Assembly (NCBI RefSeq): GCF_964204645.1
Contig: NC_134025.1
Coordinates: forward strand, 12,586,001-12,650,000
DNA: 64,000 nucleotides
Direction: 5' to 3'
DNA from: Tubulanus polymorphus
Lineage: Eukaryota; Animalia; Nemertea
Part shown: positions 1 to 64,000 of the stretch, one piece after another
Layout of the letters: the number at the start of each line of letters is the position of its first letter
Position numbering within the stretch: the first letter of the stretch is position 1
Translations under genes and position numbers: made by a program
Notes under the pieces: model-generated
Databases searched by the model: none
Seen by the model: the letters and a program-made list of their open reading frames with translations, nothing else
Told to the model about the DNA's origin: nothing

Positions 1-145
1 ACAAGGTGGTTGGCCCACGACTTCTCATGCTTCTGTGAATGAGACAGTGAAATGGCCCCAAAACGCATCTCCGGCGATTGAATTTCCCCAGACCCCCTGT
101 TCAGAAATAAGCCACACCACTGAAAAAACCCTTCCGACGGCACTG
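1..145. mobile_element. MITE fragment (same family as 25708-25981)
   Basis: Shares 'cacgacttctcatgcttctgtgaa...tcagaaataagcc...ccactgaaaaa..ccttc.gacggc.ctg' with 25820-25981. Confidence 0.55.
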
Positions 146-392
146 AAATAAAAGTGCCGCTGCAATGGGTCATCTGTAAAATCATTGTAGCGGGTACCTA
201 TATTATCTTTAATAGGACTTAATTGTATAAATAAACCTGAGTATTCATTTAATATATGTAAATCATGGCTAAATAAATAGCAGCCATATTTCAAACACAG
301 CTGTAGTTCTCTGATGTACCGATAAGCCATTTGCTTTATGATCACATTGATAATTTCATATTGCATTATAAGGGCTATTGAGGATGTCAAGT

Positions 393-3300
393 TTATTTCC
401 TTTTCCTTTTGTTCAATGTACACATGACTCCTCCTGCTGGCTTAAGAGTGGTTGCTTCGCGAAGACCACGTCCTTGTCCCGGGATCAACTCATATTCGTA
501 CGACTGCAAAAATCTTGCCAGCAAAGTCTTGCCTTCCATCTGAAATAAAAGATTCAAGAATACAGTTTTGGTTTTTATTAGTTCAGTCAGCCAATGTCAA
601 TCTCACGAATAAAATGAACCTACCCATGCAAAATGGCTTCCGATACATGACCTCATTCCAAGAGAGAAAGGCAGATAGCAGTACACATGGCTTAAAAAGA
701 AGCATGAACAAATATGACATTTATTTTGCTGAGGCCATGAACCACTAACAACAGACAAATATTAGCTGAACGAAAAAACATTGTTATAGAGTGTACTTAC
801 GTCTGACCTTCTGCAAATCTGTCGGGTTGAAACATGTCCGGATCAGTATAGTTACCAATATAACGGTGTGCAACAAAGAATGACATCTATAACAAGACGA
901 ACAATTTCATATATCAAAAAAATGAGTACATTGTATAAGCGTCTTTGTGTTATAGTAATAATAACAATAATAAGAGTTTCTTGTATAATAAATGAGTCGT
1001 CTTTCCATGGTGATCCCATGCTCAAAGCACAGTCTCCTCATGATTTACATTGATGGGGGAGACTGTTCCACAAGTATAATGGCATTTGAATTCAATCATG
1101 AAAAATTCCTCACCAGAACGCAAGAATTAGAAGGATATTTGATTCCATTAATCTCAGTTGCACTTGGTATATCGCGAAGAGTCCCTGGAGCAGTTGGGAA
1201 CAAACGTAAACTTTCCTTCCACACCTGATCGAGATACTCAAGTTTACCAATATCGCTATATTCTAGTTGTTGTTTGTCACCCAAAACTGCTTCAATCTCT
1301 TCAATGACTCTAGAAATATGTGTACATCATATAATAATGTTGAATAGACATAGAGCAGAATACAACTGTATTTACAGGTTTCCTGGGTCAGAGAAATATC
1401 TTTAGTGACATTAAAAACTAGGGAACCAGGGACACTTTACCCACTTAGAGAGTTGTCTGAAATGCTTGACAATCTGGTGAACATATTTACAGAAACCAAT
1501 GACCTTGAAACTCGTCATGATCACAGAATATGTCATGCTACTCCGCAATTGAGTGTGGTAACAATACATATGGATTCCAACACAAATGGAAATATAGTCA
1601 AAGCTTGTTATACTGCCACCGTAATATCGCCAAATTCACCTATCGCCAAAAATTTCCTTATGCACACTTCATTTGGTATCTCTGCGTATAAGTAAATAGC
1701 TTTCATTTTACCCTTCGCCATAATGCCAACCAAATCCTAGAACAATCATATTCAAACTCATTTGTTATACCACCAATGTTCTGTAATACGATACATGTGG
1801 TCGGCAGTATCACACATATAATTTTTTTCTGTTATCAAAATGAAATAAGTTAGACCTTTACCCTTCCTAAATTAAGATAAACTGATGTCTAATTCTGGAT
1901 TCTAATGTTGTAAGGGATTAGGAGGATCCTTAAATAAATTGCCCATGGGCAAAGTGCGGTTTACCTTGAAAGCTAGAGGTTGTTTGGAGTAAGGGCATTG
2001 CTTGAAAAATCTTTTGAATTTGTGACTTCAAAGTTTATATTGTATTTTATATTTCTTAAAGAATTTTTTTGAAGTCAAATAAGACCAAAGATAAAGATTT
2101 GTTTATGGTCTACATCCAAAATTTCATAGGGTACAGGTTGGCGCGGCAGGGAAATATTTTTCACAATATGCAAATAAAATTCTTATATATGACACATATC
2201 AGAGGGTAGCTGAATATTGAATCTTGGAAACGAAACCTCTTCCAATGTATGGCCGCGGAAGCTAAAACACCGGGGCATAGTATTAGATCATTTTAAATCC
2301 TGGAATTTACCACTACAATATTCAGACCTCGACCTATACCTATAGTTTGCTGCTTAGTATTTTCAGGTCACAAGAAATTACAATTTATTACAAGTTCTAT
2401 CAAACAGAAAACACAGCGCACATCTTCTGCTACAACGATTATTCAGCCTTATCATACCAAACGTACATGCGCCAAGCAGCGTTACAGCATCACCATATAG
2501 TAGTCTATATGAGCGTGTGTTTGTGTGTTTAGCACTCACGCGCACGTGGAGGCCTTGTGCAGTGAATGTTTGCTTCACTTCAATCTCAATCAACACAATT
2601 ACCGGGTATTAAAATGAAACAATACCTATGGCGATATGTGAAATAATTATATTCTCATCAGCAATGAACCGGAATTCCCCGTATATCCCAAAAACAACCA
2701 ATCACATTCGCTCGTAGAGACGAGGCCCCCTATTGAGGTCATTGCAATTTTATACGCAAGAGCTAAGAATTTTCCCATCAAAAACAGTTTTTCGTCAAAT
2801 TTTAACTAAGTTGACCATGTCATCGACGGAGGTTCGTCATGTCTTCAATCGCATCGATTATACGTCGTTTAACCCGAGAACCAATGAAAAAATGCTCACA
2901 TAAAAAAACTTACCGCTTTTTTACATGAATTGGCTCAATGCCAACCTCATACTGCTGACAAGGGTAAACCATAAAGGAACACCGACCAGGCACTTTTTTC
3001 AAATTGCATATCATACATACAGAACCTTAAGACTATTGATCAAAGCATCTTCAAAATGTTTTCCAAAAACAGTGGCCGTCCGTAAGCCATCTTGATTCCA
3101 GTCGAGCCAATTTTAGAGCTGTAGATGTGGCTAGGGTAGGTACAACCATAGACGAAATATCTAGACCATGCATCAAGGCGTATCAAAAACTTTAAAAAAA
3201 CGAGATTCTGTCTACAGTGGCCAACAGATGGACAGACGGCAGATGTCAAGTGAACGTCATAGCCCACTGGGACTTAAGTGGCCTAAAAAGTGGCTTCTAG

Positions 3301-6300
3301 AGGTGATTTGGGCATCTAAGACCTAGAAATTTTTCCCCTTACTACAAGTCAATGTGGGCTGCATATTTGCCATTCTAAGGTAAAAGGCAAATTCTGATAT
3401 ATTGCATATTGATTATTATCATCGCATATATTGCATGAGTAGTAAGGCTTATTTGCATTCTAAAGCTTGTCTGGGCACAATTCTATCACACAAGCTTCTA
3501 CAAAGTATAGTTTGTGAACTGTGACAGTGAAACCCTTCAAATCTTAATTTGACAAATTAGCCATTTTAAAATTTCAGCCAACCAATTTGAAGGCTATGAT
3601 ATCCAGTTTCAACAGAGTTCATCTTAGTACAGTAGAACCTACTTATCCAAGATCATTTGGTTCCTCAGTTGATCCCGTTAACCATCAATCCGGATTAAAT
3701 ATGTTTCAGATTTTCATTTAGGCGGCCCATTATAGATATAGGCCAATGGATCTGATCAAAATCCGAAACTGATCTGGGTGGATTAAGCAGATTTGACTGT
3801 ACCATAGTGAAACTGGTGTAGATGAGGTGCCGCAAAAACCAACATATCCCCAATATTTCTTTCAGGGGTAAATCTAGCTACCAGTAATAATTGAGTATTA
3901 TGATGGATTGTCTATTTTTCTTAAGGGCAAACCTGAATTGATAACTTTCAAAAGGCACCCAATCCTATACAGCAAGAGGGTTGTGACCAAGCACACATAT
4001 TGATGTTATAAATATTATTTACCGGTCTCTGATATCTGGATGATCTGCTAACATCAACAAAACAAATGAAACTGCATTGCTGGTAGTTTCCTGTCCTAAA
4101 ACGATATGTAGAAACATAGGGATTACTAGCCACACCTTATAGATTCAATACATCGTCTTTAAGGCAACCTACCCGCTATAAAAAAAGTGATGAAATCATC
4201 TATTAGGTCTTCCATTGTTAATGTGTCATCATTTCCTAAAATGATATATTTCAAGTTCAAAGGCTTTCAAAAGTTAAGAGGTAGAGTTGATTTCAAAAAA
4301 GATAGGCCAGAAATTATTGCTTACTGAATTGGTTCAGGATACTTGTTAAGATATCGTTAGGTACTTCTTCGTTTTCCATAATTTTCATACGCTTTTCAAA
4401 ACACATCTGTCCGAAATTACGCAGCAGTTTCAGCGAGTCTTTGGTCTTCTCAACTTCAGCCCAATTCCATGGTAGATACTGATTTTGGAAAATAAATGAT
4501 TAAAATCCGAATTGATATGAAGCTACTTCTTATTCAAACCAAATTAAAGATATGGAATGTAACATACCATGAAATAAGGGTTTTTCAAATTCTTAGTCAG
4601 GCTCATCAGGCACAGGTTAATAGCTGCTGGGAATTTGTTATTTGGGTCATCCAGACTATTTATGTCCATATCAAACGCTACCTACAATAAAGAACATCAT
4701 AGGAATATATATATATATATAAATATGTGTGTGTGCGTGTGCGTGTGCGTGTGAGCGTGCGGGCGTACGCGCGTATGTATGTATGTAAGTAAGGTAAGTA
4801 AGGTAGGTAAGTAAGTAAGGTAGGTAAGTAAGTAAGGTAGGTAAGTAAGTAAGGTAGGTAAGTAAGTAAGGTAGGTAAGTAAGTAAGGTAGGTAAGTAAG
4901 TAAGGTAGGTAAGTAAGTAAGGTAGGTAAGTAAGTAAGGTAGGTAAGTAAGTAAGGTAGGTAAGTAAGTAAGGTAGGTAAGTAAGTAAGTAAGGTAAGTA
5001 AGTAAGTAAGGTAAGTAAGTAAGTAAGGTAGGTAAGTAAGTAAGTAAGGTAGGTAAGTAAGTAAGTAAGGTAGGTAGGTAAGTAAGTAAGTAAGTAAGTA
5101 AGGTAGGTAAGTGAGTGAGTGAGTGAGTGAGTGAGTGAGTGAGTGAGTGAGTGAGTGAGTGAGTGAGTAAGTAAGTATATATATACTTATGGCCAAATCC
5201 AAAAAGAGCTCTGTACTTTGTAGGTATTCATCCATAGAACATTCATACCAAATTTGGAATTGATCTGATTTAAACTGTAGGACTAGTAGCAATTTGAAGA
5301 AATAGAAACTCCAACCCCGGGGCGCCCATTGGGGGACGAATCCAAACTAGGGGTTCAGGGACACCATGCCCACTTGGGAAGTGGTTTCAAATGCTCAACA
5401 ATCAATTTAAATATTCAACACCCCCTGGTGACCATATACAAAAATAAATGACCTTGGAACTCACCAAAATAATAGGCCATATCAGCAGCTACGATTTTGT
5501 AATTGATTGTGATAACAAAATATGCCTGGGTACCTATATAATAAGGAAATACTAAGTTATTCTACTATTCAACGCCCCCTGGTGAACATATATAATAACT
5601 AATGACCTTGAAACTCACCACAATCATAGACCATGTCATGAGCTACAACTTTGTAAGTGGTTGTGGTAACAAAATATGCATAGGTACGAACATAATATAG
5701 AAATACTAAGTCATTGTATTATTCAACACCCCCTGGTGGCTATATACAAATACAAATGATCTTGAAACTCACCACAATCATAGACCATGTTATGAGCTAC
5801 AACTTTCCAATTGATTGTGATAACAAAATATGCTTAGGTATTAATATGTGGAAAAACTTTTTTCCATCTACGAATGAGTACTGTTGACACCAAGGTGGCC
5901 GCCAATTGCGTGATAATTGGCTGATCAAAAATCCCTGTCTCAGTATTAAGGGATTCCTTTCCAAAGAATACCCATCACAAATTGCAATGAAAAATGGCAA
6001 ACCAGTAAGAAGCTACAGGACTCAGAATTTGACCCAAAATTGACATTTTTGGGCACAAAAAAGGTCATGTTTTTCTTATGCTGATGGGCCCTTGGGGGAT
6101 TCGAATATAGACGAAAGATCAAGATAATTGAGCAAGGTGTCTTCAAATTTCCCTCAAAAACTTCAAAAATGTGTAAAAAGTGCTGATTTAGGGGCTAAAA
6201 CCAGCGAATCTATGAAGCTTAATATTTCACAGATATGACAGAAAGTAACTTTTATACTTAACTTTAAATGAAAAATAAGAAATGAATTTGTATGTTTGTC

Positions 6301-9300
6301 AACTTTCGAATACCGGATAGGTTAATGGCAAATATTGATTACATTGTCATTAGCTAGAAAGTCCAAATCCATCTATGTTCATCATTTCTGGCTAAAATGG
6401 AATATCAAATACTGATCATCGCTCAGGGAACAACATATTTGATAGAACATATCATTGGTAGCTTAAGTGACTTAGTCACCGAAGCTAAAAATATGTCTGA
6501 TATGATTCAGATCCCAAGTCTGCCACCTTGATGATTTTAATGTAGCCCTTGAACTGACTTCCCAACTAGAATTTAATGTTATTCCAGGTTACCTGGCAAT
6601 TCCCATACCAGTACTAGCAACAGCCGGTTACCACAAAATCCTGAATTTCATTTAATGCAAGTTTCCCAGTTTATGACACCAGACCCTGACCACAAGTCAG
6701 ACAAAATTTACCTTTCCAATCACATCTAATGTCACTCTTCCTATTATGTCTGCCATGCAAACTCCTGTATGTCCATCAGCGAAGAGTTCTAACTTATCCA
6801 AAAATTTGTTTGCTCCTTCATTGAAATAGTTCATGATGTTCATTAGCGACCTAAAGGCAATAACATAATACTTAAGATTCATCTGGGCTAAAAGAATATT
6901 TGTACCTGTGAAAAATTAAGTGCACTCAGTGCTTCATCTAGCATTAAAAAAGGGCAGGGTGCTGATTTCAAATAAGGGCATTTTTGTGCGTGATTCCATC
7001 GGAGCAAGGGCACATACCGGTAATAACGCGCTCATGTCTGTTTTAGGGGCAAACTGCAATGTTCCCTATTGCATAGAATCGAGGTACCCCCTACTACGAT
7101 TGAGGACTAGAAACTATGTTTAAATCTGATTATGCCATGAGTGACACACTTGACCACAGTACATCCTTACACCTATGCCTGTCAATGAACAAAAGTTAAT
7201 CTAGATAGGGCTTTCAAAATGATTTGGAAAACCAGTTGCAGACAAAAAAATTGCAGAAAAAAGCAATCTCAAGTAGCAAATACAGCGAAAAAGAGCCAGC
7301 AATAGTGTATAGGCCTATATGAAATTGCATATTTTTAATCTTAGAAATATCAAATTAATTGATTTAAATTGATAGTGTTAGTGATTGGCAAGTAACTGTT
7401 GATAATTGGTAAGCAGTCAGCTTAAGAACACATTATTGCTATTAGGCTACTCAAACTAATTGTCTGTGCGAGTCTCTCTGTGAGTTCACCGAACAAAGTT
7501 TTTCACCTTGTATATAAAAAATTTGTCTAATAGTCTAGATAAAAAGATCCAGAGCATCACGATGTGTTCAAAACGAAACAATCCATCGAATATACACTAC
7601 CAGCTTTACAACAGCAGTCGCTAGAATGATTGGCAGTAGTTTGGAAGTCAGCCAATTTCCTGGAAACTTAAACTAGGCCACGCGTCTGAGGCACGTTTTC
7701 ACACAATGCACACTGACTGCAGAACATTTGAATATAACCACTGATCACATGAGCTACTATCGTTGATATCATACGAGATATTTCATAGCCGTTGCAGGAA
7801 ACTTACTAACAGTCGGACGCGTCGGCTTATTTTGAAAGATCCGACTCATTACTCGTGACTGACAAGGGCAGGATGGCGGACCTACGGCAAGTGATGAAGC
7901 CACAAGGGCGAGCATGGGACACATCTGAAGGGCACAAGGGCGGCTATTTTCAGGGGCGGGGCGGACCGCCCTTCTATTTTTGGCTAGATGAAGCACTGGC
8001 ACTGAATCATCAATGTCTGGATTTAAACAAAAGCCGTAATTAACTGATCTGGATATAAAGCAAGGGGTCATTCATTTATTACGTACGCATTAGGGGAGGG
8101 GGGAGGGGTCAATGCAATTGCGTACCGTAATGCTGAATGTATATGAAAAATGGCCGATTTTGCGTACAAAGGGGTAGGGGAGGTTGAAAAAGTCAAATTT
8201 TATGCTTTCGTAATAAATGAATGATCCCCAAGTACATAATTCTTTGTAAGCTGGTATCATTTCGATATCATACTTTTGTGGAGCCCATACAACTTATGTT
8301 ACAATAAATGAATTAAATGATAAAACGTTTATTAAAACATATAAGAAATATTTCGGGTGGTTACTACCACCCTTCTTCAGTCTAAAATGACTTGCCAAAT
8401 GCACACACAGTATTAATACATGAAATATGAAATAAGACACGAATCGCTGCACATTACGTTATGGGGACTAGAGCACTAACATAACCTGAAAGAAGTTTAT
8501 TATGGGGGCTGAACCCATTTTTGAGGTTGACAGAACGATCGGAATGAGTAGTAATCAAAGCAGATTCAACTGTATGTCGTTTAGTGCGACTTCTGTTGGG
8601 AAAAATAATATTGGCTCCAGAACAATCAAAATTGTGTCCCGTAACCAAAGAATGAGAGACTACCCCACTTTCTAATTTAACCCCATTGAATACATCTCGT
8701 TTATGTTCTTTAATACGTTCCTTAATATTCCTACCAGTTTCCCCGATGTAAAAAAGGTTACAATCAGAACAGTTAATTTTATAAACTCCACAATGGATAT
8801 TAGGGTTCAGATTGTTATTGGAGCAAAAATTAGAAATTTTGTTATTTTACTTGAAAATTAAATCAGTATTTAAATGACGAAGAGCCGGTTTGAATTTGTC
8901 AAGGCAAGGGACAAAAGGAACTATAATTTTGTTTTTTGGTTTAGACGAGTCAATAGGATTACGGGGTTGAGCAGGAGAGAAAAATACTTTTTTGGCTTTG
9001 TGAAGGGCTTTCACTAAAATCTTGTCCGGGTATGCAAGTTTTTTAAAACTGGATTGAATATGTAAAATTTCATGATCTAAAAAGTTTTTATCACAAATCC
9101 TATAAGCCCGAAAGAAAAAACCTTGAACAACGGCCACTTTAAGGTAAGTTGGAGTGAACGAGAAGAAATGTAGGTAGGATTCACAGTTAGTAGGTTTACG
9201 AAAAACAGAGAAACCTAATCTCGAATTAGAATTATGTATGAGAACATCCAGAAAGGGCATTTTCCCGTCAACTTCCCACTCAAAGGTGAACTTCAAGGAA

Positions 9301-12300
9301 GGATAAAGGGAATTAAGATATGTCAAGAAAGATTTAAGTTTAAAATCAGTTGATACTAAACATAAAATGTCATCATCTTATTTCTTAGTTCATGTATTAA
9401 TACTGTGCGTGTATTTGGCAAGTCATTTTAGACTGAAGAAGGGTGGTAGTAACCACCCGAAATATTTCTACTATGTTTTAATAAACATTTCATCATTTAA
9501 TTCATTTATTGTGGGATTTTACTCGTATCGTCTTATCACCGATATTGTGATCTGCAATTGATTCACAACTTATATTAGTTTGTATGAAAATATCTTTAGT
9601 GGTCAATTAATCAGTCAAGAGGTCAGGTTTTGTGTTTGATTATTTACTTTTTGTGAAATGCTGGATCGAAAACTTTTCTCCTCTTTTTCCATGATTCGTG
9701 ATCCGTATTGGTAACAATTCCATTTCCTAGGAGTCTGTATGAATAAGAAATAATAATTATGATATTCATTGTGTGTATCACACATCTAGGCCTATTATAT
9801 ATCACTATCATGTTTTTAACACCATATTCATTTTGAAGAATTCAATCTTATAAATAGAACCTTAGGAATTGTACCATTGAAAAATTCAAAATTATGCATT
9901 ATCAAAAATTCATAAAGACATAAAGGTTAGATAAAGTTTAGATATCACCAAATCTTATTCAAGCACTTGATTGCCAGTAATAAAATCAATTTTTTAAAAC
10001 TACGGCTCTATTGTCAAAGTTAAAGATATGATCACCTCATGCCATAAACTTTACTTGTACGTTCATAGCCAGACTTCGATTTTGGGTACTTGCTGTGAGT
10101 TAACAGCTCCTACAATATGAAATATGCATAGCTACCAATATGAAAGAAATACATGAATTATGTTAATTTTTGGCAATTGAGAATTAAGAAACAATAAGCA
10201 GCCTGTTGGCTGATGCAGCTCCGCAGTTTTACGATGAGATTTTACAAGGACCACCTGCACAGCACGTCCTTGTGTTCAAATCCGGAAAATGGCTGTCTTG
10301 AGTACATTCCTTCAAGAAAATGATTAAAGATATTTTTCGTGGCCGAGTAGGGGGGTCACGACCACTGAACCCCCTCTCGATCCACGCCTGGCCTACTCTT
10401 AATTTTCAAGATTGTTAGAATAGGTGCTTGCTGTAAGTGTCACGCACTTTTTAAGAGATGCCCCGTAGCGTCATGCACAACTGCATGATGATTCATCATG
10501 AATATACATGGTAGTGGGTTTCCCCAATAACTCGGGCACTCTCCACGTGCATGGTGTGGACCTGGATGTTGAATGATTTCACTTATTATGTAGGCTGTGT
10601 GAAGTTTGTTAGACAATCTATTTTTTAAAACTGAACATTTTCCAAGATTCACTGCTCCCTTTCCCAAATTCATCATCTTTCTATAGAATTCACTGCTTTT
10701 CACAGCTCGCGATGAACCCTGGCAGTGGAATCATTTAGTTTCCAAGGAAACTTTAACTAGGCCACACGCGAGGCGCGCTTTTCATATACATGCACAGGTC
10801 AATACACCACCACATAGCAGTGAGTATATGTACCGCGCACGTGTGTGAAGCATGAATATTTGTGACAGTGCATGTGATCTTCCAAAACGAAATGTAGTTC
10901 CAACAACAAATGAATAACTAAATTAATATTTAGCAATGCATTCCGATGAAATTCAATAGGGTAAGAAATTTTATTACTGCATTAGAATGTTTTGAAAGTT
11001 CTGAAGAGAAACTAATACTAAGCTTCGTTTGGAAATTATTTTGTACCAAAGGAAGAAAGTTTCATATGCGATAGCAAAATTGACTTCGCTAAAGCGAAAG
11101 TCCATAAAAAGCACTGATAGCGTCTAATGGTAGGCCTAAGTAACTAATTATGGGCTGGCTGTTATACAAATCTTTATATTATGGTATATTTACCTTTATA
11201 ACCACAGGATCTCCACTTATGATGATTACTCTGTGCAGGATGAAGATACAAAATGTGGGACCAAGTGTTTCTGCCCTAAAAGGAATGAAAAATTTATTCA
11301 GCGCGTGACTACGGGTATGGAAATCTTTGGTATATTGTGGGAACATTCAATTTGCCTACATGCCTACATTTTAGTAATGCAAGAAGCTAAACATCATCAA
11401 AAATCTTACCATTGCAGCCACTTGTAACCTCTGTATACTCCAGTTTTCCCTTCTTCTCCAAACAATTCAATGGCGTGACCCCAGAAAAAACTACAAATCA
11501 TGAAAGAAAAAGAGATTAGAAACTTTTAAATTTCTGTGACTTTGACCACCAGAAATCCAATTTCACCAAACTGATTGTGAAAAATAAACTATCATTGCAC
11601 ACCTCAGATAATCAGTTTTCTTGTTAGGCCTATTATGTTTATTCAATTCGATCAGTGTATGATGCTAAAAAAATGCTAAATTTGCAAAAACTACTCAATT
11701 TTTCACTTTTAAACTAGGCATTGCAACACTACTGTATGTAGTTCATTGGCAACAAGACAACTAAAGCAACGCATATCTCATCACTAAACAACGCATCATG
11801 TATCTTAAATTCTAACTAAAATCAATTATATTGTTGAAATGAAGTAAGGCCTAATGAAAAAACATGAAATGTCAGTGTAGATAGTTTATCCATCAGAACC
11901 ATTGATTATTTTCCAAGCCGAGATATTGCAGTTTTTAACTTTAGACACATAAAGCCGACCATATTTTGGTTCGTCAACCGTACAGTGAATTTGAATGCAC
12001 AGGTCTGGGTGGTTTAAGCATGAGTCTTGCGTAGGAATGAACGACCCTTGAATATGGGCTTTGATACTGCAAAAATAATTGATAATCCACTAGTTATTCT
12101 TATTCTTATACTTATACCATCTATCTATTAAATTACCCAAGATCCAAAAATAAATGTACCCATGATTCAAGACTTGCCGCTAGTCTTGTTGTATAAAGGT
12201 AGGAAACAATCCTATCTCCGTAATGCTTAGTTTACACCAGCTAAACTCAGGACAGCTGACATCACGTCAATCCCGAAGATACATTCAGGCATTTCCAACA

Positions 12301-12842
12301 GACAGTGACACGTAATTTCCACTCATTTATCAATTTTACAGTGAGATATTTTTCTGAAACCATGCTTACACAGTTTTAATGCTGCCTAATAATCATCAAG
12401 GTAGCAGGTCAACTCGTATCCAGGTAAACTTTTAACCTATTGCGGACAACTTGTCCTGCATTTTGACAAGCTTTTCACTTCCTCCAATTTTTACAGTTAC
12501 ATTTTTGAATCAAGGCTACAATTCCCGTTCAACATCAAATTGTGACAAGCCCCTGTGATGAATTTTCCTGCATTTACGCATGCACTAACCAGACTCCCAT
12601 AACCCAAAGCGCAGCAATTTTACTCGGTTTACGCACTCCCTTAAACTGTTAACCATGTTAACTGTTGCCAGGGCAATAGCCTTACTTCGGAGCATTTTTG
12701 GAACTCACTGTTTCGGTTTTGTGTGTGGAAAATGTCTATACTTCACATTTCTCACATAGTATATATACAGCGAATACAACCCAATAAAAGCAGCCAGCAA
12801 GAGAAAAAGTACTAGAATTGCATTGATAAATGGAAACAACAT
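393..12842 (-). CDS. CYP46A1: Cytochrome P450, CYP46A1 (cholesterol 24-hydroxylase)-like; 14 coding exons, 498 aa, apparently intact
   Basis: Exons read by hand on the minus strand: 12709-12842 (MLFPFINAILVLFLLL, TM anchor), 11410-11490 (FFWGH), 11194-11275, 10036-10109, 9648-9734 (LLGNGIVT..WKKRR..PAF), 6712-6850, 4568-4681, 4325-4478, 4173-4235 (DDFITFFIAG), 4023-4095 (QETT, I-helix), 1114-1309 (KESLR, ExxR), 801-886 (PDRF), 624-690 (FSLGMRSCIG, heme Cys), 393-539. All introns are GT-AG, phases are compatible and the total is 1497 nt. The CYP46 family call rests on remembered motif similarity. Confidence 0.92.
1935..2970. repeat. Interspersed repeat in a CYP intron, with an inverted homolog at 57530-58380 and 60970-61140
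   Basis: Long reverse-complement matches, e.g. 'aaattgcccatgggcaaagtg.ggtttaccttgaaagctagagg' and 'ttaactaagttgaccatgtcatcgacggagg'. Confidence 0.7.
3630..3799. mobile_element. Tc1/mariner-type MITE
   Basis: TA|CAGTAGAACCT ... ATTTGACTG|TA: imperfect TIRs with TA flanks. Confidence 0.5.
4704..5184. repeat. Compound microsatellite (TA)n-(GT)n-(GTAA/GTAG/GTAAG)n-(GAGT)n
   Basis: Directly visible. It explains the spurious LTY-rich ORF 4678-5292. Confidence 0.95.
5410..5845. repeat. Tandem repeat, ~155-bp unit, about 3 copies
   Basis: 'attcaac.ccccctggtg..catata...aatgaccttg.aactcacca' recurs at ~5413, ~5567 and ~5721. Confidence 0.8.
8064..8229. mobile_element. PIF/Harbinger-like MITE
   Basis: TIRs ggggtcattcatttattacg / cgtaataaatgaatgatcccc; about 165 bp long. 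Confidence 0.6.
8344..8384 (-). ncRNA. Second (inverted) copy of the minimal hammerhead ribozyme
   Basis: Reverse complement reads tagaCTGAAGAagggtggtagtaaccacccGAAAtatttct. Confidence 0.55.
9429..9470 (+). ncRNA. Minimal type I hammerhead ribozyme in the Penelope pLTR
   Basis: TAGA-CTGAAGA-a-GGGTGGT agta ACCACCC-GAAA-TATT-TCTA gives the core boxes, a perfect stem II, a palindromic short stem III and a short stem I. Confidence 0.65.
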
Positions 12843-12904
12843 GGTTCTATCCATAAAAGAATGAAGCAATTAAATTAGTGCGTATTCCACTTCCAATATC
12901 AACA

Positions 12905-14210
12905 TCGAATCTTGCGCAAAAGGTAGAAAGTTTCTAATGTCCGATCGACAGTACCGGTAGCGCCGCTACTTAACAATAATAAGAACTAATGTTATTGACG
13001 ATGTTTTGTTAAGTGGAAAGACGCCGAGTACCAGTATATATCCGATAGGTACGAATCCCCAATTTCTTCGGGATGATTTGATTTTAAAATAGCGATCGTT
13101 TTAATAGATTTGGTGTACCTTATTAAACTTACCCACCGTCAACACACCTGCCGGATGTGAAACAGGGGACGTCCTATTCCAATTACGCTAAAGATTTTGT
13201 GTGAATTTTATTGTACTGTAACGGCGGTATGAATTAAATTCAGCTTAGACTGAGAGTAAAGTATTTTAAGGCAAACTCTAATGGGCTAACTGCACATCGT
13301 CGAAAGACTTCTCATCCATCGATACTTGATAAAAATGAAATAAAACATCTAGTTCCAATTATCTCATGTAAGCATAACATTTATTTTGAAAATCTCAACC
13401 ATACATCAAAACATTAAAGCCTTCTATATCAAATGCAAACTTTTGCTAACATAAACAATAGACAAATGGCCATATCTCTATCATATTAATTATATCACGA
13501 ATGCTAAATATTGCGATATTAATTGAAATCGTTCAACCAACAAATGAATTTAGTTAACATAATATCATCACAAACCATTCATATCCTTGGCAAAGGACTT
13601 ATAGGCTTTAATATCCAAACAGGAAAACTTTAGTCTCATTTCTATGCGAGTAGAAATACATTATCATTATAACATCCATATCTTTGCATTATATATAACA
13701 TCCATATCTGCGCATTATATATATGTTTATAATGTCATATCTCTTAATAATAATCAATCCAATAATTAAATTAATAATACTAATTTATTTATAAATGAAT
13801 AATTGATAACTCTGCTATAATTGAGTTACACATGAGGTAAAAAAATTATGACATAAAAACTCCTGTCAGAGTAATAGAAGTAACTGTCTAATACATGAAA
13901 TGACACATTTTATACAATGAACTGAGCTCTGAATCTGATGCAAATATTCAATCTGAGATCTTACGAATGATGTTATTTTAGCCCTCTACTTCTGAAAACT
14001 GAATAGCGCGCTGTGAACTTCAACTACAAAACAAATTTGTTGAACAGCAGTGTATCGAAAAACTGTACGTACAGTGTACCGCGAACTGAACGCGGCGTCT
14101 TCTCACTTAAAAAATTATCGACTTGACAGATTAGTTCGATTTTCGACCGCGGCGGCGCTATAGGACATTGGACAAAAGAAACTTTCTACCTTTTGCGAAT
14201 CTTGCACAAT
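12905..14210. mobile_element. Old non-autonomous TIR element immediately upstream of the CYP start codon
   Basis: 'cgcaaaaggtagaaagtttct..tgtcc...tagcgccgc' (~12915-12967) is inverted at ~14152-14196. Confidence 0.5.
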
Positions 14211-14220
14211 TTTGATTGAT

Positions 14221-16080
14221 GTCTGTCTGCAGAGTTTCCAGAACCTGTCATGTCAGGTCTGACCTGTCATGTCAGGTCCCGAAAAAACCCAAACTCATGA
14301 CAATATTTGACGAAACGGCGAAATATCTAGACACGTGCTAGACGAATGGAAGAACATTTCGAGTTGAATGAATATTCTGACCCGTCGTTAATATCGAAAA
14401 TGATTCAACAATAACGATAAGGAAATTGTTCTGACAAATAATTCATTTGAAAGGTTGATTTATGAGAAGAAAATATTTATGTGTAAACTATGACGTATTT
14501 CTGTATTAAAGGGAAAAAATAAGTTTCAGGCATAGATGAATTGATTAATGTAGAAGTAAGAGCACATTATAAGAGAATATTTTCGCTAGATGAATCGAGG
14601 TCTTGATATTTCGTTTCCGCAATAAGACACTGAAAATTCTCTGCTCACTATCACAGTTCGGCAACCCTCCTCACTGTCATGAAGTCTCACTATTTATATT
14701 CATTGTCTTTATGATGTACATGTAAAAGAGCCGAATGCAATATAGAAACTGATTTTATTGAGACTGATTTTAAATCTACTCATCAATTTAAAGCATGAAG
14801 TTTTTTTTTCTATTAATACCAGTTTTAATGCAGACCTGTCACCTCAGGTCCCGAGAAGCTCTGCAAAATGGCGCGAGCTGCCGTGTGAGGTCTCGCTTCA
14901 TAATTATTGTTTTATAGTAACTTAAGATTAACTATATCCGTGGTTAGCAATCTATATTATATTCATTGTTATAAAGATACCATAAAAAGAGAAGTTTTTC
15001 CCATTTCATCAGTTTTAATGCAGACCTGTCACCACACTGGTCTCGAGAAGCTCTGCAAAATGGCGCGAGCTGCCGTGTGAGGTCTCGCTTCATAATTATT
15101 GTTTTATGGCAACTTAAGATTACCTATATCCATGGTTAGCAATTTATATTATACTCTTTACTATAAAGAGACCATAAAAATTAAAGTTTTCCTTCATTTC
15201 ATCAGTTTTAATGCAGACCTGTCACCACAGGTCCCGAGAAGCTCTGAAAAATGGCGCGCGTTGCCGTGTGAGGTCTCGCTTCATAATTATTGTTTTATAG
15301 TAACTTAAGATTACCTATATCCACGGTTAGCAATTTATATTATACTCTCTGATGTAAAGAGACCATAAAAATTAAAGTTTTCCTTCATTTCATCAGTTTT
15401 AATGCAGACCTGTCACCTCAGGTCCCGAAGCTCTGCAAAATAGCGTGCGTTGCCGTGTGGGGCCTCACTAATTAATTAGTGTTATGTCTAATTTATCTAT
15501 GTCAACTTATAAGCTTGGACTGAAATGTTTTTAAATTGTATGTACACTTGGTTAATTAATTATATTGCGAGTAATTAATAATAATATATAATAATATAGG
15601 GCCTAATCTTAATGAGTATAATGATTGTTATTAATACTGATTATGATTACATAAGGCACTACTGGTATCATTTTGCCTGATCTTGATCTTTCGTGTTACA
15701 AAAAAATAAATTAATTGTAAACAATTCGTTCAATGTTCTCCAATAATTCACAATCATTCCATCTTTATTATTATAAGGCGATATAGTTCAACAACATTTT
15801 ATAAATGGACAAACATAAATTCTTAAATGAATTCATTACACATCATAGTTTGTTTTTTGTTTTTGAATAATACATTCAGAAAGCACTACGATATGTTCTT
15901 TGTGTTCTTATCGGCTATCATTTGTTCTAAATCCGCGCCTATCATATCTTCTAATCGCCTATCATCGGTTCAGTCATAACGATTTTCATTTTAGCGAATC
16001 GACCTGTCACCTGAGGTCCCACCTGTCATGTCAGGTCTTGGGCCCTGACATGACAGGTTCTGGAAACTCTGCAGATAGAC
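14221..16080. mobile_element. Non-autonomous TIR DNA element with an internal ~200-bp tandem array (14820-15470)
   Basis: TIRs gtct.tctgcagagtttccagaacctgtcatgtcagg / cctgacatgacaggttctggaaactctgcagatagac. There are four internal units starting 'cagttttaatgcagacctgtcacc'. Confidence 0.75.
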
Positions 16081-16389
16081 CTAAATGACAATTTTACAAT
16101 ATCTTGCGCGATGTTACATTTCCGGGTTTCCTTGTTTGACGTCATCGCAGTGATTCCGGGTTATCTGGAAGTGTTGCGGTATACTACGGTTAGGGAGTTC
16201 TTCTATTTTTCGCTTCTGACGCATGATTTAGGTTTGCTCCGTTCGTGCGGGACGCGTATACCAGACACTTACATTTGCAGTTTTATGAGAGTCTTTTATG
16301 AGAGACTACTCAGATTTTGGCCTTTTCATTATTCTTGTTTATGGCTGATCAGCTTCTTGTTGCGTTTGTCCTTGTATTCCTTGAAAACA

Positions 16390-17190
16390 GTATCTGGAAA
16401 GCAAACCAAACTAAATTCAATACTCTATAACATATCTTTCAATTTATTTTTAAGGGATAAATTTAAGAGCCCTTGGTTATCATATATAAAGAAAACGTTT
16501 GATGACTGTGGTTTGTCCTGCATTTGGACGCAGCAATTCATGACTAACAGTAAATCTTTTTCAAAACGAATAAAACAGATACTCCGTGACCAGCACCTTC
16601 AAGAAACTGTATCTGCCATAAATACTAATCCGATATACACTAACTTTAGGCAATATAAAAATGATATTAGGTTAGAGAAGTATATAATAGAACTTGGTGA
16701 CGACTTAGGAACTAGTTTATTTGAATTTAGGGTCGGGTCCTATATTTTACCTGTGAACAAATTTTCAAACCTTCATTTAGACAGAGCCGATAGAATATGC
16801 CCCACTTGTAATACTTTAGGTGACGAATCCCATTTTCTGTTTGACTGTACCTTACTTAACGAACAACGCAAAAACTTTTTGAATTTGAATACCTTTAATA
16901 CCCTTGATATTCTGAAAAACCCAACGGTCAACTTAGCTAAATTCATTAAGACCGGCTTAGATGTATATAGATCCCTCCAATAGTATATATAGTATTGTAA
17001 ATAGTTGATGTATATAATAGTATATATAGTATTGTAAATAGTTGATGTATATATATATTTCGTTACGTTTTCATTCTCTAAATTTTAACCACTTCAGTGT
17101 TGTTTTGTAAATATTTGTATATACATGTGTAATAGTTTTCCTCCATATACCATGGAAATGGTTGGAGTGTAAATAAATCGTAATCGTAAA
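16390..17190 (+). mobile_element. 3' fragment of a non-LTR retrotransposon (RTEX-like ORF2 C-terminus)
   Basis: 'SPWLSYIK...CGLSCIW...RICPTCNTLGDESHFLFDC' is the C-terminal CCHC region. It is followed by a 3' UTR, AATAAA and a short 'atcgta' repeat tail. Confidence 0.7.
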
Positions 17191-17230
17191 CATAAATCAA
17201 CGACTTTTGGCTATTAGCGGTACTTAAGAC

Positions 17231-20200
17231 CATTATGAGTTTTCCGGTTTGCTCGGCTACCCGTACTGGCGGGGTAGTCTAGAGAGGCCAATGAAAACTC
17301 CGGTTTGCTAAACCACCCCTCTTTGCGGGGATGCGGTATGATGTTTGATCTGACAGTTTCAAGTGGTTAATGGCTGTTTCAAGTGCTTACAACGATGCTT
17401 ATTACTTCGTGGTACATGGTGGTTTAAAAAAAGATTTCATAATAATACGCTCACCGCGTGGGCTTCGTGGAAAGACCTGTGACCTTCCCAAATTTTAATT
17501 GTCTTGTCCGATTTGGTTTCATCCAATTGAGAGACTGCCTTTTCCAGTTAGGGCATTTTTGGATCACGTCACTCCAGGAAAGGACTTAACGCTTTTGGGC
17601 CCCTTCGTCGGTTCCACATGTTTCATTTGAGCTATAGACCACAATGGTGACACCATGATGGTCAGTAACTGACCAATTGAGATATCCCCGAGTCTGAACA
17701 CTTGACTTCGAATTTCGGAAATTTATCATGTAATGTTTGTTTTCAAACTACTAAGGAATCATCATTGCAAATTCATCACTGACCATCACTGACCACCAAT
17801 GACCAATTCAAACTTCTCCAATATGAAAACGATATACCGCGTTATGGTGTCAAACTAGAAAGGATTCGCCATTGAAAATTCATAAATTGACCATCACTGA
17901 CCACCACTGACCAATTGCAACTTCTTGAAAGAACGATATACCGGTACCGCATTTGGTGTGAAACTAGAAAGGATTCGCCATTAAATTTCATAAATTGACC
18001 ATCACTGACCACCACTGCCCAAGTGAAACTTCTCAAATATCGTGGTCGAATTCGAAAGTGCTTGTCGTCGTATTGCTATTTCTAGAAACCAGCAGAAAGT
18101 TTTGCTACTGTTTTTGAATGGCGTTGACATGATGGAAATTTATTACCCATAAATGGGTTACACATCTGGATCACAGCACCTCACTTGCCGCAGTGCATTA
18201 TTTTCACTGCATAGTAATGCTAATACATAAACTTTTTTACTACTTGACTCGAATCATCTGAACAGTACTGCGTTTGAAAACTCAACGAATAGAAAATGTT
18301 TGCGGGAAGCGCCTACAAATAAGTTATAATAAGATTAATTAATCGATGCATGAAAAACAATTAAATCACAAGGTGACTAACACCCGTCTTTCAACCAATC
18401 TGCGCGATACCAATTAATTAAATCATTAAACGCATTTGGGTTCCTAATATTTGAAATCATGTGATACAATAGTTGTTCTTTAGACTTGGCCACTTTCATT
18501 TCAGAAAACCGCGTACTAGACCAGTGATCACCGAGGCAATAACCATTCCTTCAAGTTATGAAAATTCGATGGTAACGCGGATTCTTCGCCTCTAAAAACT
18601 GTTTCGTTAATAGTTTTCTTTATATGAAAAGTGTTCATAGGAATTGAAATTTGGAGCGATATCAGTCACAGCTGTAACCCTTTTTCATTGTCAGTTCTTT
18701 TTTGGAATTCAAGTAGATTAGTGAAAATATCAATGATGAAGTTCACTTATTATATCAAGTACCGTTTTTACTGTCGCATGCGAGTCGAAACAAAAAGATC
18801 TATCCAACTATATATATCTTCGGGTATAAACTGTGATATCCTTCAGTATGTTATGAATATCTTTAAAAATTTGTGTTCTAGTATAATACCCGAAGGTTTA
18901 ACTATCGGACACATAAAAGATTCGCCATAATCAAAGTTTTTAAGAAAATCTTTCTTCGAGAAAGAAAGATCTTTAAAAGAACGATTGGCGTCAAACTAAT
19001 CCATAATGGACTGTTGTGAATTTATTGAATAATCCACCTGAGAAATTTTAAGATTTCGAAGCGAAATTTATTCATATAAATCAAAAATGCATGAATAACT
19101 TGACGTTATTTGCGGGTCTCATGAAACACTTTCGTGCGCTCTTTTTAAATCTAAAATAGCATAAATACATGCGTGTTTCGTTATAAACACGGTTAAATTC
19201 CAAACGCACATGAAATATGGAGCCTGCATCACACGATATACACATCTTGAATTTTCTCTAACTACGTAGGCCCTTTCCAAATGGGAATTGTTCAGTTTTT
19301 TAACGGCCGACATTCAGAGGCACCTAAAAAAACCGGTTGTATAGCACTTGAGATTTTCAATGTAGGGCACATCTCACATCGACTCGGCTCGCGGTCGGTG
19401 GTTTAATGGGAACACAACTGGTTGTTACTAGTTTAACAGTTGACGAATTCAGAAAACTTTTTTCAAATGTCTTTGATAACTTTTTAAACATAGTATTCTT
19501 CTTAGTTACATTTCGCTGATTCCATAGATATTTTTTCATGAAAATTGCTCCAGTTATAACGGATTTAAACATACATGTAAAATGATTATTTTCAAAATAT
19601 TCTATTTTCTCCGATTTTGAAGAAATTCTGACACAATATCATCTCCACTCGACACATGATTTTACTTCGGCGCCTTTGAAGGGAGTGTCACTTGTTGTTG
19701 AGTTCATATTTAGTCAAACAAGAAGATATGCCTGATTCCTTTTTAGAATTTAGATTTCGACGGATATCATCAAATTACTAGAAAGGGACAGCAGCTTTCG
19801 GTCATCCGCAAAAAAATACCTAAAATGCTCTCCTAGGGTTATGGAAAAACATGTCACGAAACATACAGAAAATCCTTTGTTTGATAGACTGAAATAATTG
19901 AACTCTTAAATAGCAACATTCAGAGAAACAAAAACATAAGAATATATTCTCGCCCACCCTTTAAAAAAACAACGTGATTTCAATTGAAGATGACACGTAG
20001 CCTCATATCAAATGATATGAACGCAACAGAGCCTATTCATTCTCTTTACGAGGATGGGTCTCCACATTCATAGGATACGATACGAGATTCGTGGGTACGA
20101 ATGATGAATACAACTGATAAAGCGCCAATTTCACTGATTCTTGCACATAAAGGTGTTTTAGAGTAATCTAGTTAACAGGTGTGTTTTAGGAGTATTTTGA

Positions 20201-23089
20201 ATTTAAATTCAAATCGGGGTTCATGACGAACATTGAGCATTCTAGGGCTGGAGCAAGAAACGTGTGGGATCGTCCGCCAATGGTATCGCCAAAGAAATAA
20301 TAAGGAGCCAGTCCGTGGTGGCTATTGAAAGCAACGACCGCATGTGAATGCATTGATTGAATGACATCTCAAAAATCAGATTATATAATATTGAACATGA
20401 TATATGGATAGGTTATTCCATATACTGGTAAAAATGATGCCAAATATGTGATATAAATGTTCAATTAAAAAGTAGAAACCGAATCCATAATTCAGTCTGG
20501 TATTGTTATAACATCAAACACTCAAATTTAATCCTTTGTTAGATTGGTAGCCAGTGTAGATGAGCAAGAATAGTGGTCCCTAATTTTAATGTGGACTGTT
20601 CAACAAGTTGGAGTTTGTGTAGAGATGAATGAGTTTAAAATGGAGTGGAATTTAGATAATACTGTTTGAATGTCTATTACTCAATCTTTTTATTGATCAT
20701 AAAAAATTGTGGTAAAATATTTGACTCTAGGGTTGGTTTAAGATTGTATCTCTCCACGCCAGAGGTAACCACGGATATTGGACTACACAAAATTCCTTGT
20801 GTACAGCTCAACTTTTTAAATCCCTGGAAAAGCTCGCCACGGATATATCTCAGTAATGATTAATTTTCCCACAAATTCTCCCCTTCGAAAAACCTAAACA
20901 ACCAATGTAAGTTTGCCAATGCACTATTGTTACCTTTTCTAGCTATTTGCACTAGCTGTTTGTCGCAAATAGATTGCATCCTCTATTACAGGAGTAAAGG
21001 ATACAGCTCTGGGACCCGTTTCTCAAAAGATAGTTTAAATTAACCATCATCCAATATTATACATGACTAAATACACTGAAAAAGATCAACTATGTACACA
21101 TTTCAAATTTCAAACCATGTTTTATCATTAGAAAATTACGACACAACGTTCGATCTCTCACTAGAGATAATCTTTTTGAATTTGTACACTGATTTTTCGT
21201 ATCGTATTATCGTATTTTCAATTCTCTGCTTTTGAGTCAACAAGTACAAAGTTATTTTAGCAATGAAAATTTAATTGTCATTATAAATGTACTATCCACT
21301 GGTAAACTTACTAACTTTTGGCAACTGACCTTAGATCGTGGAATGGTCTCAGGCGGCCTGCTGATCCACTCTTTATTTATACTACTAAAGAAATATACAG
21401 TATAAGACGTAAAAAGTATATGAACATATTATTTATCTTTATGTCGCGATAATTCGTGTACGTATGATTGAAAAACGATATTCTATCGAATCTCATGGTA
21501 CTTATGATTATTGTGTATAGAATCAATAATTAGCAACCATCCACGGATACGAAGCGGCCTAAGTTTACATCCTACCAAAATTATCCTCGAAACTCTCAGC
21601 ATTATTTCAAGGGTCGGTCTTAGAAAATGTACGAAGGACGTGTTCACAGGTTAACGAGGCCAAAAATCTTCCCCAAAATTTCAAATTTTTACAAGCAAAG
21701 ATAATATACTTCATGCTTTTGGTGCAGAAAAAAATACATGTACACAAAATGCAAATTGAGTTTTCAAAGTAAACGATTGAGTGAGGAATTGTTTCGAATT
21801 CAAGGTTTTCCCATTAACAGTCCGGTATTTTTCAATAAGATAAGTCAAACTATTGTTGTGATGGCCAGTTGAATACTTCATCATTATATTGAAAGATATG
21901 TTATACTTAATGCATCCTTTCTTAGGCCTTACAGCTTTCTCTATTGGTTAGCGTTGTGATCACTCAAAATTAACCATAAGTTTGAATTCTCACTGATCTA
22001 CAACATCTCTATAACAAAAATATATTTCATATCAGGCAATTAGCTTTTATCTGTGCTCAGTGGACAGCAGCTACGAAACATTTTAAACTACTACATTATC
22101 ATTCCATCTATTCATGTATATATAATATGATATGATATCTTCTTTGTTCAGTTTAAAGGTCTTGATCGTAAAAGTTTGACAAGTCTCGCATGTTGGTACC
22201 GATACGCACGTTCACGCGAGTGAAATGTGCACGTTACAGGCTCAAATGCGCGCGTTACAATTACAAATGGAAACGTTGTTCGTTCAAAACCCTACGTAAA
22301 ACTCTTATGCATTTTAGCGGAATTTCAAAGTTAGCTCGCTACCTACAACAAAAATCGGACAAGACTTTTTCAAGCGACAAATTTAAATATAAGAGTTAGT
22401 AGTACTAACGAAGGATTCACTAAACATATAAATTACTTATGGGGGTTCTGGTTAGCACTGGTAACTGGTCTGTACTGGTCAAGCATTGGTCAGTTAAACA
22501 ATTCTTAGATTAATGCCCACATCATATCTAGTTATTTGACACCAAACAACTTAATTGTTTGCAAACAAATAATTTACTATATGGTCAGTACTGGTCATGC
22601 ATTGGTCAGTTAAAAGACCATGGTCCACGCCACATTTGATACCAAACATGATTGGATTGTGTCGTTTCGAAAATTTATCTGTTGGGCAATTTGTGGTCAG
22701 CCCTGGTTCGTTAGGTTCTTATTTTGCGGGCATTTTTTCTCGAACCACCGAAGGACCGAATCACTAATTAATTCACCAGATCGTTAATTGCTGAAAATGA
22801 AGATTAGTGTTTAACTAATAGTCCTTGTCTGAACAAAATGTCTCTGGTATGGGTCCTATGGAATCATGTCCTTAACTGTACACCGTACTGTATCTTTGTA
22901 CTGTATCTTTTTATGTTCACTACTATCGTAATTGACTATGATGTTTTCAAGTGGTCTTAAGTACCGCTAATAGCCGAAAGTCGTTGATTTATGTGAAATT
23001 TACATACAGCGCCACCCGTTGATAGTAAAACTAACCCGAGCAATACGGGTGTTAAATAGATACGCTAGCAAACCGGCATTCTCATAATG
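17231..23089 (-). mobile_element. CATT...AATG non-autonomous DNA element, copy 1 (5.86 kb), inserted inside copy 2
   Basis: Imperfect TIRs CATTATGAGttttCCGGTTTGCT / CATTATGAGaatgCCGGTTTGCT and subterminal TGACCA-rich repeats. Its flanks rejoin as family sequence 'cggtacttaagac|cactt' (compare 32040-32058). Confidence 0.85.
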
Positions 23090-25707
23090 CCACTTAAAAA
23101 CATCATAGTCAATTACGGTAGTAGTGAAAATAAAAAGATACAGTTCGGTGTACAGCACCATAGCACCCATATAATACCACATACATTTTATTCAGACTAA
23201 GGACTATTGGTTAACACTGATCTTCATTTCCATTAATTAATGATCTGTTGAATTAATTAGTAATTCAGTCTTTCGGTGGTTCGAGATAAAATGCCCGCAA
23301 AATACTAACGAACCAGGGCTGACCACAAATTGCCCAACAGATAAATTTTCGGAAACGACACAATCATGTTTAGTATCAAATAACTCGTGGCGGGGACCTT
23401 GGTCTATTAACTGACCAATGCATGACCAGTACTGGCTATATAGTAAATTATCTGTTTTGCAAACAATTAAGTTGTTTGGTATCAAATAACTAGATATAAT
23501 GTGGACATTAAACTAAAAATTGTTTAACTGACCAATGCTTGACCAGTACTGACCAGTTACCACTAACTAGAACCCACCATAAGTAATTTATATGTTTAGT
23601 AAAGCAATAAAATCGTGTTTGGGCGTCAAGCTACTAGATACGGTGCGGGCTATGATCTAACAACTATTTAACTGACCAATATTTTACCAATACTGACCTT
23701 AAAGTAATTTGTTTATTCTAGAAGCAACACAGTCGTGTTTGGTGTCAAATAATTAGAAATGGTGTGGGCTTTCATCTAACAACTATTCAAGTGACCAAAT
23801 CTTGACCAATACTGACCACATAGTTATATTTATCTGTTTCGGAGACAACTTAGTCGTGTCTCGTATCAAATAATTCCATTCGGTCTGAACGTAAATATAA
23901 CAACTCTTTTACCTGTACAAGCTACACCAGTACTGTCTAATTACCGGTTAAATGTTTTTAGAAATAACACGGGGTATTGCCTGAATCCTTCGTCAGTACT
24001 ACTCTTATTAAATGTGTCGTTTTAAAAGTCTTGTCCAATTTTCATTGTAGGAAGCGAGCTAACTTTGAAATTTCCCACTAAATGCAAAAGATTTTCACAT
24101 CGGGTTTTGGACGAACAACGTTTCGATTTGCAATTGTAACGTGCGCATTTGAGCCTGTAACGTGCACATTTCACTAGTGTGAACGTGCGTATCGGTACCA
24201 TTATGCGAAACTTGTCAAACTTTTGCGTTCAAGACGTTTAAACTGAACACTAAAGGAGATATAATATCATATCATATCATATCATATATATGAATAATGA
24301 ATAGAAGGAAGATAATGTAGTAGTTTTGAATGTTTCGTAACTGCTGTCCACTGACCGCAGATCATCAAAGTTAATCGCCTCATATGAAATATATATTCGT
24401 TATAAGGGATGTAGTAGTTCAGTGAGAATACAAACTTAGGGGTAATTTTAAATGATCACAACGCTGACCAATAGAGAAAGCTGTATCACAACAAAAGTGC
24501 GACTTACGTATCTTATTGAAACAATTGTAAAATACCGGAGAGTAAATGGGAGAACCGTGAATTCGAAACAATTCCACACTCGGATCGTTTACTTTGAAAA
24601 CACAATTTGCAATTTGTGGACATGCATTATTTCTGCACCAAAAGCATGAAGTATATTATCTTTGCTCGTAAAAATTTGAAATTTTGAGGAAGATTTTTGG
24701 CCTCGTTAACCTGTGAACACGTCCTTCATATATTTTCTAAGACCGATCTTGATATAATGCTGAGAGTTTAGAGAAAATTATGGTAGGATGTAAACTTAGG
24801 CCGCTTCGTATCCGTGGAAGGTTGCTAATTATTGATCTTATACACAATAATCATAAGTACGTAACATGAGACTCCATAGAATATCGTTTTTCAATCATAC
24901 GTACACAAATTATTGCGATATAAAGATAAATAGTACTCTAATATACTTTTTACTTCTTATACTGAATATTTCTTTAGTAGTATTAATAAAGAGTGGATCA
25001 GCAGGCTACCTGAGCCCATTCCACGATTTGAGGTCAGTTGCCAAAAGTTAGTAAGTTTACATACCAGTGGATAGTTAACATTTAAAATGACAATTAAAAC
25101 TTCATTGCTAAAAATAACTTTGTATTCGTAGAATAGTCACACTCAAATGCGGAGAATTGATAATACCATAATACGATACGAAAATTCACTGTGTACAAAT
25201 TCAAAAAGATGATCTCTAGTGAACGATCGAATGTTGTGTCGTAATTTTCTAATGATAAAACTTGGTTTGAGATTTGAAATGTGTACATAGTGGATCTTTT
25301 TCATATTAACAGTGTATTTGGTCATGTATCATATTGTATAATGGTTAATTCAAACTAACTGGTTTTAGAGTTGTATCCTTAAATCCTGTAATAGAGGATG
25401 CAATCTTTTTGCGGCAAACAGTACAAATAGCTAGAAAAAGCAACGATAGTCCATTGGTAAACTTAAAGCAAGCGTACATTGGTTGTTTAGGTTTTTCGTT
25501 GGGAAAATTAATGTTTAATCATTATTGAAATATCCGAGGCGAGCTTTTCCAGGAATTTACAAAGTTGAGCTTTACACAAGGAATTTTTTTGTAGTCCGAT
25601 ATCCGTGATTACCTCTGGCTTGGAGAGATACAATCTAAAACCAACCGTCGAGTCAAATATTTTACCACAATTTTCTATGATTAGTAAAAAGATTAAGTAA
25701 TAGACAT

Positions 25708-25981
25708 CAGGGCCGTCGGAACAGGGGCGGCAGGGGCGGCCAAAGCCGCTCCACTTTTTTGCATAATAAAGATTTTTTCAAAAGCACGCTGTACCGCATA
25801 GCAGCTCGTCGTTCTCTGTACTAGGTGGTTTGCTCACGACTTCTCATGCTTCTGTGAACATCTCCGTGAACATCTCCGAATCTCCGGCGATTGAATTTTC
25901 AAGATTTTTTCTAGGGGAGGGCCCCCAGACCACCCTTCAGAAATAAGCCTCGCCACTGAAAAATTCCTTCAGACGGCTCTG
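25708..25981. mobile_element. MITE inserted in copy 2
   Basis: TIRs cagggccgtc / gacggctctg. The sequence is absent from the homologous position of copy 1 (~20675), and 'gacat' occurs on both flanks. Confidence 0.65.
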
Positions 25982-28900
25982 GACATAGGCATGCAAACAG
26001 TAATATCTGAAGTCCACTCCATTTCAAACTTATTCATCTTTACACAAACTCCAACTTGTTGAACAGTTCAAAATCGCGTGGCTTGAATTATTACGATAAC
26101 TAAAATCAGGGACCACGATACTTGCTCATCTACACTGGCTACCAATTTAACAAAGGATTGAATTTGAGTGTTTGATGTTGTAACAATAGGCCTACCATAC
26201 TGAATTATTGATTCAGTTTCTACTTTTTGATTGAACATTTATATCACATATTGGGTCATTTCATTTTTACCAGTATAGGCCTATATGGAAGAACCTATCC
26301 GTATATCATGTTTAATTTTATATAATCTGACTTTTGAGATGTCATTCAATCAATGCATTCATATGCGGTTGTCGCTTTCAAAAGCCACCACGGACTGACT
26401 CCTTAGCGATACCTTGGCGGACGATCCCACACGTTTCTTGCTCCAGCCCTAGAATGCTCAATTATAGTCGTCATGAACACCCGATTTGAATTCAAATTCA
26501 AAAGACTCCTAAAAACGCACCTGTTTACTCGATTACTGTAAAGCGCCTTTGAACATTTATATGCAAGAATCAGTGAAATTGGCGCTTTATCAGTTGTATT
26601 CATCATTCAAACCCATTATTCTCCTTATCCTATGAATTTGGAGACCCATCCTCGCATGAGAATGAATATAATGTGATTTCAATTAAAGATGACGCATGGC
26701 CTCATATCATTACGTTATGTTTTTTAACGGGTGGACGAGATTATATTCTTATGTTTTTGTTTCTCTGAATGTCGCTATTTAAGAGTTCAATAATAATTTC
26801 AGTCAACCAAACAAAGGATTTTTCTGTATGTTTCGTGTCCAGTTTTTCCATAACCCTAGGACTGCATTTTAGGTATTTTTCGTGGATGACCGAACGCTGC
26901 TGTCCCTTTCTAGTAATTTGATGATATCTGTCGAAATCTAAATTTTAAAAAGGAATCAGGCATATCTCCTTGTTTGACTAAGTAAGGATATTTTGAAAAT
27001 AATGATTTTACATGTATGTTTGAATCCGTTATAACTGGAGCAATTTTCATAAAAACATATCTATGGAATCAACGAAATGTAATTAAGAAGAATACTATGT
27101 TTAAGATGTTATCAAAGGCATTTGAAAAAAATTTTTTGATTTCGTCTGTGAAACTAGTGTCAACCAGATGTGTTCCCATTAAACGAACCGACTGCGAGCC
27201 GAGTCGATGTGAGATGTGACCTACACTGAAAATCTCAAGCGCTACCACTGGTTTTTAGGTGCTTCTGAATGTCGGCCGTTGAAAAACTAAACAATTGCCA
27301 TTTGGAAAGGGCCTAGTTAGAGAAAATGCTAGATGTGTATATTGTGTGATATTTCATGTGCGTTTGGAATTTAACCTTGTTTATAACGAAACACACATGT
27401 TCTTTTCTATTTTAGAAGAGCGCATGATAGTGCAATAAAGAACTGACAATGAAAAAGGGGTAACAGGTGACTGATATCACACCGAATTTCAATTCCTATG
27501 AACACTTTTCATATAGTGAATTCTGTACAAGACTAAAAAATACTTGAAATATTAACGAAACAGTTTTTTACGGACAAATCGTTACCATCGAATTTTCAAA
27601 ACTTTTTTAATGCCTTGGTGACCACTGGTCTGTACGCGGTTTTCTGAAACAAAAGTGGCCAAGTTTAAAGAACGAGAAATGATTACAAATATTAGGAGCC
27701 TAATGCGTTTAATGATTTAATTAATTGGCATCGCGCTGATTGGTTGAAAGACGGTTGTTAGTCATGTTGCCTGTGATTTAATTGTTTTTTAAGCATCGAT
27801 TAACCATAGATTTAATCTTATCATAACTAATTTGCAGGTGCTTCTCGCAAACATTTTCTATTCGTTTTCAAACGCAGTACTGTTCAGATGATTCGCTTCA
27901 GCTTTGAGTCAAGTAGTAAAAAAGTTTATGTATTAGCATTACTATGCAGTCAAAATAACGCACTGCGGCAAGTGAGGTGCTGTGATCCAGATGTGTAACC
28001 TATTTAGGAGTAATATATTTCCATCATGTCAACGCCATTCAGAAACAGTAGCAAAACATACTGCTGGTCTCTAGAAATAACAATACGACGACAACCACTT
28101 TCGAATTCGACCACGATATTCGAGAAGTTTCACTTGGGCAGTGGTGGTCAGTGATGGTCAATTTATGAATTTTCAATGGCGAATCCTTTCTAGCTTCACA
28201 CCAAACGCGGTACCGGTATATCGTTCTCACATTCCAGAAGTTTAAATTGGTCAGTGTTGGTCAGTGATGGTCAATTTATGAATTTTCAATGGCGAATCCT
28301 TTCTAGCTTCACACCAAACGCGGTACCGGTATACATATCGTTCTCACATTCCAGAAGTTTAAATTGGTCAGTGGTGGTCAGTGATGACCAATGTATGAAT
28401 TTTAATGGCGAATCCTTTCTAGTTTCACACCAAATGCGGTACCGGTATATCTTTCTAGAAGCATGAACTGGTCAGTGGTGGTCAGTGATGGTCAATTCAT
28501 GAATTTTCAATGGCGAATCCTTTCTAGTTTGACACCATAACGCGGTATATCGTTCTCATATTCGAGAAGTTTGAATTGGTCAGTGGTGGTCAGTGATGGT
28601 AAATTTATGAATTCTCAGTATTTATGGCGAATCCTTTCTAGTTTGACACCATAATGCGGTATATCGAACTCATATTCGAGAAGTTTGAATTGGTCAGTGA
28701 TGGTCAGTGATGGTCAATTTATGAATTTGCAATGATGATACCTCGGTAGATTGAAAACAAACATGACTTGATAAATTTCCGAAATTCGAAGTCAGGTGTT
28801 CAGACTCGGGAATATCTCAATTGGTTAGTTTCTGACCATCATGGTGTCACCATTGTGGTCTATAGCTCAAATGAAACACGTGGGACCGACGAAAGGGCCC

Positions 28901-31654
28901 AAAAGCGTGAGTCATTTCCTGAGTGATGTGATCCAAAAATGCCCTAACTGGAAAAGGCATTCTTTCAATTGGACGATACCAAATCGGACAGAACAATTAA
29001 AATTTGGGAAGGCCACAGGCAGTGGTCTTTCTACGAAGCCCACGCGGTAGGCCTATACTTTGAGCGTATTATTATGAAATCTTTTTTTAAGCACCATGTA
29101 CCACATTAAGTAATAAGCATCGTTGTAAGCACTTGAAACACCCATTAACCACTTGAAACTGTCAGATCAAACATCATACCGCATCCCTGCAAAGAGGGGT
29201 AGTTCAGCAAACCGGAGCTTTCATTTGCCTATCTAGACTACCCCGCCAGTACGGGTAGCCGAGCAAACCGGAAAACTCATAATGTAGAAATAGCCGAATT
29301 GCATGGATTTGAGCGTCTAAAACCTTTTGATTGTTTACGCTGGTAATAAATTAGATCGTCTATCGGTTTCAATTTGTTGTTTCATTGCGTCCTGTTTTCA
29401 ATTCTCTAGCCGCGGGCCTCTTAATTAATGTCCGTTGTCATGGCTTCGGTCATGTTGGCTGGGGGGTTGGCTTAGTTATAATGCCGGTAATCCTTTTTAG
29501 TTGCCTTTGGGATACGGTACGATCTGTTTTGAGGGTGTGGATTCTATTTTCCGGCGACGATTGTGATTACCGTTGGGTAACTTTTGGGAGTTGCTTTTCC
29601 TTCCCTGTCATGTTACCGCAGCCGATGATGCTAAACCATTGTCGTTAAATTTTATCTTTGAGCGTTTAGGGAAGTTCGGTCCATTGGGCGTTTACGTTCT
29701 CAATTAATATTGCTTCTTTGCGCTTGCTGTTTAGATCTATTGTCATAACCCGTTTATGGTTTGGGATGTTAGTTTTGGGGTTTTGCAATACCTTTCAGTT
29801 TCGGAGTGTTGGAGCCGTCGCTGGGAGGCCCCGGTTTTTCCCATTTCTCCAGGGGTGTCAGTCTAAAAAAAAGAAAAGTCATTGTAGGTTCTCGCTCCTT
29901 CGTGCGAGCATTCTGCGGTCCCAGGTTTTCCCATATCTATATATTTTTGCAGTATGTCCGCACAACAGGGAGTGAGAATATTATACGATGGTTTGACGTA
30001 CACAACCGGACAGATCCTAGGGACTTAACTACGGAAGCCCCATGGTGACGTACGAGATAATATTTCACAATTTCGACTTAATAGTCGAAATTCGACATAA
30101 TTAGTCGAAATTCGACATAATTAACTCGAAATTCTACATGTCGGAATTCGCGGGCATCCCCGGGATTTTTTTAAGGGGGGTCATGATTCATTAATAGGTT
30201 GTAAACAGTTGAACCGGACCCTATGACTCGGATTGATTTAACAATGCATTTGAAGTCAATGCACGCCTCTGTTCTGATTCTATTGATTTCGCCCGGTCAC
30301 CTGTTTAAATCGCGTATATTTCAACCTAAACGGCTCCTGGGGACCATGTAGTGCCCAGATGCCAAAATACGATTCCGTCAAATCATCAATAACGGTAAAT
30401 TGCGATTTCAACTGACAACTGTACGAATATTGAATAGGGTCAATAAAATAGCGATTGGAAAAAGCGCATTTTTCTGACAAATGAGGAATATTTTCACTTG
30501 TTGAGAAGCTAAGAAATATTCATTATCATTTTGAAAACTGGTAACGATAATCTTATGAGAGAATTCATCAGAAAGTTAAGCTAGATAGTTTTAAATACGT
30601 GTATCACTCAGTGAGAAAAATGTCATTAGTTTTAATGCAGCAGTATGCCATTAGTTTTAACGGAGAATTAAATGAAAGTTTTAAAATTATCAAGATTGAT
30701 GAATTTGGCTAGATATACTCAACACTACTTTAGTAATTAAGTAGTAAAAAGCACATCAACTCGGTAATCGAAACTTACGTAGAAAGCAGAAGCAAAAAAT
30801 AAGTTTTTAGCAGTTTTACAGAATAGATCTTCTAATGGTTTATTTGTCGTACAGCCATTAATGAAAAAGAAAATAATATGGTCTAGCTAGACCTTGGTAG
30901 CACAGAAATCGGGTAGCTATTAGTACCTACTTAACAGCGGTACTGCGAACAAGTCCTTCCCTTGGCCAAGCCGAAATCCTTCATGAAGTTGAGGTCAAAG
31001 CAAAAAAAAAATAAATAAAATCTGACCGGCAGTATGAATGGAGAACGATCATCAGAAAGGGCTGTCAAAGTCGAAAGCGGCACAGAGCCGGAATATCCCA
31101 TCAACGTTAGATTTAAGTTTTGATTAATATTAATAGGGTGGTCCTCTTCAATTCGATCTGGTCCGTTTAAAAATCTTATGTAAGAAAACTCCGGGCAGCA
31201 CACGGGGCTGTCGTGAAAAAAATCCCCTGAAAATATAGAAAAACTTCACACATGTATTGTGTGAGCGAAGATCTGTGATCAAATATGATAAAAATTAGTA
31301 AAAATATACCTAGACCTTGGAGTGAATCCAAGATTAGATAACTATAAAACTCCAATCGTTTATAAGGACATTGCACCTGTTTCACATAGTGGACAACGGG
31401 ACCGCTTATTTGGCTACGAAATAAAGTGGAACCACTTTAAATACGGATTATCGGAATAAGAATTTATTACACTGAGAAATCAAGGGGGAAACGTACTGAA
31501 AACTGGAATTCTCTACATACGGAGATGGGACTCGGGTCGACGAAGTTAACGATCGATACACGTGTGTATCTGTTCAAAAAACGTTTTTATCTCCTAAGGA
31601 GCTACAAAAAGTTTGCGAATTATTCATAAATATTTGCGTCGGGGACCGGTTGCC

Positions 31655-31916
31655 GGTCTCTAACCGCGAACGCAGGTGCGTCTTCACCCGTCAAGGGATT
31701 CGAACCCACTACGCTAAAGCTGTTCGCCGAACCCCTTGACCTCACGAGTCGTTGGAGTCGTTACTAGCCGACCAGAATCCGGTCGTACCAATCACAGCGC
31801 TTGTAACAAACGACTTTAGGCTTCTATTGGTTTTCCCGTTAAATAGACAATTAGCGAACGTTTTACTGAACAAGGAAGTATTTCGGAAATCGATATATGA
31901 CGTCATGCGCAACAGC
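31655..31916. repeat. ~335-bp tandem repeat unit with a tRNA-like B-box; the array continues at 53185-53620
   Basis: 31675-31916 matches 53275-53519. It contains the reverse complement of GTGGGTTCGAATCCC. Confidence 0.7.
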
Positions 31917-34900
31917 CATTATGAGAATGCCGGTTTGCTAGCGTATCTATTTAACACCCGTATTGCTCGGGTTAGTTTTACTATCAACGGGTGGCGCTGT
32001 ATGTAAATTTCACATAAATCAACGACTTTCGGCTATTAGCGGTACTTAAGACCACTTGAAAACATCATAGTCAATTACGGTAGTAGTGAACATAAAAAGA
32101 TACAGTACAAATATACAGTACGGTGTACAGTTAAGGACATGATTCCATAGCACCCATACCAGAGACATTTTGTTCAGACAAGGACTATTAGTTAAACACT
32201 AATCTTCATTTTCAGCAATTAACGATCTGGTGAATTAATTAGTGATTCGGTCTTTCGGTGGTTCGAGATAAAATGCCCGCAAAATAAGAACCTAACGAAC
32301 CAGGGCTGACCACAAATTGCCCAACAGATAAATTTTCGAAACGACACAATCCAATCATGTTTGGTAACAAATGTGGCGTGGACCATGGTCTTTTAACTGA
32401 CCAATGCATGACCAGTACTGACCATATAGTAAATTATTTGTTTGCAAACAATTAAGTTGTTTGGTGTCAAATAACTAGATATGATGTGGGCATTAATCTA
32501 ACTGGTACTGACCAGTTACCAGTGCTAACCAGAACCCCCATAAGTAATTTATATGTTTAGCGAATCCTTCGTTAGAACTACTAGCTCTTAAATTTGTCGC
32601 TTGAAAAAGTCTTGTCCGATTTTTTGTTGTAGGTAGCGAGCTAACTTTGAAATTCCGCTAAAATGCATAAGAATTTTACGTTGGGTGAGTGTTTGATGTT
32701 ATAACAATATCAGACTGAAGTATGGATTCGGTTTCTACTTTTTAATTGAACATTTATATCACATATTGGGCATCATTTTTACCAGTATATATTGAATAAC
32801 CTATCTATATATCATCTTCAATTTTATAAAATCTGACTTTTGAGATGTCATTCAATCAATGCATTCACATGCGGTCGTCGCTTTCAATAGCCACCACGGA
32901 CTGGCTCCTTATTATTTCTTTGGTGATACCATTGGCGGACGATCCCACACGTTTCTTGCTCCAGCCCTAGAATGCTCAATATTCGTCATGAACCCCGATT
33001 TGAGTTTAAATTCAAAATACTCCTAAAACACACCTGTTAACTAGATTACTCTAAAACACCTTTATGTGCAAGAATCAGTGAAATTGGCGCTTTATCAGTT
33101 GTATTCATCTCGTACCCACGAATCTCGTATCGTATCCTATTAATGTGGAGACCCATCCTCGTAAAGAGAATGAATAGGCTCTGTTGCGTTCATATCATTT
33201 GATATGAGGCTACGTGTCATCTTAAATTGAAATCACGTTGTTTTTTTAAAGGGTGGGCGAGAATATATTCTTATGTTTTTGTTTCTCTGAATGTTGCTAT
33301 TTAAGAGTTCAATTATTTCAGTCTACCAAACAAAGGATTTTCCGTATGTTTCGTGACATGTTTTTCCATAACCCTAGGAGAGCATTTTAGGTATTTTTTT
33401 GCGGATGACCGAAAGCTGCTATCCCTTTCTAGTAATTTGATGATATCCGTCGAAATCTAAATTCTAAAAAGGAATCAGGCATATCTTCTTTATTGACTAA
33501 ATATGAACTCAACAACAAGTGACATTCCCTTCAAAGGCGCCGAAGTAAAATCATGTGTCGAGTGGAGATGATATTGTGTCAGAATTTCTTCAAAATCGGA
33601 GAAAATTGAATATTTTAAAAATAATCATTTTACATGTATGTTTAAATCCGTTATAACTGGAGTAATTTTCATGAAAAAATATCTATGGAATCAGCGAAAT
33701 GTAATTAAGAGGAACACTATGTTTAAAAAGTTATCAAAGACATTTGAAAAAAGTTTTCTGAATTCGTCAACTGTTAAACTAGTAACAACCAGATGTGTTC
33801 CCATTAAACCACCGACCGCGAGCCGAGTCGATGTGAGATGTGCCCTACACTGAAAATCTCAAGTGCTATACAACCGGTTTTTTAGGTGCCTCTGAATGTC
33901 GGCCGTTAAAAAAACTGAACAATTCCCATTTGGAAAGGGCCTACGTAGTTAGAGAAAATTCAAGATGTGTATATCGTGTGAGATACAGGCTCCATATTTC
34001 ATGTGCGTTTGGAATTTAACCTTGTTTTATAACGAAACACGCATGTATTTATGCTATTTTAGATTTAAAAAGAGCGCACGAAAGTGTTTCATGAGACCCG
34101 CAAACAACGTCAAGTTATTTATGCATTTTTGATTTATATGAATAAATTTCGCTTCGAAATCTTAAAATTTCTCAGGTGGATTATTCAATAAATTCACAAC
34201 AGTCCATTATGGATTAGTTTGACGCCAATCGTTCTTTTAAAGATCTTTCTTTCTCGAAGAAAGATTTTCTTAAAAACTTTGATTATGGCGAATGTTTTAT
34301 GTGTCCGATAGTTAAACCTTCGGGTATTATACTAGAACACAAATTTTTAAAGATATTCATAACATACTGAAGGATATCACAGGTTATACCCGAACATATG
34401 CAGTTGGATAGATCTTTTTGTTTCGACTCGCATGCGACAGTAAAAACGGTACTTGATATAATAAGTGAACTTCATCATTGATATTTTCACTAATCTACTT
34501 GAATTCCAAAAAAGAACTGACAATGAAAAAGGGTTACAGCTGTGACTGATATCGCTCCAAATTTCAATTCCTATGAACACTTTTAATATAAAGACAACTA
34601 TTAACGAAACAGTTTTTAGAGGCGAAGAATCCGCGTTACCATCGAATTTTCAAAACTTGAAGGAATGGTTAATGCCTCGGTGACCACTGGTCTAGTACGC
34701 GGTTTTCTGAAATGAAAGTGGCCAAGTCTAAATAACAACTATTGTATCACATGATTTCAAATATTAGGAACCCGATGCGTTTAATGATTTGATTAATTGG
34801 TATCGCGCAGATTGGTTGAAAGACGGGTGTTAGTCACCTTGTGATTTAATTGTTTTTCATGCATCGATTAATTAATCTTATTATAACTTATTTGTAGGCG

Positions 34901-35534
34901 CATCCCGCAAACATTTTCTATTCGTTGAGTTTTCAAACGCAGTACTGTTCAGATGATTCGAGTCAAGTAGTAAAAAAGTTTATGTATTAGCATTACTATG
35001 CAGTGAAAATAACGCACTGCGGCAAGTGAGGTGCTGTGATCCAGATGTGTAACCCATTTATGGGTAATAAATTTCCATCATGTCAACGCCATTCAAAAAC
35101 AGTAGCAAAACTTTCTGCTGGTTTCTAGAAATAGCAATACGACGACAAGCACTTTCGAATTCGACCACGATATTTGAGAAGTTTCGCTGGTGGTCAGTGA
35201 TGGTCAATTTATGAATTTTAATGGCGAATCCTTTCTAGTTTCACACCAAAAGCGGTACCGGTATATCGTTCTTTCAAGAAGTTTCAATTGGTCAGTGGTG
35301 GTCAGTGATGGTCAATTTATGAATTTTCAATGGCGAATCCTTTCTAGTTTGACACCATAACGCGGTATATCGTTTTCATATTGGAGAAGTTTGAATTGGT
35401 CATTGGTGGTCAGTGATGGTCAGTGATGAATTTGCAATGATGATTCCTTAGAGGTTTGAAAACAAACATTACATGATAAATTTCCGAAATTCGAAGTCAA
35501 GTGGTCAGACTCGGGGATATCTCAATTGGTCAGT

Positions 35535-35947
35535 AGTAATTAGAAGATGGCGTTTTCAGATCAGCGGTCGAGCGGTCGAGACACCACTCATCACCACAAG
35601 TAATTTTTTTCCCTAATAAATGGGGGAGAATGAACACCAGCCAGAAAACAATAATGTTAATAAAAATCAATATTATTGCCAATATTGTAAAAAATACATT
35701 GATAAATCCCAAAAATCACGACATGAAAAAACTGCAAATCATATAAAAAATGTAATAGATTTTGAAACTCCAGAAAATTCCAATGAAAGAAAAGAACGAT
35801 TAGAAAATATGAATGTGGATGAAATAAAATGTGAAGTTTGTAATGAATTTATAGAAAAAAGGAATTATAATAGACATCTCGAATCACAAAAACACCATCA
35901 AAATTTAAGTAATAATGTTTTAGGAAAAGAATATTTCGATGATAAAC
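35535..35947 (+). repeat. Left terminal inverted repeat (413 bp)
   Basis: Reverse complement of 52323-52735; at least 3 mismatches seen. Confidence 0.93.
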
Positions 35948-38900
35948 CTCAAAAAGTAAAAAAACCAACTTCAAAAACTAAATCCATTTCAAATAAACCT
36001 TACATGGAAAATGTTAGAAATTATATTGATTCACTAGAAATAAAAGATACAATTGAAATTTTAGAAACATTACATAGTAAAATTGGTCCTGCGGCTATTA
36101 TATTTAGATTCTTTAAAGGTACAACAATAGAAGATTATAGTAAATTTAATGAAATAATAGAAAAAATACTAGATTTGATAACAGATGTTGAATATCCAAA
36201 AATTAGTATCTCTGGGAAAGTAAGTTTTATAAAGTCAGAAGAAAAAATGAATTATAATATTCAAACACTCTCTGAAGAAATAATTTCAAAAACACAAATA
36301 AAAGAGAAGTTAGAAAAAATATTAAATGAATTTAAACGTCATATTGAAGAAAGATATTTTGAGGGTTCTGGCTTAACATTGAATGAAATTATATATTTAG
36401 ATTTAAATGTTTACAATACAAAAAGAAATAAAACATCAAAAAGTAAAACAATGTTTAAAAATGATTCAAACTTTACAACAGAAAAGGATATTAAAGCATC
36501 ATCTTATATTAAATTATCATTAACGACAAAAGCAGTAATAAATATTCAAAATGAAGATAATAAATGTTTTCTATGGTCAATTATTAGTTGCTTACATCCA
36601 ACACAGGAAAATGTTTGTAGGATAACAGATTATCGGAAATATGAAACATTATATAAAATTGATCAATATCCAGTAACTATAAAAATGATACCCAAAATAG
36701 AAAAAATTAATAAGTTAAAAATAAATGTATTCGAATTAATGCAATTACCAAAGACAAAAGGTGAAAATATTAAAGATTATACATTGGAAGCTTTATATTT
36801 AACAGAATATTATGATGATGAAAATGCTATAGATTTGTTATATTACAAAAAAGATGAAAATGAACATTATATGTGGTTAAAACAAATTGATTTATTCTTT
36901 AGAACAGAAAGTGATTTTAACAGCCATAAAATTTATCTATGTAGAAAATGTTTATCTAAATTTAGAACTGAGAATGCGTTACTAAAACATAAAGAATTAT
37001 GTGATAATAAAGATTTTTGTAAATTAATAATGCCAACAGAAAAAGATTATAAATAGAAATTTACTAATCATAAATTTAAAAATATTGTTCCATTTGTAAT
37101 TTATGGGGATTTTGAATCGTTGAATAAAGAATTAACTGATCAAGATAGAAAAGAAATATATAACAAAAAGCAATTATTAAAATCAATGGATAAAGGAAAT
37201 GAATTAAATGAAGACACAATACAAGACCCACCAATTATAAATACAATTAAAAAAGTTCATCAAAGAGCTGCTGCTTATGGAATTTACATCAAATCAAATT
37301 ATCCCGAATTATATGAAAGTCAATATATTTCTTTTAGAGGTGAAAATGTAGTTAATGATTTTTGTGATAAAATGATTGAATTAGAAAGTGATTTTGCAAA
37401 ATTATTAAACAAAAATAAAAGAATAGTTATGACAAAAGAAGATGAAATTGATTTTAATTATGCAACTCATTGTTGTTATTGTGAAAAACGTTTTTATTCA
37501 TTTGATAAAAAAGTTAGAGATCATGATCATTTGAATTCAAAATATCGTGGAGCTGCTCATGAAGATTGCAATTTACAAGCTAAAAAAGTTAATTTCGTAC
37601 CAATATTATTTCATAATTTATCAGGCTATGATACCCATCTATTTATAAAACAATTATCAAAGAAATTGGGCGCAATTAATCAGGAAATAGAAGAATATAA
37701 CGCTATGAATGAAGCAAATGTAAGAAAATATGATTTTAAACTATTAGCTAAAACATCTGAAAATTATATTTCATTTCAATTTGGTTGCATTAGATTTTTA
37801 GATTCTTATAGATTTCTAGCAAGTTCATTAGATAATTTATCAAAAAGTTTAGTTGATAATGATTTTGTTATAACTCGATATTATTATCCAAATGAACAAG
37901 ATTTTAAATTATTGAGATATAAAGGCGCAATTCCTTATTCATTTTATAAAACACACAATGATTTTAATGTAACAGAATTATTAAAAGATCAATTTTATGA
38001 TCAATTAAAAGAGGAGTATGTGAAAGATGAAGTGTTTAATAGAACATTAAATATTTGGAACCATTTTAAGATGAAAAATCATGGCGAATTAGTTGATTTA
38101 TATTTAAAATCAGACGTTATGATATTGGCTGACATATTTGAAAAATTTAGAGAAGTTAATTTGAATCATTTTAATGTTGATCCTTGTTATTGTTATTCAA
38201 GTCCTGGTTTAACCTGGCAATGTGGTTTAAAATATACAAATGTAGAATTAGATTTATTAAAAGAACCAGATATGGTTTTATTATTTGAAAAATCAATTAG
38301 AGGTGGAATTAGTGGTGTTATGGGAGATAGGTATTTTAAAGCAAATGATGAATACAAATTATTATATATTGACGCCAATAATTTATATGGTTGGGCAATG
38401 ATGCAACCTCAACCATATAAAAATTTTATATTAACAGAAGTTGAAAATGGTGATAAAACTGATTGGGAAAGCGCAATTGCGAGTTTAAAAGATGAAGCAC
38501 CAATTGGTTATTTCTTCGTAGTTGATTTAGAATATCCTGAAAATATAAAGTTTAAAACTAGAAACTTACCTTATTGCCCAGAACATTTAACTGTAGATGA
38601 TAGTTATTTAAGTGAATACCAGAAGATAATAAAACCGAAAGATCATGTTTTTACAGAAAAATTAATACTTACTCAAAATAATAAATACAATTATATTGTT
38701 CATTATAGAATGTTAAAATTTTATCTAAAACAAGGAATGAAATTAAAGAAAGTACATAGATATATTGAATTTAATCAATCGAAGTGGTTAGAAAAATATA
38801 TAGATTTCAATACTCAACAGAGAACCATATCAAAAACAGATTTTGAAAAAGATTTCTTCAAATTAATGAACAATAGTTTTTATGGTAAAACATGTGAAAA

Positions 38901-40396
38901 TATTAGAAATAGAAATGATATTGAATTAGTAAATAATTCTGAAAGATTAAGACATTTACAATCAAGTCCTAGACATTTAGGAAATAAAAGATTTGAAGAT
39001 TATTTAACAGCAGTTAAATTAAAAAGAACATCAATGAAATTTAATAAACCTATATTTATAGGTTCGACTGTTTTAGAAGTATCAAAATTATCAATGTATG
39101 ATTTTTATTATAATGTTTTACAACCACTTTTTGGGGAAAAGCATATTGAAATATTATATTTTGATTCTGTAACAGCTGACACCCCAATATTATTAAAATG
39201 TAATGATAAAATATTGATAAGAAGAATTTCAGAAATAATTCCAAAACAAAATGAATGTTATATTTCATATGGAGAAAAAGAATTAATACAAATAAATGGT
39301 TTAATGGATGTTTGGACAAGAAATGGATGGAAAAAATTAAAGAATATTATTAGACATAAAACAAATAAGAAAATCTATAGAGTTAGAACTAAATTAGGAT
39401 TTGTAGATGTTACAGAAGATCATAGTTTAATTAAACGAAATGGCGATGAAATAAAACCAACTGATATAAAAATTGGAGATGAATTATTGCATAAAAGATT
39501 TTTCCAAAGAATGAATCATATGTCATTTGATGAAATTATTGATAATATTTATAATATAGAACCCGAAACATTAGAAGAAAAAGAATATTTTATCAAAGGA
39601 TTTTTCATGGGTGATGGTTCAGCAGGTGTGTATAATTATGTTAATCGCACTCAATATTGCTGGTATTTATGCAATCAAGACTTAAAATTATTAGAAAGAA
39701 TTAAGAAATTCTGTGAAGAAGTTTATTCACATAAAACATTCAAAATCATAGATGTTATGAAATCATCGCAATGTTATAGAATACTTGTAAATAATCCTAA
39801 AGATTTTAAGCCATGTAGAAAATGAGTTAACAGAAGAAGTTAAGGATTTATTTGAAATACATAACCCATCAGATTATGTTTATGATTTATCAACTGAAGA
39901 TGGTACATTTAACTGTGGATTTCCATTAATAGCGGTCAATACTGACGCCTACATACTAAAAATCAAGACAAATGACATAACAAAAGACTTAAAAACATTA
40001 AAACATTATTTTGAATTTAGCTATTATCCTAAAGATCATGAACTATTTAGCAATGATAATAAAAAGATTCCTGGTAAATTTAAAGATGAATTAGGGGGTG
40101 ATGAAATGATTGAATTTGTTGGGATAAGAAGTAAAATGTATAGTTACAGAACAAAAGATCATGAAGCTAAAAAGTTAAAAGGAATAACAAAACATGTGGT
40201 TGATAAACATATAGAATTTCAAGATTATATAAAGTGTTTATATAAATCAATTGTTATGAAACACAAAATGAATTGTTTAAGATCAGAAGATCATGAGATG
40301 TACATTAATGAAGTTGAAAAAACTAGTTTAAATCCATTTGATGATAAAAGGCATATTTTAGATGATGGTATAAAAACATTACCTTATGGCCATTAA
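35620..40396 (+). pseudogene. polB: Protein-primed family B DNA polymerase (pPolB) with N-terminal Zn fingers, an endonuclease VII-like insert and an intein; disrupted
   Basis: ORFs 35620-37056 and 37120-39825 are in the same frame, separated by one TAG (37054). Motifs: ExoI YGDFES, EndoVII-like VRDHDH..YRGAAHEDCN, ExoII FHNLSGYD, ExoIII YLKSDV, motif A YIDANNLYG, motif B KLMNNSFYGK, motif C YFD|TD, then GKFKDE and RSKMY. There is a frameshift at ~39810. Confidence 0.93.
39166..39940 (+). mobile_element. Intein (pol-c insertion site) with a partially deleted LAGLIDADG homing endonuclease
   Basis: N-junction ILYFD|SVTADTPILL (block A), VDVTEDHSLI (block B, TxxH), KGFFMGDGSA (LAGLIDADG block C), YVYDLSTEDGTF (block F) and LIAVN|TDAY (terminal Asn, +1 Thr). 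Removing it restores YFDTD. Confidence 0.92.
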
Positions 40397-41708
40397 AACA
40401 TAAAATCAATATCATCATACTCGAAATCACTATTGGCTTCTTCATTTTCATTTAATTGTTCAGGTTCTTCTTCCATTCCATTTTTCTCATTTAAATAAAG
40501 TTCTATCTTGTTCCACATTTCATCTCGCTCTCTTTGTTTCTTTTTGTTTGTTAATTCGTCAAATGGAATTATAATATCTAGGTTTAAATAATTTACAATC
40601 TTATTTAAAAAGAATTCATAAATTATTGAATCTGTTATTCTATTTTCCAAATGATACATTAATATTTGTTTGAATATTTTTTTTATATTTTCCATATCTT
40701 CTTCTGTTAATTTAGGTTTTTCATAATAATCGTTAAATAATAAATATAAATACATTTTCTTTTGTTTTGTGTTAAATGTTGGCGGAATAATTGTTTTTAT
40801 AATATCTTTTTTGTTATTTCACCATTTTCATTTTCTATTATTTTCATTTTTTCAAGCCATTGCATATATTCTGGAGTATGATCTTCCATAGAAAATATTT
40901 TAAAAATTTCATCTAGATAATTCAATTTTGGATCTATGAGAAAATCTCTAGTTTTTTCTTCACCCAATAAATTCTTTTGCCATCCACATTCATTACAAAA
41001 TAACACAGTACCTTCTTGTCTTAAGGTCGCATAACTACATTGTGGACATTTTCGTTTATAATTTACTGGTAATAGATCTTCATTAAGCTCTTGGTATTTT
41101 CTTAAGTTTTCTTTATGTTTTATTGTTCTATTATGTAGATTTGAATTACTTGTTGTAATAATCAATTTACAATATTTACAATAATATGTTTTTCTTGTTA
41201 ATTCATTATATTGTTTTTCTAACTTTTCAACTGTTTCTTCATTATCTGGTAACGTTTTCTCATATTTTATTTTTTCTAATAAATTATTTTTTCTTTCATT
41301 AAATTCAGTTTCAAATTTATTATAAATTTTATATATATGTACTTTACGAAATTGATGATTCTCCCAATCTTCTATATTTTCAGGGCTATATTTTATTCGA
41401 CAAGGCTCGCAGAAATGATCTTTTATATTATCCTTATCATAGAAAAAGAAAGGTCTTTTCCAAATAACTTCAGGTTCAACTTCAGCAGAATTACTATTAC
41501 TTTCATTACTATCAACATTGGCCGTTGCGCCATTAATTCTACACTTATCTGAATGTTTTTTAACATAATTTCTTGAGAATGATTTATTACATTTTGGACA
41601 GTTTATTTTAGGGGGTTTATAATTTTCATCATGTTTTTTCATATGTCGAGCCATATTACTTTTTCTTAGAAGTTCATCACAAATTTCACATGCTATCTTC
41701 TCATCCAT
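40393..41708 (-). pseudogene. Multi-zinc-finger protein (probably one ORF, frameshifted at a homopolymer near 40810)
   Basis: ORF 40797-41708 has several CxxC...H/C fingers. An open alternative frame (KDIIKTIIPPTFNTKQKKM) links it to ORF 40393-40755. Confidence 0.65.
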
Positions 41709-41776
41709 TTATTTAGGAAAAATTTTATTAAAATTAATTTTTAGTGATGAGCGGTAATTTTTTTATGTTATAAATA

Positions 41777-42533
41777 ATGGTAGAATTAAAAGAATACAGA
41801 ATATTTGTTGATTCTAGAAAACTTAAAAATTATAAATCACATAATTTACTAGTACAATTAGATAGAGAATTTAAGAATTGTGTTGATTTAAAATTAGTAA
41901 ATATAAGTTTATGTAACTCATTTTACAATATATCGGATAAAACTCTTGAACATAGTCTTTTTAATTTTTAATAAAAATAATCATAAATGGTTTCATCTAT
42001 TTTTAAAACCAGGGTTATATAATTTAGAAACATTAGCCCAAGAAATTAATCGGAAAGCACGATTAAAACTTGAAAGTGAAGATAAATTTTCAATTAGATT
42101 TATAAAAAGTGATAGTTCTGATAAAATTAAAATAAAGTTAGATGATGAAAGCAAACATGCATTTATGGTAAGGAAACCTTTAGCTAAACTGTTAGGAATT
42201 AAACCACAAATTGTTACAGGAAACGTAGACGGTAATTCAAATATAATACCTTTTACACATTTTTATATTTATTGCAATTTAATCGATCCTACAAAAACAT
42301 TTGAAGCAACTAAAGATACAACATGTAATTCTAGTATATTAAATATTTTACCAATGAAGAACGTTAAACAATTTGGAACTCAAATAAATTATAATTTAAC
42401 TGAATGTGATTTCAAACCTTGTATTCCACATTTCAATAATTTTAAATTAGAAATAAGAAATCATAATGGATATTTAATTGATTTGAATAACTTTCCTGTA
42501 ATTTATGAATTAGTCATAAGATGTAAAGAGTAA
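41777..42533 (+). pseudogene. Minor capsid protein (penton, single jelly roll), frameshifted near 41950
   Basis: Motifs IFVDSR..., NSFYNI, PGLYNLETL...IN, LAKLLG, FYIYCNLI and LEIRNHNGYLIDLN follow the Polinton/NCLDV penton pattern as remembered. Confidence 0.7.
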
Positions 42534-42549
42534 TTTTTTCATTATATAA

Positions 42550-43050
42550 ATGAATATAACTGTTGGACCGAGTATATGTTTTGGGTTTGATTTTAAACGT
42601 GAGAAAGAAATGAAATTTAACATTAATGATGTAATTACACATATCAAAAATATTGCATTTTCTAATGAAACAACATTTGAGTATGAAACAACAATAGATA
42701 AAGAAACTTTAAATGTAGAAAAGATTACTAATTTAATTAGAGAATCTTTAAGATTTTATGAATTAGATGAAGATTTTATCATAGATGATATCAAAAACAT
42801 ATTATCCAAAATATATGATAATCATAAAAGTAGTAAAATCAAGTGGATAATAACTGGATTATATAATGGCGCCTTACTATCAGTTGCAACTGATGGTTAT
42901 TCAATGGTATTAAAAAAAGTATTCAAAATGGGAAGTGTTAATGTTGATAGATTTGATATAAATGATATTTTAAAATTAACATTAGCAGTTACTTTATCTA
43001 ATTTAACTATTGATTATTTGGAAAAACAAAAATATATTCCTCCCATATAA
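42550..43050 (+). CDS. Hypothetical Maverick protein (166 aa, hydrophobic C-terminal helices)
   Basis: Intact ORF with a T-tract/TAAATG start. Confidence 0.7.
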   Translation: MNITVGPSICFGFDFKREKEMKFNINDVITHIKNIAFSNETTFEYETTIDKETLNVEKITNLIRESLRFYELDEDFIIDDIKNILSKIYDNHKSSKIKWIITGLYNGALLSVATDGYSMVLKKVFKMGSVNVDRFDINDILKLTLAVTLSNLTIDYLEKQKYIPPI

Positions 43051-43055
43051 ATACA

Positions 43056-43077
43056 TAATTTTTTTGTTAAATAAATG
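43056..43077 (+). promoter_or_regulatory. Representative conserved promoter/initiator motif AAT(6-7)-N(5-7)-TAAATG found at most Maverick ORF starts
   Basis: The same architecture occurs at starts 35620, 41708(-), 42550, 43075, 43516, 43967, 45372, 46696, 50411, 51794(-) and 52650(-). TAAATG with little or no T-tract occurs at 47966, 49095/49675 and 50949. Confidence 0.8.
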
Positions 43078-43497
43078 GCTTCTGCAATTATAACTATTAT
43101 AGGATCGGCAATTGTTAACGCTTTGGCATTTACTGGTGGTGGATATTTATTTAAACATATTGATAAAAATAGTTCATTAGGAGAACAAAGAAGACATAAC
43201 TTAGCATTAGAGAAATATAATAAAGCTGCAGAAGAATATAGAGAAAAACGACAAAACTATATGGATTATATTAACAAGGAATTATATGATCAGAAGATTT
43301 CACATAGAGATTTTCAATCAGTTGATGATGCAATGAGTTTATATAACGCGGTAACCAATAAAGAAAAATTACATCTATACAAACCTAAATTATCAGATTA
43401 TTATACCCCAAGTAAAGAACAACAGAAATATGAAATAATATGGATTTTAGGTGGAACTGTTATTGTTATATTTGTTGCTTATAAGTTTACTAATTAG
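43075..43497 (+). CDS. Hypothetical membrane-associated virion protein (140 aa)
   Basis: N-terminal amphipathic/hydrophobic segment, EQRRHN plus coiled coil, C-terminal TM; TAAATG start. Confidence 0.7.
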   Translation: MASAIITIIGSAIVNALAFTGGGYLFKHIDKNSSLGEQRRHNLALEKYNKAAEEYREKRQNYMDYINKELYDQKISHRDFQSVDDAMSLYNAVTNKEKLHLYKPKLSDYYTPSKEQQKYEIIWILGGTVIVIFVAYKFTN

Positions 43498-43515
43498 TAA
43501 TTTTTTTCTAAATAA

Positions 43516-43977
43516 ATGGAAGATAAAGTTGATAGTATTGATATTATTCCTCATGATATAAATAAAACTAAATTAAAAACATATTTAGAAAAACAAATAT
43601 TAGAATTTGAAAGTGACTTAAAGATAAAAAAGAAAAAATATTTAAAAAGTAAAATTATATATTATTTGATTATAAGTGGTTCGGTTACAATTAGTTCTGT
43701 AATAACATTTCTAGTAATATTCAGTCCATTAACACCTTTAGCTATATCAATTGGTGTGTTAGGATTAAGTTCAAGTGTTTTAACCGGAATAAGTTCAAAA
43801 TTGAATATAAAAAGTAATAAAGAAAAAATAAAATCTAATATAAAAGAAATTAATAAATTAAAGAATACACTAGATTATATAATAAGTTTAAATGGCCATA
43901 TAACAGTTGAAGAACAAGATAAATTATTAAAAGAATTAATAAATTATAAATTTTTTAATTATATAAATGGTAGATAG
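43516..43977 (+). CDS. Hypothetical two-TM coiled-coil protein (153 aa)
   Basis: Intact ORF with a central hydrophobic hairpin; TAAATG start. Confidence 0.7.
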   Translation: MEDKVDSIDIIPHDINKTKLKTYLEKQILEFESDLKIKKKKYLKSKIIYYLIISGSVTISSVITFLVIFSPLTPLAISIGVLGLSSSVLTGISSKLNIKSNKEKIKSNIKEINKLKNTLDYIISLNGHITVEEQDKLLKELINYKFFNYINGR

Positions 43978-45355
43978 TTTTCCAAAAGCTTTCCAATATA
44001 ATAAATCAATTAAATATAATATTCCAGCAACAGATTTTAATAAAGATATTACATATAGAAATAAAGTTTTAGATTCATTAACTAATTTAGAAATTTATGT
44101 TACTGAAACTAATAATTTTAATGCAAAGATGGAAAATATATTTCATGTATATTTAATTAATTTTAAAAAATTGAAAGATGAAAAACAATGGTTATTGAAA
44201 TCTAATATGAAGTATTGGCAGAACCAATTAAATTTTGCTGTTTATTGTGCAACAACAGGATGTGGAATTAGTTGGAATGATCATTTGAATAATTCTAAAT
44301 ATAAATTAATTCAAAGTTTATTTAGATTTCATACATACTTTCAAATCAGAATAATATTAAATGAATTAGAGTGCGCTTTACCAGGATCTAGATATTTTAA
44401 AGAATTAGATAATAATATTAATTTATCTAAGTTTTATAAGATTTGCAATGAATTTAATATAGATATAAATAATTCTGATTTTAGAACAAAAATTGGAACA
44501 ATAAGATCACTTCCTTGCCCTAAAAAGGTTGCAGAATATTGTGCACTTCCCATACCATCTAATAGTTTTTATAATATCTATAATAATAAATTAGGTTATG
44601 GTAAAATAGAAACTAAGGATTTAGAAACATTAAATTTCAATAAATTACCGAAATTTTATGATCATTTTAAACAAGAAAACAATAATGGTTGGGTTTATTT
44701 TATTTTAGAAAATAGTGAAGGTTTTACTAAATCAGGTATAGAAAGAATAAATCAATCTATTAGAACTTATTTGATTTGTATTCTAGGATCACAAGTTGAA
44801 ACAAGATCACCGATAATTGGAAATTTGAATACATCATTCGACACACAAAAACAATTTAAAGTATTATTTGAAGATTCCATACATAATGATAAAAATAGAT
44901 CGATTCCAGAAAACATTATTAGATATCAAAATTATTTAGATAAATCACATATTAGATTAAATTATTGTATAGGCCCTAATCTATTAATTATTTCTAATGA
45001 TTTAGTATTAAAGATGGGAAATATAATTGGTTATAATAATCTAATTAAAACTGCGACAATAAATAATTCATTTGGGTTAAATGATATAAATAAAAAGATT
45101 ATCACTGCTCCAAAATTAATGGAAGGTGAAAAAAATAAAAAACATATTCAATCAACAGAAACTAAAACTAAGAATATTAAATTGGATAATGATTCCAAAA
45201 TAAAAGATTACAATACTACAGAAAATATTAAAACTGATAATATTCAACATGATATAATTAAAACTGATAATGACAATAAATCCCATGAAAATACTAAATT
45301 AGCTATAACTTGTATAGGAATTGTAATCGGAGGAATATTATATTTTAAATTTTAA
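43967..45355 (+). CDS. Hypothetical Maverick protein (462 aa, C-terminal TM)
   Basis: Long intact ORF containing WQNQLNFAVYCATTGCGIS and FRFHTYFQIR; function not recognised. Confidence 0.75.
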   Translation: MVDSFPKAFQYNKSIKYNIPATDFNKDITYRNKVLDSLTNLEIYVTETNNFNAKMENIFHVYLINFKKLKDEKQWLLKSNMKYWQNQLNFAVYCATTGCGISWNDHLNNSKYKLIQSLFRFHTYFQIRIILNELECALPGSRYFKELDNNINLSKFYKICNEFNIDINNSDFRTKIGTIRSLPCPKKVAEYCALPIPSNSFYNIYNNKLGYGKIETKDLETLNFNKLPKFYDHFKQENNNGWVYFILENSEGFTKSGIERINQSIRTYLICILGSQVETRSPIIGNLNTSFDTQKQFKVLFEDSIHNDKNRSIPENIIRYQNYLDKSHIRLNYCIGPNLLIISNDLVLKMGNIIGYNNLIKTATINNSFGLNDINKKIITAPKLMEGEKNKKHIQSTETKTKNIKLDNDSKIKDYNTTENIKTDNIQHDIIKTDNDNKSHENTKLAITCIGIVIGGILYFKF

Positions 45356-45371
45356 TTTTTTTATTATATAA

Positions 45372-46671
45372 ATGGATGTAGAAGGTGGAGAAGGTTTTCC
45401 ATTGGATCCTTTAGATGAACCTGGTATAAGTGATGAACAACCACCTGATTTTGATGAAACACGTTTTAATGACGGTAATGACCCAGAATATAATAATAAT
45501 TTAAATATGCCTGATTATATTAAAAATGCTGAATCACAATTAGATCCTGAAAATTTAGACCCATATTTAGTAAAAGAAGATTTAGATAATAAAAACAAAA
45601 TAGCTAAATTAGAAGATTTAATTAAAAAATCTAAACTTAACATAAATGATGAAGACGTTGGACCTTTAGCAGATCAATTAAGATTTTTAGATAATGGTAA
45701 ATGTTATTATCATTTGAAAGATGATTGTTATATTGCTATCACTCATAAAGATAATAAAAATAAAATATTAACAAAATCAACTTTGAGTGATTTACATCCA
45801 GATAGAATTAGAAGAATAAGTAATATTAATGATATAGAAGAATATTTAACACAAACAGAAATGAATAAAAATAGAGAAGTATTTAAACAAAGAATTAATG
45901 AATTATTTGAAATAATCAAAAAGAAATCAGAAACAGAAACAACTTCTGAACAGAATATAACTTCCAAAAATAGTAAACTTAAATCAAATAAAGTTCCGAT
46001 TGAAAAACTATTACCGAATAGATTACTTGATGCAACAGATCAAGAATTAGAAGATTTAGATATATTTTCTGATAAAGCAATTAGAGAGATTATTAGTATA
46101 AGAAATGCATCTGATAAAATTGCGCATGATAAAAGTATAAGAGATTTTAAAATTAGAACTTTAGAAAAAGTTAACTGATAAAAATAAAGAAATAGAACAA
46201 TTAAAATTAGATAGAGATAATAAAGTTATTGAAGAAATTGAATTTAAAAAAAGAAATACATATTTAGAAAAAGAAAAAGATGATTTAGAATATAACATAG
46301 AATTACAAAAAGAAGAAATTAAATTATTATTAAAATCATATGATTATAATAATAATAGATTAAAAGTTATTTTTAAAGATTTGTTGATAAAACCAGATTC
46401 TAAAATATCATTGAAAGATAGAATAAAGTTATTGTTTAAATTAGAAGGAATAACAATTCTTTCAATTCTAACAGCTGTAACTATGTTATTTACAACAATT
46501 GGTTTAGCTATATCAAATGCTTTAAAATCTACTCCTACTCCCACTCCCAATAAACCAGATAAACCCCCAGGTAATAATTCTATACAAGATAAAGTTAAGG
46601 ATGGTTTTTTTATTTTTTATTACAGTTGTAAGTGCTATTATTTTTGGGTAAGTAAACATGATCAAAAATAA
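45372..46671 (+). pseudogene. Acidic/coiled-coil protein with a C-terminal hydrophobic segment; disrupted
   Basis: ORF 45372-46178 continues after a frameshift into the frame ending in ORF 46381-46671 (LKDRIKLLFKLEGITILSILTA). Confidence 0.6.
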
Positions 46672-46695
46672 AGAATTAATTTTTTTGTTAAATAA

Positions 46696-47935
46696 ATGAG
46701 TGGGAGTTATATAAGTCCTTCTAAGATTTCTAGAATATCTAATAAGCAGAAAGATCACATCGTATAATTACTCATAACCCTTCAAATATTAATCCCGATG
46801 AAACTTTATATGTTAGAATTCCTAGATTAACACAAAATACTTTTTATGTTCCAAATAGTATTTATTTATCAGCCGATATAAAAGTAACTGGCCATGATAA
46901 CAATTATGTTGTTGATAATGTTGGAAGATATTTGATTAAGAAATTAACTATAAAGATTGGTCCGGAAACAGTTTTCTCATTAGATGATTATAATTTATTT
47001 ATGCATTATAAAGATTTATGGTTAACTAAAGAAAATAGAAATAATATGATATTTCAAGGCATCCAATCGGAAAACCATAATAAATTAAGATCAGGAGCTA
47101 ATGACGCAATAGTAACTCGTGCCGCAGATAATTTGATTAAAAAGATTTATGGAAGCAAATATAAAATTCCATTAGATTTTGAATTGATAAATAATAATGC
47201 ACCTTTATATAAATACGCAATTCAAGAAGATATTATATTTGAGATAACATTTGCTCCTGTAAATGAAATTGTATTATCTAGCGTTGTTAAAGATATGAGT
47301 TATAAATTATCGAATATATGTTTAGAATATGATACAGTAACTGATGAAAATATTTCAAGTATAATTCAAACTCAATACAATCAAGGATTTTCATTATTAT
47401 ATGATTATATTGATAAATTTAAAACCGTAACTATTAATGCAAATGATGAAATAATTAATGAGAATATTAACTTCCCAAGAAGATCTATTAAAGGTATATT
47501 AATATTTTTTACCATTGCAACATATTCTAATGGCGCAATAAGGTAGATAATTATTATAATCCTGAAATAACAAAAGTAGAAATAACTATCGAAGGAATAG
47601 CAAATAAAATATTTTGCCAAGGAATGAGAATGATAGATCAGTGGCCAGAAATTAGAAAACATTTTATGAATGAAAAAGTAAAATCATTTGAAAATTGTAA
47701 TATTAATCAAATTGATTATTATACCGGCAATAAATATGCATTATGGTTAGATTTTAGAACAACAGAGGATAATTCATTACATGGTTCTGGGAAAAAACTA
47801 CAGAACACTAAAGATGGAATACAATTATTCATGAAAAAGAAAAAAGGAAGCTTAAATTTTAAAATGCATATTTATATTATATCTGACGCGCAATTAAATA
47901 TTGTAAATTCACAATTAGATAGTATTCAATATTAG
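46696..47935 (+). pseudogene. Major capsid protein (double jelly roll), frameshifted near 46750 and 47540
   Basis: Reconstructed to about 410 aa: THNPSNINPDETLYVRIPRL...NVGRYLIKKLTIKI...YKDLW...KIPLDF...ICLEYD...PRRSIKGIL...YYNPEITKVEITIEG...LWLDFRT..DNSLHGSG...SDAQLNI. It is beta-rich and of MCP size, and starts at a TAAATG (46696). Confidence 0.75.
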
Positions 47936-47965
47936 AAATATAAAGTTAAAATTAAGGATATATAA

Positions 47966-49094
47966 ATGGGTGGTAAAAAAACTCCTAATACTAAAGAACA
48001 ATATTTAAGAAATTTATATTACAACCCTGAGAGTTCGGTTGCTTATTCTTCTACTAAAAATATGTGGCGTAAAGTAAAACAAGATAAATTAGATAAGATA
48101 ATCCCACAAAATTTAGTTAAATATAAAGATATAAATGAATTTATGTTAGAACAACCAACATATACAACACATAAAAAAATTGTTAGAAAATATAAAACTC
48201 GTAAAACTATGGTAAGTTATGTAGATCAACAGTGGCAAGGAGATTTAATTGATATGAAAAATGTTAAGAAAGATAATGATGATTATTGGTGGTTATTGAA
48301 TATGATTGATATTTTTAGTCGTTATGTATGGAGCTTCCCACTTTATAGAAAAGATGCTGTACAAACATCAAATGTTTTAAGAAAATTTCTTTCGGATGAT
48401 AAACTAAAACCAGAAAGAAATACAATTTGATGATGGAAAAGAGTTTGATAATTCACTTGTTCATGAACTCTTAGACAATCATAATATTGAATATTTTTCA
48501 ACAAAATCGGATAAAAAAGCAGCAGTTGTTGAACGATTTAATAGAACATTAAGAACAAGAATGTGGAAATATTTTACAGCAAATAATACTTTTAAATGGA
48601 TTGATGTTTTGCCAAAATTGATAGAAGGATATAATAATTCTTATCATTCTTCTATTGGAATGAAACCTATTGATGCTAGAAAACCTGAAAATGCTGAAAT
48701 TGTTTGGAATAATTTATATGGAGCATTTCTTGTAGATGATTTTGGTGAACCTAAATTTAAAGTTGGTCAAAATGTGAGAATTTCTAAGTATAAAAAGATA
48801 TTTGATAAAGGATACGATCGAAATTTTACTAGAGAAATATATAAAATAAAAAAGGTAATAACAACAAAACCATATGTCTATAAATTAGAAGATTTAGATG
48901 GTGAAGAAGTTGATGGCTACTTTTACGAAGAAGAATTAAGTTTAACTACTGAAAATCTAGAACAAGAATATAAAATTGAAAAAGTATTAAAAACAAAAAC
49001 TATTAAAGGAAAAAAATATTCTTTAGTAAAATGGGTTGGATGGCCAGATAAATTCAATGAATGGATATTATCAAGTAAAATTAAAAATATATAA
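47966..49094 (+). pseudogene. Retroviral-like (rve) integrase with C-terminal chromodomain, frameshifted near 48418
   Basis: DDE triad WQGDLIDM / QFDDGKEF / VVERFNRT, then YNNSYHSSIGMKP. Chromodomain YKIEKVLK...SLVKWVGWPDKFNEWI. Confidence 0.92.
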
Positions 49095-49920
49095 ATGAAT
49101 AAGGAATTATTCATATTTGAGCCTCATAATATGTTAATTTCTGGTGTAACAAATTGTGGAAAAACTTATTTTAGATTAAATTTATTAGAAATTGTTTATG
49201 AAAACTATTTTGATAATATAGTATTATTTTGTCCAACATATGAATTTAATCAAACTTATGATAGAAATATTACTAGGAATAATAAATTTATTATATTAGA
49301 TCCTAAAACAGTAAAAGAAAATTTAGATAATTGTATTAAAAGTTGGTCAAAATGTGAGAATTTCTAAGTATAAAAAGATATTTGATAAAGGATACGATCG
49401 AAATTTTACTAGAGAAATATATAAAATAAAAAAGGTAATAACAACAAAACCATATGTCTATAAATTAGAAGATTTAGATGGTGAAGAAGTTGATGGCTAC
49501 TTTTACGAAGAAGAATTAAGTTTAACTACTGAAAATCTAGAACAAGAATATAAAATTGAAAAAGTATTAAAAACAAAAACTATTAAAGGAAAAAAATATT
49601 CTTTAGTAAAATGGGTTGGATGGCCAGATAAATTCAATGAATGGATATTATCAAGTAAAATTAAAAATATATAAATGAATAAGGAATTATTCATATTTGA
49701 GCCTCATAATATGTTAATTTCTGGTGTAACAAATTGTGGAAAAACTTATTTTATATTAAATTTATTAGAAACTGTTTATGAAAACTATTTTGATAATATA
49801 GTATTATTTTGTCCAACATATGAATTTAATCAAACTTATGATAGAAATATTACTAGGAATAATAAATTTATTATATTAGATCCTAAAACAGTAAAAGAAA
49901 ATTTAGATAATTGTATTAAA
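48761..49920 (+). repeat. 580-bp tandem duplication (integrase 3' end plus ATPase 5' end)
   Basis: 48761-49340 matches 49341-49920 with at least 2 substitutions. It creates partial ORFs 49095-49367 and 49354-49674. Confidence 0.93.
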
Positions 49921-50245
49921 ATAGCAATTGATATTTGTAAAGGATCAAATACATTATTCATTATAGATGATTGTGCTAATCTACATGATTCAAAAGTTAG
50001 AGAAAGTGAATTATGCTATTTAGCTTTCTCTGGGAGACATTTTGGGATAACAACTTGGGTTTTAAATCAAAAATATAATTCAATTGTTAAAGACTTTAGA
50101 GAAAACATTAGATTTCTAGTTTTATTCTACAATAAAGATAGAAAATCTGTGAATATATAATGAATATATGGATAAGTTGAAAAATATTAAAAGATCAAAA
50201 TTATTATTTAGATTACAACACCCATTTAAATATGAATTTATTTAA
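49675..50245 (+). pseudogene. A32/FtsK-HerA-like DNA packaging ATPase, disrupted near 50155
   Basis: Walker A GVTNCGKT, Walker B LFIIDD, arginine finger SGRH and the NQKY motif. A C-terminal tail lies in another frame and ends at 50245. Confidence 0.88.
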
Positions 50246-50410
50246 ATTCAATTAGTTTGTTAATCTAGTTGAATTCTAGTTATTAGTATTTGTAACAAAA
50301 ATCAAATAGATTTAACAATATTTCAACTAGCTTGTTAATCTAGTTAAATTCTAGTTACATTCTAGTTAAATTCTAGTTGCAACATCACAACTAATTTTTT
50401 TGTTATATAA

Positions 50411-51016
50411 ATGGTAGGTGAAAAGAAAATAAAATCTAAAAATGGTGATGTTCCAATTGAAAAAACTTTAGATGATTTAGGAATAACAGAAAACAAATTA
50501 ATTCCAGATGATGGTGCTTTAAATAATGTTACAACAAATAATAATTATGAATATTATCTTTATTGCAAACATCAATTAGAAATATTAATAGCATCTGGAA
50601 AATGTAAAAAATTTGTCGATAAAAATTTAACTTATAATGAATTAGATGCAATGAAATCAAATGAAATTATTAGATTATTTAAGATTTATGAAGCCGCGAG
50701 AACAGCTAAAATTAATGACGCGATATCAGAAAATGTAGTAAAAGGTTATAGTAAATTATGTAATTATATACTACCAATTGAAAATGAAAATAGATTATAT
50801 TCCGATTTAAAAAATGACTATTTAGTTATGACTGAATTAAATAAATGGATTGGATATTCATCATTTCAATTAGGTGGATTTATGACATTATTATCAACCG
50901 GGGTTATAACATTTTCAAATATTGAAAGTAAAAATATTTCTATAATAAATGAGCGAAGTGAAAGAAGCGAAGGAATTAACTGTGAAGAAAAAACCGAGAA
51001 CTCAGAAACAAATTGA
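50411..51016 (+). CDS. Hypothetical Maverick protein (201 aa)
   Basis: Intact ORF with a T-tract/TAAATG start. Confidence 0.7.
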   Translation: MVGEKKIKSKNGDVPIEKTLDDLGITENKLIPDDGALNNVTTNNNYEYYLYCKHQLEILIASGKCKKFVDKNLTYNELDAMKSNEIIRLFKIYEAARTAKINDAISENVVKGYSKLCNYILPIENENRLYSDLKNDYLVMTELNKWIGYSSFQLGGFMTLLSTGVITFSNIESKNISIINERSERSEGINCEEKTENSETN

Positions 51017-51359
51017 ATGGTCTCGGCAATTAGGAATTAAATCACAAGAATATAAAAAAGCTGTAAAAGAAAAAATGAGTAATAAAAATGTTAATAAAAA
51101 TGGTGAAAATATTGTTATTTCTACTCCTTCTGATAGTAGAATATTTGATAAATATTTATATTTTACAGTTGGATTTGTAATTGTATTCATTTTGATTGGG
51201 TGTGATTGGTATAAGAAATCAAATAAAATTCATGATGTTAGTAATTCTGAACCAACTGCTATCAAAAATGAAAGTACTTCTGAAATTCCAAAATTGATAA
51301 TAAAAAAATGGATTAATATTTTAGAAAAAAAGCAAAAAAAAATAATTTTTTTTAATTAA
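50949..51359 (+). CDS. Hypothetical basic protein with a TM segment (136 aa)
   Basis: KKKPRTQKQIEWSRQLG followed by YLYFTVGFVIVFILIG; TAAATG start. Confidence 0.62.
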   Translation: MSEVKEAKELTVKKKPRTQKQIEWSRQLGIKSQEYKKAVKEKMSNKNVNKNGENIVISTPSDSRIFDKYLYFTVGFVIVFILIGCDWYKKSNKIHDVSNSEPTAIKNESTSEIPKLIIKKWINILEKKQKKIIFFN

Positions 51360-51467
51360 TTGAATATCTCACTACTTTTGTCTATCTATGCGGAGCAATC
51401 AAATTGTCCAGATAAGTCATTTCGGATTCTAGATATTCATTATTTTTATTAATTTATTTTTTTTAAT

Positions 51468-51794
51468 TTAATCAACAATTTCTAAATCATGATGGCCGTC
51501 TTCATTTTTTCCATGATAGATTATTTTAGATCCTTCTAAATCTTTTAATTCCTCTGTACTCAATGAAACCCATTTATCAGGTAAAAATACTTTAAATTCT
51601 CGCGATGTACTAACATTACAGTAGCTTAAATTAGCTGATACTTTCTCTCCATATTTAGTTTTTATCTTTTTAATTTCAATATTTTATGTTCAATTTCTTT
51701 TGTAACATCAACTAACTTTTTTATTTCAAATTGTTTTTTTTGCTGGTTTTATTCTGTTATTTATTGTTGCTAAGAATGTTTTTCTATCTCCCAT
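51468..51794 (-). pseudogene. Small (~108 aa) beta-rich protein missed by the ORF track; frameshifted
   Basis: TAAATG start at 51794 (MGDRKTFLATINNRIK...). The C-terminal frame reads IKKIKTKYGEKVSANL...FKVFLPDKW...KIIYHGKNEDGHHDLEIVD*. Confidence 0.6.
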
Positions 51795-52104
51795 TTATAA
51801 GGAAAACAAATTACTTGTGGTTAAGAGTGGGGATTACTTCCCCCTGTATATAACAAGCGCGCTATTAACCGTTCTCACCCAAGCCTCACAGCATCTATTT
51901 ATCCGGGTACAGTTGACACGCAATCACTGTACTACTACAGTAATAGCACACGCGTTAACCGTTCTCAGTAGAGACTCACTGTATCGATCTATCCACGCGC
52001 AGTTGTTGTTACGCGCACTCACTGTATATGTGTGTCACAGAGCAATCGTCCGTTCTCACTAGAGCCTAGCTGTGATGAGTGGTGTCTCGTACCCGGTTGA
52101 ATTA

Positions 52105-52650
52105 TTATTTTGAGTTATGATATTTTGAATTAAGATGGTGTGATTTATTGCTTCGAGTATAATATTTTCAACAATCACATAACACTTTTTCATTAGGTTC
52201 ATATTTAGGTGTAACAATTTCATTATCTAAGTTACATTGAACTGCAACATCTTTATATGATTTTTCATTATCTAATTCACATTGAATACCAATATTTGAT
52301 GAATTTTCATTATAGATAATTTGTTTATCATCGAAATAATCTTTTCCTAAAACATTATTACTTAAATTTTGATGGTGTTTTTGTGATTCGAGATGTCTAT
52401 TATAATTCCTTTTTGTTATAAATTCATTACAAACTTCACATTTTATTTCATCCACATTCATATTTTCTAATCGTTCTTTTCTTTCATTGGAATTTTCTGG
52501 AGTTTCAAAATCTATTACATTTTTTATATGATTTGCAGTTTTTTCATGTCGTGATTTTTGGGATTTATCAATGTATTTTTTACAATATTGGCAATAATAT
52601 TGATTTTTATTAACATTATTGTTTTCTGGCTGGTGTTCATTCTCCCCCAT
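52105..52650 (-). pseudogene. Zinc-finger protein sharing its first ~109 aa with pPolB via the TIR; premature TGA at 52168-52170
   Basis: Reading through the stop completes a third finger: CDC*KYYTRSNKSHHLNSKYH. Confidence 0.7.
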
Positions 52651-52735
52651 TTATTAGGGAAAAAAATTACTTGTGGTGATGAGTGGTGTCTCGACCGCTC
52701 GACCGCTGATCTGAAAACGCCATCTTCTAATTACT
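52323..52735 (-). repeat. Right terminal inverted repeat (413 bp)
   Basis: Reverse complement of 35535-35947. Confidence 0.93.
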
Positions 52736-53184
52736 GTCAGTTACTGACCATCATGGTGTCACCATTGTGGTCTATAGCTCAAATGAAACATGTGGAACCG
52801 ACGAAGGGGCCCAAAAGCGTTAAGTCATTTCCTGGAGTGAAGTGATCCAAAAATGCCCTAACTGGAAAAGGCAGTCTCTCAATTGGATGAAACCAAATCG
52901 GACAGGACAATTAAAATTTGGGAAGGCCACAGGCAGTGGTCTTTCTACGAAGCCCACGCGGTGAGCGTATTATTATGAAATCTTTTTTTAAACCACCATG
53001 TACCACGAAGTAATAAGCATCGTTGTAAGCACTTGAAACAGCCATTAACCACTTGAAACTGTCAGATCAAACATCACACCGCATCCCCGCAAAGAGGGGT
53101 GGTTCAGCAAACCGGAGTTTTCATTAGCCTCTCTAGACTACCCCGCCAGTACGGGTAGCCGAGCAAACCGGAAAACTCATAATG

Positions 53185-53620
53185 CGCCAGTAGTTAAATC
53201 ACGCTTCGTGAGGCCAGGGGCTGGTGGAAGCGAGTTCGGGAGTGATACCGGACCCCTGGGTAAGCGAGGATGACACAGGTGCATCTTCAACCGTCAAGGG
53301 ATTCGAACCCACTACGCTAAAGCTGTTCCCGAACCCCTTGACCTCACGAGTCGTTGGAGTCGTTACTAGCCGACCAGAATCCGGTCGTACCAATCACAGC
53401 GCTTGTAACAAACCGACAGTAGACTCCTGTTGGTTTTCCCGTTAAATGGACTAATCAGCGAACGTTTTACCGAACAAGGAAGTATTTCGCAAATCGATAT
53501 ATGACGTCATGCGCAACAGAGCCAGTAATGAAATCACGCTTCGTGAGGCCAGGGGGCTGGGGGAAGCGAGTTCGGGAGTGATACTGGACCCCTGGCAAGC
53601 GAGGATGACGCAGGTGGCGC
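53185..53620. repeat. Continuation of the ~335-bp tandem repeat
   Basis: 'gccagta.t.aaatcacgcttcgtgaggccagggg' occurs at 53186 and 53521. Confidence 0.75.
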
Positions 53621-53790
53621 AGAATTGGACAGGCGACCAGTCTAGTTTTGTAACCGCGGAGCGTGCGAAGTCACAGTGAGTTGTCGCGCGTAATTCTCCG
53701 GGATTCGACCCTGCGCGCGATGATGCGGTGATGTGAAAAAGGTTTCATTGCTCCACACGTCCGAAGTTGTTCTTCTAGCAGCTAATCCTA

Positions 53791-55769
53791 TGGAAGACCT
53801 CAGACGACATACGAGATATGAGATATAACATACGAGATATGAGATGCAACATACGAGATACGACATATGACATACGTTATTTACAGTACGGGTGTCCGTC
53901 CGCTAGCGCAACCGCAGTGTATATTTTTCAACATCTACTCGGCGTATACTACGACACGTGCGCAGGCAGTGGCGTACATTAACTATGAATATCAATATGC
54001 GAAAAACGTTTCATTTGAAAATAAAAATATTTAAAAATATTCGATCAACCACTCCCGGGGACCGGCTTCTCGCTGTGACGTCAGTGGGCCACTCTTAGTG
54101 TGAGACACCGATGGTCCGGTGATTCGAGTTGGCTCCAAATACGGGGCTACAGCCCCTAAATCCACCAAAAACGCCTCAAATTCCATTTTTGGGTGTACAA
54201 AAATCCCTCAAAAAGAGTTAGCCATGGCCCTTCAAATTGGTGGTAATTAAGAATTGCGCCTAGTCAAGGGTTTAAACTTCGCGTTCGATCGAGTGTTTTC
54301 GATGAAGAATGAAAGATGTATGTATATTACGAATGCCGATGACCAAAGAGTCTTAAAAAAGTCCGACACACGCGGAATCTGTTTAGTGTACTATGATTTC
54401 AACAAATGAATTGAAACATGGACATGAATTAAGAATACTAAAGATATCATAAATTTATTGAATGAATTATTCATTAAATATCAGAATGGAGTTCCATTGT
54501 ATCACTCTCAGCTCCTGGCCCTAGTCCAGCTGATTTCGTTTATCACGACGTTTTTTGCGACGGGTGCAAACACACCATACGAGCAACGTTCCGGTGTTCC
54601 GCTAATTCCCTGTCTAAAGAAATGTTACTTGATATTTCCATGGATCTCTTATCTTTACAAATGTAAGAGCTGTTGTGTTTTGCTGAAGACTTATTTATGT
54701 GGTTCCTGTACTTTTGTCAATAAACAGTTTTAAAACTGGCCATGATAATTGATAAGAATGATCTTAAATTGGATTCTCCGATTATGAAAGTTATTCAGAT
54801 TCAGCCATTGGCCCTTTTCATGAAAGATGTCGGAAAAGAAAGATAGCCAAAAAGCCTTCAGAATACACAAGTACCTAAATTGAACAAATTTTCAGGGGAG
54901 GACCCCAAACTATGGCTTCAGAAAGACAGTGCCGCATACTGCCCTGACAGTTAGCGAAAACTGGCCAGTCTCGACTCTCAACGGCTGGTCTAGTGGACTC
55001 ACCAGTCTACCCCGGTAGCTCGATAGGGATGGAATTTAGCTGGGGATTTCAAACCTTGAGAGAGAGCACGGGAGTTCTTAATCTGGATACCAGGGTGATG
55101 TGCGGGTTCCCGGGTTGTTTGGGATTCAAGAACTCAGGCAGAGGTGTCAAACAGCGGAGGAGGGGTACAAGGGGGGCGGGATTTCCGGCTGCGGAGTTTT
55201 TTTTAGAATTTTGATTTCTGATGCAGAAAAGCCGGCGGTTACGGCGAGCGGTGAACAGTAGTTATTTTTTCTGCAGGCATCGAGTAACCGGAACCCCGGC
55301 TCCTGAACACCAGGCCGTTTTCAGACCAAAGGAAGACAAGAAATAGCATAATATTATGAACTTGAACAGTTTGATATCTTTTTAGTTTTGTGATTTGAAA
55401 AACTTTTCGTCGCCCGCGGGAGAGGAACGGCCGGCGCGCCTAATAAAAAAAATTATTAGTCCACGGTGTTCACAGTATGGCCTAATATCGTTGTGTCCAG
55501 TCCAGGTGTCCATTATCCAAAAGAAATCTATTTCTGGTTTGAGTAAAATGTTGACTATGTTGGTTTTCATATAATTGACGATGACTGTACGCGTCACCAT
55601 GTTAAACGATTTATATGCAGTAAATATTGAAAAAACATACACTGTGGTGGCGCTAGCGGACGGACTGTAAATAAGTCGTATCTCGTATGTCATATGTCGT
55701 ATCTCGTATGTTGCATCTCATATCTCGTATGTTATATCTCATATCTCGTATGTCGTCTGAGGTCTTCCA
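53791..55769. mobile_element. Non-autonomous TIR DNA element with TA flanks
   Basis: TIRs of about 120 bp starting tggaagacctcagacgacatacgagat and built of short 'atacgagatatgag' repeats. Confidence 0.75.
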
Positions 55770-56017
55770 TACAATCCAACCAATCATTGTCGTGCGCAAA
55801 AGAAAGCAATTTACATGTGGATGGTGCATGCCCAGAAAAAAACGTCAGTAAGTAGCCATTATTGATTTGGTTGAGCAGGGGCTCGTCACGCCTGGGGGTC
55901 CAAAAATAAAATCAAAATATGACTCGGTAAAAGTGCAGATCTGCACCTGCTGCGTAAACGGTTCAATCAATTACATTAAATATCATTGTTTGAGATTCAA
56001 AATATCATCAGCAATAA

Positions 56018-57289
56018 GGGATATCGACAAATTCAAGTTCTTGAATTACTCGTTTGATGGCGCTAGTCAGAACCGGAAATTGGAACCTAAATCCGCCATG
56101 TTCTAGGCTAGTTCATTTGCAATAAAAATCTCTCGCTTCAAGTTTTTAGTTAGCGATATTTTACTTACTATACATAGGCACGCATAATCCTTTAAGTATG
56201 ATATCCTGACAATGTGTTGAATTCGATAAAACCTCACTTTGAACGCTAAAGATCACTAGAAATGTCAACAAATTATCCGGTCATCCTTATTACCGAGATG
56301 ATGTATTTTACCGAGATCAACCGAGATGAAATTTAATATAACATATTTATTTATTCCATATCGATTTTAACCATTGAAATGAAAAAACCATGTTATATCT
56401 AATAAATACCTCCTAGAGTCATATTTTACATATTTTGTCGGATATTTTTGGAAAAATAACTTTTAACTTTACCGAGATGAGATCGTCGATCAATCAAATT
56501 CAATGAAATTTTATTGCCAACCGAGTTTACGTTTTTGAAGTCAAAATTTTTTTAAATAAAAAAATATGTAAAATATGACTAGGAGGTATTTATTACTGAT
56601 ATAACATGATTTCAAGTGTTAAAATCGATAAGGAATAAGTAAATATGTTATATTTAATTTCATCTCGGTTGATCTCGGTTCATCTCGGTAAAATACATCA
56701 TCTCGGTAATAAGGATGACCCAAATTATCAAAAATCACAAATTTAGCGATGACGCTCGAAGCAGCTAACGGAAGTAATGACTGGTGCCGGGTGGCATCAC
56801 TTTCTTGTTGAGTTCAAGACTCTAAGGTGAATTCATTGCAGACTACACTGATAAATATGAAATAATATTACGAAATGAAATTGATTTTAGAAGGACTACA
56901 CTCGTAGATTCATAATAAAAGTATGAAAAGTACCAGGACTCGAACCAACAATCGAAATTGGGCTGTCAAGTGCTGCCACCATGTGATACCTGGCAACCAG
57001 TCTTTACATCTTCAGCCGTTGCAAAATGTTTTTTGATAATTTTAGGACCTTTATAGTGATTTCTAGCCTTTGCAGTGAGGTTTTATCATATCCAACATAG
57101 CGGTAGAATAACATATTTAAAGGATTACACTTGACGATATATAGTGGGTAAAATATCGATCATTGAAAACTTGAAGCGAGAGATTTTCATTGCAAATGAA
57201 CTAGAGCATGGAGGATTTAGGTTCCAATTTCCGGTTCTGACTAGCGCCATCAAACGAGTAATTTAAGAACTTGAATTTGTCGATATCCT
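56018..57289. mobile_element. Foldback-type non-autonomous element with long TIRs
   Basis: 56018-56270 is inverted at ~57030-57289 (ggatatcgacaaattcaagttc...). Confidence 0.72.
56278..56721. mobile_element. Palindromic MITE with an 8-bp TSD (AAATTATC), hAT-like
   Basis: TIRs ggtcatccttattaccgagatgatg; TSD at 56270-56277 and 56722-56729. Confidence 0.75.
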
Positions 57290-58386
57290 GTATTCATACA
57301 TTGCCATTGGTTAATTTTAAGATATCTTCACTAGGAAGATTTTAGCCTGGATTCTGCCACGGTCCTCCTTATTACCGAGATGACGTATTTTACCGAGATG
57401 AACCGAGGAGATGACATGTGTGATTGTGAAATATAACATGTTTATTAGGGTTTTCGGACTTTCGTCGAAAACCCTCTTGGAATTCTGTGGATTATTATTA
57501 TTATTATTAATATTATTCCACTTTTTGGTATACCTTTGTCAGCGATATGATGTTGGCATTGAGCCAATTCATGTAAAATCGCGGTACGTTTTTTTATGTG
57601 AGCATTTGTTTCATTGGTTCTCGGCTTAAAAGACGTATAATCGATGCGATTGAAGACATGGCGAACCTCCGTCGATGACATGGTCAACTGAGTTAAAATT
57701 CTACGAAAGACTGTTTTTGGCGGGAAAATTCTTAGCTCTCGCGTATAAAATTGCAATGACCTCGATTGGGGGGGCGTTGTCTCTACGAACAAATGGGATT
57801 GTTTTTTGGATAACGGGGAATTCCGGCGCTACTAAAATTATGGGAAAGCCATAGAATGGTGTACGTTTCATTGGACTAGGTGCCGTATACGTGCCGATTT
57901 CAAATGCTCATTGCTGGTGAGGATGTAATTATTTCACTCATCTGCCATAGGTATTGTTTCATTTTAATACCCGGTGATTGTTTTGATTGACATTGAGGTG
58001 TAAGCGAATATTCACTTACACGAGGCCTCCACATGCACGCGGAGTGCTACACCACACACACACAAGCTCGTACAGTACACTACGGTGATGCTGTAACGCG
58101 TGAACGTTTGATATGAAAATAGGCTGAATAATCATAGCAGAAGATGAGCGCTGTGTTTTCTGTTCGATAGAATTTGTAATAAATTGTAATTTCTTGTGAC
58201 CTGAAAATACTAAGCAGCAAACTAAAAGGTCTGTCGAGGTCTGAATATTGTAGTGGTAAATTCCAGGACTTAAAACGATCTAATAGCCGATTTCTTCTGT
58301 ACCACCGATATTTTAGCTTCCGTGGCCAACATTGGAAGAGGTTTCCAAGACCCAATATTCAGCCACCCTCTGATATGTGATGAATT

Positions 58387-58960
58387 TTAGGCCATCCCAA
58401 AATAATGGTCTGTTTGCCGTAACCCGACCAACCTGACTTCAGAGGTACCGAGTGAAAACTTGTTTCTAGGATTCATTGAAATAAATTTTATTTTTGATAA
58501 AAACAGCCGACCGACTATGAGCTACGTATGTTTGAATTCTAGTGTGCATGGTGTGAAAACATGCCTTGACATGTGGCCTAGTTTAAGTTTCCAGGAAACT
58601 GGCAGTGTTCCAATAAGCTGCCATTCATTCTAATAGTGACTAAAGTGACTGAATAGCTGGTAACGTGAAAGCGCGCACATATTCAATGTACCGTTTCATT
58701 TTTAAGACAGAGATGACGCTCTGGACGAAGTTATAATTTTAGAATAATTCTTGAAATCTACGCTATTAGACAAATTTCCTGTGCGCAACGTAGATGATTT
58801 TTTGCGATATTGTTTCCATGTAAAAAAGCCCAAAGGTGAAAAATTTGTTTTTTTTTTGCCCAAAAATTTTGCAAAAAAAAAATTCTACCTACCTACCGAC
58901 TCATCCTGAAAAGTTGAGTCGGTGTTGCAGCAAACAGACAATTATTTTGGGATGGCCTTA
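58387..58960. mobile_element. MITE
   Basis: TIRs aggccatcccaaaataat.gtctgtttgc / gcaaacagacaattattttgggatggcct. Confidence 0.65.
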
Positions 58961-59099
58961 TTTGAATGTGACCGGCCTTATTTCCTCTATCGAATGACAG
59001 CAACCGATCGATTTCGGGTTTCTGGAGATCCACTTCTACAGCTGTGTTTCGCCGACTCCTCACGGTCCGAGACCAACAATAGCCAAGACAACGATCGAC

Positions 59100-60858
59100 A
59101 AACCTGCGGCAACAGGAATAAACAATATATAAGTTTATTAACACACATAGGTGTTGTCGGTAAGGACAACAAACAATGAATAATTCCCTATACAACATAT
59201 CTTATATTAACAATTTAACATTATTTCATATTGATCGAAATGAAACTTTCCAAAGAACCTTCACCTAACTCACCCTAAACTGACACCACATAAATTCGAT
59301 TACTCCGGAATTTACAATTTGTATTATATAAGATACTTATAAAGTTATGGATTTAAACAATATCTTACCTGCGGCAACAGGAATAAACAATATAGAAGTT
59401 TATTAACACACATAGGTGTTGTCTGTAAGGACAACAAACAATGAATAATTGCCGCGAAAAACCAGAACGCCACCTACTTAGAAAAAGGATGGCAGCACTG
59501 TACGGAACGGTTTCCCCTACAAGTTCACCCGGTTACATCTACCTCCTGGCAGAAAGAATATCGTCCTCGATATCAGGAAAATAGAAAGATAGATATATCA
59601 AATATATATATTTCGAATAAAATGCGCTATTAATTTTAAAAGTTTTTTTAAAATTTTTTTTTTAGGATTATATACTATCCAATCGTACTTTTTAAAAGCT
59701 TACTCATACCATAGTTATACTATTTAACCAGAGAATAAAAATTTGACACATGACTTATACATATTTCTACGCAAACCTTACTACGTTCGATTTAGTTTCA
59801 CTGGTCAATTTATCACGTCCCATCACAGTTACACAATTTCAAAATAGCCGCCATAATAGCTTCATTAGAACTTATGGCAGGATCTTTTCCTGCAGCAAAG
59901 AGAATCTCAATTTTCTTTGTCCATGATGGGCTTAACTGTGTTTGACCCACCACATAATCATCAAATCTAGTAGGCAATTTGCGTACTCGCTGAGGTCGAG
60001 GAGACCTGACTTCATTATCATTATCATTGCCCCCAGCCACCCCACTTTCAGAATTATTCCTACTTTCTACTTCATCCTCTGTTTCAGAATGAAACACTAC
60101 TGGAGTGTGACTTGCAGACGATTCCGTGACAGGGTCAGACTGCTCAATAGTTAGCGGAGGTTGACTAGAAACGTTTCTCACAATTGGAGTGGTAGAAGAT
60201 ACTGCACTGTCAGCTCCGGTGTTATCAATCAAATCCCCAGATTGGCGATCCGACTCCACCATCACACTCTCCGGTGCAGCACCGTCTAATTCGTCGACTA
60301 TATTATGACCCCTTCTCTCTATGATTACAAAATCATCTAACGACTCAGTTTCGTCAACCGACTCGGTTTCGAATACCTCCAGATCCAAGCATGGAGTAGG
60401 TTTTTCCACAACTGCTCTCTCTTTAAGAGACGCCTTGGGCATTCGCAGAGGTACTGACAAGACCAACAATAGATTCCTATGCAAGGTTTTACGCTTGTTG
60501 GTTACAGTACTCTCCACTACGTAAACTGGTATTTCAGGATTGGGCTGACCAATCACAAGATAGGGATTTTCTTCCCACCGGTCGCCTAACTTATTCCTAA
60601 ACTGACACCACATAAATTCGATTACTCCGGAATTTACAATTTGTATTATATAAGATACTTATAAAGTTATGGATTTAAACAATATCTTACCTGCGGCAAC
60701 AGGAATAAACAATATAGAAGTTTATTAACACACATAGGTGTTGTCTGTAAGGACAACAAACAATGAATAATTGCCGCGAAAAACCAGAACGCCACCTACT
60801 TAGAAAAAGGATGGCAGCACTGTACGGAACGGTTTCCCCTACAAGTTCACCCGGTTAC
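59100..60858 (-). mobile_element. Internally deleted Gypsy LTR retrotransposon remnant with tandem LTRs
   Basis: Direct repeats 59276-59537 and 60597-60858 start TGTAAC on the minus strand and are followed by PBS-like TGGTGTCAG. A purine tract precedes the 59537 LTR. ORF 59813-60613 is the post-integrase tail (KLGDRWEENPYLV...TLHRNLL...RPQRVRKLPTRFDDY). Confidence 0.8.
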
Positions 60859-61361
60859 ATGAATATTTTTTCATATTATATTAAACATATTTTTTTGAAA
60901 ATATAAAATAGTTTCCCTGCCGTGCCTACCTGTACCCTACAAACTTTTAGACGTGGACCGCAAACAAATGTATATCTTTGGTCTTATTTGACTACAAAAT
61001 AATTCTTTAGGAAAGATAAAATACAATATAAACTGTGGATCTTTGAAGTCACGAATTAAAAAGATTTTTCAAGCAATGCCCTTACTCCAAACAACCTCTA
61101 GCTTTCAAGGTAAACCACACTTTGCCCATGGGCAATTTATTTCGAACATAAAATGTATCTCGTCTCAGATCCGACAACTAATCAATAATACATGCTCTAA
61201 TAAACGTTGAGGGAGATGAAGCGCTCTGAAAGCATTGGGTAGAATCCTTTGAAATGTTTGACGTACCTTAAAATCCGGCTTAATAACTGAACCCAGCCTG
61301 ATTTTGATACAGAGCTGGTAGGCCTATATGTAATATCCCATCACCTCTCCCGTCGGTTAGA

Positions 61362-61420
61362 ATCCGTGGCGCATTGGAATAGCGTTGTCTTCTCAGGCGC
61401 AAGGTCGCGGGTTTGAGGAT
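61362..61420 (+). repeat. Degenerate tRNA-derived SINE head
   Basis: A-box-like GTGGCGCATTGG and B-box-like GGTCGCGGGTTTGAG; no complete cloverleaf. Confidence 0.35.
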
Positions 61421-63181
61421 AGCCATATCCGCATTTTCTAATTTTTTTAAAAAGGAAAATCTCCGTTTTTATAAGTTGAAAGTCATTTGATGCAATCATA
61501 ATATTTCATTAATAACATAAATTAAAACCCAAAGCGCCTATAAGTCGTTAAAACCTACTACTAAATTTAGTCGCTTTAATATTTTCGCCAACTAGGCCCA
61601 TGCGCCGCCTATCGTAATAAACGGTTGTTGTTTGCGAGTACGAGTGCGTTACCGTTTTTGAGACGCCTTTCTGAGTCGATGAAAAAAGGGTGGCTCCGAG
61701 AACACCCAACTTTGCAGCGCCATGCTCTCTTCTAAAATAGATCTTTCACTTCGGTACTCATATCAGCACGCTAAGAATATAGTTACTTCCGTTTCCAATT
61801 GGTGGTCATCATCTTCTACGATATTTAACATCACGTCATAATTATTCTGTCTTCTTACACCTGATATCTTCTTTCATCCTTTATTATCCCAGCTAGAGTT
61901 TTTCAATCGTCAGAGTACCAACTACGCCAGCGATGCCGGATCTCCTCTCGCAATACTTCTTTGTATTCCTACTCTCATTAATAATCTTAATCTAATTACA
62001 TTTATACCATCGACCTTCCTTCTTTCATTACTACTTTTCAACTTTTTCAATAATCTTTATTTCCATCATTTAATATTTATAATAGGTAATATATACCTAG
62101 ACTGGTTACCGCTCTCTCCTCAGTCTAATATATACCTAGACTAATTGTTAGTCTCTATCAATACAATATAGCCTAACTTTATTGAACTCTTAATTACAAG
62201 TTAAGCCGCAATAAATGATCTACGTCGCTTAGGGTATTTGTTAGCATGTATACACTAAACTCATTTTCTTTGCGCTTATAAAAGACCAGTGATTGCTCTG
62301 CGCTAAGGGTATTTGTTGGCATATCTCCAAAAGACGCATTTTCATATAACTGTTGCCTTCCAATTCGACCGTTGATGATTTGAAATAATGTCAGAAAACC
62401 CATTATCGCTGCTCTGCAGCTATATTTTTATTTATTTATTTCCTTATCGATTTTAACACTTGAAATCATATTATATCAGTAACAAATGCTGGTGTCATAT
62501 TTTGATACCTGTCACGTTACGGGACCGACTTTTTCGTTGCCGCAGAAAAGTAGCGCTACTATGACCTATTTTCGCTACTTTTTTTTCTCCACGACTCCCA
62601 AGTAGATCCGAAAACATGTTATTTTGTTATTCGTCAGAACGCCATATAAATTCGCTATTTTCCGAAATATCGTTATTATTCTCGACAGATCTTCTTTAAT
62701 ATTTGTCAGAACGTCATAAAAATTCGCTATTTTACGAGAAATCGCTATTTTTGATTTATTGGTTTCACTCATCCTCTCTTTTCGTTAGAACGCCATATAA
62801 ATTCGCTATTTTCCGAAATATCGCTATTTTTGATTTATTGGTTTCACTCGATCTTCAATTCGCTATTTTTACGGAAAATCGCTATTATTCTCTTTAATAA
62901 TGTTTGTCAGAACCTCCAGTTTTTTCTTACACCCGTAACTTAATTTCCGAGAGGGGGGCTTTTACTCTAGACATGTGAGAAAGGCTCTTTCGCTAGCGAA
63001 TATAAATATACATCATTGGCTGGTGGATTTTTTGTTTTCGTGTCTAGGGCATCCCCCTTTTTTGTACAGCCTTTACACTAACTGACTAAATAGCCTCATC
63101 AGCAAAGAAAAAAGTGAAACTCAATTTCAATATACCGGTACAATATATAATTTATTCAGTATTCAGTATGAATCATCCCCT

Positions 63182-64000
63182 TTATTTAGAAGAATCTGGG
63201 CATGCCCACTTTCCCCTCAGTTTTCTTCGCACCCCAACACATCCGAAATGGAACCATTTAATCTGACAGTTTTCATCGTCGTCACACCCTATCATCTTCC
63301 CAAATTCTTCCTGAAAATGTAACAAAATCCTTAACCCAAATTTGGAATACGATACATTACAATCGAATGTTTAAAAATACTAATAATAAGTGTGAGATTT
63401 TCTACTGAATTTTCATGGATGGAAGCTACATGAACACCAAATTTCGACAGATGAACTGGCATTCACGTGCTTTATTTTCTTTCTATTACTGCTCTGCAGC
63501 CTTCTTTTCTTCACCCCTGCACTCGTTTCTCGAATCAGATCTGTATTTGAAAAAGAAAATAAATTGTTACCAGTACGATGTAATATTGTAACGATTCGTA
63601 ATGGTTAAAATTGTAAATTAATTTTCTCTTTAAATGAACAATCATTTTAATTAATCAATTAATCAAACTTGAAATCTAGAGAAGAGTTGTACAGCAATCA
63701 AATTACTAACCAGTTATTTGGCCTTCCTCATCAACCTTCCTCTTTTTTCTTTGGGATAGCCAGATTGTCAAGTCATCCATAGCTGCAGGCTCCGGTTGAG
63801 TTTCGATTTCTGAAATATCCAACGTCATTGTTATTTCTTGATGATAAAATGCTGAAAAGCTTATATCAAACTTAAGTTAAATCTCACCTGGTTCTGGTTG
63901 ATGGATGACATTGTCAACAATTGGAGGCTCCGGTTGAATTTCGATTTCTGAAATATCCAACAAACGTCATTGTTATTTCTCGATGATAAAATGCTGAAAA
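63182..64000 (-). pseudogene. Decayed spliced gene with a C-terminal ING-type PHD finger (possibly transposon-borne)
   Basis: Exon-like pieces: ~63712-63852 (..WLSQRKKRKVDEEG), ~63420-63540 (..VEIWCSC) and 63182-63310 (EEFGKMIGCDDDENCQIKWFHFGCVGV..RG/KWACPD, with a 1-nt frameshift). A duplicated exon-like segment lies at ~63888-64000. Confidence 0.6.

Follow-up and report, generated by a model that had tools for sequence, protein, structure and literature searches.

Promoter sharing with a helper virus has been described for mavirus (10.1101/068312) and for PgVV (Gezel-14T) of Phaeocystis (10.1101/2022.07.28.501842). These viruses and the EMALE provirophages of Cafeteria (PMC8547959) are integrating elements of 15-25 kb with pPolB, an integrase and a double-jelly-roll (DJR) capsid protein, and their promoters copy the motif of the helper giant virus. 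According to the accessible parts of these sources, they are elements of protists, the helpers are mimivirids, the motifs are TCTA or AAAATTGA, and dependence on the helper has been shown experimentally. In animals, PLVs related to Polintons have been found in entomopoxvirus occlusion bodies and are proposed to be hyperparasites of poxviruses (Barth et al. 2024, PMC11296320). Two of these PLVs are without a detectable integrase and two have tyrosine recombinases; the words 'promoter', 'motif', 'transcription' and 'VLTF' do not occur in the main text of that report, nor 'promoter' and 'VLTF' in the supplement searched. Their kinship to the element described here is not implied.

Krupovic and Koonin are said to have reported VLTF3, a late transcription factor, in some Mavericks/Polintons in 2016. 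Its presence in some Maverick/Polinton elements, coral polintoviruses included, is stated in the accessible part of PMC11131425. Mriyaviruses, as portrayed in the available text of PMC11253617, are small DJR viruses that keep VLTF2 and VLTF3 and an HUH endonuclease without a DNA polymerase or an RNA polymerase, and an autonomous, nuclear mode of life is presumed for them; a description of their promoters was not met in that text. The late promoters of vaccinia virus, in the accessible parts of the sources, place TAAAT(G) over the start codon with a T ten nucleotides before TAAAT (PMC11980589), and have a T-containing core 5-7 bp from TAAAT (PMC5294985) that spans 8-11 nt, with some 6 nt between it and the initiator (PMC12722222). 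No published account of poxvirus-late-type promoters in a Maverick was found.

A Maverick/Polinton element of 17,201 bp (76% A+T) in a eukaryotic, probably animal genome occupies positions 35535..52735 of the window, the whole 64,000-nt stretch of DNA analysed, to which all coordinates refer. A 6-bp target-site duplication, GTCAGT (35529-35534 and 52736-52741), flanks terminal inverted repeats (TIRs) of 413 nt with 99% complementarity (35535..35947, + strand; 52323..52735, - strand), the left of which contains the start of the polymerase gene and its putative promoter. Long TIRs and the 6-bp duplication are accompanied by a DNA polymerase B of the protein-primed type (pPolB; Pfam DNA_pol_B_2, PF03175, E 8e-21), an rve integrase (E 1e-5) with a chromodomain, a DJR major capsid protein and an A32-type packaging ATPase, as in animal Mavericks (adintoviruses, Polintoviricetes). 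The copy is decayed, most core genes being broken, and is unlikely to be active. No family of RNA polymerase, TBP, TFIIB or capping enzyme was detected by Pfam among 109 six-frame segments of at least 38 aa, which bears out the sequence-only reading on the RNA polymerase; lack of an own RNA polymerase is also a mark of the virophage lifestyle, a functional class. The same 109 segments contain no protease family. An adenain-type cysteine protease is present in most members of Maverick/Polinton group 1 (10.64898/2026.06.19.733378), whereas none was detected here, and the element is placed in no group.

Nearly every gene start has a core joined to TAAATG or a near-variant. The pPolB gene (35620..40396, +; motif 35601..35622, leave-one-out score 11.5) encodes N-terminal zinc fingers and is disrupted by one in-frame stop and one frameshift; its N-terminus is colinear with that of the full-length relative P0121 (65%). 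A broken intein lies in polymerase motif C (39166..39940, +; PDB PI-PkoII, E 3.6e-6; Pfam Intein_splicing, E 0.002, below the cut-off) and is absent from P0121. On the opposite strand, a VLTF3-like gene with moderate support (40393..41708, -; motif 41706..41727, score 12.8), frameshifted near 40800, encodes extra N-terminal zinc fingers, including a zinc ribbon in the N-part. A 120-aa piece of its C-part scores 25.4 bits against Pfam Pox_VLTF3 (PF04947), for which the curated cut-off is 25, and 24.6 bits when extended to 141 aa; Atlas matches are VLTF3 in 30/30, but with a low recognition score, and no significant match to the VLTF3 of the locus L039 was seen. A frameshifted gene (41777..42533, +; motif 41755..41779) was labelled as penton by the sequence-only reading; a minor capsid protein is probable, the label being weakly checked by a single pairwise match (E 2e-4) to an unannotated ORF (L050:7604-8344).

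Downstream on the + strand follow ORF166 (42550-43050; motif 42531..42552), ORF140, a conserved Maverick gene (43075-43497; motif 43056..43077), ORF153 (43516-43977; motif 43497..43518), ORF462 (43967-45355; motif 43948..43969, within the coding sequence of ORF153) and the broken ORF268 gene (45372-46671; motif 45353..45374). The major capsid gene (46696..47935, +; motif 46677..46698) has two frameshifts; its product matches Maverick major capsid proteins at 32-39%, and its structure model (pLDDT 61.5) finds vaccinia D13 and the PBCV-1 capsid with E 5e-4 to 9e-4. The frameshifted integrase gene (47966..49094, +; motif 47947..47968; Pfam rve and Chromo) and the packaging ATPase gene (49675..50250, +; motif 49656..49677; Pfam Pox_A32, E 3.6e-13), frameshifted near its end, have an A-richer form of the core. 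Between them, the end of the integrase gene and the start of the ATPase gene are internally duplicated (49076..49674, +), and the ATPase motif recurs there at 49095. ORF201 (50411-51016, +; motif 50392..50413) and ORF136 (50949-51359, +; motif 50930..50951, a weak core with a score of -2.0 within ORF201) are followed by a small broken gene at about 51468-51794 (-; motif 51792..51813, with an interrupted T-run), for which a protease identity was rejected on the lack of a Pfam protease match. A 160-aa ORF (52168-52650, -) is preceded by the TIR copy of the polymerase motif (52648..52669, -). Six conserved or orphan ORFs of the element have no assigned function.

The sequence-only reading had listed 14 starts overlapped by TAAATG, all of which were found, as was TAAATAATG at the penton-like start. 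Because 52650(-) repeats 35620 in the other TIR, and 49095, a 15th site absent from that list, is the internal-duplication copy, there are 14 independent starts, of which 13 have exact TAAATG and one the near-variant. TAAATG occurs at 44 sites in the element, 29 of them away from starts. Among mechanically called ORFs it is found at 11/17 starts against 32/649 other ATGs (p=2e-10), and the six ORFs without it are fragments of broken genes; with hand-picked starts the figures are 15/16 against 29/668 (p=1.6e-18), from a list drawn up with knowledge of the motif. Third-order Markov simulations (200) gave TAAATG at 948/12,434 first-ATG ORFs (7.6%). The composite of T-run and TAAATG was observed 12 times, compared with a mean of 1.8 and a maximum of 7 in the Markov simulations, and not at all in 46.8 kb of host flank.

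The architecture is fixed. Counted from TAAAT, A at -14, T at -11 and A at -1 are present in 14/14 starts, integrase and ATPase included, and T at -10 in 12/14, giving a 10-nt A/T core, a 6-nt spacer and a TAAAT initiator overlapping the start codon. The information content is 26.1 bits, against maxima of 18.8 in 10,000 shuffles and 19.7 in 10,000 rotations, and, judged by the 16 nt upstream, 13 starts stand apart from the remaining 29 TAAATG sites (p=1.8e-7 by leave-one-out). Tests of AATAAA and of T-runs on the sense strand gave no discrimination. A T-run ending 5-7 nt before TAAAT, noted earlier as usual, holds for 11/14 starts, identically as aatttttttgttaaaTAAATG at 43075 and 46696, while 50949 is without a T-run and in 51794 the run is interrupted. 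The A-rich upstream segment ascribed to integrase and ATPase is right in that the 3' T's are missing, but it is no different motif, the A(-14)/T(-11)/T(-10) core being retained. The division into T-rich late and A-rich intermediate promoters is accordingly weak, because all starts share one fixed core. A separate early class is not seen either, as the polymerase, the integrase and the VLTF3-like gene all lie behind the same motif. The motif is real, and it is lineage-patchy rather than a by-product of A+T content.

Among 48 related loci, enrichment of TAAATG starts is significant in two, and weakly present in the closest relative as well; the other 46 are not significant. Besides the motif, which most relatives tested lack, the motif C intein and the lack of a detected maturation protease set the element apart from animal Mavericks. 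TATATA-type starts are found in 7/48 Polinton-like loci, and in the element itself TATATA adjoins the ATG in 6/17 ORFs. TATATA is the asfarvirus-type late initiator (PMC11788076), and for this reason the original label 'poxvirus' is too narrow. The one poxvirus stretch compared (L193) has TAAATG at 4/4 starts, of which one, picked by pattern, scores 7.0 upstream with the element's matrix and the others -2.4, -16.4 and -23.5. The helper class is not fixed by TAAATG, because such starts also occur in a non-pox large-virus stretch, L220 (4/9 ORFs; 3/20 in a second stretch of the same record). An invariant A at -14 was not met among the poxvirus late-promoter features in the accessible parts of the published sources.

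Like vaccinia late promoters as described above, the motif has TAAATG over the start, T at -10 and a core of about 10 nt ending 6 nt before TAAAT. It differs in its invariant A-14/T-11 and in preceding all genes of the element including the polymerase, whereas vaccinia E9L is early, and the element, known from sequence alone, has neither RNA polymerase nor capping enzyme. From mavirus, EMALEs and PgVV, which it resembles in general design, the element differs in being Maverick-type, with a pox-type motif, its own VLTF3-like gene and a presumptive helper. The motif, its spacing, the gene content and the rarity among relatives are direct observations. From these we infer, with a probability of roughly 0.55, that the motif is a poxvirus-late-type promoter, to be read by the late transcription apparatus of a large DNA virus of pox or asfar type that infects the same cell. 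The integrated element would be silent in uninfected cells. Upon infection, late factors and RNA polymerase of the helper would start RNA inside TAAAT, where slippage would probably yield a brief poly(A) leader directly ahead of the AUG, and all genes, including the polymerase and the integrase, would be turned on together late in the helper cycle. Replication and packaging would take place in or near the helper factory, as with mavirus and CroV. The VLTF3-like protein may modulate the helper late complex or compete with it, and would not be what sets off the cascade, because its own gene needs the same promoter. Counting against the helper, besides the low scores in L193, the invariant A at -14 and the TAAATG starts of L220, is that transcription of an integrated nuclear copy by a viral polymerase needs an unexplained first step.

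The VLTF3-like gene also counts against a helper. It had been missed by the sequence-only reading, whose viral cytoplasmic RNA polymerase fits the geometry but is only likely, because VLTF3-bearing viruses without an RNA polymerase, such as mriyaviruses, are thought to be host-nuclear (PMC11253617, available text). The main alternative, an autonomous nuclear system in which the VLTF3-like protein would bind the core and recruit host RNA polymerase II to TAAAT, so that the pox likeness reflects a shared factor, is rather unlikely. It would accord with the mriyaviruses, with VLTF3 in coral polintoviruses and with the chromodomain of the integrase, which implies a nuclear phase. The VLTF3-like gene, however, is itself behind the motif, so that, short of the protein being brought in with the particle, no gene could set the cascade going. 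In addition, L039, whose virion module is the same and whose VLTF3 is clear (E 1e-16), has TATATA-type starts in 6/10 and TAAATG in 1/10. The TAAATG-type loci L011, L110 and L023 (partial contigs, partly screened) showed no VLTF3. Vaccinia A2 (VLTF3) is one among several late factors in the accessible part of PMC11980589, and with a Pol II start in TAAAT the 5' leader would be at most 3 bases long.

An element-specific promoter read by another factor, either an uncharacterised ORF product or a host initiator-binding factor, with the pox likeness arising by convergence of short A+T-rich signals, is improbable. The ORFs without assigned function would supply candidates, the TATATA-type starts show that other A+T motifs lie close to the ATG in Polinton-like loci, and the element's columns are stricter than those of 21 TAAATG starts in six related loci (A-14 in 13/21, T-11 in 12/21). 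Initiator, ATG overlap, spacer length and T-rich core are nevertheless all in keeping with the layout used by the vaccinia late system, of which the element holds a factor homologue. A Pol II TATA box, which would be expected some 25-30 nt ahead of a start site located upstream of the ATG, fits poorly: TATAWAW sits directly next to the ATG, at -7/-8, in 7/14 starts and would skip start codons supported by homology, which begins before the second Met in 8/10 genes tested, and at -100..-21 it occurs at only 2/14 starts, about chance. It is very improbable that TAAATG is no more than a context for translation starts or stop-start junctions, with the T-run serving the preceding gene as a terminator or 3' signal. 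In favour are the very short spacers, the T-runs straight after the upstream stop at the penton-like gene, ORF140 and ORF462, and the depletion of T5+ runs in coding strands (z -4.5), which is not specific, A6+ runs being equally depleted (z -3.9). Against it, TAA is the upstream stop at 1/14 starts only (that of the ATPase), and the T-run persists both where the same strand has no gene upstream (at 35620 in the TIR and at the divergently oriented starts 41708 and 41777) and within coding sequence (43967). T at -3 from the ATG, present in 13/13, is a disfavoured Kozak base, and the columns conserved at -17 and at -14 relative to the ATG lie outside any start context.

The subject touches the transcription of animal Mavericks and their possible need of a helper virus. 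Extending the helper-virus promoter to the family, it is possible, as a tentative proposal, that some animal-germline Mavericks are provirophages of poxvirus-like viruses: their genes would be wired to the helper late machinery, a captured VLTF3 would serve to take over or block it, and the type of promoter (TAAATG pox-like, TATATA asfar-like) would tell which virus wakes the Maverick, pointing to undiscovered pox-like viruses of the host. If so, endogenous virophages would be extended from protists to animals and poxviruses, Mavericks would be sortable by helper from sequence, and large DNA viruses would be predictable in hosts with none known.

The element that carries these genes is a Maverick/Polinton of 17,201 bp (35535-52735), flanked by a 6-bp target-site duplication (GTCAGT) and bounded by terminal inverted repeats (TIRs) of 413 nt that are 99% alike. 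It is 76% A+T, against about 36% G+C in the flanks. Pfam searches place a pPolB (start at 35620), an rve integrase with a chromodomain (47966) and an A32 ATPase (49675) in it. Its double-jelly-roll capsid protein matches Maverick homologues at 32-39%, and its predicted model has matches in vaccinia D13 and the capsid of PBCV-1. A penton gene is probable, if weakly so, and a protease label for the gene starting at 51794 was rejected. Several conserved genes of no assigned function are common to the element and the comparison loci L037, L039, L050 and L106, while Atlas gave no usable match for ORF462 (43967), and scans of viral contigs found no relatives of the ATPase, ORF140 (43075) or ORF462. 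Frameshifts or stops disrupt most of the core genes, so that this copy is decayed. An apparent tandem duplication of about 580 nt (49095-49674), comprising the end of the integrase and the start of the ATPase, reflects a rearrangement or an assembly error. At 51330-51360, T-runs of seven or eight, each on its own strand, lie at the convergent ends of ORF136 (50949) and the region after the 51794 gene, and are possibly terminators. Both flanks (35188-35534 and 52736-53184) match one continuous inverted copy upstream (17231-18014), which indicates that the element landed in a host repeat that had been duplicated not long before, and that the window still shows the empty site. In the 46 long frames scanned out of 50, the flanks hold only a GIY-YIG fragment of a Penelope-like retroelement (8457-9377, minus strand). 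The host genome is rich in repeats, and the type of element suggests an animal.

All 14 TAAATG starts listed in the sequence-only reading are present at the element. One of them is a TIR copy of another, and a further, unlisted site at 49095 is a product of the duplication; among 14 independent starts, 13 have TAAATG and one has TAAATAATG. In a hand-made list, compiled with knowledge of the motif, TAAATG occurs at 15/16 starts and at 29/668 other ATGs of the element. With mechanically called ORFs it occurs at 11/17 starts versus 32/649 other ATGs (p=2e-10), the six ORFs without it being downstream fragments of broken genes. An ORF caller is biased toward TAAATG, because TAA ahead of ATG is an in-frame stop; this bias is small (7.6% of starts in 200 Markov simulations). 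Homology extends upstream of the second methionine in eight of ten genes tested, the other two having no usable match, and on this comparison the called gene starts are evidently the true ones. Counted from the T of TAAAT, positions -14, -11 and -1 are occupied by A, T and A, respectively, in 14/14 starts; position -15 is A in 13/14, and positions -10, -9 and -8 are T in 12/14. The 30 nt upstream contain 26.1 bits of information, compared with maxima of 18.8 in 10,000 shuffles and 19.7 in 10,000 rotations, and a matrix of the 16 nt upstream, scored by leave-one-out, tells the 13 starts apart from 29 other TAAATG sites (p=1.8e-7). The motif, an A/T core and a 6-nt spacer ahead of TAAATG, is longer and stricter than first described. 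Its lowest matrix scores belong to the integrase, the ATPase and ORF136, which nevertheless keep the fixed columns and therefore represent a weaker form of one motif. The integrase and ATPase starts had been set apart as A-rich upstream; their core is indeed A-richer, but a separate, intermediate class is not clear, since the fixed columns are shared. Vaccinia A2L and A32L, to which two genes bearing the A-richer core in the element are homologous, do belong to the intermediate class (PMC11980589).

The motif is rare among related elements. Of 48 PolB-related loci that have at least five ORFs, the only ones to pass the corrected threshold were two unrelated-looking Polinton-like contigs, L011 (7/7 starts) and L110 (5/13), the latter having TAAA within 2 nt at 10/13 starts. 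The closest relative, L023, has TAAATG at 3/5 starts (p=0.005), and the short loci L060, L102 and L030 at 2/3, 2/2 and 2/3; L002 and L107 have it at 0/9 and 0/6, and 40/604 starts have it when 148 loci are pooled. This rarity, together with a count of 1/10 in L019 at 22% G+C, speaks against a by-product of A+T richness, and the motif appears independent of A+T content because L011 has 38% G+C. In a quick PolB tree of 71 rows, from which L046, L059, L106 and L020 were left out for their short matches, the TAAATG label takes two changes against four same-virion rows; 46/500 shuffles were as low, so the tree favours neither a single nor a multiple origin. A strict DNA pattern derived from the window gave nine matches, ascribed to chance. 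A looser one gave 120 loci from 8 of the 64 parts of the collection, and of the 123 loci examined (with L158-L160) five carry TAAATG at no fewer than three starts: a poxvirus stretch, a stretch of another large virus and three phage-like in appearance. On a 287-kb large-virus contig (G001), which encodes a capping-enzyme triphosphatase domain, TAAATG occurs at 4/9 and 3/20 starts of two stretches (L220 and L281).

The initiator of vaccinia late promoters is TAAAT, as a rule extended by a G over the start codon; ten nt upstream lies a conserved T, with other T's around it (PMC11980589). Their T-containing core lies 5-7 bp from TAAAT (PMC5294985), or, as 8-11 nt, about 6 nt ahead of the initiator, where slippage yields poly(A) leaders (PMC12722222). 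The core of the element's motif (-16 to -7) and its 6-nt spacer fit this published layout. The poxvirus stretch found by the window-derived pattern (L193, a chordopoxvirus with A26, A27 and A28 families) has TAAATG at 4/4 starts; three of these get low scores from the upstream matrix of the window, so that the match is one of design, not letter by letter. TATATA, an asfarvirus-type late signal (PMC11788076), adjoins the ATG in 6/17 element ORFs, and the helper class is therefore best left as pox- or asfar-like.

The gene at 41708-40393 (minus strand), overlooked in the sequence-only reading, resembles the poxvirus-type late transcription factor VLTF3. On the Pox_VLTF3 profile (cut-off 25) the distal piece reaches 25.4 bits, or 24.6 bits when extended; 30/30 Atlas matches are VLTF3 clusters, with a low recognition value; the zinc ribbon that closes the proximal piece shows a weak alignment to the N-terminal part of the VLTF3 from L039, a Maverick sharing the same virion module. 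Comparison of the two proteins gave no significant direct match, and word-based searches with the two gene pieces returned no matches. We assign the gene as VLTF3-like with moderate confidence; VLTF3 in polintoviruses has already been reported (PMC11131425). The L039 gene (5447-6085, plus strand) is a clear VLTF3 (E 1e-16); as a query on viral contigs it gave three weak, partial matches, and its single-sequence fold gave no usable model (pLDDT 36). TATATA lies within 4 nt of the ATG at 6/10 ORFs of L039 versus 3/435 other ATGs, which resembles the asfarvirus late initiator. In the element, CRCTCATCAC (35585-35594 plus; 41744-41753, 52072-52081 and 52676-52685 minus) precedes both the polymerase promoter and that of the VLTF3-like gene, and recurs in TIR-derived copies. 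It is possibly a second, regulatory element for non-structural genes; with one mismatch it occurs six times in the whole window versus 3.4, not above chance. Near the TIR end, AAGATGGCG (35543-35551) resembles the YY1 consensus, and TAAATGG at 9/13 starts also overlaps a YY1 core.

We infer, with a probability of roughly 0.55, that the motif would be read by the late machinery of a co-infecting pox- or asfar-like virus. The models are mavirus, which shares the late motif of CroV (10.1101/068312), and PgVV, which shares the early motif of PgV (10.1101/2022.07.28.501842). The main, less probable alternative is that the VLTF3-like protein encoded by the element directs host Pol II, as is presumed for mriyaviruses (PMC11253617). 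The VLTF3-like gene too sits behind the motif (score 12.8), and with every gene so placed, none is left that could act early and set off a cascade; the clear VLTF3 of L039 goes with a different initiator; and the screened ORFs of the TAAATG-type loci, which are partial contigs, showed no VLTF3. For these reasons, transcription by a helper is preferred. Against it, a cytoplasmic machinery would first need a route to a nuclear provirus; for mavirus, entry of a late factor into the nucleus has been proposed (10.1101/068312). Also, synonymous-shuffle tests did not discriminate: AATAAA is not depleted (59 vs 54 expected), nor in any of 26 comparison loci, and T-run depletion is equalled by A-run depletion.

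A conventional Pol II TATA box fits poorly. Perfect TATAWAW abuts the ATG at 7/14 starts, where Pol II would start inside the gene, and it is found further upstream in only 2/14, about the chance rate. A mere translation context is disfavoured since the conserved columns extend 17 nt upstream and the base at -3 is T, which is disfavoured for translation start. A terminator alone would not account for the T-run, which is retained within coding sequence, in the TIR and at both starts of a divergent gene pair, and stop-start coupling fails because the upstream stop is the TAA at 1/14 starts. The TAAATG starts are confirmed and sharpened, and their earlier interpretation as built for a viral polymerase is partly supported, since the element's own VLTF3-like gene keeps Pol II as a rival. 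None of 109 six-frame segments matches RNA polymerase, whose absence had been claimed, or TBP, TFIIB, capping enzyme or protease families in Pfam.

An intein with a homing-endonuclease motif (39166-39940, plus strand) is inserted at polymerase motif C. The closest full-length relative lacks it, and 136 related proteins and 148 loci yielded no further example. Inteins at this motif are known in large DNA virus polymerases, and it may therefore have been acquired from a co-infecting virus.

In the literature on Polintons searched, outside most subscription papers, we found no description of poxvirus-late promoters in Mavericks, and no paper there combines maverick, polinton, TAAAT and poxvirus. 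The nearest work concerns PLVs in entomopoxvirus occlusion bodies, and its accessible text does not treat promoters (PMC11296320). Likewise, the accessible parts of two preprints (10.64898/2026.10.13.758929; 10.64898/2026.06.19.733378), the adintovirus paper (PMC8502044), the egovirus preprint (10.1101/2024.03.23.586382) and PMC11161782 hold no discussion of Maverick promoters under the terms searched. Endogenous virophages have diverse promoter motifs (PMC8547959). Mimicry of helper promoters is thus already known from virophages; what would be new here is its pox-type version in a Maverick with a late factor of its own.

Follow-up and report, generated by a model that had tools for sequence, protein, structure and literature searches.

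A decayed Maverick/Polinton-type element of Tubulanus polymorphus with poxvirus-like start signals and an intein related to those of giant viruses

INTRODUCTION

Some small DNA viruses rely on the transcription signals of a larger one: mavirus and Sputnik use the late promoter of their helper (10.1101/2022.07.28.501842, in excerpt), and PLVs within entomopoxvirus occlusion bodies provide a precedent from animals (PMC11296320, in excerpt). PMC8097293 asks how transcription of animal Mavericks comes about and whether virophages exist among them, questions on which sequence-level evidence is scarce. That they might serve as a virophage-like defence has been published before (in PMC8097293 and, as read in excerpt, PMC11296320); promoter and intein evidence for it was not found in the literature searched. 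Capsids related to those of PLVs/Aquintovirus have been described in octocoral, hydrozoan and bivalve elements (PMC11296320; 10.64898/2026.06.19.733378), and the words ‘promoter’ and ‘intein’ are absent from the main text of both sources.

Here we analyse an element in a stretch of 64,000 nucleotides from Tubulanus polymorphus (‘the window’, to which all positions refer). A sequence-only reading had proposed an animal analogue of a virophage, arguing from an NCLDV-type PolB intein, pox-like promoters on all genes, and a compact, AT-rich genome with capsid, ATPase and integrase but no transcription machinery.

THE ELEMENT AND ITS STATE

The element occupies positions 35535-52735 (17.2 kb; Table 1) and has the defining features of a Maverick/Polinton: TIRs, AG...CT ends, a 6-bp TSD (GTCAGT), pPolB, rve integrase (here with a chromodomain), a DJR capsid and an A32 ATPase. 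Its GC content is 24.1%, compared with 37.0% in the flanks. A paralogous empty site with a single copy of the TSD was found both in the window and in sequencing contigs. The flanking DNA, at 37% GC, is repeat-rich and includes a Penelope-like GIY-YIG remnant, both probable signs of an animal genome.

The copy had also been called dead, and most of its core genes are indeed broken. The pPolB gene contains an in-frame stop (37054-37056) and a frameshift within the intein, which has lost ~100 endonuclease codons and is frameshifted near 39.8 kb; the rve integrase fragment falls under the Pfam cut-off but matches its homolog in the related locus L022 at 69-77%. In sequencing run X1, 15,896 contigs match the element family, 4,471 of them at 99% or more and 1,504 at <90%. 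We read the window element as a copy that inserted recently, belongs to a Maverick/Polinton-type virus present many times over, and is now dead.

Table 1. Features of the element, with positions in the window
Feature	Position	Strand	Remarks
Left TSD, 6 bp	35529..35534	.	Single copy at empty paralogous site; joint seen in contigs
Left TIR, 413 bp	35535..35947	+	Holds putative pPolB promoter and first ~109 codons
pPolB with N-terminal zinc fingers	35620..40396	+	PF03175 E=8e-21; 64-74% to P0123
Intein, polymerase motif C (YFD/S ... N/TD)	39166..39940	+	First LAGLIDADG block retained
Zinc-finger + VLTF3-like (poxvirus A2-type late transcription factor) gene	40393..41708	-	Frameshift near 40.8 kb
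Putative minor capsid gene (identity inferred)	41777..42533	+	Conserved; frameshifted; start TAAATAATG; homolog L022:565
Gene without assigned function	42550..43050	+	TAAATG start
140-aa gene conserved in this capsid family	43075..43497	+	TAAATG start; 22 loci
Membrane protein gene, two helices	43516..43977	+	TAAATG start; 78% to L022
Conserved 462-aa gene	43967..45355	+	TAAATG start; 13 loci; no match in PDB search
Conserved coiled-coil/membrane gene	45372..46671	+	TAAATG start; frameshift near 46.17 kb
DJR capsid gene	46696..47935	+	79% to P0240; fold matches for P0240 model
rve integrase + chromodomain	47966..49094	+	TAAATG start; frameshift near 48.4 kb
580-bp tandem duplication (integrase end + ATPase start)	48755..49914	+	577/580 identical
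A32-like packaging ATPase	49675..50245	+	TAAATG start; PF04665 E=3.6e-13; broken near 50.15 kb
Conserved 201-aa gene	50411..51016	+	TAAATG start
136-aa gene	50949..51359	+	TAAATG start
Small conserved gene	51468..51794	-	TAAATG start; frameshift near start; 57% to L022:125
Zinc-finger ORF	52168..52650	-	Begins in right TIR; copy of pPolB start
Right TIR	52323..52735	-	Pairs with left TIR, 410/413 identical
Right TSD, 6 bp	52736..52741	.	

Pfam and PHROG gave no match for the putative minor capsid gene, and PDB and PHROG searches yielded no name for the genes without assigned function. The adenovirus-type cysteine protease, a trait of Maverick/Polinton group 1, had no match among the 22 window ORFs; a remote protease may lie among the unnamed genes.

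CAPSID AND AFFILIATION

The single-sequence fold of the capsid reached a pLDDT of 34, whereas the model of its relative P0240 reached 90 and matched DJR capsids in a fold search. Nucleocytoviricot MCPs rank first in that search, an adintovirus entry comes 26th, and places 45 and 46 go to the MCPs of mavirus and Sputnik (TM 0.52-0.59); the capsid is thus nearer to the PBCV-1/iridovirus MCP than to that of mavirus or Sputnik. Two marks of Virophaviricetes were looked for and not found among the window ORFs, namely a virophage-type MCP (given these ranks) and a maturation protease. The MCP tree comprises relatives of the element, and in viral_contigs we found no capsid relatives and only distant pPolBs. 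Judged from the fold search and the missing protease, the element probably belongs with the animal elements that have PLV/Aquintovirus-related capsids.

A BIPARTITE START SIGNAL

TAAATG is present at 13 of the 14 distinct gene starts, compared with 44/686 of all ATGs in the element, and it precedes replication, integration and capsid genes alike. The remaining start reads TAAATAATG. The motif is bipartite with fixed spacing: an A/T core at -18 to -12 that ends in T, followed by WA-TAAATG. When 68 starts were profiled against 124 non-start TAAATG, T reached 0.88 at -12 and A reached 0.81 and 0.72 at -18 and -17, with G+C near 0 across the core.

Relatives with the same capsid family fall into two groups. 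In the window's own clade, TAA-ATG is found at 52/61 starts, T at -3 in 53/61 (the opposite of a Kozak context) and the core in 47/61; in the sister clade, the corresponding values are 1/93 for TAA-ATG and 10/93 for the core, and the -3 position is a purine in 77/93. The AT-rich portion of the sister clade has TAA-ATG at 1/44 starts, but 28 of these 44 read AAA-ATG and several T(A)n-ATG, which may represent a related initiator and makes the sister clade a weaker control.

Vaccinia late promoters place TAAAT+G over the start codon with a conserved T ten bases upstream, intermediate promoters are A/T-rich 15-19 bases upstream, and the motif of the element agrees with this consensus (PMC11980589, in excerpt). 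We infer that the motif is a promoter. The case is stronger than the sequence-only reading could have known: the signal is bipartite, fixed in spacing, lineage-wide, missing from the sister clade and anti-Kozak.

TRANSCRIPTION BY A HELPER OR BY THE HOST

The reading we favour, with a probability of roughly 0.5, is that intact members of the lineage live as satellites: a large DNA virus whose late transcription is of the poxvirus type would supply the RNA polymerase that transcribes them. That polymerase, brought by co-infection, would start on the TAAATG promoters, and transcripts would begin at the AAA with a 5' poly(A) leader made by slippage. The VLTF3-like protein would join the helper's late machinery or divert it; pPolB would copy the element, its own capsid and ATPase would package it, and the rve integrase would return it to the host genome. 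The start signal, its lineage-wide occurrence and its vaccinia-like core speak for this reading, as does the failure to find an RNA polymerase subunit in the element. Against it, the 118 motif-matching viral loci (from 55/64 parts of viral_contigs) include no TAAATG-dominated genome, with a best score of 4/11 and a total of 62/666, and giant-virus loci with related inteins are likewise poor in such starts (15/173). A further objection is that a polymerase acting in the cytoplasm has no evident route to a copy integrated in the nucleus.

No RNA polymerase subunit was found by Pfam among the 22 window ORFs, nor a poxvirus subunit in scans of 30 and 25 ORFs from relatives, some of them scanned twice; an Rpb1 match at E=0.086 in the latter was set aside. 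We know of no Maverick with an RNA polymerase of its own, and an absence common to them all is not diagnostic of a virophage-like lifestyle. The statement that there is no transcription machinery is not borne out: it overlooked the VLTF3-like gene. Its PF04947 match has E=2.4e-5 and 24.6 bits against a cut-off of 25 (for a fragment), and 30/30 Atlas matches are VLTF3 clusters (score 0.92, 198/256 features, of low recognition value). With both a zinc ribbon and the PF04947 domain, it is predicted to be a member of the VLTF3 family.

This gene cuts both ways, since it also suits the main alternative, which we regard as possible but on the unlikely side: an autonomous nuclear virus or transposon, whose TAAAT promoters would be read by host Pol II, steered by the VLTF3-like factor of the element itself (or by other host factors). 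The pox-like look would then be a legacy of some ancestor or partner resembling nucleocytoviricots, and the element would now manage without a helper. VLTF3 persists in nucleocytoviricots that lack an RNA polymerase and depend on the nucleus (10.64898/2026.08.29.747986), and its presence here is thus also compatible with Pol II; mriyaviruses (35-45 kb) have it as a core gene (PMC11253617), and it has been reported from coral polintoviruses (PMC11131425; all three in excerpt). The X1 contigs indicate that the family has persisted for long in its host, and in many copies, which requires repeated germline access, and no helper was found among the motif-matching loci or the giant-virus intein loci described below. 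However, the VLTF3-like gene and the polymerase themselves start at TAAATG, leaving no evident early class to launch a cascade, and the T at -3 is opposite to the purine of the sister clade. The motif is also fused to the ATG; to our knowledge, a TATA-like box so placed cannot serve as a Pol II TATA box, given the established spacing.

TTTTTVT, the pox early terminator, is depleted in the coding DNA of close relatives (9 observed, 30.6 expected; reversed control 25/34.3), which favours the helper reading, although these counts come from homologous genes and are not independent, and the depletion is seen neither in the window (7/8.5) nor in distant TAAATG elements (12/8.9). AATAAA is avoided neither in window coding DNA (51/47) nor in AT-rich relatives without TAAATG (76/78), so the poly(A)-signal test does not discriminate; splice-motif avoidance did not either, and TTTTTNT past stop codons showed no difference (13/76 versus 4/32). 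A sequencing run that may derive from RNA gave 4 short, spurious matches, which speak neither for nor against expression.

ORIGIN OF THE INTEIN

Insertion site, terminal residues, homology and nesting among viral inteins all identify the motif-C insertion in pPolB as an intein related to those of large-DNA-virus PolBs; its ancestry is viral, as had been proposed, and not confined to Mavericks. In the IQ-TREE analysis, Maverick inteins form their own clade (support 100/100), sister to the giant-virus PolB inteins P0010, P0012 and P0017 (96/91), on a long stem of 0.47-0.57 changes per site. P0010, which lies on a GVMAG contig, aligns with mimivirus PolB over 805 residues at 43% identity. Another candidate sister, P0474, was suggested by FastTree but moved away in IQ-TREE and was rejected; its branch is long and compositionally odd, and no locus was found for it.

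Among the closest pPolBs, 11/12 have no intein, and another Maverick family has both intein-plus and intein-minus alleles (6 and 6 of 14 members seen, at 94-99.8% identity), which indicates spread between Mavericks. The intein thus appears to be an old, single capture of giant-virus origin, apparently from a family of mimivirus-like PolBs, and to be mobile among Mavericks today. As a guide to any present helper it is of little use, and it is best read as the relic of a past meeting with a mimivirus-like virus.

If intein and promoter did converge, as the sequence-only reading held, the helper would be a mimivirus-like giant virus that supplied the one and shares the other. The sister relationship and the mimivirus-like PolB of P0010 favour such a helper, but we consider it very improbable, given the long stem, the intein-free closest pPolBs, the spread between Mavericks and the start sites: giant-virus loci with related inteins have TAAATG at 15/173, four loci with a sister-clade PolB included (L080-L083 have 2/9, 1/7, 2/17 and 2/16). 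Sister inteins thus exist, but without TAAATG enrichment at their loci, and the two lines do not meet in one helper.

Finally, AT richness, the coupling of stops to starts and translation context are scarcely credible as the source of TAAATG, even with a 24% GC element whose integrase stop adjoins its ATPase start, because the motif is missing from relatives just as rich in A+T (L050, 1/7 at GC 0.26; L052, 0/4 at GC 0.28) and from giant-virus loci at GC 0.24, persists at GC 0.40-0.44 (L028, 3/4; L029, 2/3), shares its TAA with an upstream stop codon in 1/52 cases, and has a position-fixed core and a lineage-wide distribution that is no AT artefact. A Pol II TATA box was rejected as its source as well.

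IMPLICATIONS

Because TAAATG with its fixed upstream core divides one capsid family into two regimes, the transcription question becomes testable. The signature predicts transcripts with 5' poly(A) leaders starting at AAA, co-occurrence with reads from the RNA polymerase of large DNA viruses, and a motif able to drive a reporter once cells are infected with a poxvirus. Of the proposed virophage analogue, the promoter argument survives in strengthened form; the convergence with the intein does not.

A bolder version is decidedly doubtful: a widespread lineage of animal Polinton-like viruses would be built for poxvirus-type late transcription, its endogenous copies lying silent until infection by an undescribed pox-like virus of this host group and thereafter serving as an inherited virophage defence. 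If true, the promoter would predict an undiscovered group of helper viruses, and one capsid family would be split into helper-dependent and host-transcribed branches. The intein documents contact at the DNA level between giant viruses and Mavericks. It would also mean that an animal genome harbours an intein, of which we found no report in the literature searched.

COMPARISON WITH KNOWN SYSTEMS

Mavericks/Polintons (Polintoviricetes, ‘adintoviruses’; PMC8097293, PMC8502044) share the TIRs, 6-bp TSD, pPolB, rve, DJR capsid and A32 ATPase, are likewise ~17 kb and intronless, and mostly survive as decayed copies. The window element differs in that the cysteine protease was not found and the capsid fold is nearest to nucleocytoviricot-type MCPs, and it adds the motif-C intein, the VLTF3-like gene and the poxvirus-type start signal. 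Polinton-3_NV and Polinton-N1A_NV, animal elements with PLV/Aquintovirus-related capsids, also combine the Maverick replication and integration module with a non-mavpol capsid.

Giant-virus motif-C (Pol-c type) inteins, such as that of mimivirus, occupy the same site (YxD/S...N/TD) and have the LAGLIDADG block, and the N-part of the mimivirus intein is 43% identical to that of the element; the host protein here, however, is the protein-primed PolB of an integrating element, and Maverick inteins form a separate clade. Poxviruses and yeast pGKL share TAAAT(G) over the start codon, a T ~10 bases upstream and an A/T-rich stretch 15-19 upstream (PMC11980589, PMC6211774), but they encode their own RNA polymerase, unlike the element.

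The entomopoxvirus-associated PLVs (AHEV_PLV1/2, CBEV_PLV1, Ca_PLV1; PMC11296320, in excerpt) are small animal-associated DJR viruses, proposed to be hyperparasites of poxviruses. At ~12 kb, with an adenovirus-type protease and without rve integrase, they are unlike the window element, and they were found physically with their helper, whereas its own link is promoter sequence alone. Mavirus with CroV and Gezel-14T with PgV are likewise integrating small viruses with a large-virus promoter on their genes, and mavirus also has pPolB and rve; their hosts are protists, their helpers Imitervirales and their motifs different (AAAATTGA is PgV early), and their helper dependence, unlike that of the window element, has been shown experimentally. 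In having a single promoter class on all genes, polymerase and integrase included, the window element resembles mavirus and Sputnik (as far as the excerpted source describes them).

Structure and decay of the element

The window element is a real Maverick-type provirus, and the ends proposed in the sequence-only reading are exact: the element is bounded by inverted repeats, its ends read AG...CT, and GTCAGT is duplicated on both flanks as a 6-bp target-site duplication. The empty site, with a single GTCAGT, is preserved elsewhere in the window by an inverted paralog of the repeat that flanks the element, and contigs from three runs connect 35528 to 52736 with six letters in common; thus, the insertion is genuine. 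The near-identity of the inverted repeats indicates a young copy. The extreme AT-richness reported earlier is also borne out (24.1% GC versus 37.0% in the remainder of the window). Many copies of the family exist in the host: 15,896 contigs from run X1 match the element, 4,471 at >=99% and 1,504 at <90% identity; the comparison covered four DNA-like runs of one study, one of which may come from the source of the window. The Penelope-like remnant and the abundance of repeats in the flanks suggest that this host is probably an animal.

Pfam profiles find pPolB (PF03175), an intein, rve, chromo, A32 ATPase, a weak Capsid_N and Pox_VLTF3 among 22 ORFs. The natural capsid homolog P0240 (79% identical) can be modeled with pLDDT 90 from 49 sequences, and a fold search with the model returns double-jelly-roll matches, with iridovirus and PBCV-1 capsids on top (TM about 0.6) and mavirus and Sputnik below; the capsid of the element is confirmed via this homolog. 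As had been claimed, the window copy is dead, with at least 10 lesions relative to intact relatives. A deoxynucleoside kinase, which large DNA viruses typically carry, occurs in two related loci with TAAATG starts (L022:10340-10981 (-) and L029:2898-3380 (-)); the window copy has none at that position.

Features of the window and lesions of the element
Feature	Position	Strand	Remarks
Simple tandem array	4709-5115		units of 8-9/17 nt
Penelope-like remnant	8454-9377	-	GIY-YIG match
LINE 3' remnant (presumed)	16054-16983	+	probable, by likeness; no Pfam match
Several-kb repeat, inverted paralog with the empty site	17231-23089		paralog pieces 97-99% identical
Repeat copy in which the Maverick is nested	31917-35534 + 52736-53184		paralog pieces 97-99% identical
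Maverick element	35535-52735		
Inverted repeats	35535-35947 / 52323-52735		413 bp per arm, 410/413 identical
Intein	39166-39940		motif C, YFD|S...N|TD; ~100 endonuclease codons missing relative to intein carrier P0002
Zinc-finger/VLTF3-like gene	40393-41708	-	PF04947 E=2.4e-5, slightly under curated cut-off
Lesions, polymerase			one stop, one frameshift
Lesions, frameshifts			VLTF3-like, putative minor capsid, 45372, capsid (two), integrase, ATPase and 51794 genes
Lesion, tandem duplication			580 bp

The TAAATG start signal

The predicted pox-like promoters, earlier ascribed to all genes, are found at 13 of 14 distinct gene starts as TAAATG, the remaining start being TAAATAATG; the background is 44/686 ATGs of the element. 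The starts were curated, and 7/14 coincide exactly with the start of the homolog in L022. A capsid-based scan supplied related loci, 57 from metagenome contigs and 1 from genome contigs; 13 with short matches were left out, and on the resulting tree of 45 capsids the trait is clustered. TAA-ATG is seen at 52/61 starts in the window's node (15 loci), 16/21 in a second node, 1/93 in the 16-locus sister clade (1/44 in its AT-rich part) and 0/23 in four other loci. An upstream-ORF stop explains 1/52 of the TAA triplets. Position -3 is T in 53/61 starts of the window's node versus a purine in 77/93 of the sister clade, the former preference being the opposite of a Kozak context.

Further upstream lies a core at fixed position, with A at -18/-17, a T maximum at -12 (0.88) and G/C nearly absent between -18 and -12; 32/68 starts have a T5 run, versus 13/124 non-start TAAATGs. 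The whole matches the vaccinia consensus closely: late promoters have TAAAT plus G across the start codon and a conserved T ten bases upstream, and intermediate promoters an A/T-rich stretch 15-19 upstream (PMC11980589). In vaccinia and in yeast pGKL elements, 5' poly(A) leaders arise through slippage on TAAAT (PMC6211774).

In the AT-rich sister group, 28/44 starts are AAA-ATG and some T(A)n-ATG, so the control is perhaps not a pure Pol II-type one; in three of its loci (L050, L052, L061) the starts are T(A)3-6-ATG, which may be a related TAAA-type initiator and not just a Kozak context. A different Polinton (L020:1-9034; GC 0.38, distant pPolB, long N-terminal integrase extension) has TAAATG at 7/7 starts, and the second capsid subclade lacks the window clade's upstream core; the signal may thus have arisen or persisted more than once. 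Some starts (window 41708(-), L022:565, L022:11054, L023:2461, L026:2287) have TTTTAATAAAA farther upstream and a more A-rich core, and are perhaps a second, intermediate-like promoter class.

Viral helper or host nucleus

We put at about 0.5 the probability that members of the lineage, when intact, live as satellites of a large DNA virus whose post-replicative transcription is of the pox type; helper dependence is plausible. An intact element would parasitise the virus, whose post-replicative machinery would transcribe all the element's genes. Because one predicted promoter class serves all genes, those for the polymerase and the VLTF3-like protein among them, there is no evident early class. 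Viral contigs scanned for the motif (118 loci, 55/64 parts) have 62/666 TAAATG starts overall and 4/11 at the best locus, and include no TAAATG-dominated genome; invertebrate poxvirus-like genomes may be missing from this set.

The main rival, possible and less probable, holds that the element is autonomous and nuclear, transcribed by host Pol II with VLTF3 assisting. The element does encode a VLTF3-like protein, whose Atlas neighbours are VLTF3 clusters in 30/30 cases (score 0.92, with a low recognition value). The earlier statement that transcription machinery is lacking thus needs division: it fails for this gene and holds for RNA polymerase, no subunit of which is found by profile scans among ORFs of the window or its relatives. 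The spans of related loci used here do not reach a VLTF3 domain. VLTF3 is already known in polintoviruses (PMC11131425); A2 serves vaccinia as a late transcription factor (PMC11980589); and VLTF3 is retained by mriyaviruses (PMC11253617) and by the RNAP-less, nucleus-dependent ariadnaviruses (10.64898/2026.08.29.747986). The anti-Kozak -3 preference sits poorly with a Pol II reading.

Indirect tests of the transcription site are mixed. AATAAA is not avoided in window coding DNA (51 observed versus 47 expected), nor in controls (76/78 in AT-rich non-TAAATG relatives, 310/300 in giant viruses). TTTTTVT, the poxvirus early terminator, is rarer than expected in close relatives, at 9 observed versus 30.6 expected (25/34.3 in the reversed control; binomial p=0.006, the homologs not being independent). 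The window itself (7/8.5), distant TAAATG elements (12/8.9) and the AT-rich control (19/21.3) show no such depletion, and we give it little weight.

The motif-C intein

In a first search, the 120 best of 505 matches comprise three pPolBs and otherwise PF00136-type family-B polymerases, mimivirus among them (43%); a second search added the 150 best of 1,931. Among these best matches, 261 carriers were classed as 229 PolB, 6 pPolB and 26 unclassified. All three trees unite the Maverick inteins in a single clade (SH-aLRT 100 with 122 rows, P0008 left out; 97 with 257 rows; 100/100 with 53 chosen rows), on a stem of ~0.5 changes per site in both IQ-TREE runs. Their sister is the carrier group P0010/P0012/P0017 (90 in the 122-row and 96/91 in the 53-row tree), replaced by the long-branch P0474 in FastTree (257 rows). 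P0010 is mimivirus-like and encoded in a giant-virus MAG, and we infer a mimivirus-like family. The NCLDV-type character read from the sequence is thus upheld: the viral link is real, and intein ancestry is not confined to Mavericks.

The intein is absent from 11/12 closest pPolBs. In another Maverick family, 6 of 14 members examined (of 136) carry the intein and 6 lack it, at 94-99.8% identity. In one Maverick family (pPolBs P0140 and P0328-P0341), intein-less copies are 94-98.5% identical to intein-bearing ones, and the few residues directly ahead of motif C differ sharply, with three variants among 6 intein-less copies; such divergence would be as expected for co-conversion or escape from a homing endonuclease. 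P0003, a quite different pPolB type and presumably of the Beta/group-1 kind by its look, bears an intein of the Maverick clade; the intein has thus passed from one Maverick polymerase lineage to another. It is an old single capture, now mobile among Mavericks.

A helper of mimivirus-like kind, sharing both intein and promoter with the element, is improbable and disfavoured: a sister intein speaks for it, but only 15/173 starts are TAA-ATG in the 22 viral loci that carry a related intein or the sister PolB. With intein-minus alleles among Mavericks as well, the proposed convergence breaks down: the intein neither identifies the present helper nor converges with the promoter. Least probable of all, and likewise disfavoured, is that TAAATG is a compositional artefact of this AT-rich DNA, since among relatives the signal is retained at GC 0.40-0.44 and absent at GC 0.26-0.28.

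Relation to known systems

Virophage-derived immunity via animal Mavericks has been proposed (PMC8097293), and kinship of animal elements with Aquintovirus noted (10.64898/2026.06.19.733378). PLVs occur within entomopoxvirus occlusion bodies (PMC11296320), in a report whose main text has 0 occurrences of 'promoter', 'intein', 'VLTF3' or 'TAAAT'. Endonuclease insertions in pPolBs have been speculated to derive from intein invasions (PMC11161782). The available parts of PMC8502044, 10.64898/2026.10.13.758929, 10.1101/2024.03.23.586382, PMC12220804 and PMC5294986 report neither the TAAATG motif nor such an intein; among the open-access Maverick/polinton papers surveyed, titles, abstract openings and term counts give no report of either.

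The element is thus a Maverick-type provirus that carries a VLTF3-like gene and an intein of giant-virus origin, and whose predicted promoter signature is strong and testable. Under the satellite reading, the nearest parallels would be mavirus and Sputnik, which rely on the late promoter of their helper (10.1101/2022.07.28.501842): like the element, they have no evident early class, and their use of that promoter parallels its single predicted promoter class.

Follow-up and report, generated by a model that had tools for sequence, protein, structure and literature searches.

The insert that splits motif C of a Maverick DNA polymerase in the window (the whole 64,000-nt stretch of DNA analysed here) is probably a deletion-damaged member of a family of Maverick motif-C inteins. 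The motif-C inteins of large DNA viruses were likely the source of this family, in a single ancient capture, and homing between related Mavericks has likely sustained it since. The chemistry and the insertion site are known; what is new is the host protein class, a protein-primed DNA polymerase (pPolB), and the genomic setting. The window intein sits in an endogenous viral gene and not in a host gene, and inteins of Maverick polymerases are apparently an undescribed family.

The 775-nt insert interrupts the Maverick pPolB at YFD|TDA and contains the splicing-block residues Ser1, TEDH, YVYDL, a terminal Asn and a +1 Thr, as well as one LAGLIDADG-type motif (Table 1). Its boundaries are fixed independently by the closest intein-free pPolB among the matches listed, P0135, which reads YFDTDS and is 86% identical upstream and 82% identical downstream, and by 10 host-species reads that skip exactly 775 nt. 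With P0135 and the skipping reads, the original prediction of an insert that splits motif C and carries intein blocks and one LAGLIDADG motif was borne out. All of the blocks that it named are present, but it understated the damage. Since 775 is not divisible by 3, the N- and C-terminal blocks lie in separate frames. Against complete relatives, the first piece of the window intein covers residues 1 to ~210 and the last piece ~307-350. The window copy thus lacks some 90-100 residues, among them the second LAGLIDADG motif; its frame shifts near 39,806, and another in-frame stop interrupts the pPolB gene at 37,054-37,056. With its second endonuclease motif and its reading frame gone, the window copy is, as read from its sequence, able neither to splice nor to home.

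Table 1. Features of the window, with positions counted from its first letter.
Feature	Position	Strand	Remarks
Host CYP46A1-like P450 gene	417..1309	-	four exons; AG/GT splice sites
Uninterrupted paralogue of the split host repeat	17231..18676	-	empty site at 17,668-17,673; hexamer present once
Left target-site duplication	35529..35534	+	6 bp, GTCAGT
Integrated Maverick/Polinton	35535..52735		17,201 bp; ~24% GC (host ~36% GC)
Left terminal inverted repeat	35535..35947	+	413 nt; 99.3% identity to right repeat
pPolB gene	35620..40396	+	PF03175; Endonuclease VII-like insertion; motif C split by intein
Intein insert	39166..39940	+	775 nt; motif C (YFD|TDA); broken near 39,806
Block A	39166..39186	+	SVTADTP, Ser1 first
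Block B	39412..39423	+	TxxH (TEDH)
First LAGLIDADG-type motif	39589..39618	+	FIKGFFMGDG; second motif absent from window copy
Blocks F and G	39875..39940	+	YVYDL ... terminal Asn; frame differs from blocks A and B
C-extein	39941..40396	+	+1 Thr first; 82% identity to intein-free P0135
VLTF3-like gene	40393..40818	-	PF04947, E 2e-5, slightly below cut-off
Probable major capsid protein gene	46746..47935	+	two frames; weak Capsid_N match, E 0.004
Retroviral-type integrase and chromodomain	47966..49094	+	two frames; rve and Chromo below cut-offs
A32-type packaging ATPase	49675..50160	+	PF04665, E 4e-13
Right terminal inverted repeat	52323..52735	-	
Right target-site duplication	52736..52741	+	6 bp, GTCAGT

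On its own, the window intein piece stays below the Pfam cut-offs (Intein_splicing 23.3 vs 35.8 bits; LAGLIDADG_3 16.5 vs 22.5) and has one LAGLIDADG motif where two would be expected. It does match the intein-endonuclease PI-PkoII (E 4e-6). The profile search by which the original prediction was to be checked is therefore sub-threshold for the window piece, yet the inteins of P0001 and P0186, two complete relatives, score above the Intein_splicing threshold. In the window intein, the residue before the terminal Asn is Val. A penultimate His is frequent in class 1 inteins and not universal: complete pPolB inteins have His (4/7), Lys (2/7) or Ser (1/7), and Lys is found in 153 of 245 viral PolB relatives. 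The site name 'pol-c' stands for a motif-C insertion. The sequence features support the classification of the insert as a canonical motif-C (pol-c type) LAGLIDADG intein. A Hedgehog/Hint domain of animal proteins was rejected, as an endonuclease domain and empty alleles are present; so were a spliceosomal intron, with protein motifs throughout and open frames in relatives, and a chance motif match.

Open inteins of 337-354 aa occupy the identical site in seven other pPolB lineages (P0001, P0002, P0003, P0186, P0423, P0432 and P0441). All seven are in frame and share Ser1, TxxH, blocks F/G, the terminal Asn and the +1 Thr. Two LAGLIDADG-type motifs were recognised by pattern in six of them; in P0003 the second is off-pattern but matches PF14528. 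When 18 sequences were used to fold the P0001 intein, the model reached a pLDDT of 88 and a pTM of 0.89. Its best PDB matches are the intein-endonucleases TliVMA, PI-PkoII and PI-PfuI (E 1e-17 to 1e-14), with I-DmoI also among the matches, and its best named viral matches (BFVD) are phycodnavirus, pandoravirus and megavirus PolBs. The complete relative P0001 is thus predicted, from this model, to have the Hint fold together with an endonuclease domain.

A search with the intein region matched 358 of 1,069 candidate proteins. Among the best 120 of these, pPolB-type proteins that have open inteins at this site take the first three places (48-50%); RNA-primed PolBs make up most of the remainder, and some are topoisomerase II. 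The best 120 of a second search (1,439 of 4,519 matched) added P0423, P0432 and P0441. When the exteins were searched (7,762 of 7,992 matched), the best 120 comprised 4 carriers, 108 intein-free proteins and 8 uncalled ones. The P0186 cluster has 136 members; of 15 listed, seven carry an open intein, in open proteins of 1,537-1,539 aa, six are free and two uncalled. For the P0002 cluster (121 members), the 15 listed include three with a whole intein, one free with identical flanks and 11 uncalled at the site. Neither JGI metagenome contigs, scanned with the P0001 intein and with P0423, nor IMG/VR, scanned with P0432, yielded a confirmed locus. The window intein piece found 18 loci in IMG/VR, 11 with the YGD|S start of the RNA-primed type and seven uncalled by pattern; the extein query found three, two intein-free and one uncalled. 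Named phages gave just two weak partial matches, and in Atlas only leads below 0.9 were obtained for P0186. An intein-free match at 62%, P0144, is a named Sulfurimonas protein in UniRef; it probably comes from a mis-binned eukaryotic or viral contig.

The carrier of the window intein has long terminal inverted repeats, a 6-bp target duplication, a pPolB, a retroviral-type integrase and a packaging ATPase, as is expected of a Maverick; a 6-bp target duplication is the norm for Mavericks/Polintons. The polymerase matches PF03175 at E 8e-21, and both this match and that to Pox_A32 pass the Pfam cut-offs. Among 20 ORFs of the element, no Pfam match to a maturation protease or a minor capsid protein was found, and some of the frame breaks in its genes could be sequencing errors. 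A 208-aa ORF at 41,907-42,533 (+) has no Pfam match; its position makes it a candidate minor capsid protein. The terminal repeat contains the start of the polymerase gene, and with it the zinc-finger N-terminus, which is thus found again in an ORF at the right end (52,168-52,650, -). Between 48,755 and 49,634, the end of the integrase and the start of the ATPase are duplicated exactly, with a spacing of 580 nt, either in reality or through an assembly error. The VLTF3-like gene at 40,393-40,818 (-) is a second giant-virus-type gene in this Maverick; such a gene is described for a subgroup of polintoviruses in the available text of PMC11131425.

The Maverick is inserted into one copy of a ~3-kb host repeat (17,231-20,424 and 32,788-35,534) with ~108-nt internal units, which reaches 60-200x single-copy depth in reads of run X6. 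Its flanks are 97.5% and 96.9% identical to the adjoining parts of the uninterrupted repeat at 17,231-18,676. The best solved relatives of the P450 at the left end of the window are CYP46A1 (E 6e-14, vs 4.5e-8 for the next family), and its last exon matches CYP46A1 only. Clan 46 P450s are treated as a metazoan clan in the available part of PMC8110760. As this intron-containing, CYP46A1-like gene lies in the same window, the contig is assigned to an animal. Among 202 flank ORFs scanned, three gave Pfam matches: the P450, a GIY-YIG domain and a weak PHD. The GIY-YIG-domain fragment at 8,454-9,377 (-) adjoins an RT-like frame and presumably belongs to a Penelope-like retroelement.

Given the terminal repeats, the 6-bp duplication, the empty-site paralogue and the CYP46-like gene in the window, the original prediction of a Maverick integrated in an animal genome holds. 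The join could instead be an assembly chimera, or the element a contaminant from a co-sequenced organism, as no listed contig or read piece was seen to bridge the left junction and sequencing errors may lie behind some of its frame breaks. We give this explanation practically no credence, since the 6-bp duplication is matched, the element is bounded by terminal repeats and the flanks rebuild an uninterrupted paralogue at 97%. In addition, a read run from a separate study with the same species label (X6) contains the single-copy flank together with tens of intein-bearing copies.

Of run X6, 12% was read and depth was taken in bins over flank, intein and exteins. Mean depth was 6.5-fold (4.9-7.8) in five low flank bins, 242-fold in eight intein bins and 384-fold in six extein bins. 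If the low bins represent single-copy DNA, this corresponds to ~37 (31-49) intein-bearing copies among ~59 mapped polymerase copies. Intein-free joins of the exteins are present in 50 reads at four listed joins, and the 10 reads that skip exactly 775 nt are among them. Intein-bearing and intein-free alleles thus coexist in the host species, as they do within two database clusters. At a depth of ~160, 123 reads at 39,807 and 95 at 39,805 continue with other sequence; as these reads run past the break, most intein copies must be longer than that of the window. About half of the sampled words occur in runs under one organism label (organism A); no RNA run was among those listed, which carries no information on expression. 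A contig of another read set, X1, matches 1,749 nt of flank with zero differences, and X1 is possibly the window's own source and not independent of it. Among the 40 differences listed of 382, which pool copies, 9/13 in the intein (p about 0.001 against 0.25) and 18/27 in the exteins are synonymous, and none is a stop.

For the intein trees, 217 pattern-called inteins were reduced to 185 of 300-460 aa and then to 169 at 92% identity; with the first 212 residues of the window intein, this gave 170 rows. The pPolB inteins form one clade in this tree (SH-aLRT 99), in a quick tree of 60 rows under a mixture model (99), in a tree of 264 rows to which 94 of 99 new proteins were added (100), and in a careful tree of 50 rows chosen from the neighbours (100/100; stem 0.4). 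The sister of the window intein is P0423, at 64% identity (support 100/97). The clade as a whole is placed among the motif-C inteins of RNA-primed large-virus PolBs, with sister-group supports of 8, 67 and 86 in the 264-row tree. Over its first 212 aa, the window intein is 44-64% identical to other pPolB inteins and ~41-44% to the best-scoring RNA-primed PolB matches. The block G signature of all seven complete pPolB inteins also occurs in 56 of 245 viral PolB rows, including ChoanoV1 and three T4-like phage polymerases. The motif-C inteins of T4-like phage polymerases P0006, P0274 and P0290 group with eukaryotic large-virus inteins (100/95), which indicates that the intein family crosses between phages and giant viruses too.

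Relatives in the RNA-primed PolBs of large DNA viruses had been predicted, and the relatives found in the searches are overwhelmingly of this kind. From nesting and numbers in trees that are unrooted and lack archaeal and iridoviral inteins, we infer that the direction was from large virus to Maverick. A giant-virus transfer into the immediate line of the window element, which had also been proposed, is not supported in that form, as its nearest relatives are other pPolB inteins in one deep clade. Of the tree pattern expected by the original prediction, the nesting among large-virus motif-C inteins is thus found, but the nearest kin of the intein are in Maverick pPolBs and its branching follows that of the polymerases. 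This deep clade and its branching point to an old capture, with another Maverick as the most likely nearest donor. A recent move from a giant virus into the window Maverick's own line, in an animal cell, would agree with the preponderance of homologues in large-virus PolBs. Animal cells also meet such inteins, as invertebrate iridoviruses have PolB inteins with an endonuclease according to the accessible part of PMC5784728. However, the closest relatives form a long-stemmed pPolB clade (stem 0.4), the GC content of the intein (25.5%) equals that of the exteins (24-26%), and two iridovirus inteins in that part of PMC5784728 have, by eye, Cys first and another block G. We regard a recent move as very improbable and, judging from the monophyly of the pPolB inteins, largely refuted. 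The history looks like an old, single capture with later homing between Mavericks rather than a fresh giant-virus transfer.

Whether the intein has spread or has merely been inherited bears on the second part of this account. One ancient insertion could have been followed by vertical descent and many precise losses, with an endonuclease that no longer homes and splicing alone kept. Inteins and exteins of the main family have diverged in step (identities 62/64, 66/60 and 80/76) and group alike; long vertical descent with numerous precise losses would give the same picture. Most close pPolB matches are intein-free (108 of the best 120, against 4 with an intein and 8 uncalled). On the polymerase tree, the carriers (7/57 rows) need seven changes, and on a second tree (10/39 rows) eight, counts that on an unrooted tree cannot separate gain from loss; on the second tree a single carrier clade is rejected (p-AU 3e-38). 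Yet vertical descent needs many exact deletions, and the two LAGLIDADG-type motifs are kept as described above. The extein of P0003 is 21-27% identical to those of other carriers and its intein 43-53%; as the intein is far closer than the extein, this points to a jump between pPolB families. The flanks of P0124 (with intein) and P0127 (without) are identical. P0186 agrees with five intein-free close relatives at 9-10/10 residues in nearly every stretch from -80 to -11, but at 5-6/10 beside the site. A Cys at -5 is found in 11/12 carrier rows of the P0186 family vs 4/99 free rows, a count that includes seven near-copies from one cluster. This patch and the Cys at -5 are as co-conversion would give. 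We therefore consider descent without homing unlikely.

The inteins also need not splice in the animal. They would then disable the polymerase, and carriers would be passengers that are copied by intein-free helpers or were converted after integration. Intein-free alleles in the same species and a window copy broken in several genes fit this explanation. It is nevertheless distinctly less plausible still, given frames that stay open and splicing residues that are conserved across 43-76% identity, the seven open carriers of the P0186 cluster and the mostly synonymous intein differences. Many intein-free pPolBs read YxDCD and not YxDTD at motif C, with YMDCDSF in 38/108 (P0135-P0254). YxDCD is a changed intein target site, and such alleles may reflect resistance to homing or plain drift.

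In the account of old capture and later homing, the intein would have entered an ancestor of the pPolB family a single time, at a motif that RNA-primed PolBs have as well. Intein chemistry, the conserved residues and the open frames suggest that YxDTD is restored by post-translational splicing of the precursor; the site being catalytic, an unspliced polymerase would be dead. In a co-resident Maverick that lacks the intein, the endonuclease would then cut the DNA at motif C, and the ensuing repair would copy the intein along with a few flanking codons. The patchy presence, the retained endonuclease motifs and the flanking patch argue for such homing into empty alleles of close relatives. Homing partners would share a cell or a genome, and at least once the intein would have reached a distant pPolB family. 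Single copies degenerate, as has the one in the window. A bolder version holds that this is an active, giant-virus-derived intein that splices in animal cells, homes among dozens of germline Mavericks, co-evolves with resistant motif-C alleles and jumps families. We regard it as possible, though we lean somewhat against it; if true, animal nuclear DNA would for the first time have been shown to retain a protein intron that splices itself out and homes.

The closest known systems are the PolB inteins of Mimivirus and other Nucleocytoviricota. In the accessible portions of PMC549080 and PMC5784728, these are ~350 aa long, with Ser first, Asn last, a +1 Thr, TxxH, a LAGLIDADG domain and a PolB host. 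The P0001 model matches megavirus, pandoravirus and phycodnavirus PolBs, and the ChoanoV1 PolB intein is 41% identical to that of P0003 and shares the block G signature. Their exteins are RNA-primed (PF00136), whereas that of the Maverick is protein-primed (PF03175), and the Maverick carrier, unlike them, is integrated many times over in an animal genome; the Mimivirus intein was compared by description only. Invertebrate iridoviruses, viruses of animal cells, have PolB or RNR inteins, some with an endonuclease (available parts of PMC549080, PMC4149023 and PMC5784728). These differ in their RNA-primed PolB, and the same parts do not report them as integrated. Two iridovirus PolB rows in the available part of PMC5784728 show, by eye, Cys first and a C-extein listed two residues later.

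In nuclear scaffolds of Klebsormidium, Tetrabaena and Hondaea, inteins likewise enter the eukaryotic nucleus inside an endogenous viral DNA polymerase (accessible text of PMC10710043). The hosts, in contrast, are algae and protists, and the words 'polinton', 'animal' and 'metazoa' do not occur in its main text. Homing-endonuclease insertions in Polinton pPolBs, members of the same protein family, are suggested by the authors of PMC11161782 to originate from intein invasions. The window pPolB has an endonuclease insertion too, recognised by its Endonuclease VII-like match. The available part of PMC11161782 describes endonuclease domains only, while the Maverick intein has a full splicing domain in the catalytic motif and matched empty alleles. 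Animal Mavericks/Polintons, including VLTF3-bearing coral polintoviruses, share terminal repeats, pPolB, integrase, ATPase and VLTF3-like genes, and probably a capsid gene, with the window element (available texts of PMC11131425 and PMC8502044). The word 'intein' is absent from these texts, and no protease was detected in the window element (Pfam, 20 ORFs). In the accessible part of its supplement, a survey from 2018 has PolB inteins for invertebrate iridoviruses and no intein for Metazoa (PMC5784728). Across the open-access literature, with subscription papers and some supplements outside its scope, no intein was found reported in a protein-primed polymerase, a Polinton or an animal nuclear genome.

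Integrating viruses do, then, bring inteins into the nuclear DNA of animals, where they reach tens of copies. The family preserves the trace of an old encounter, within one cell, between an ancestral Polinton and a large DNA virus; it also provides a concrete case for the proposal that the endonuclease insertions of Polinton polymerases stem from intein invasions. With matched filled and empty alleles in one species, homing among dispersed copies becomes testable, as does the question why inteins are not found in animal host genes.

Inteins related to this family also occur after a DxD motif in topoisomerase II-like proteins (P0074, P0075, P0088, P0090, P0282, P0342 and P0368). In P0255-P0272 and others, two or three family inteins lie in a single large-virus PolB, at the motif B and motif C sites.
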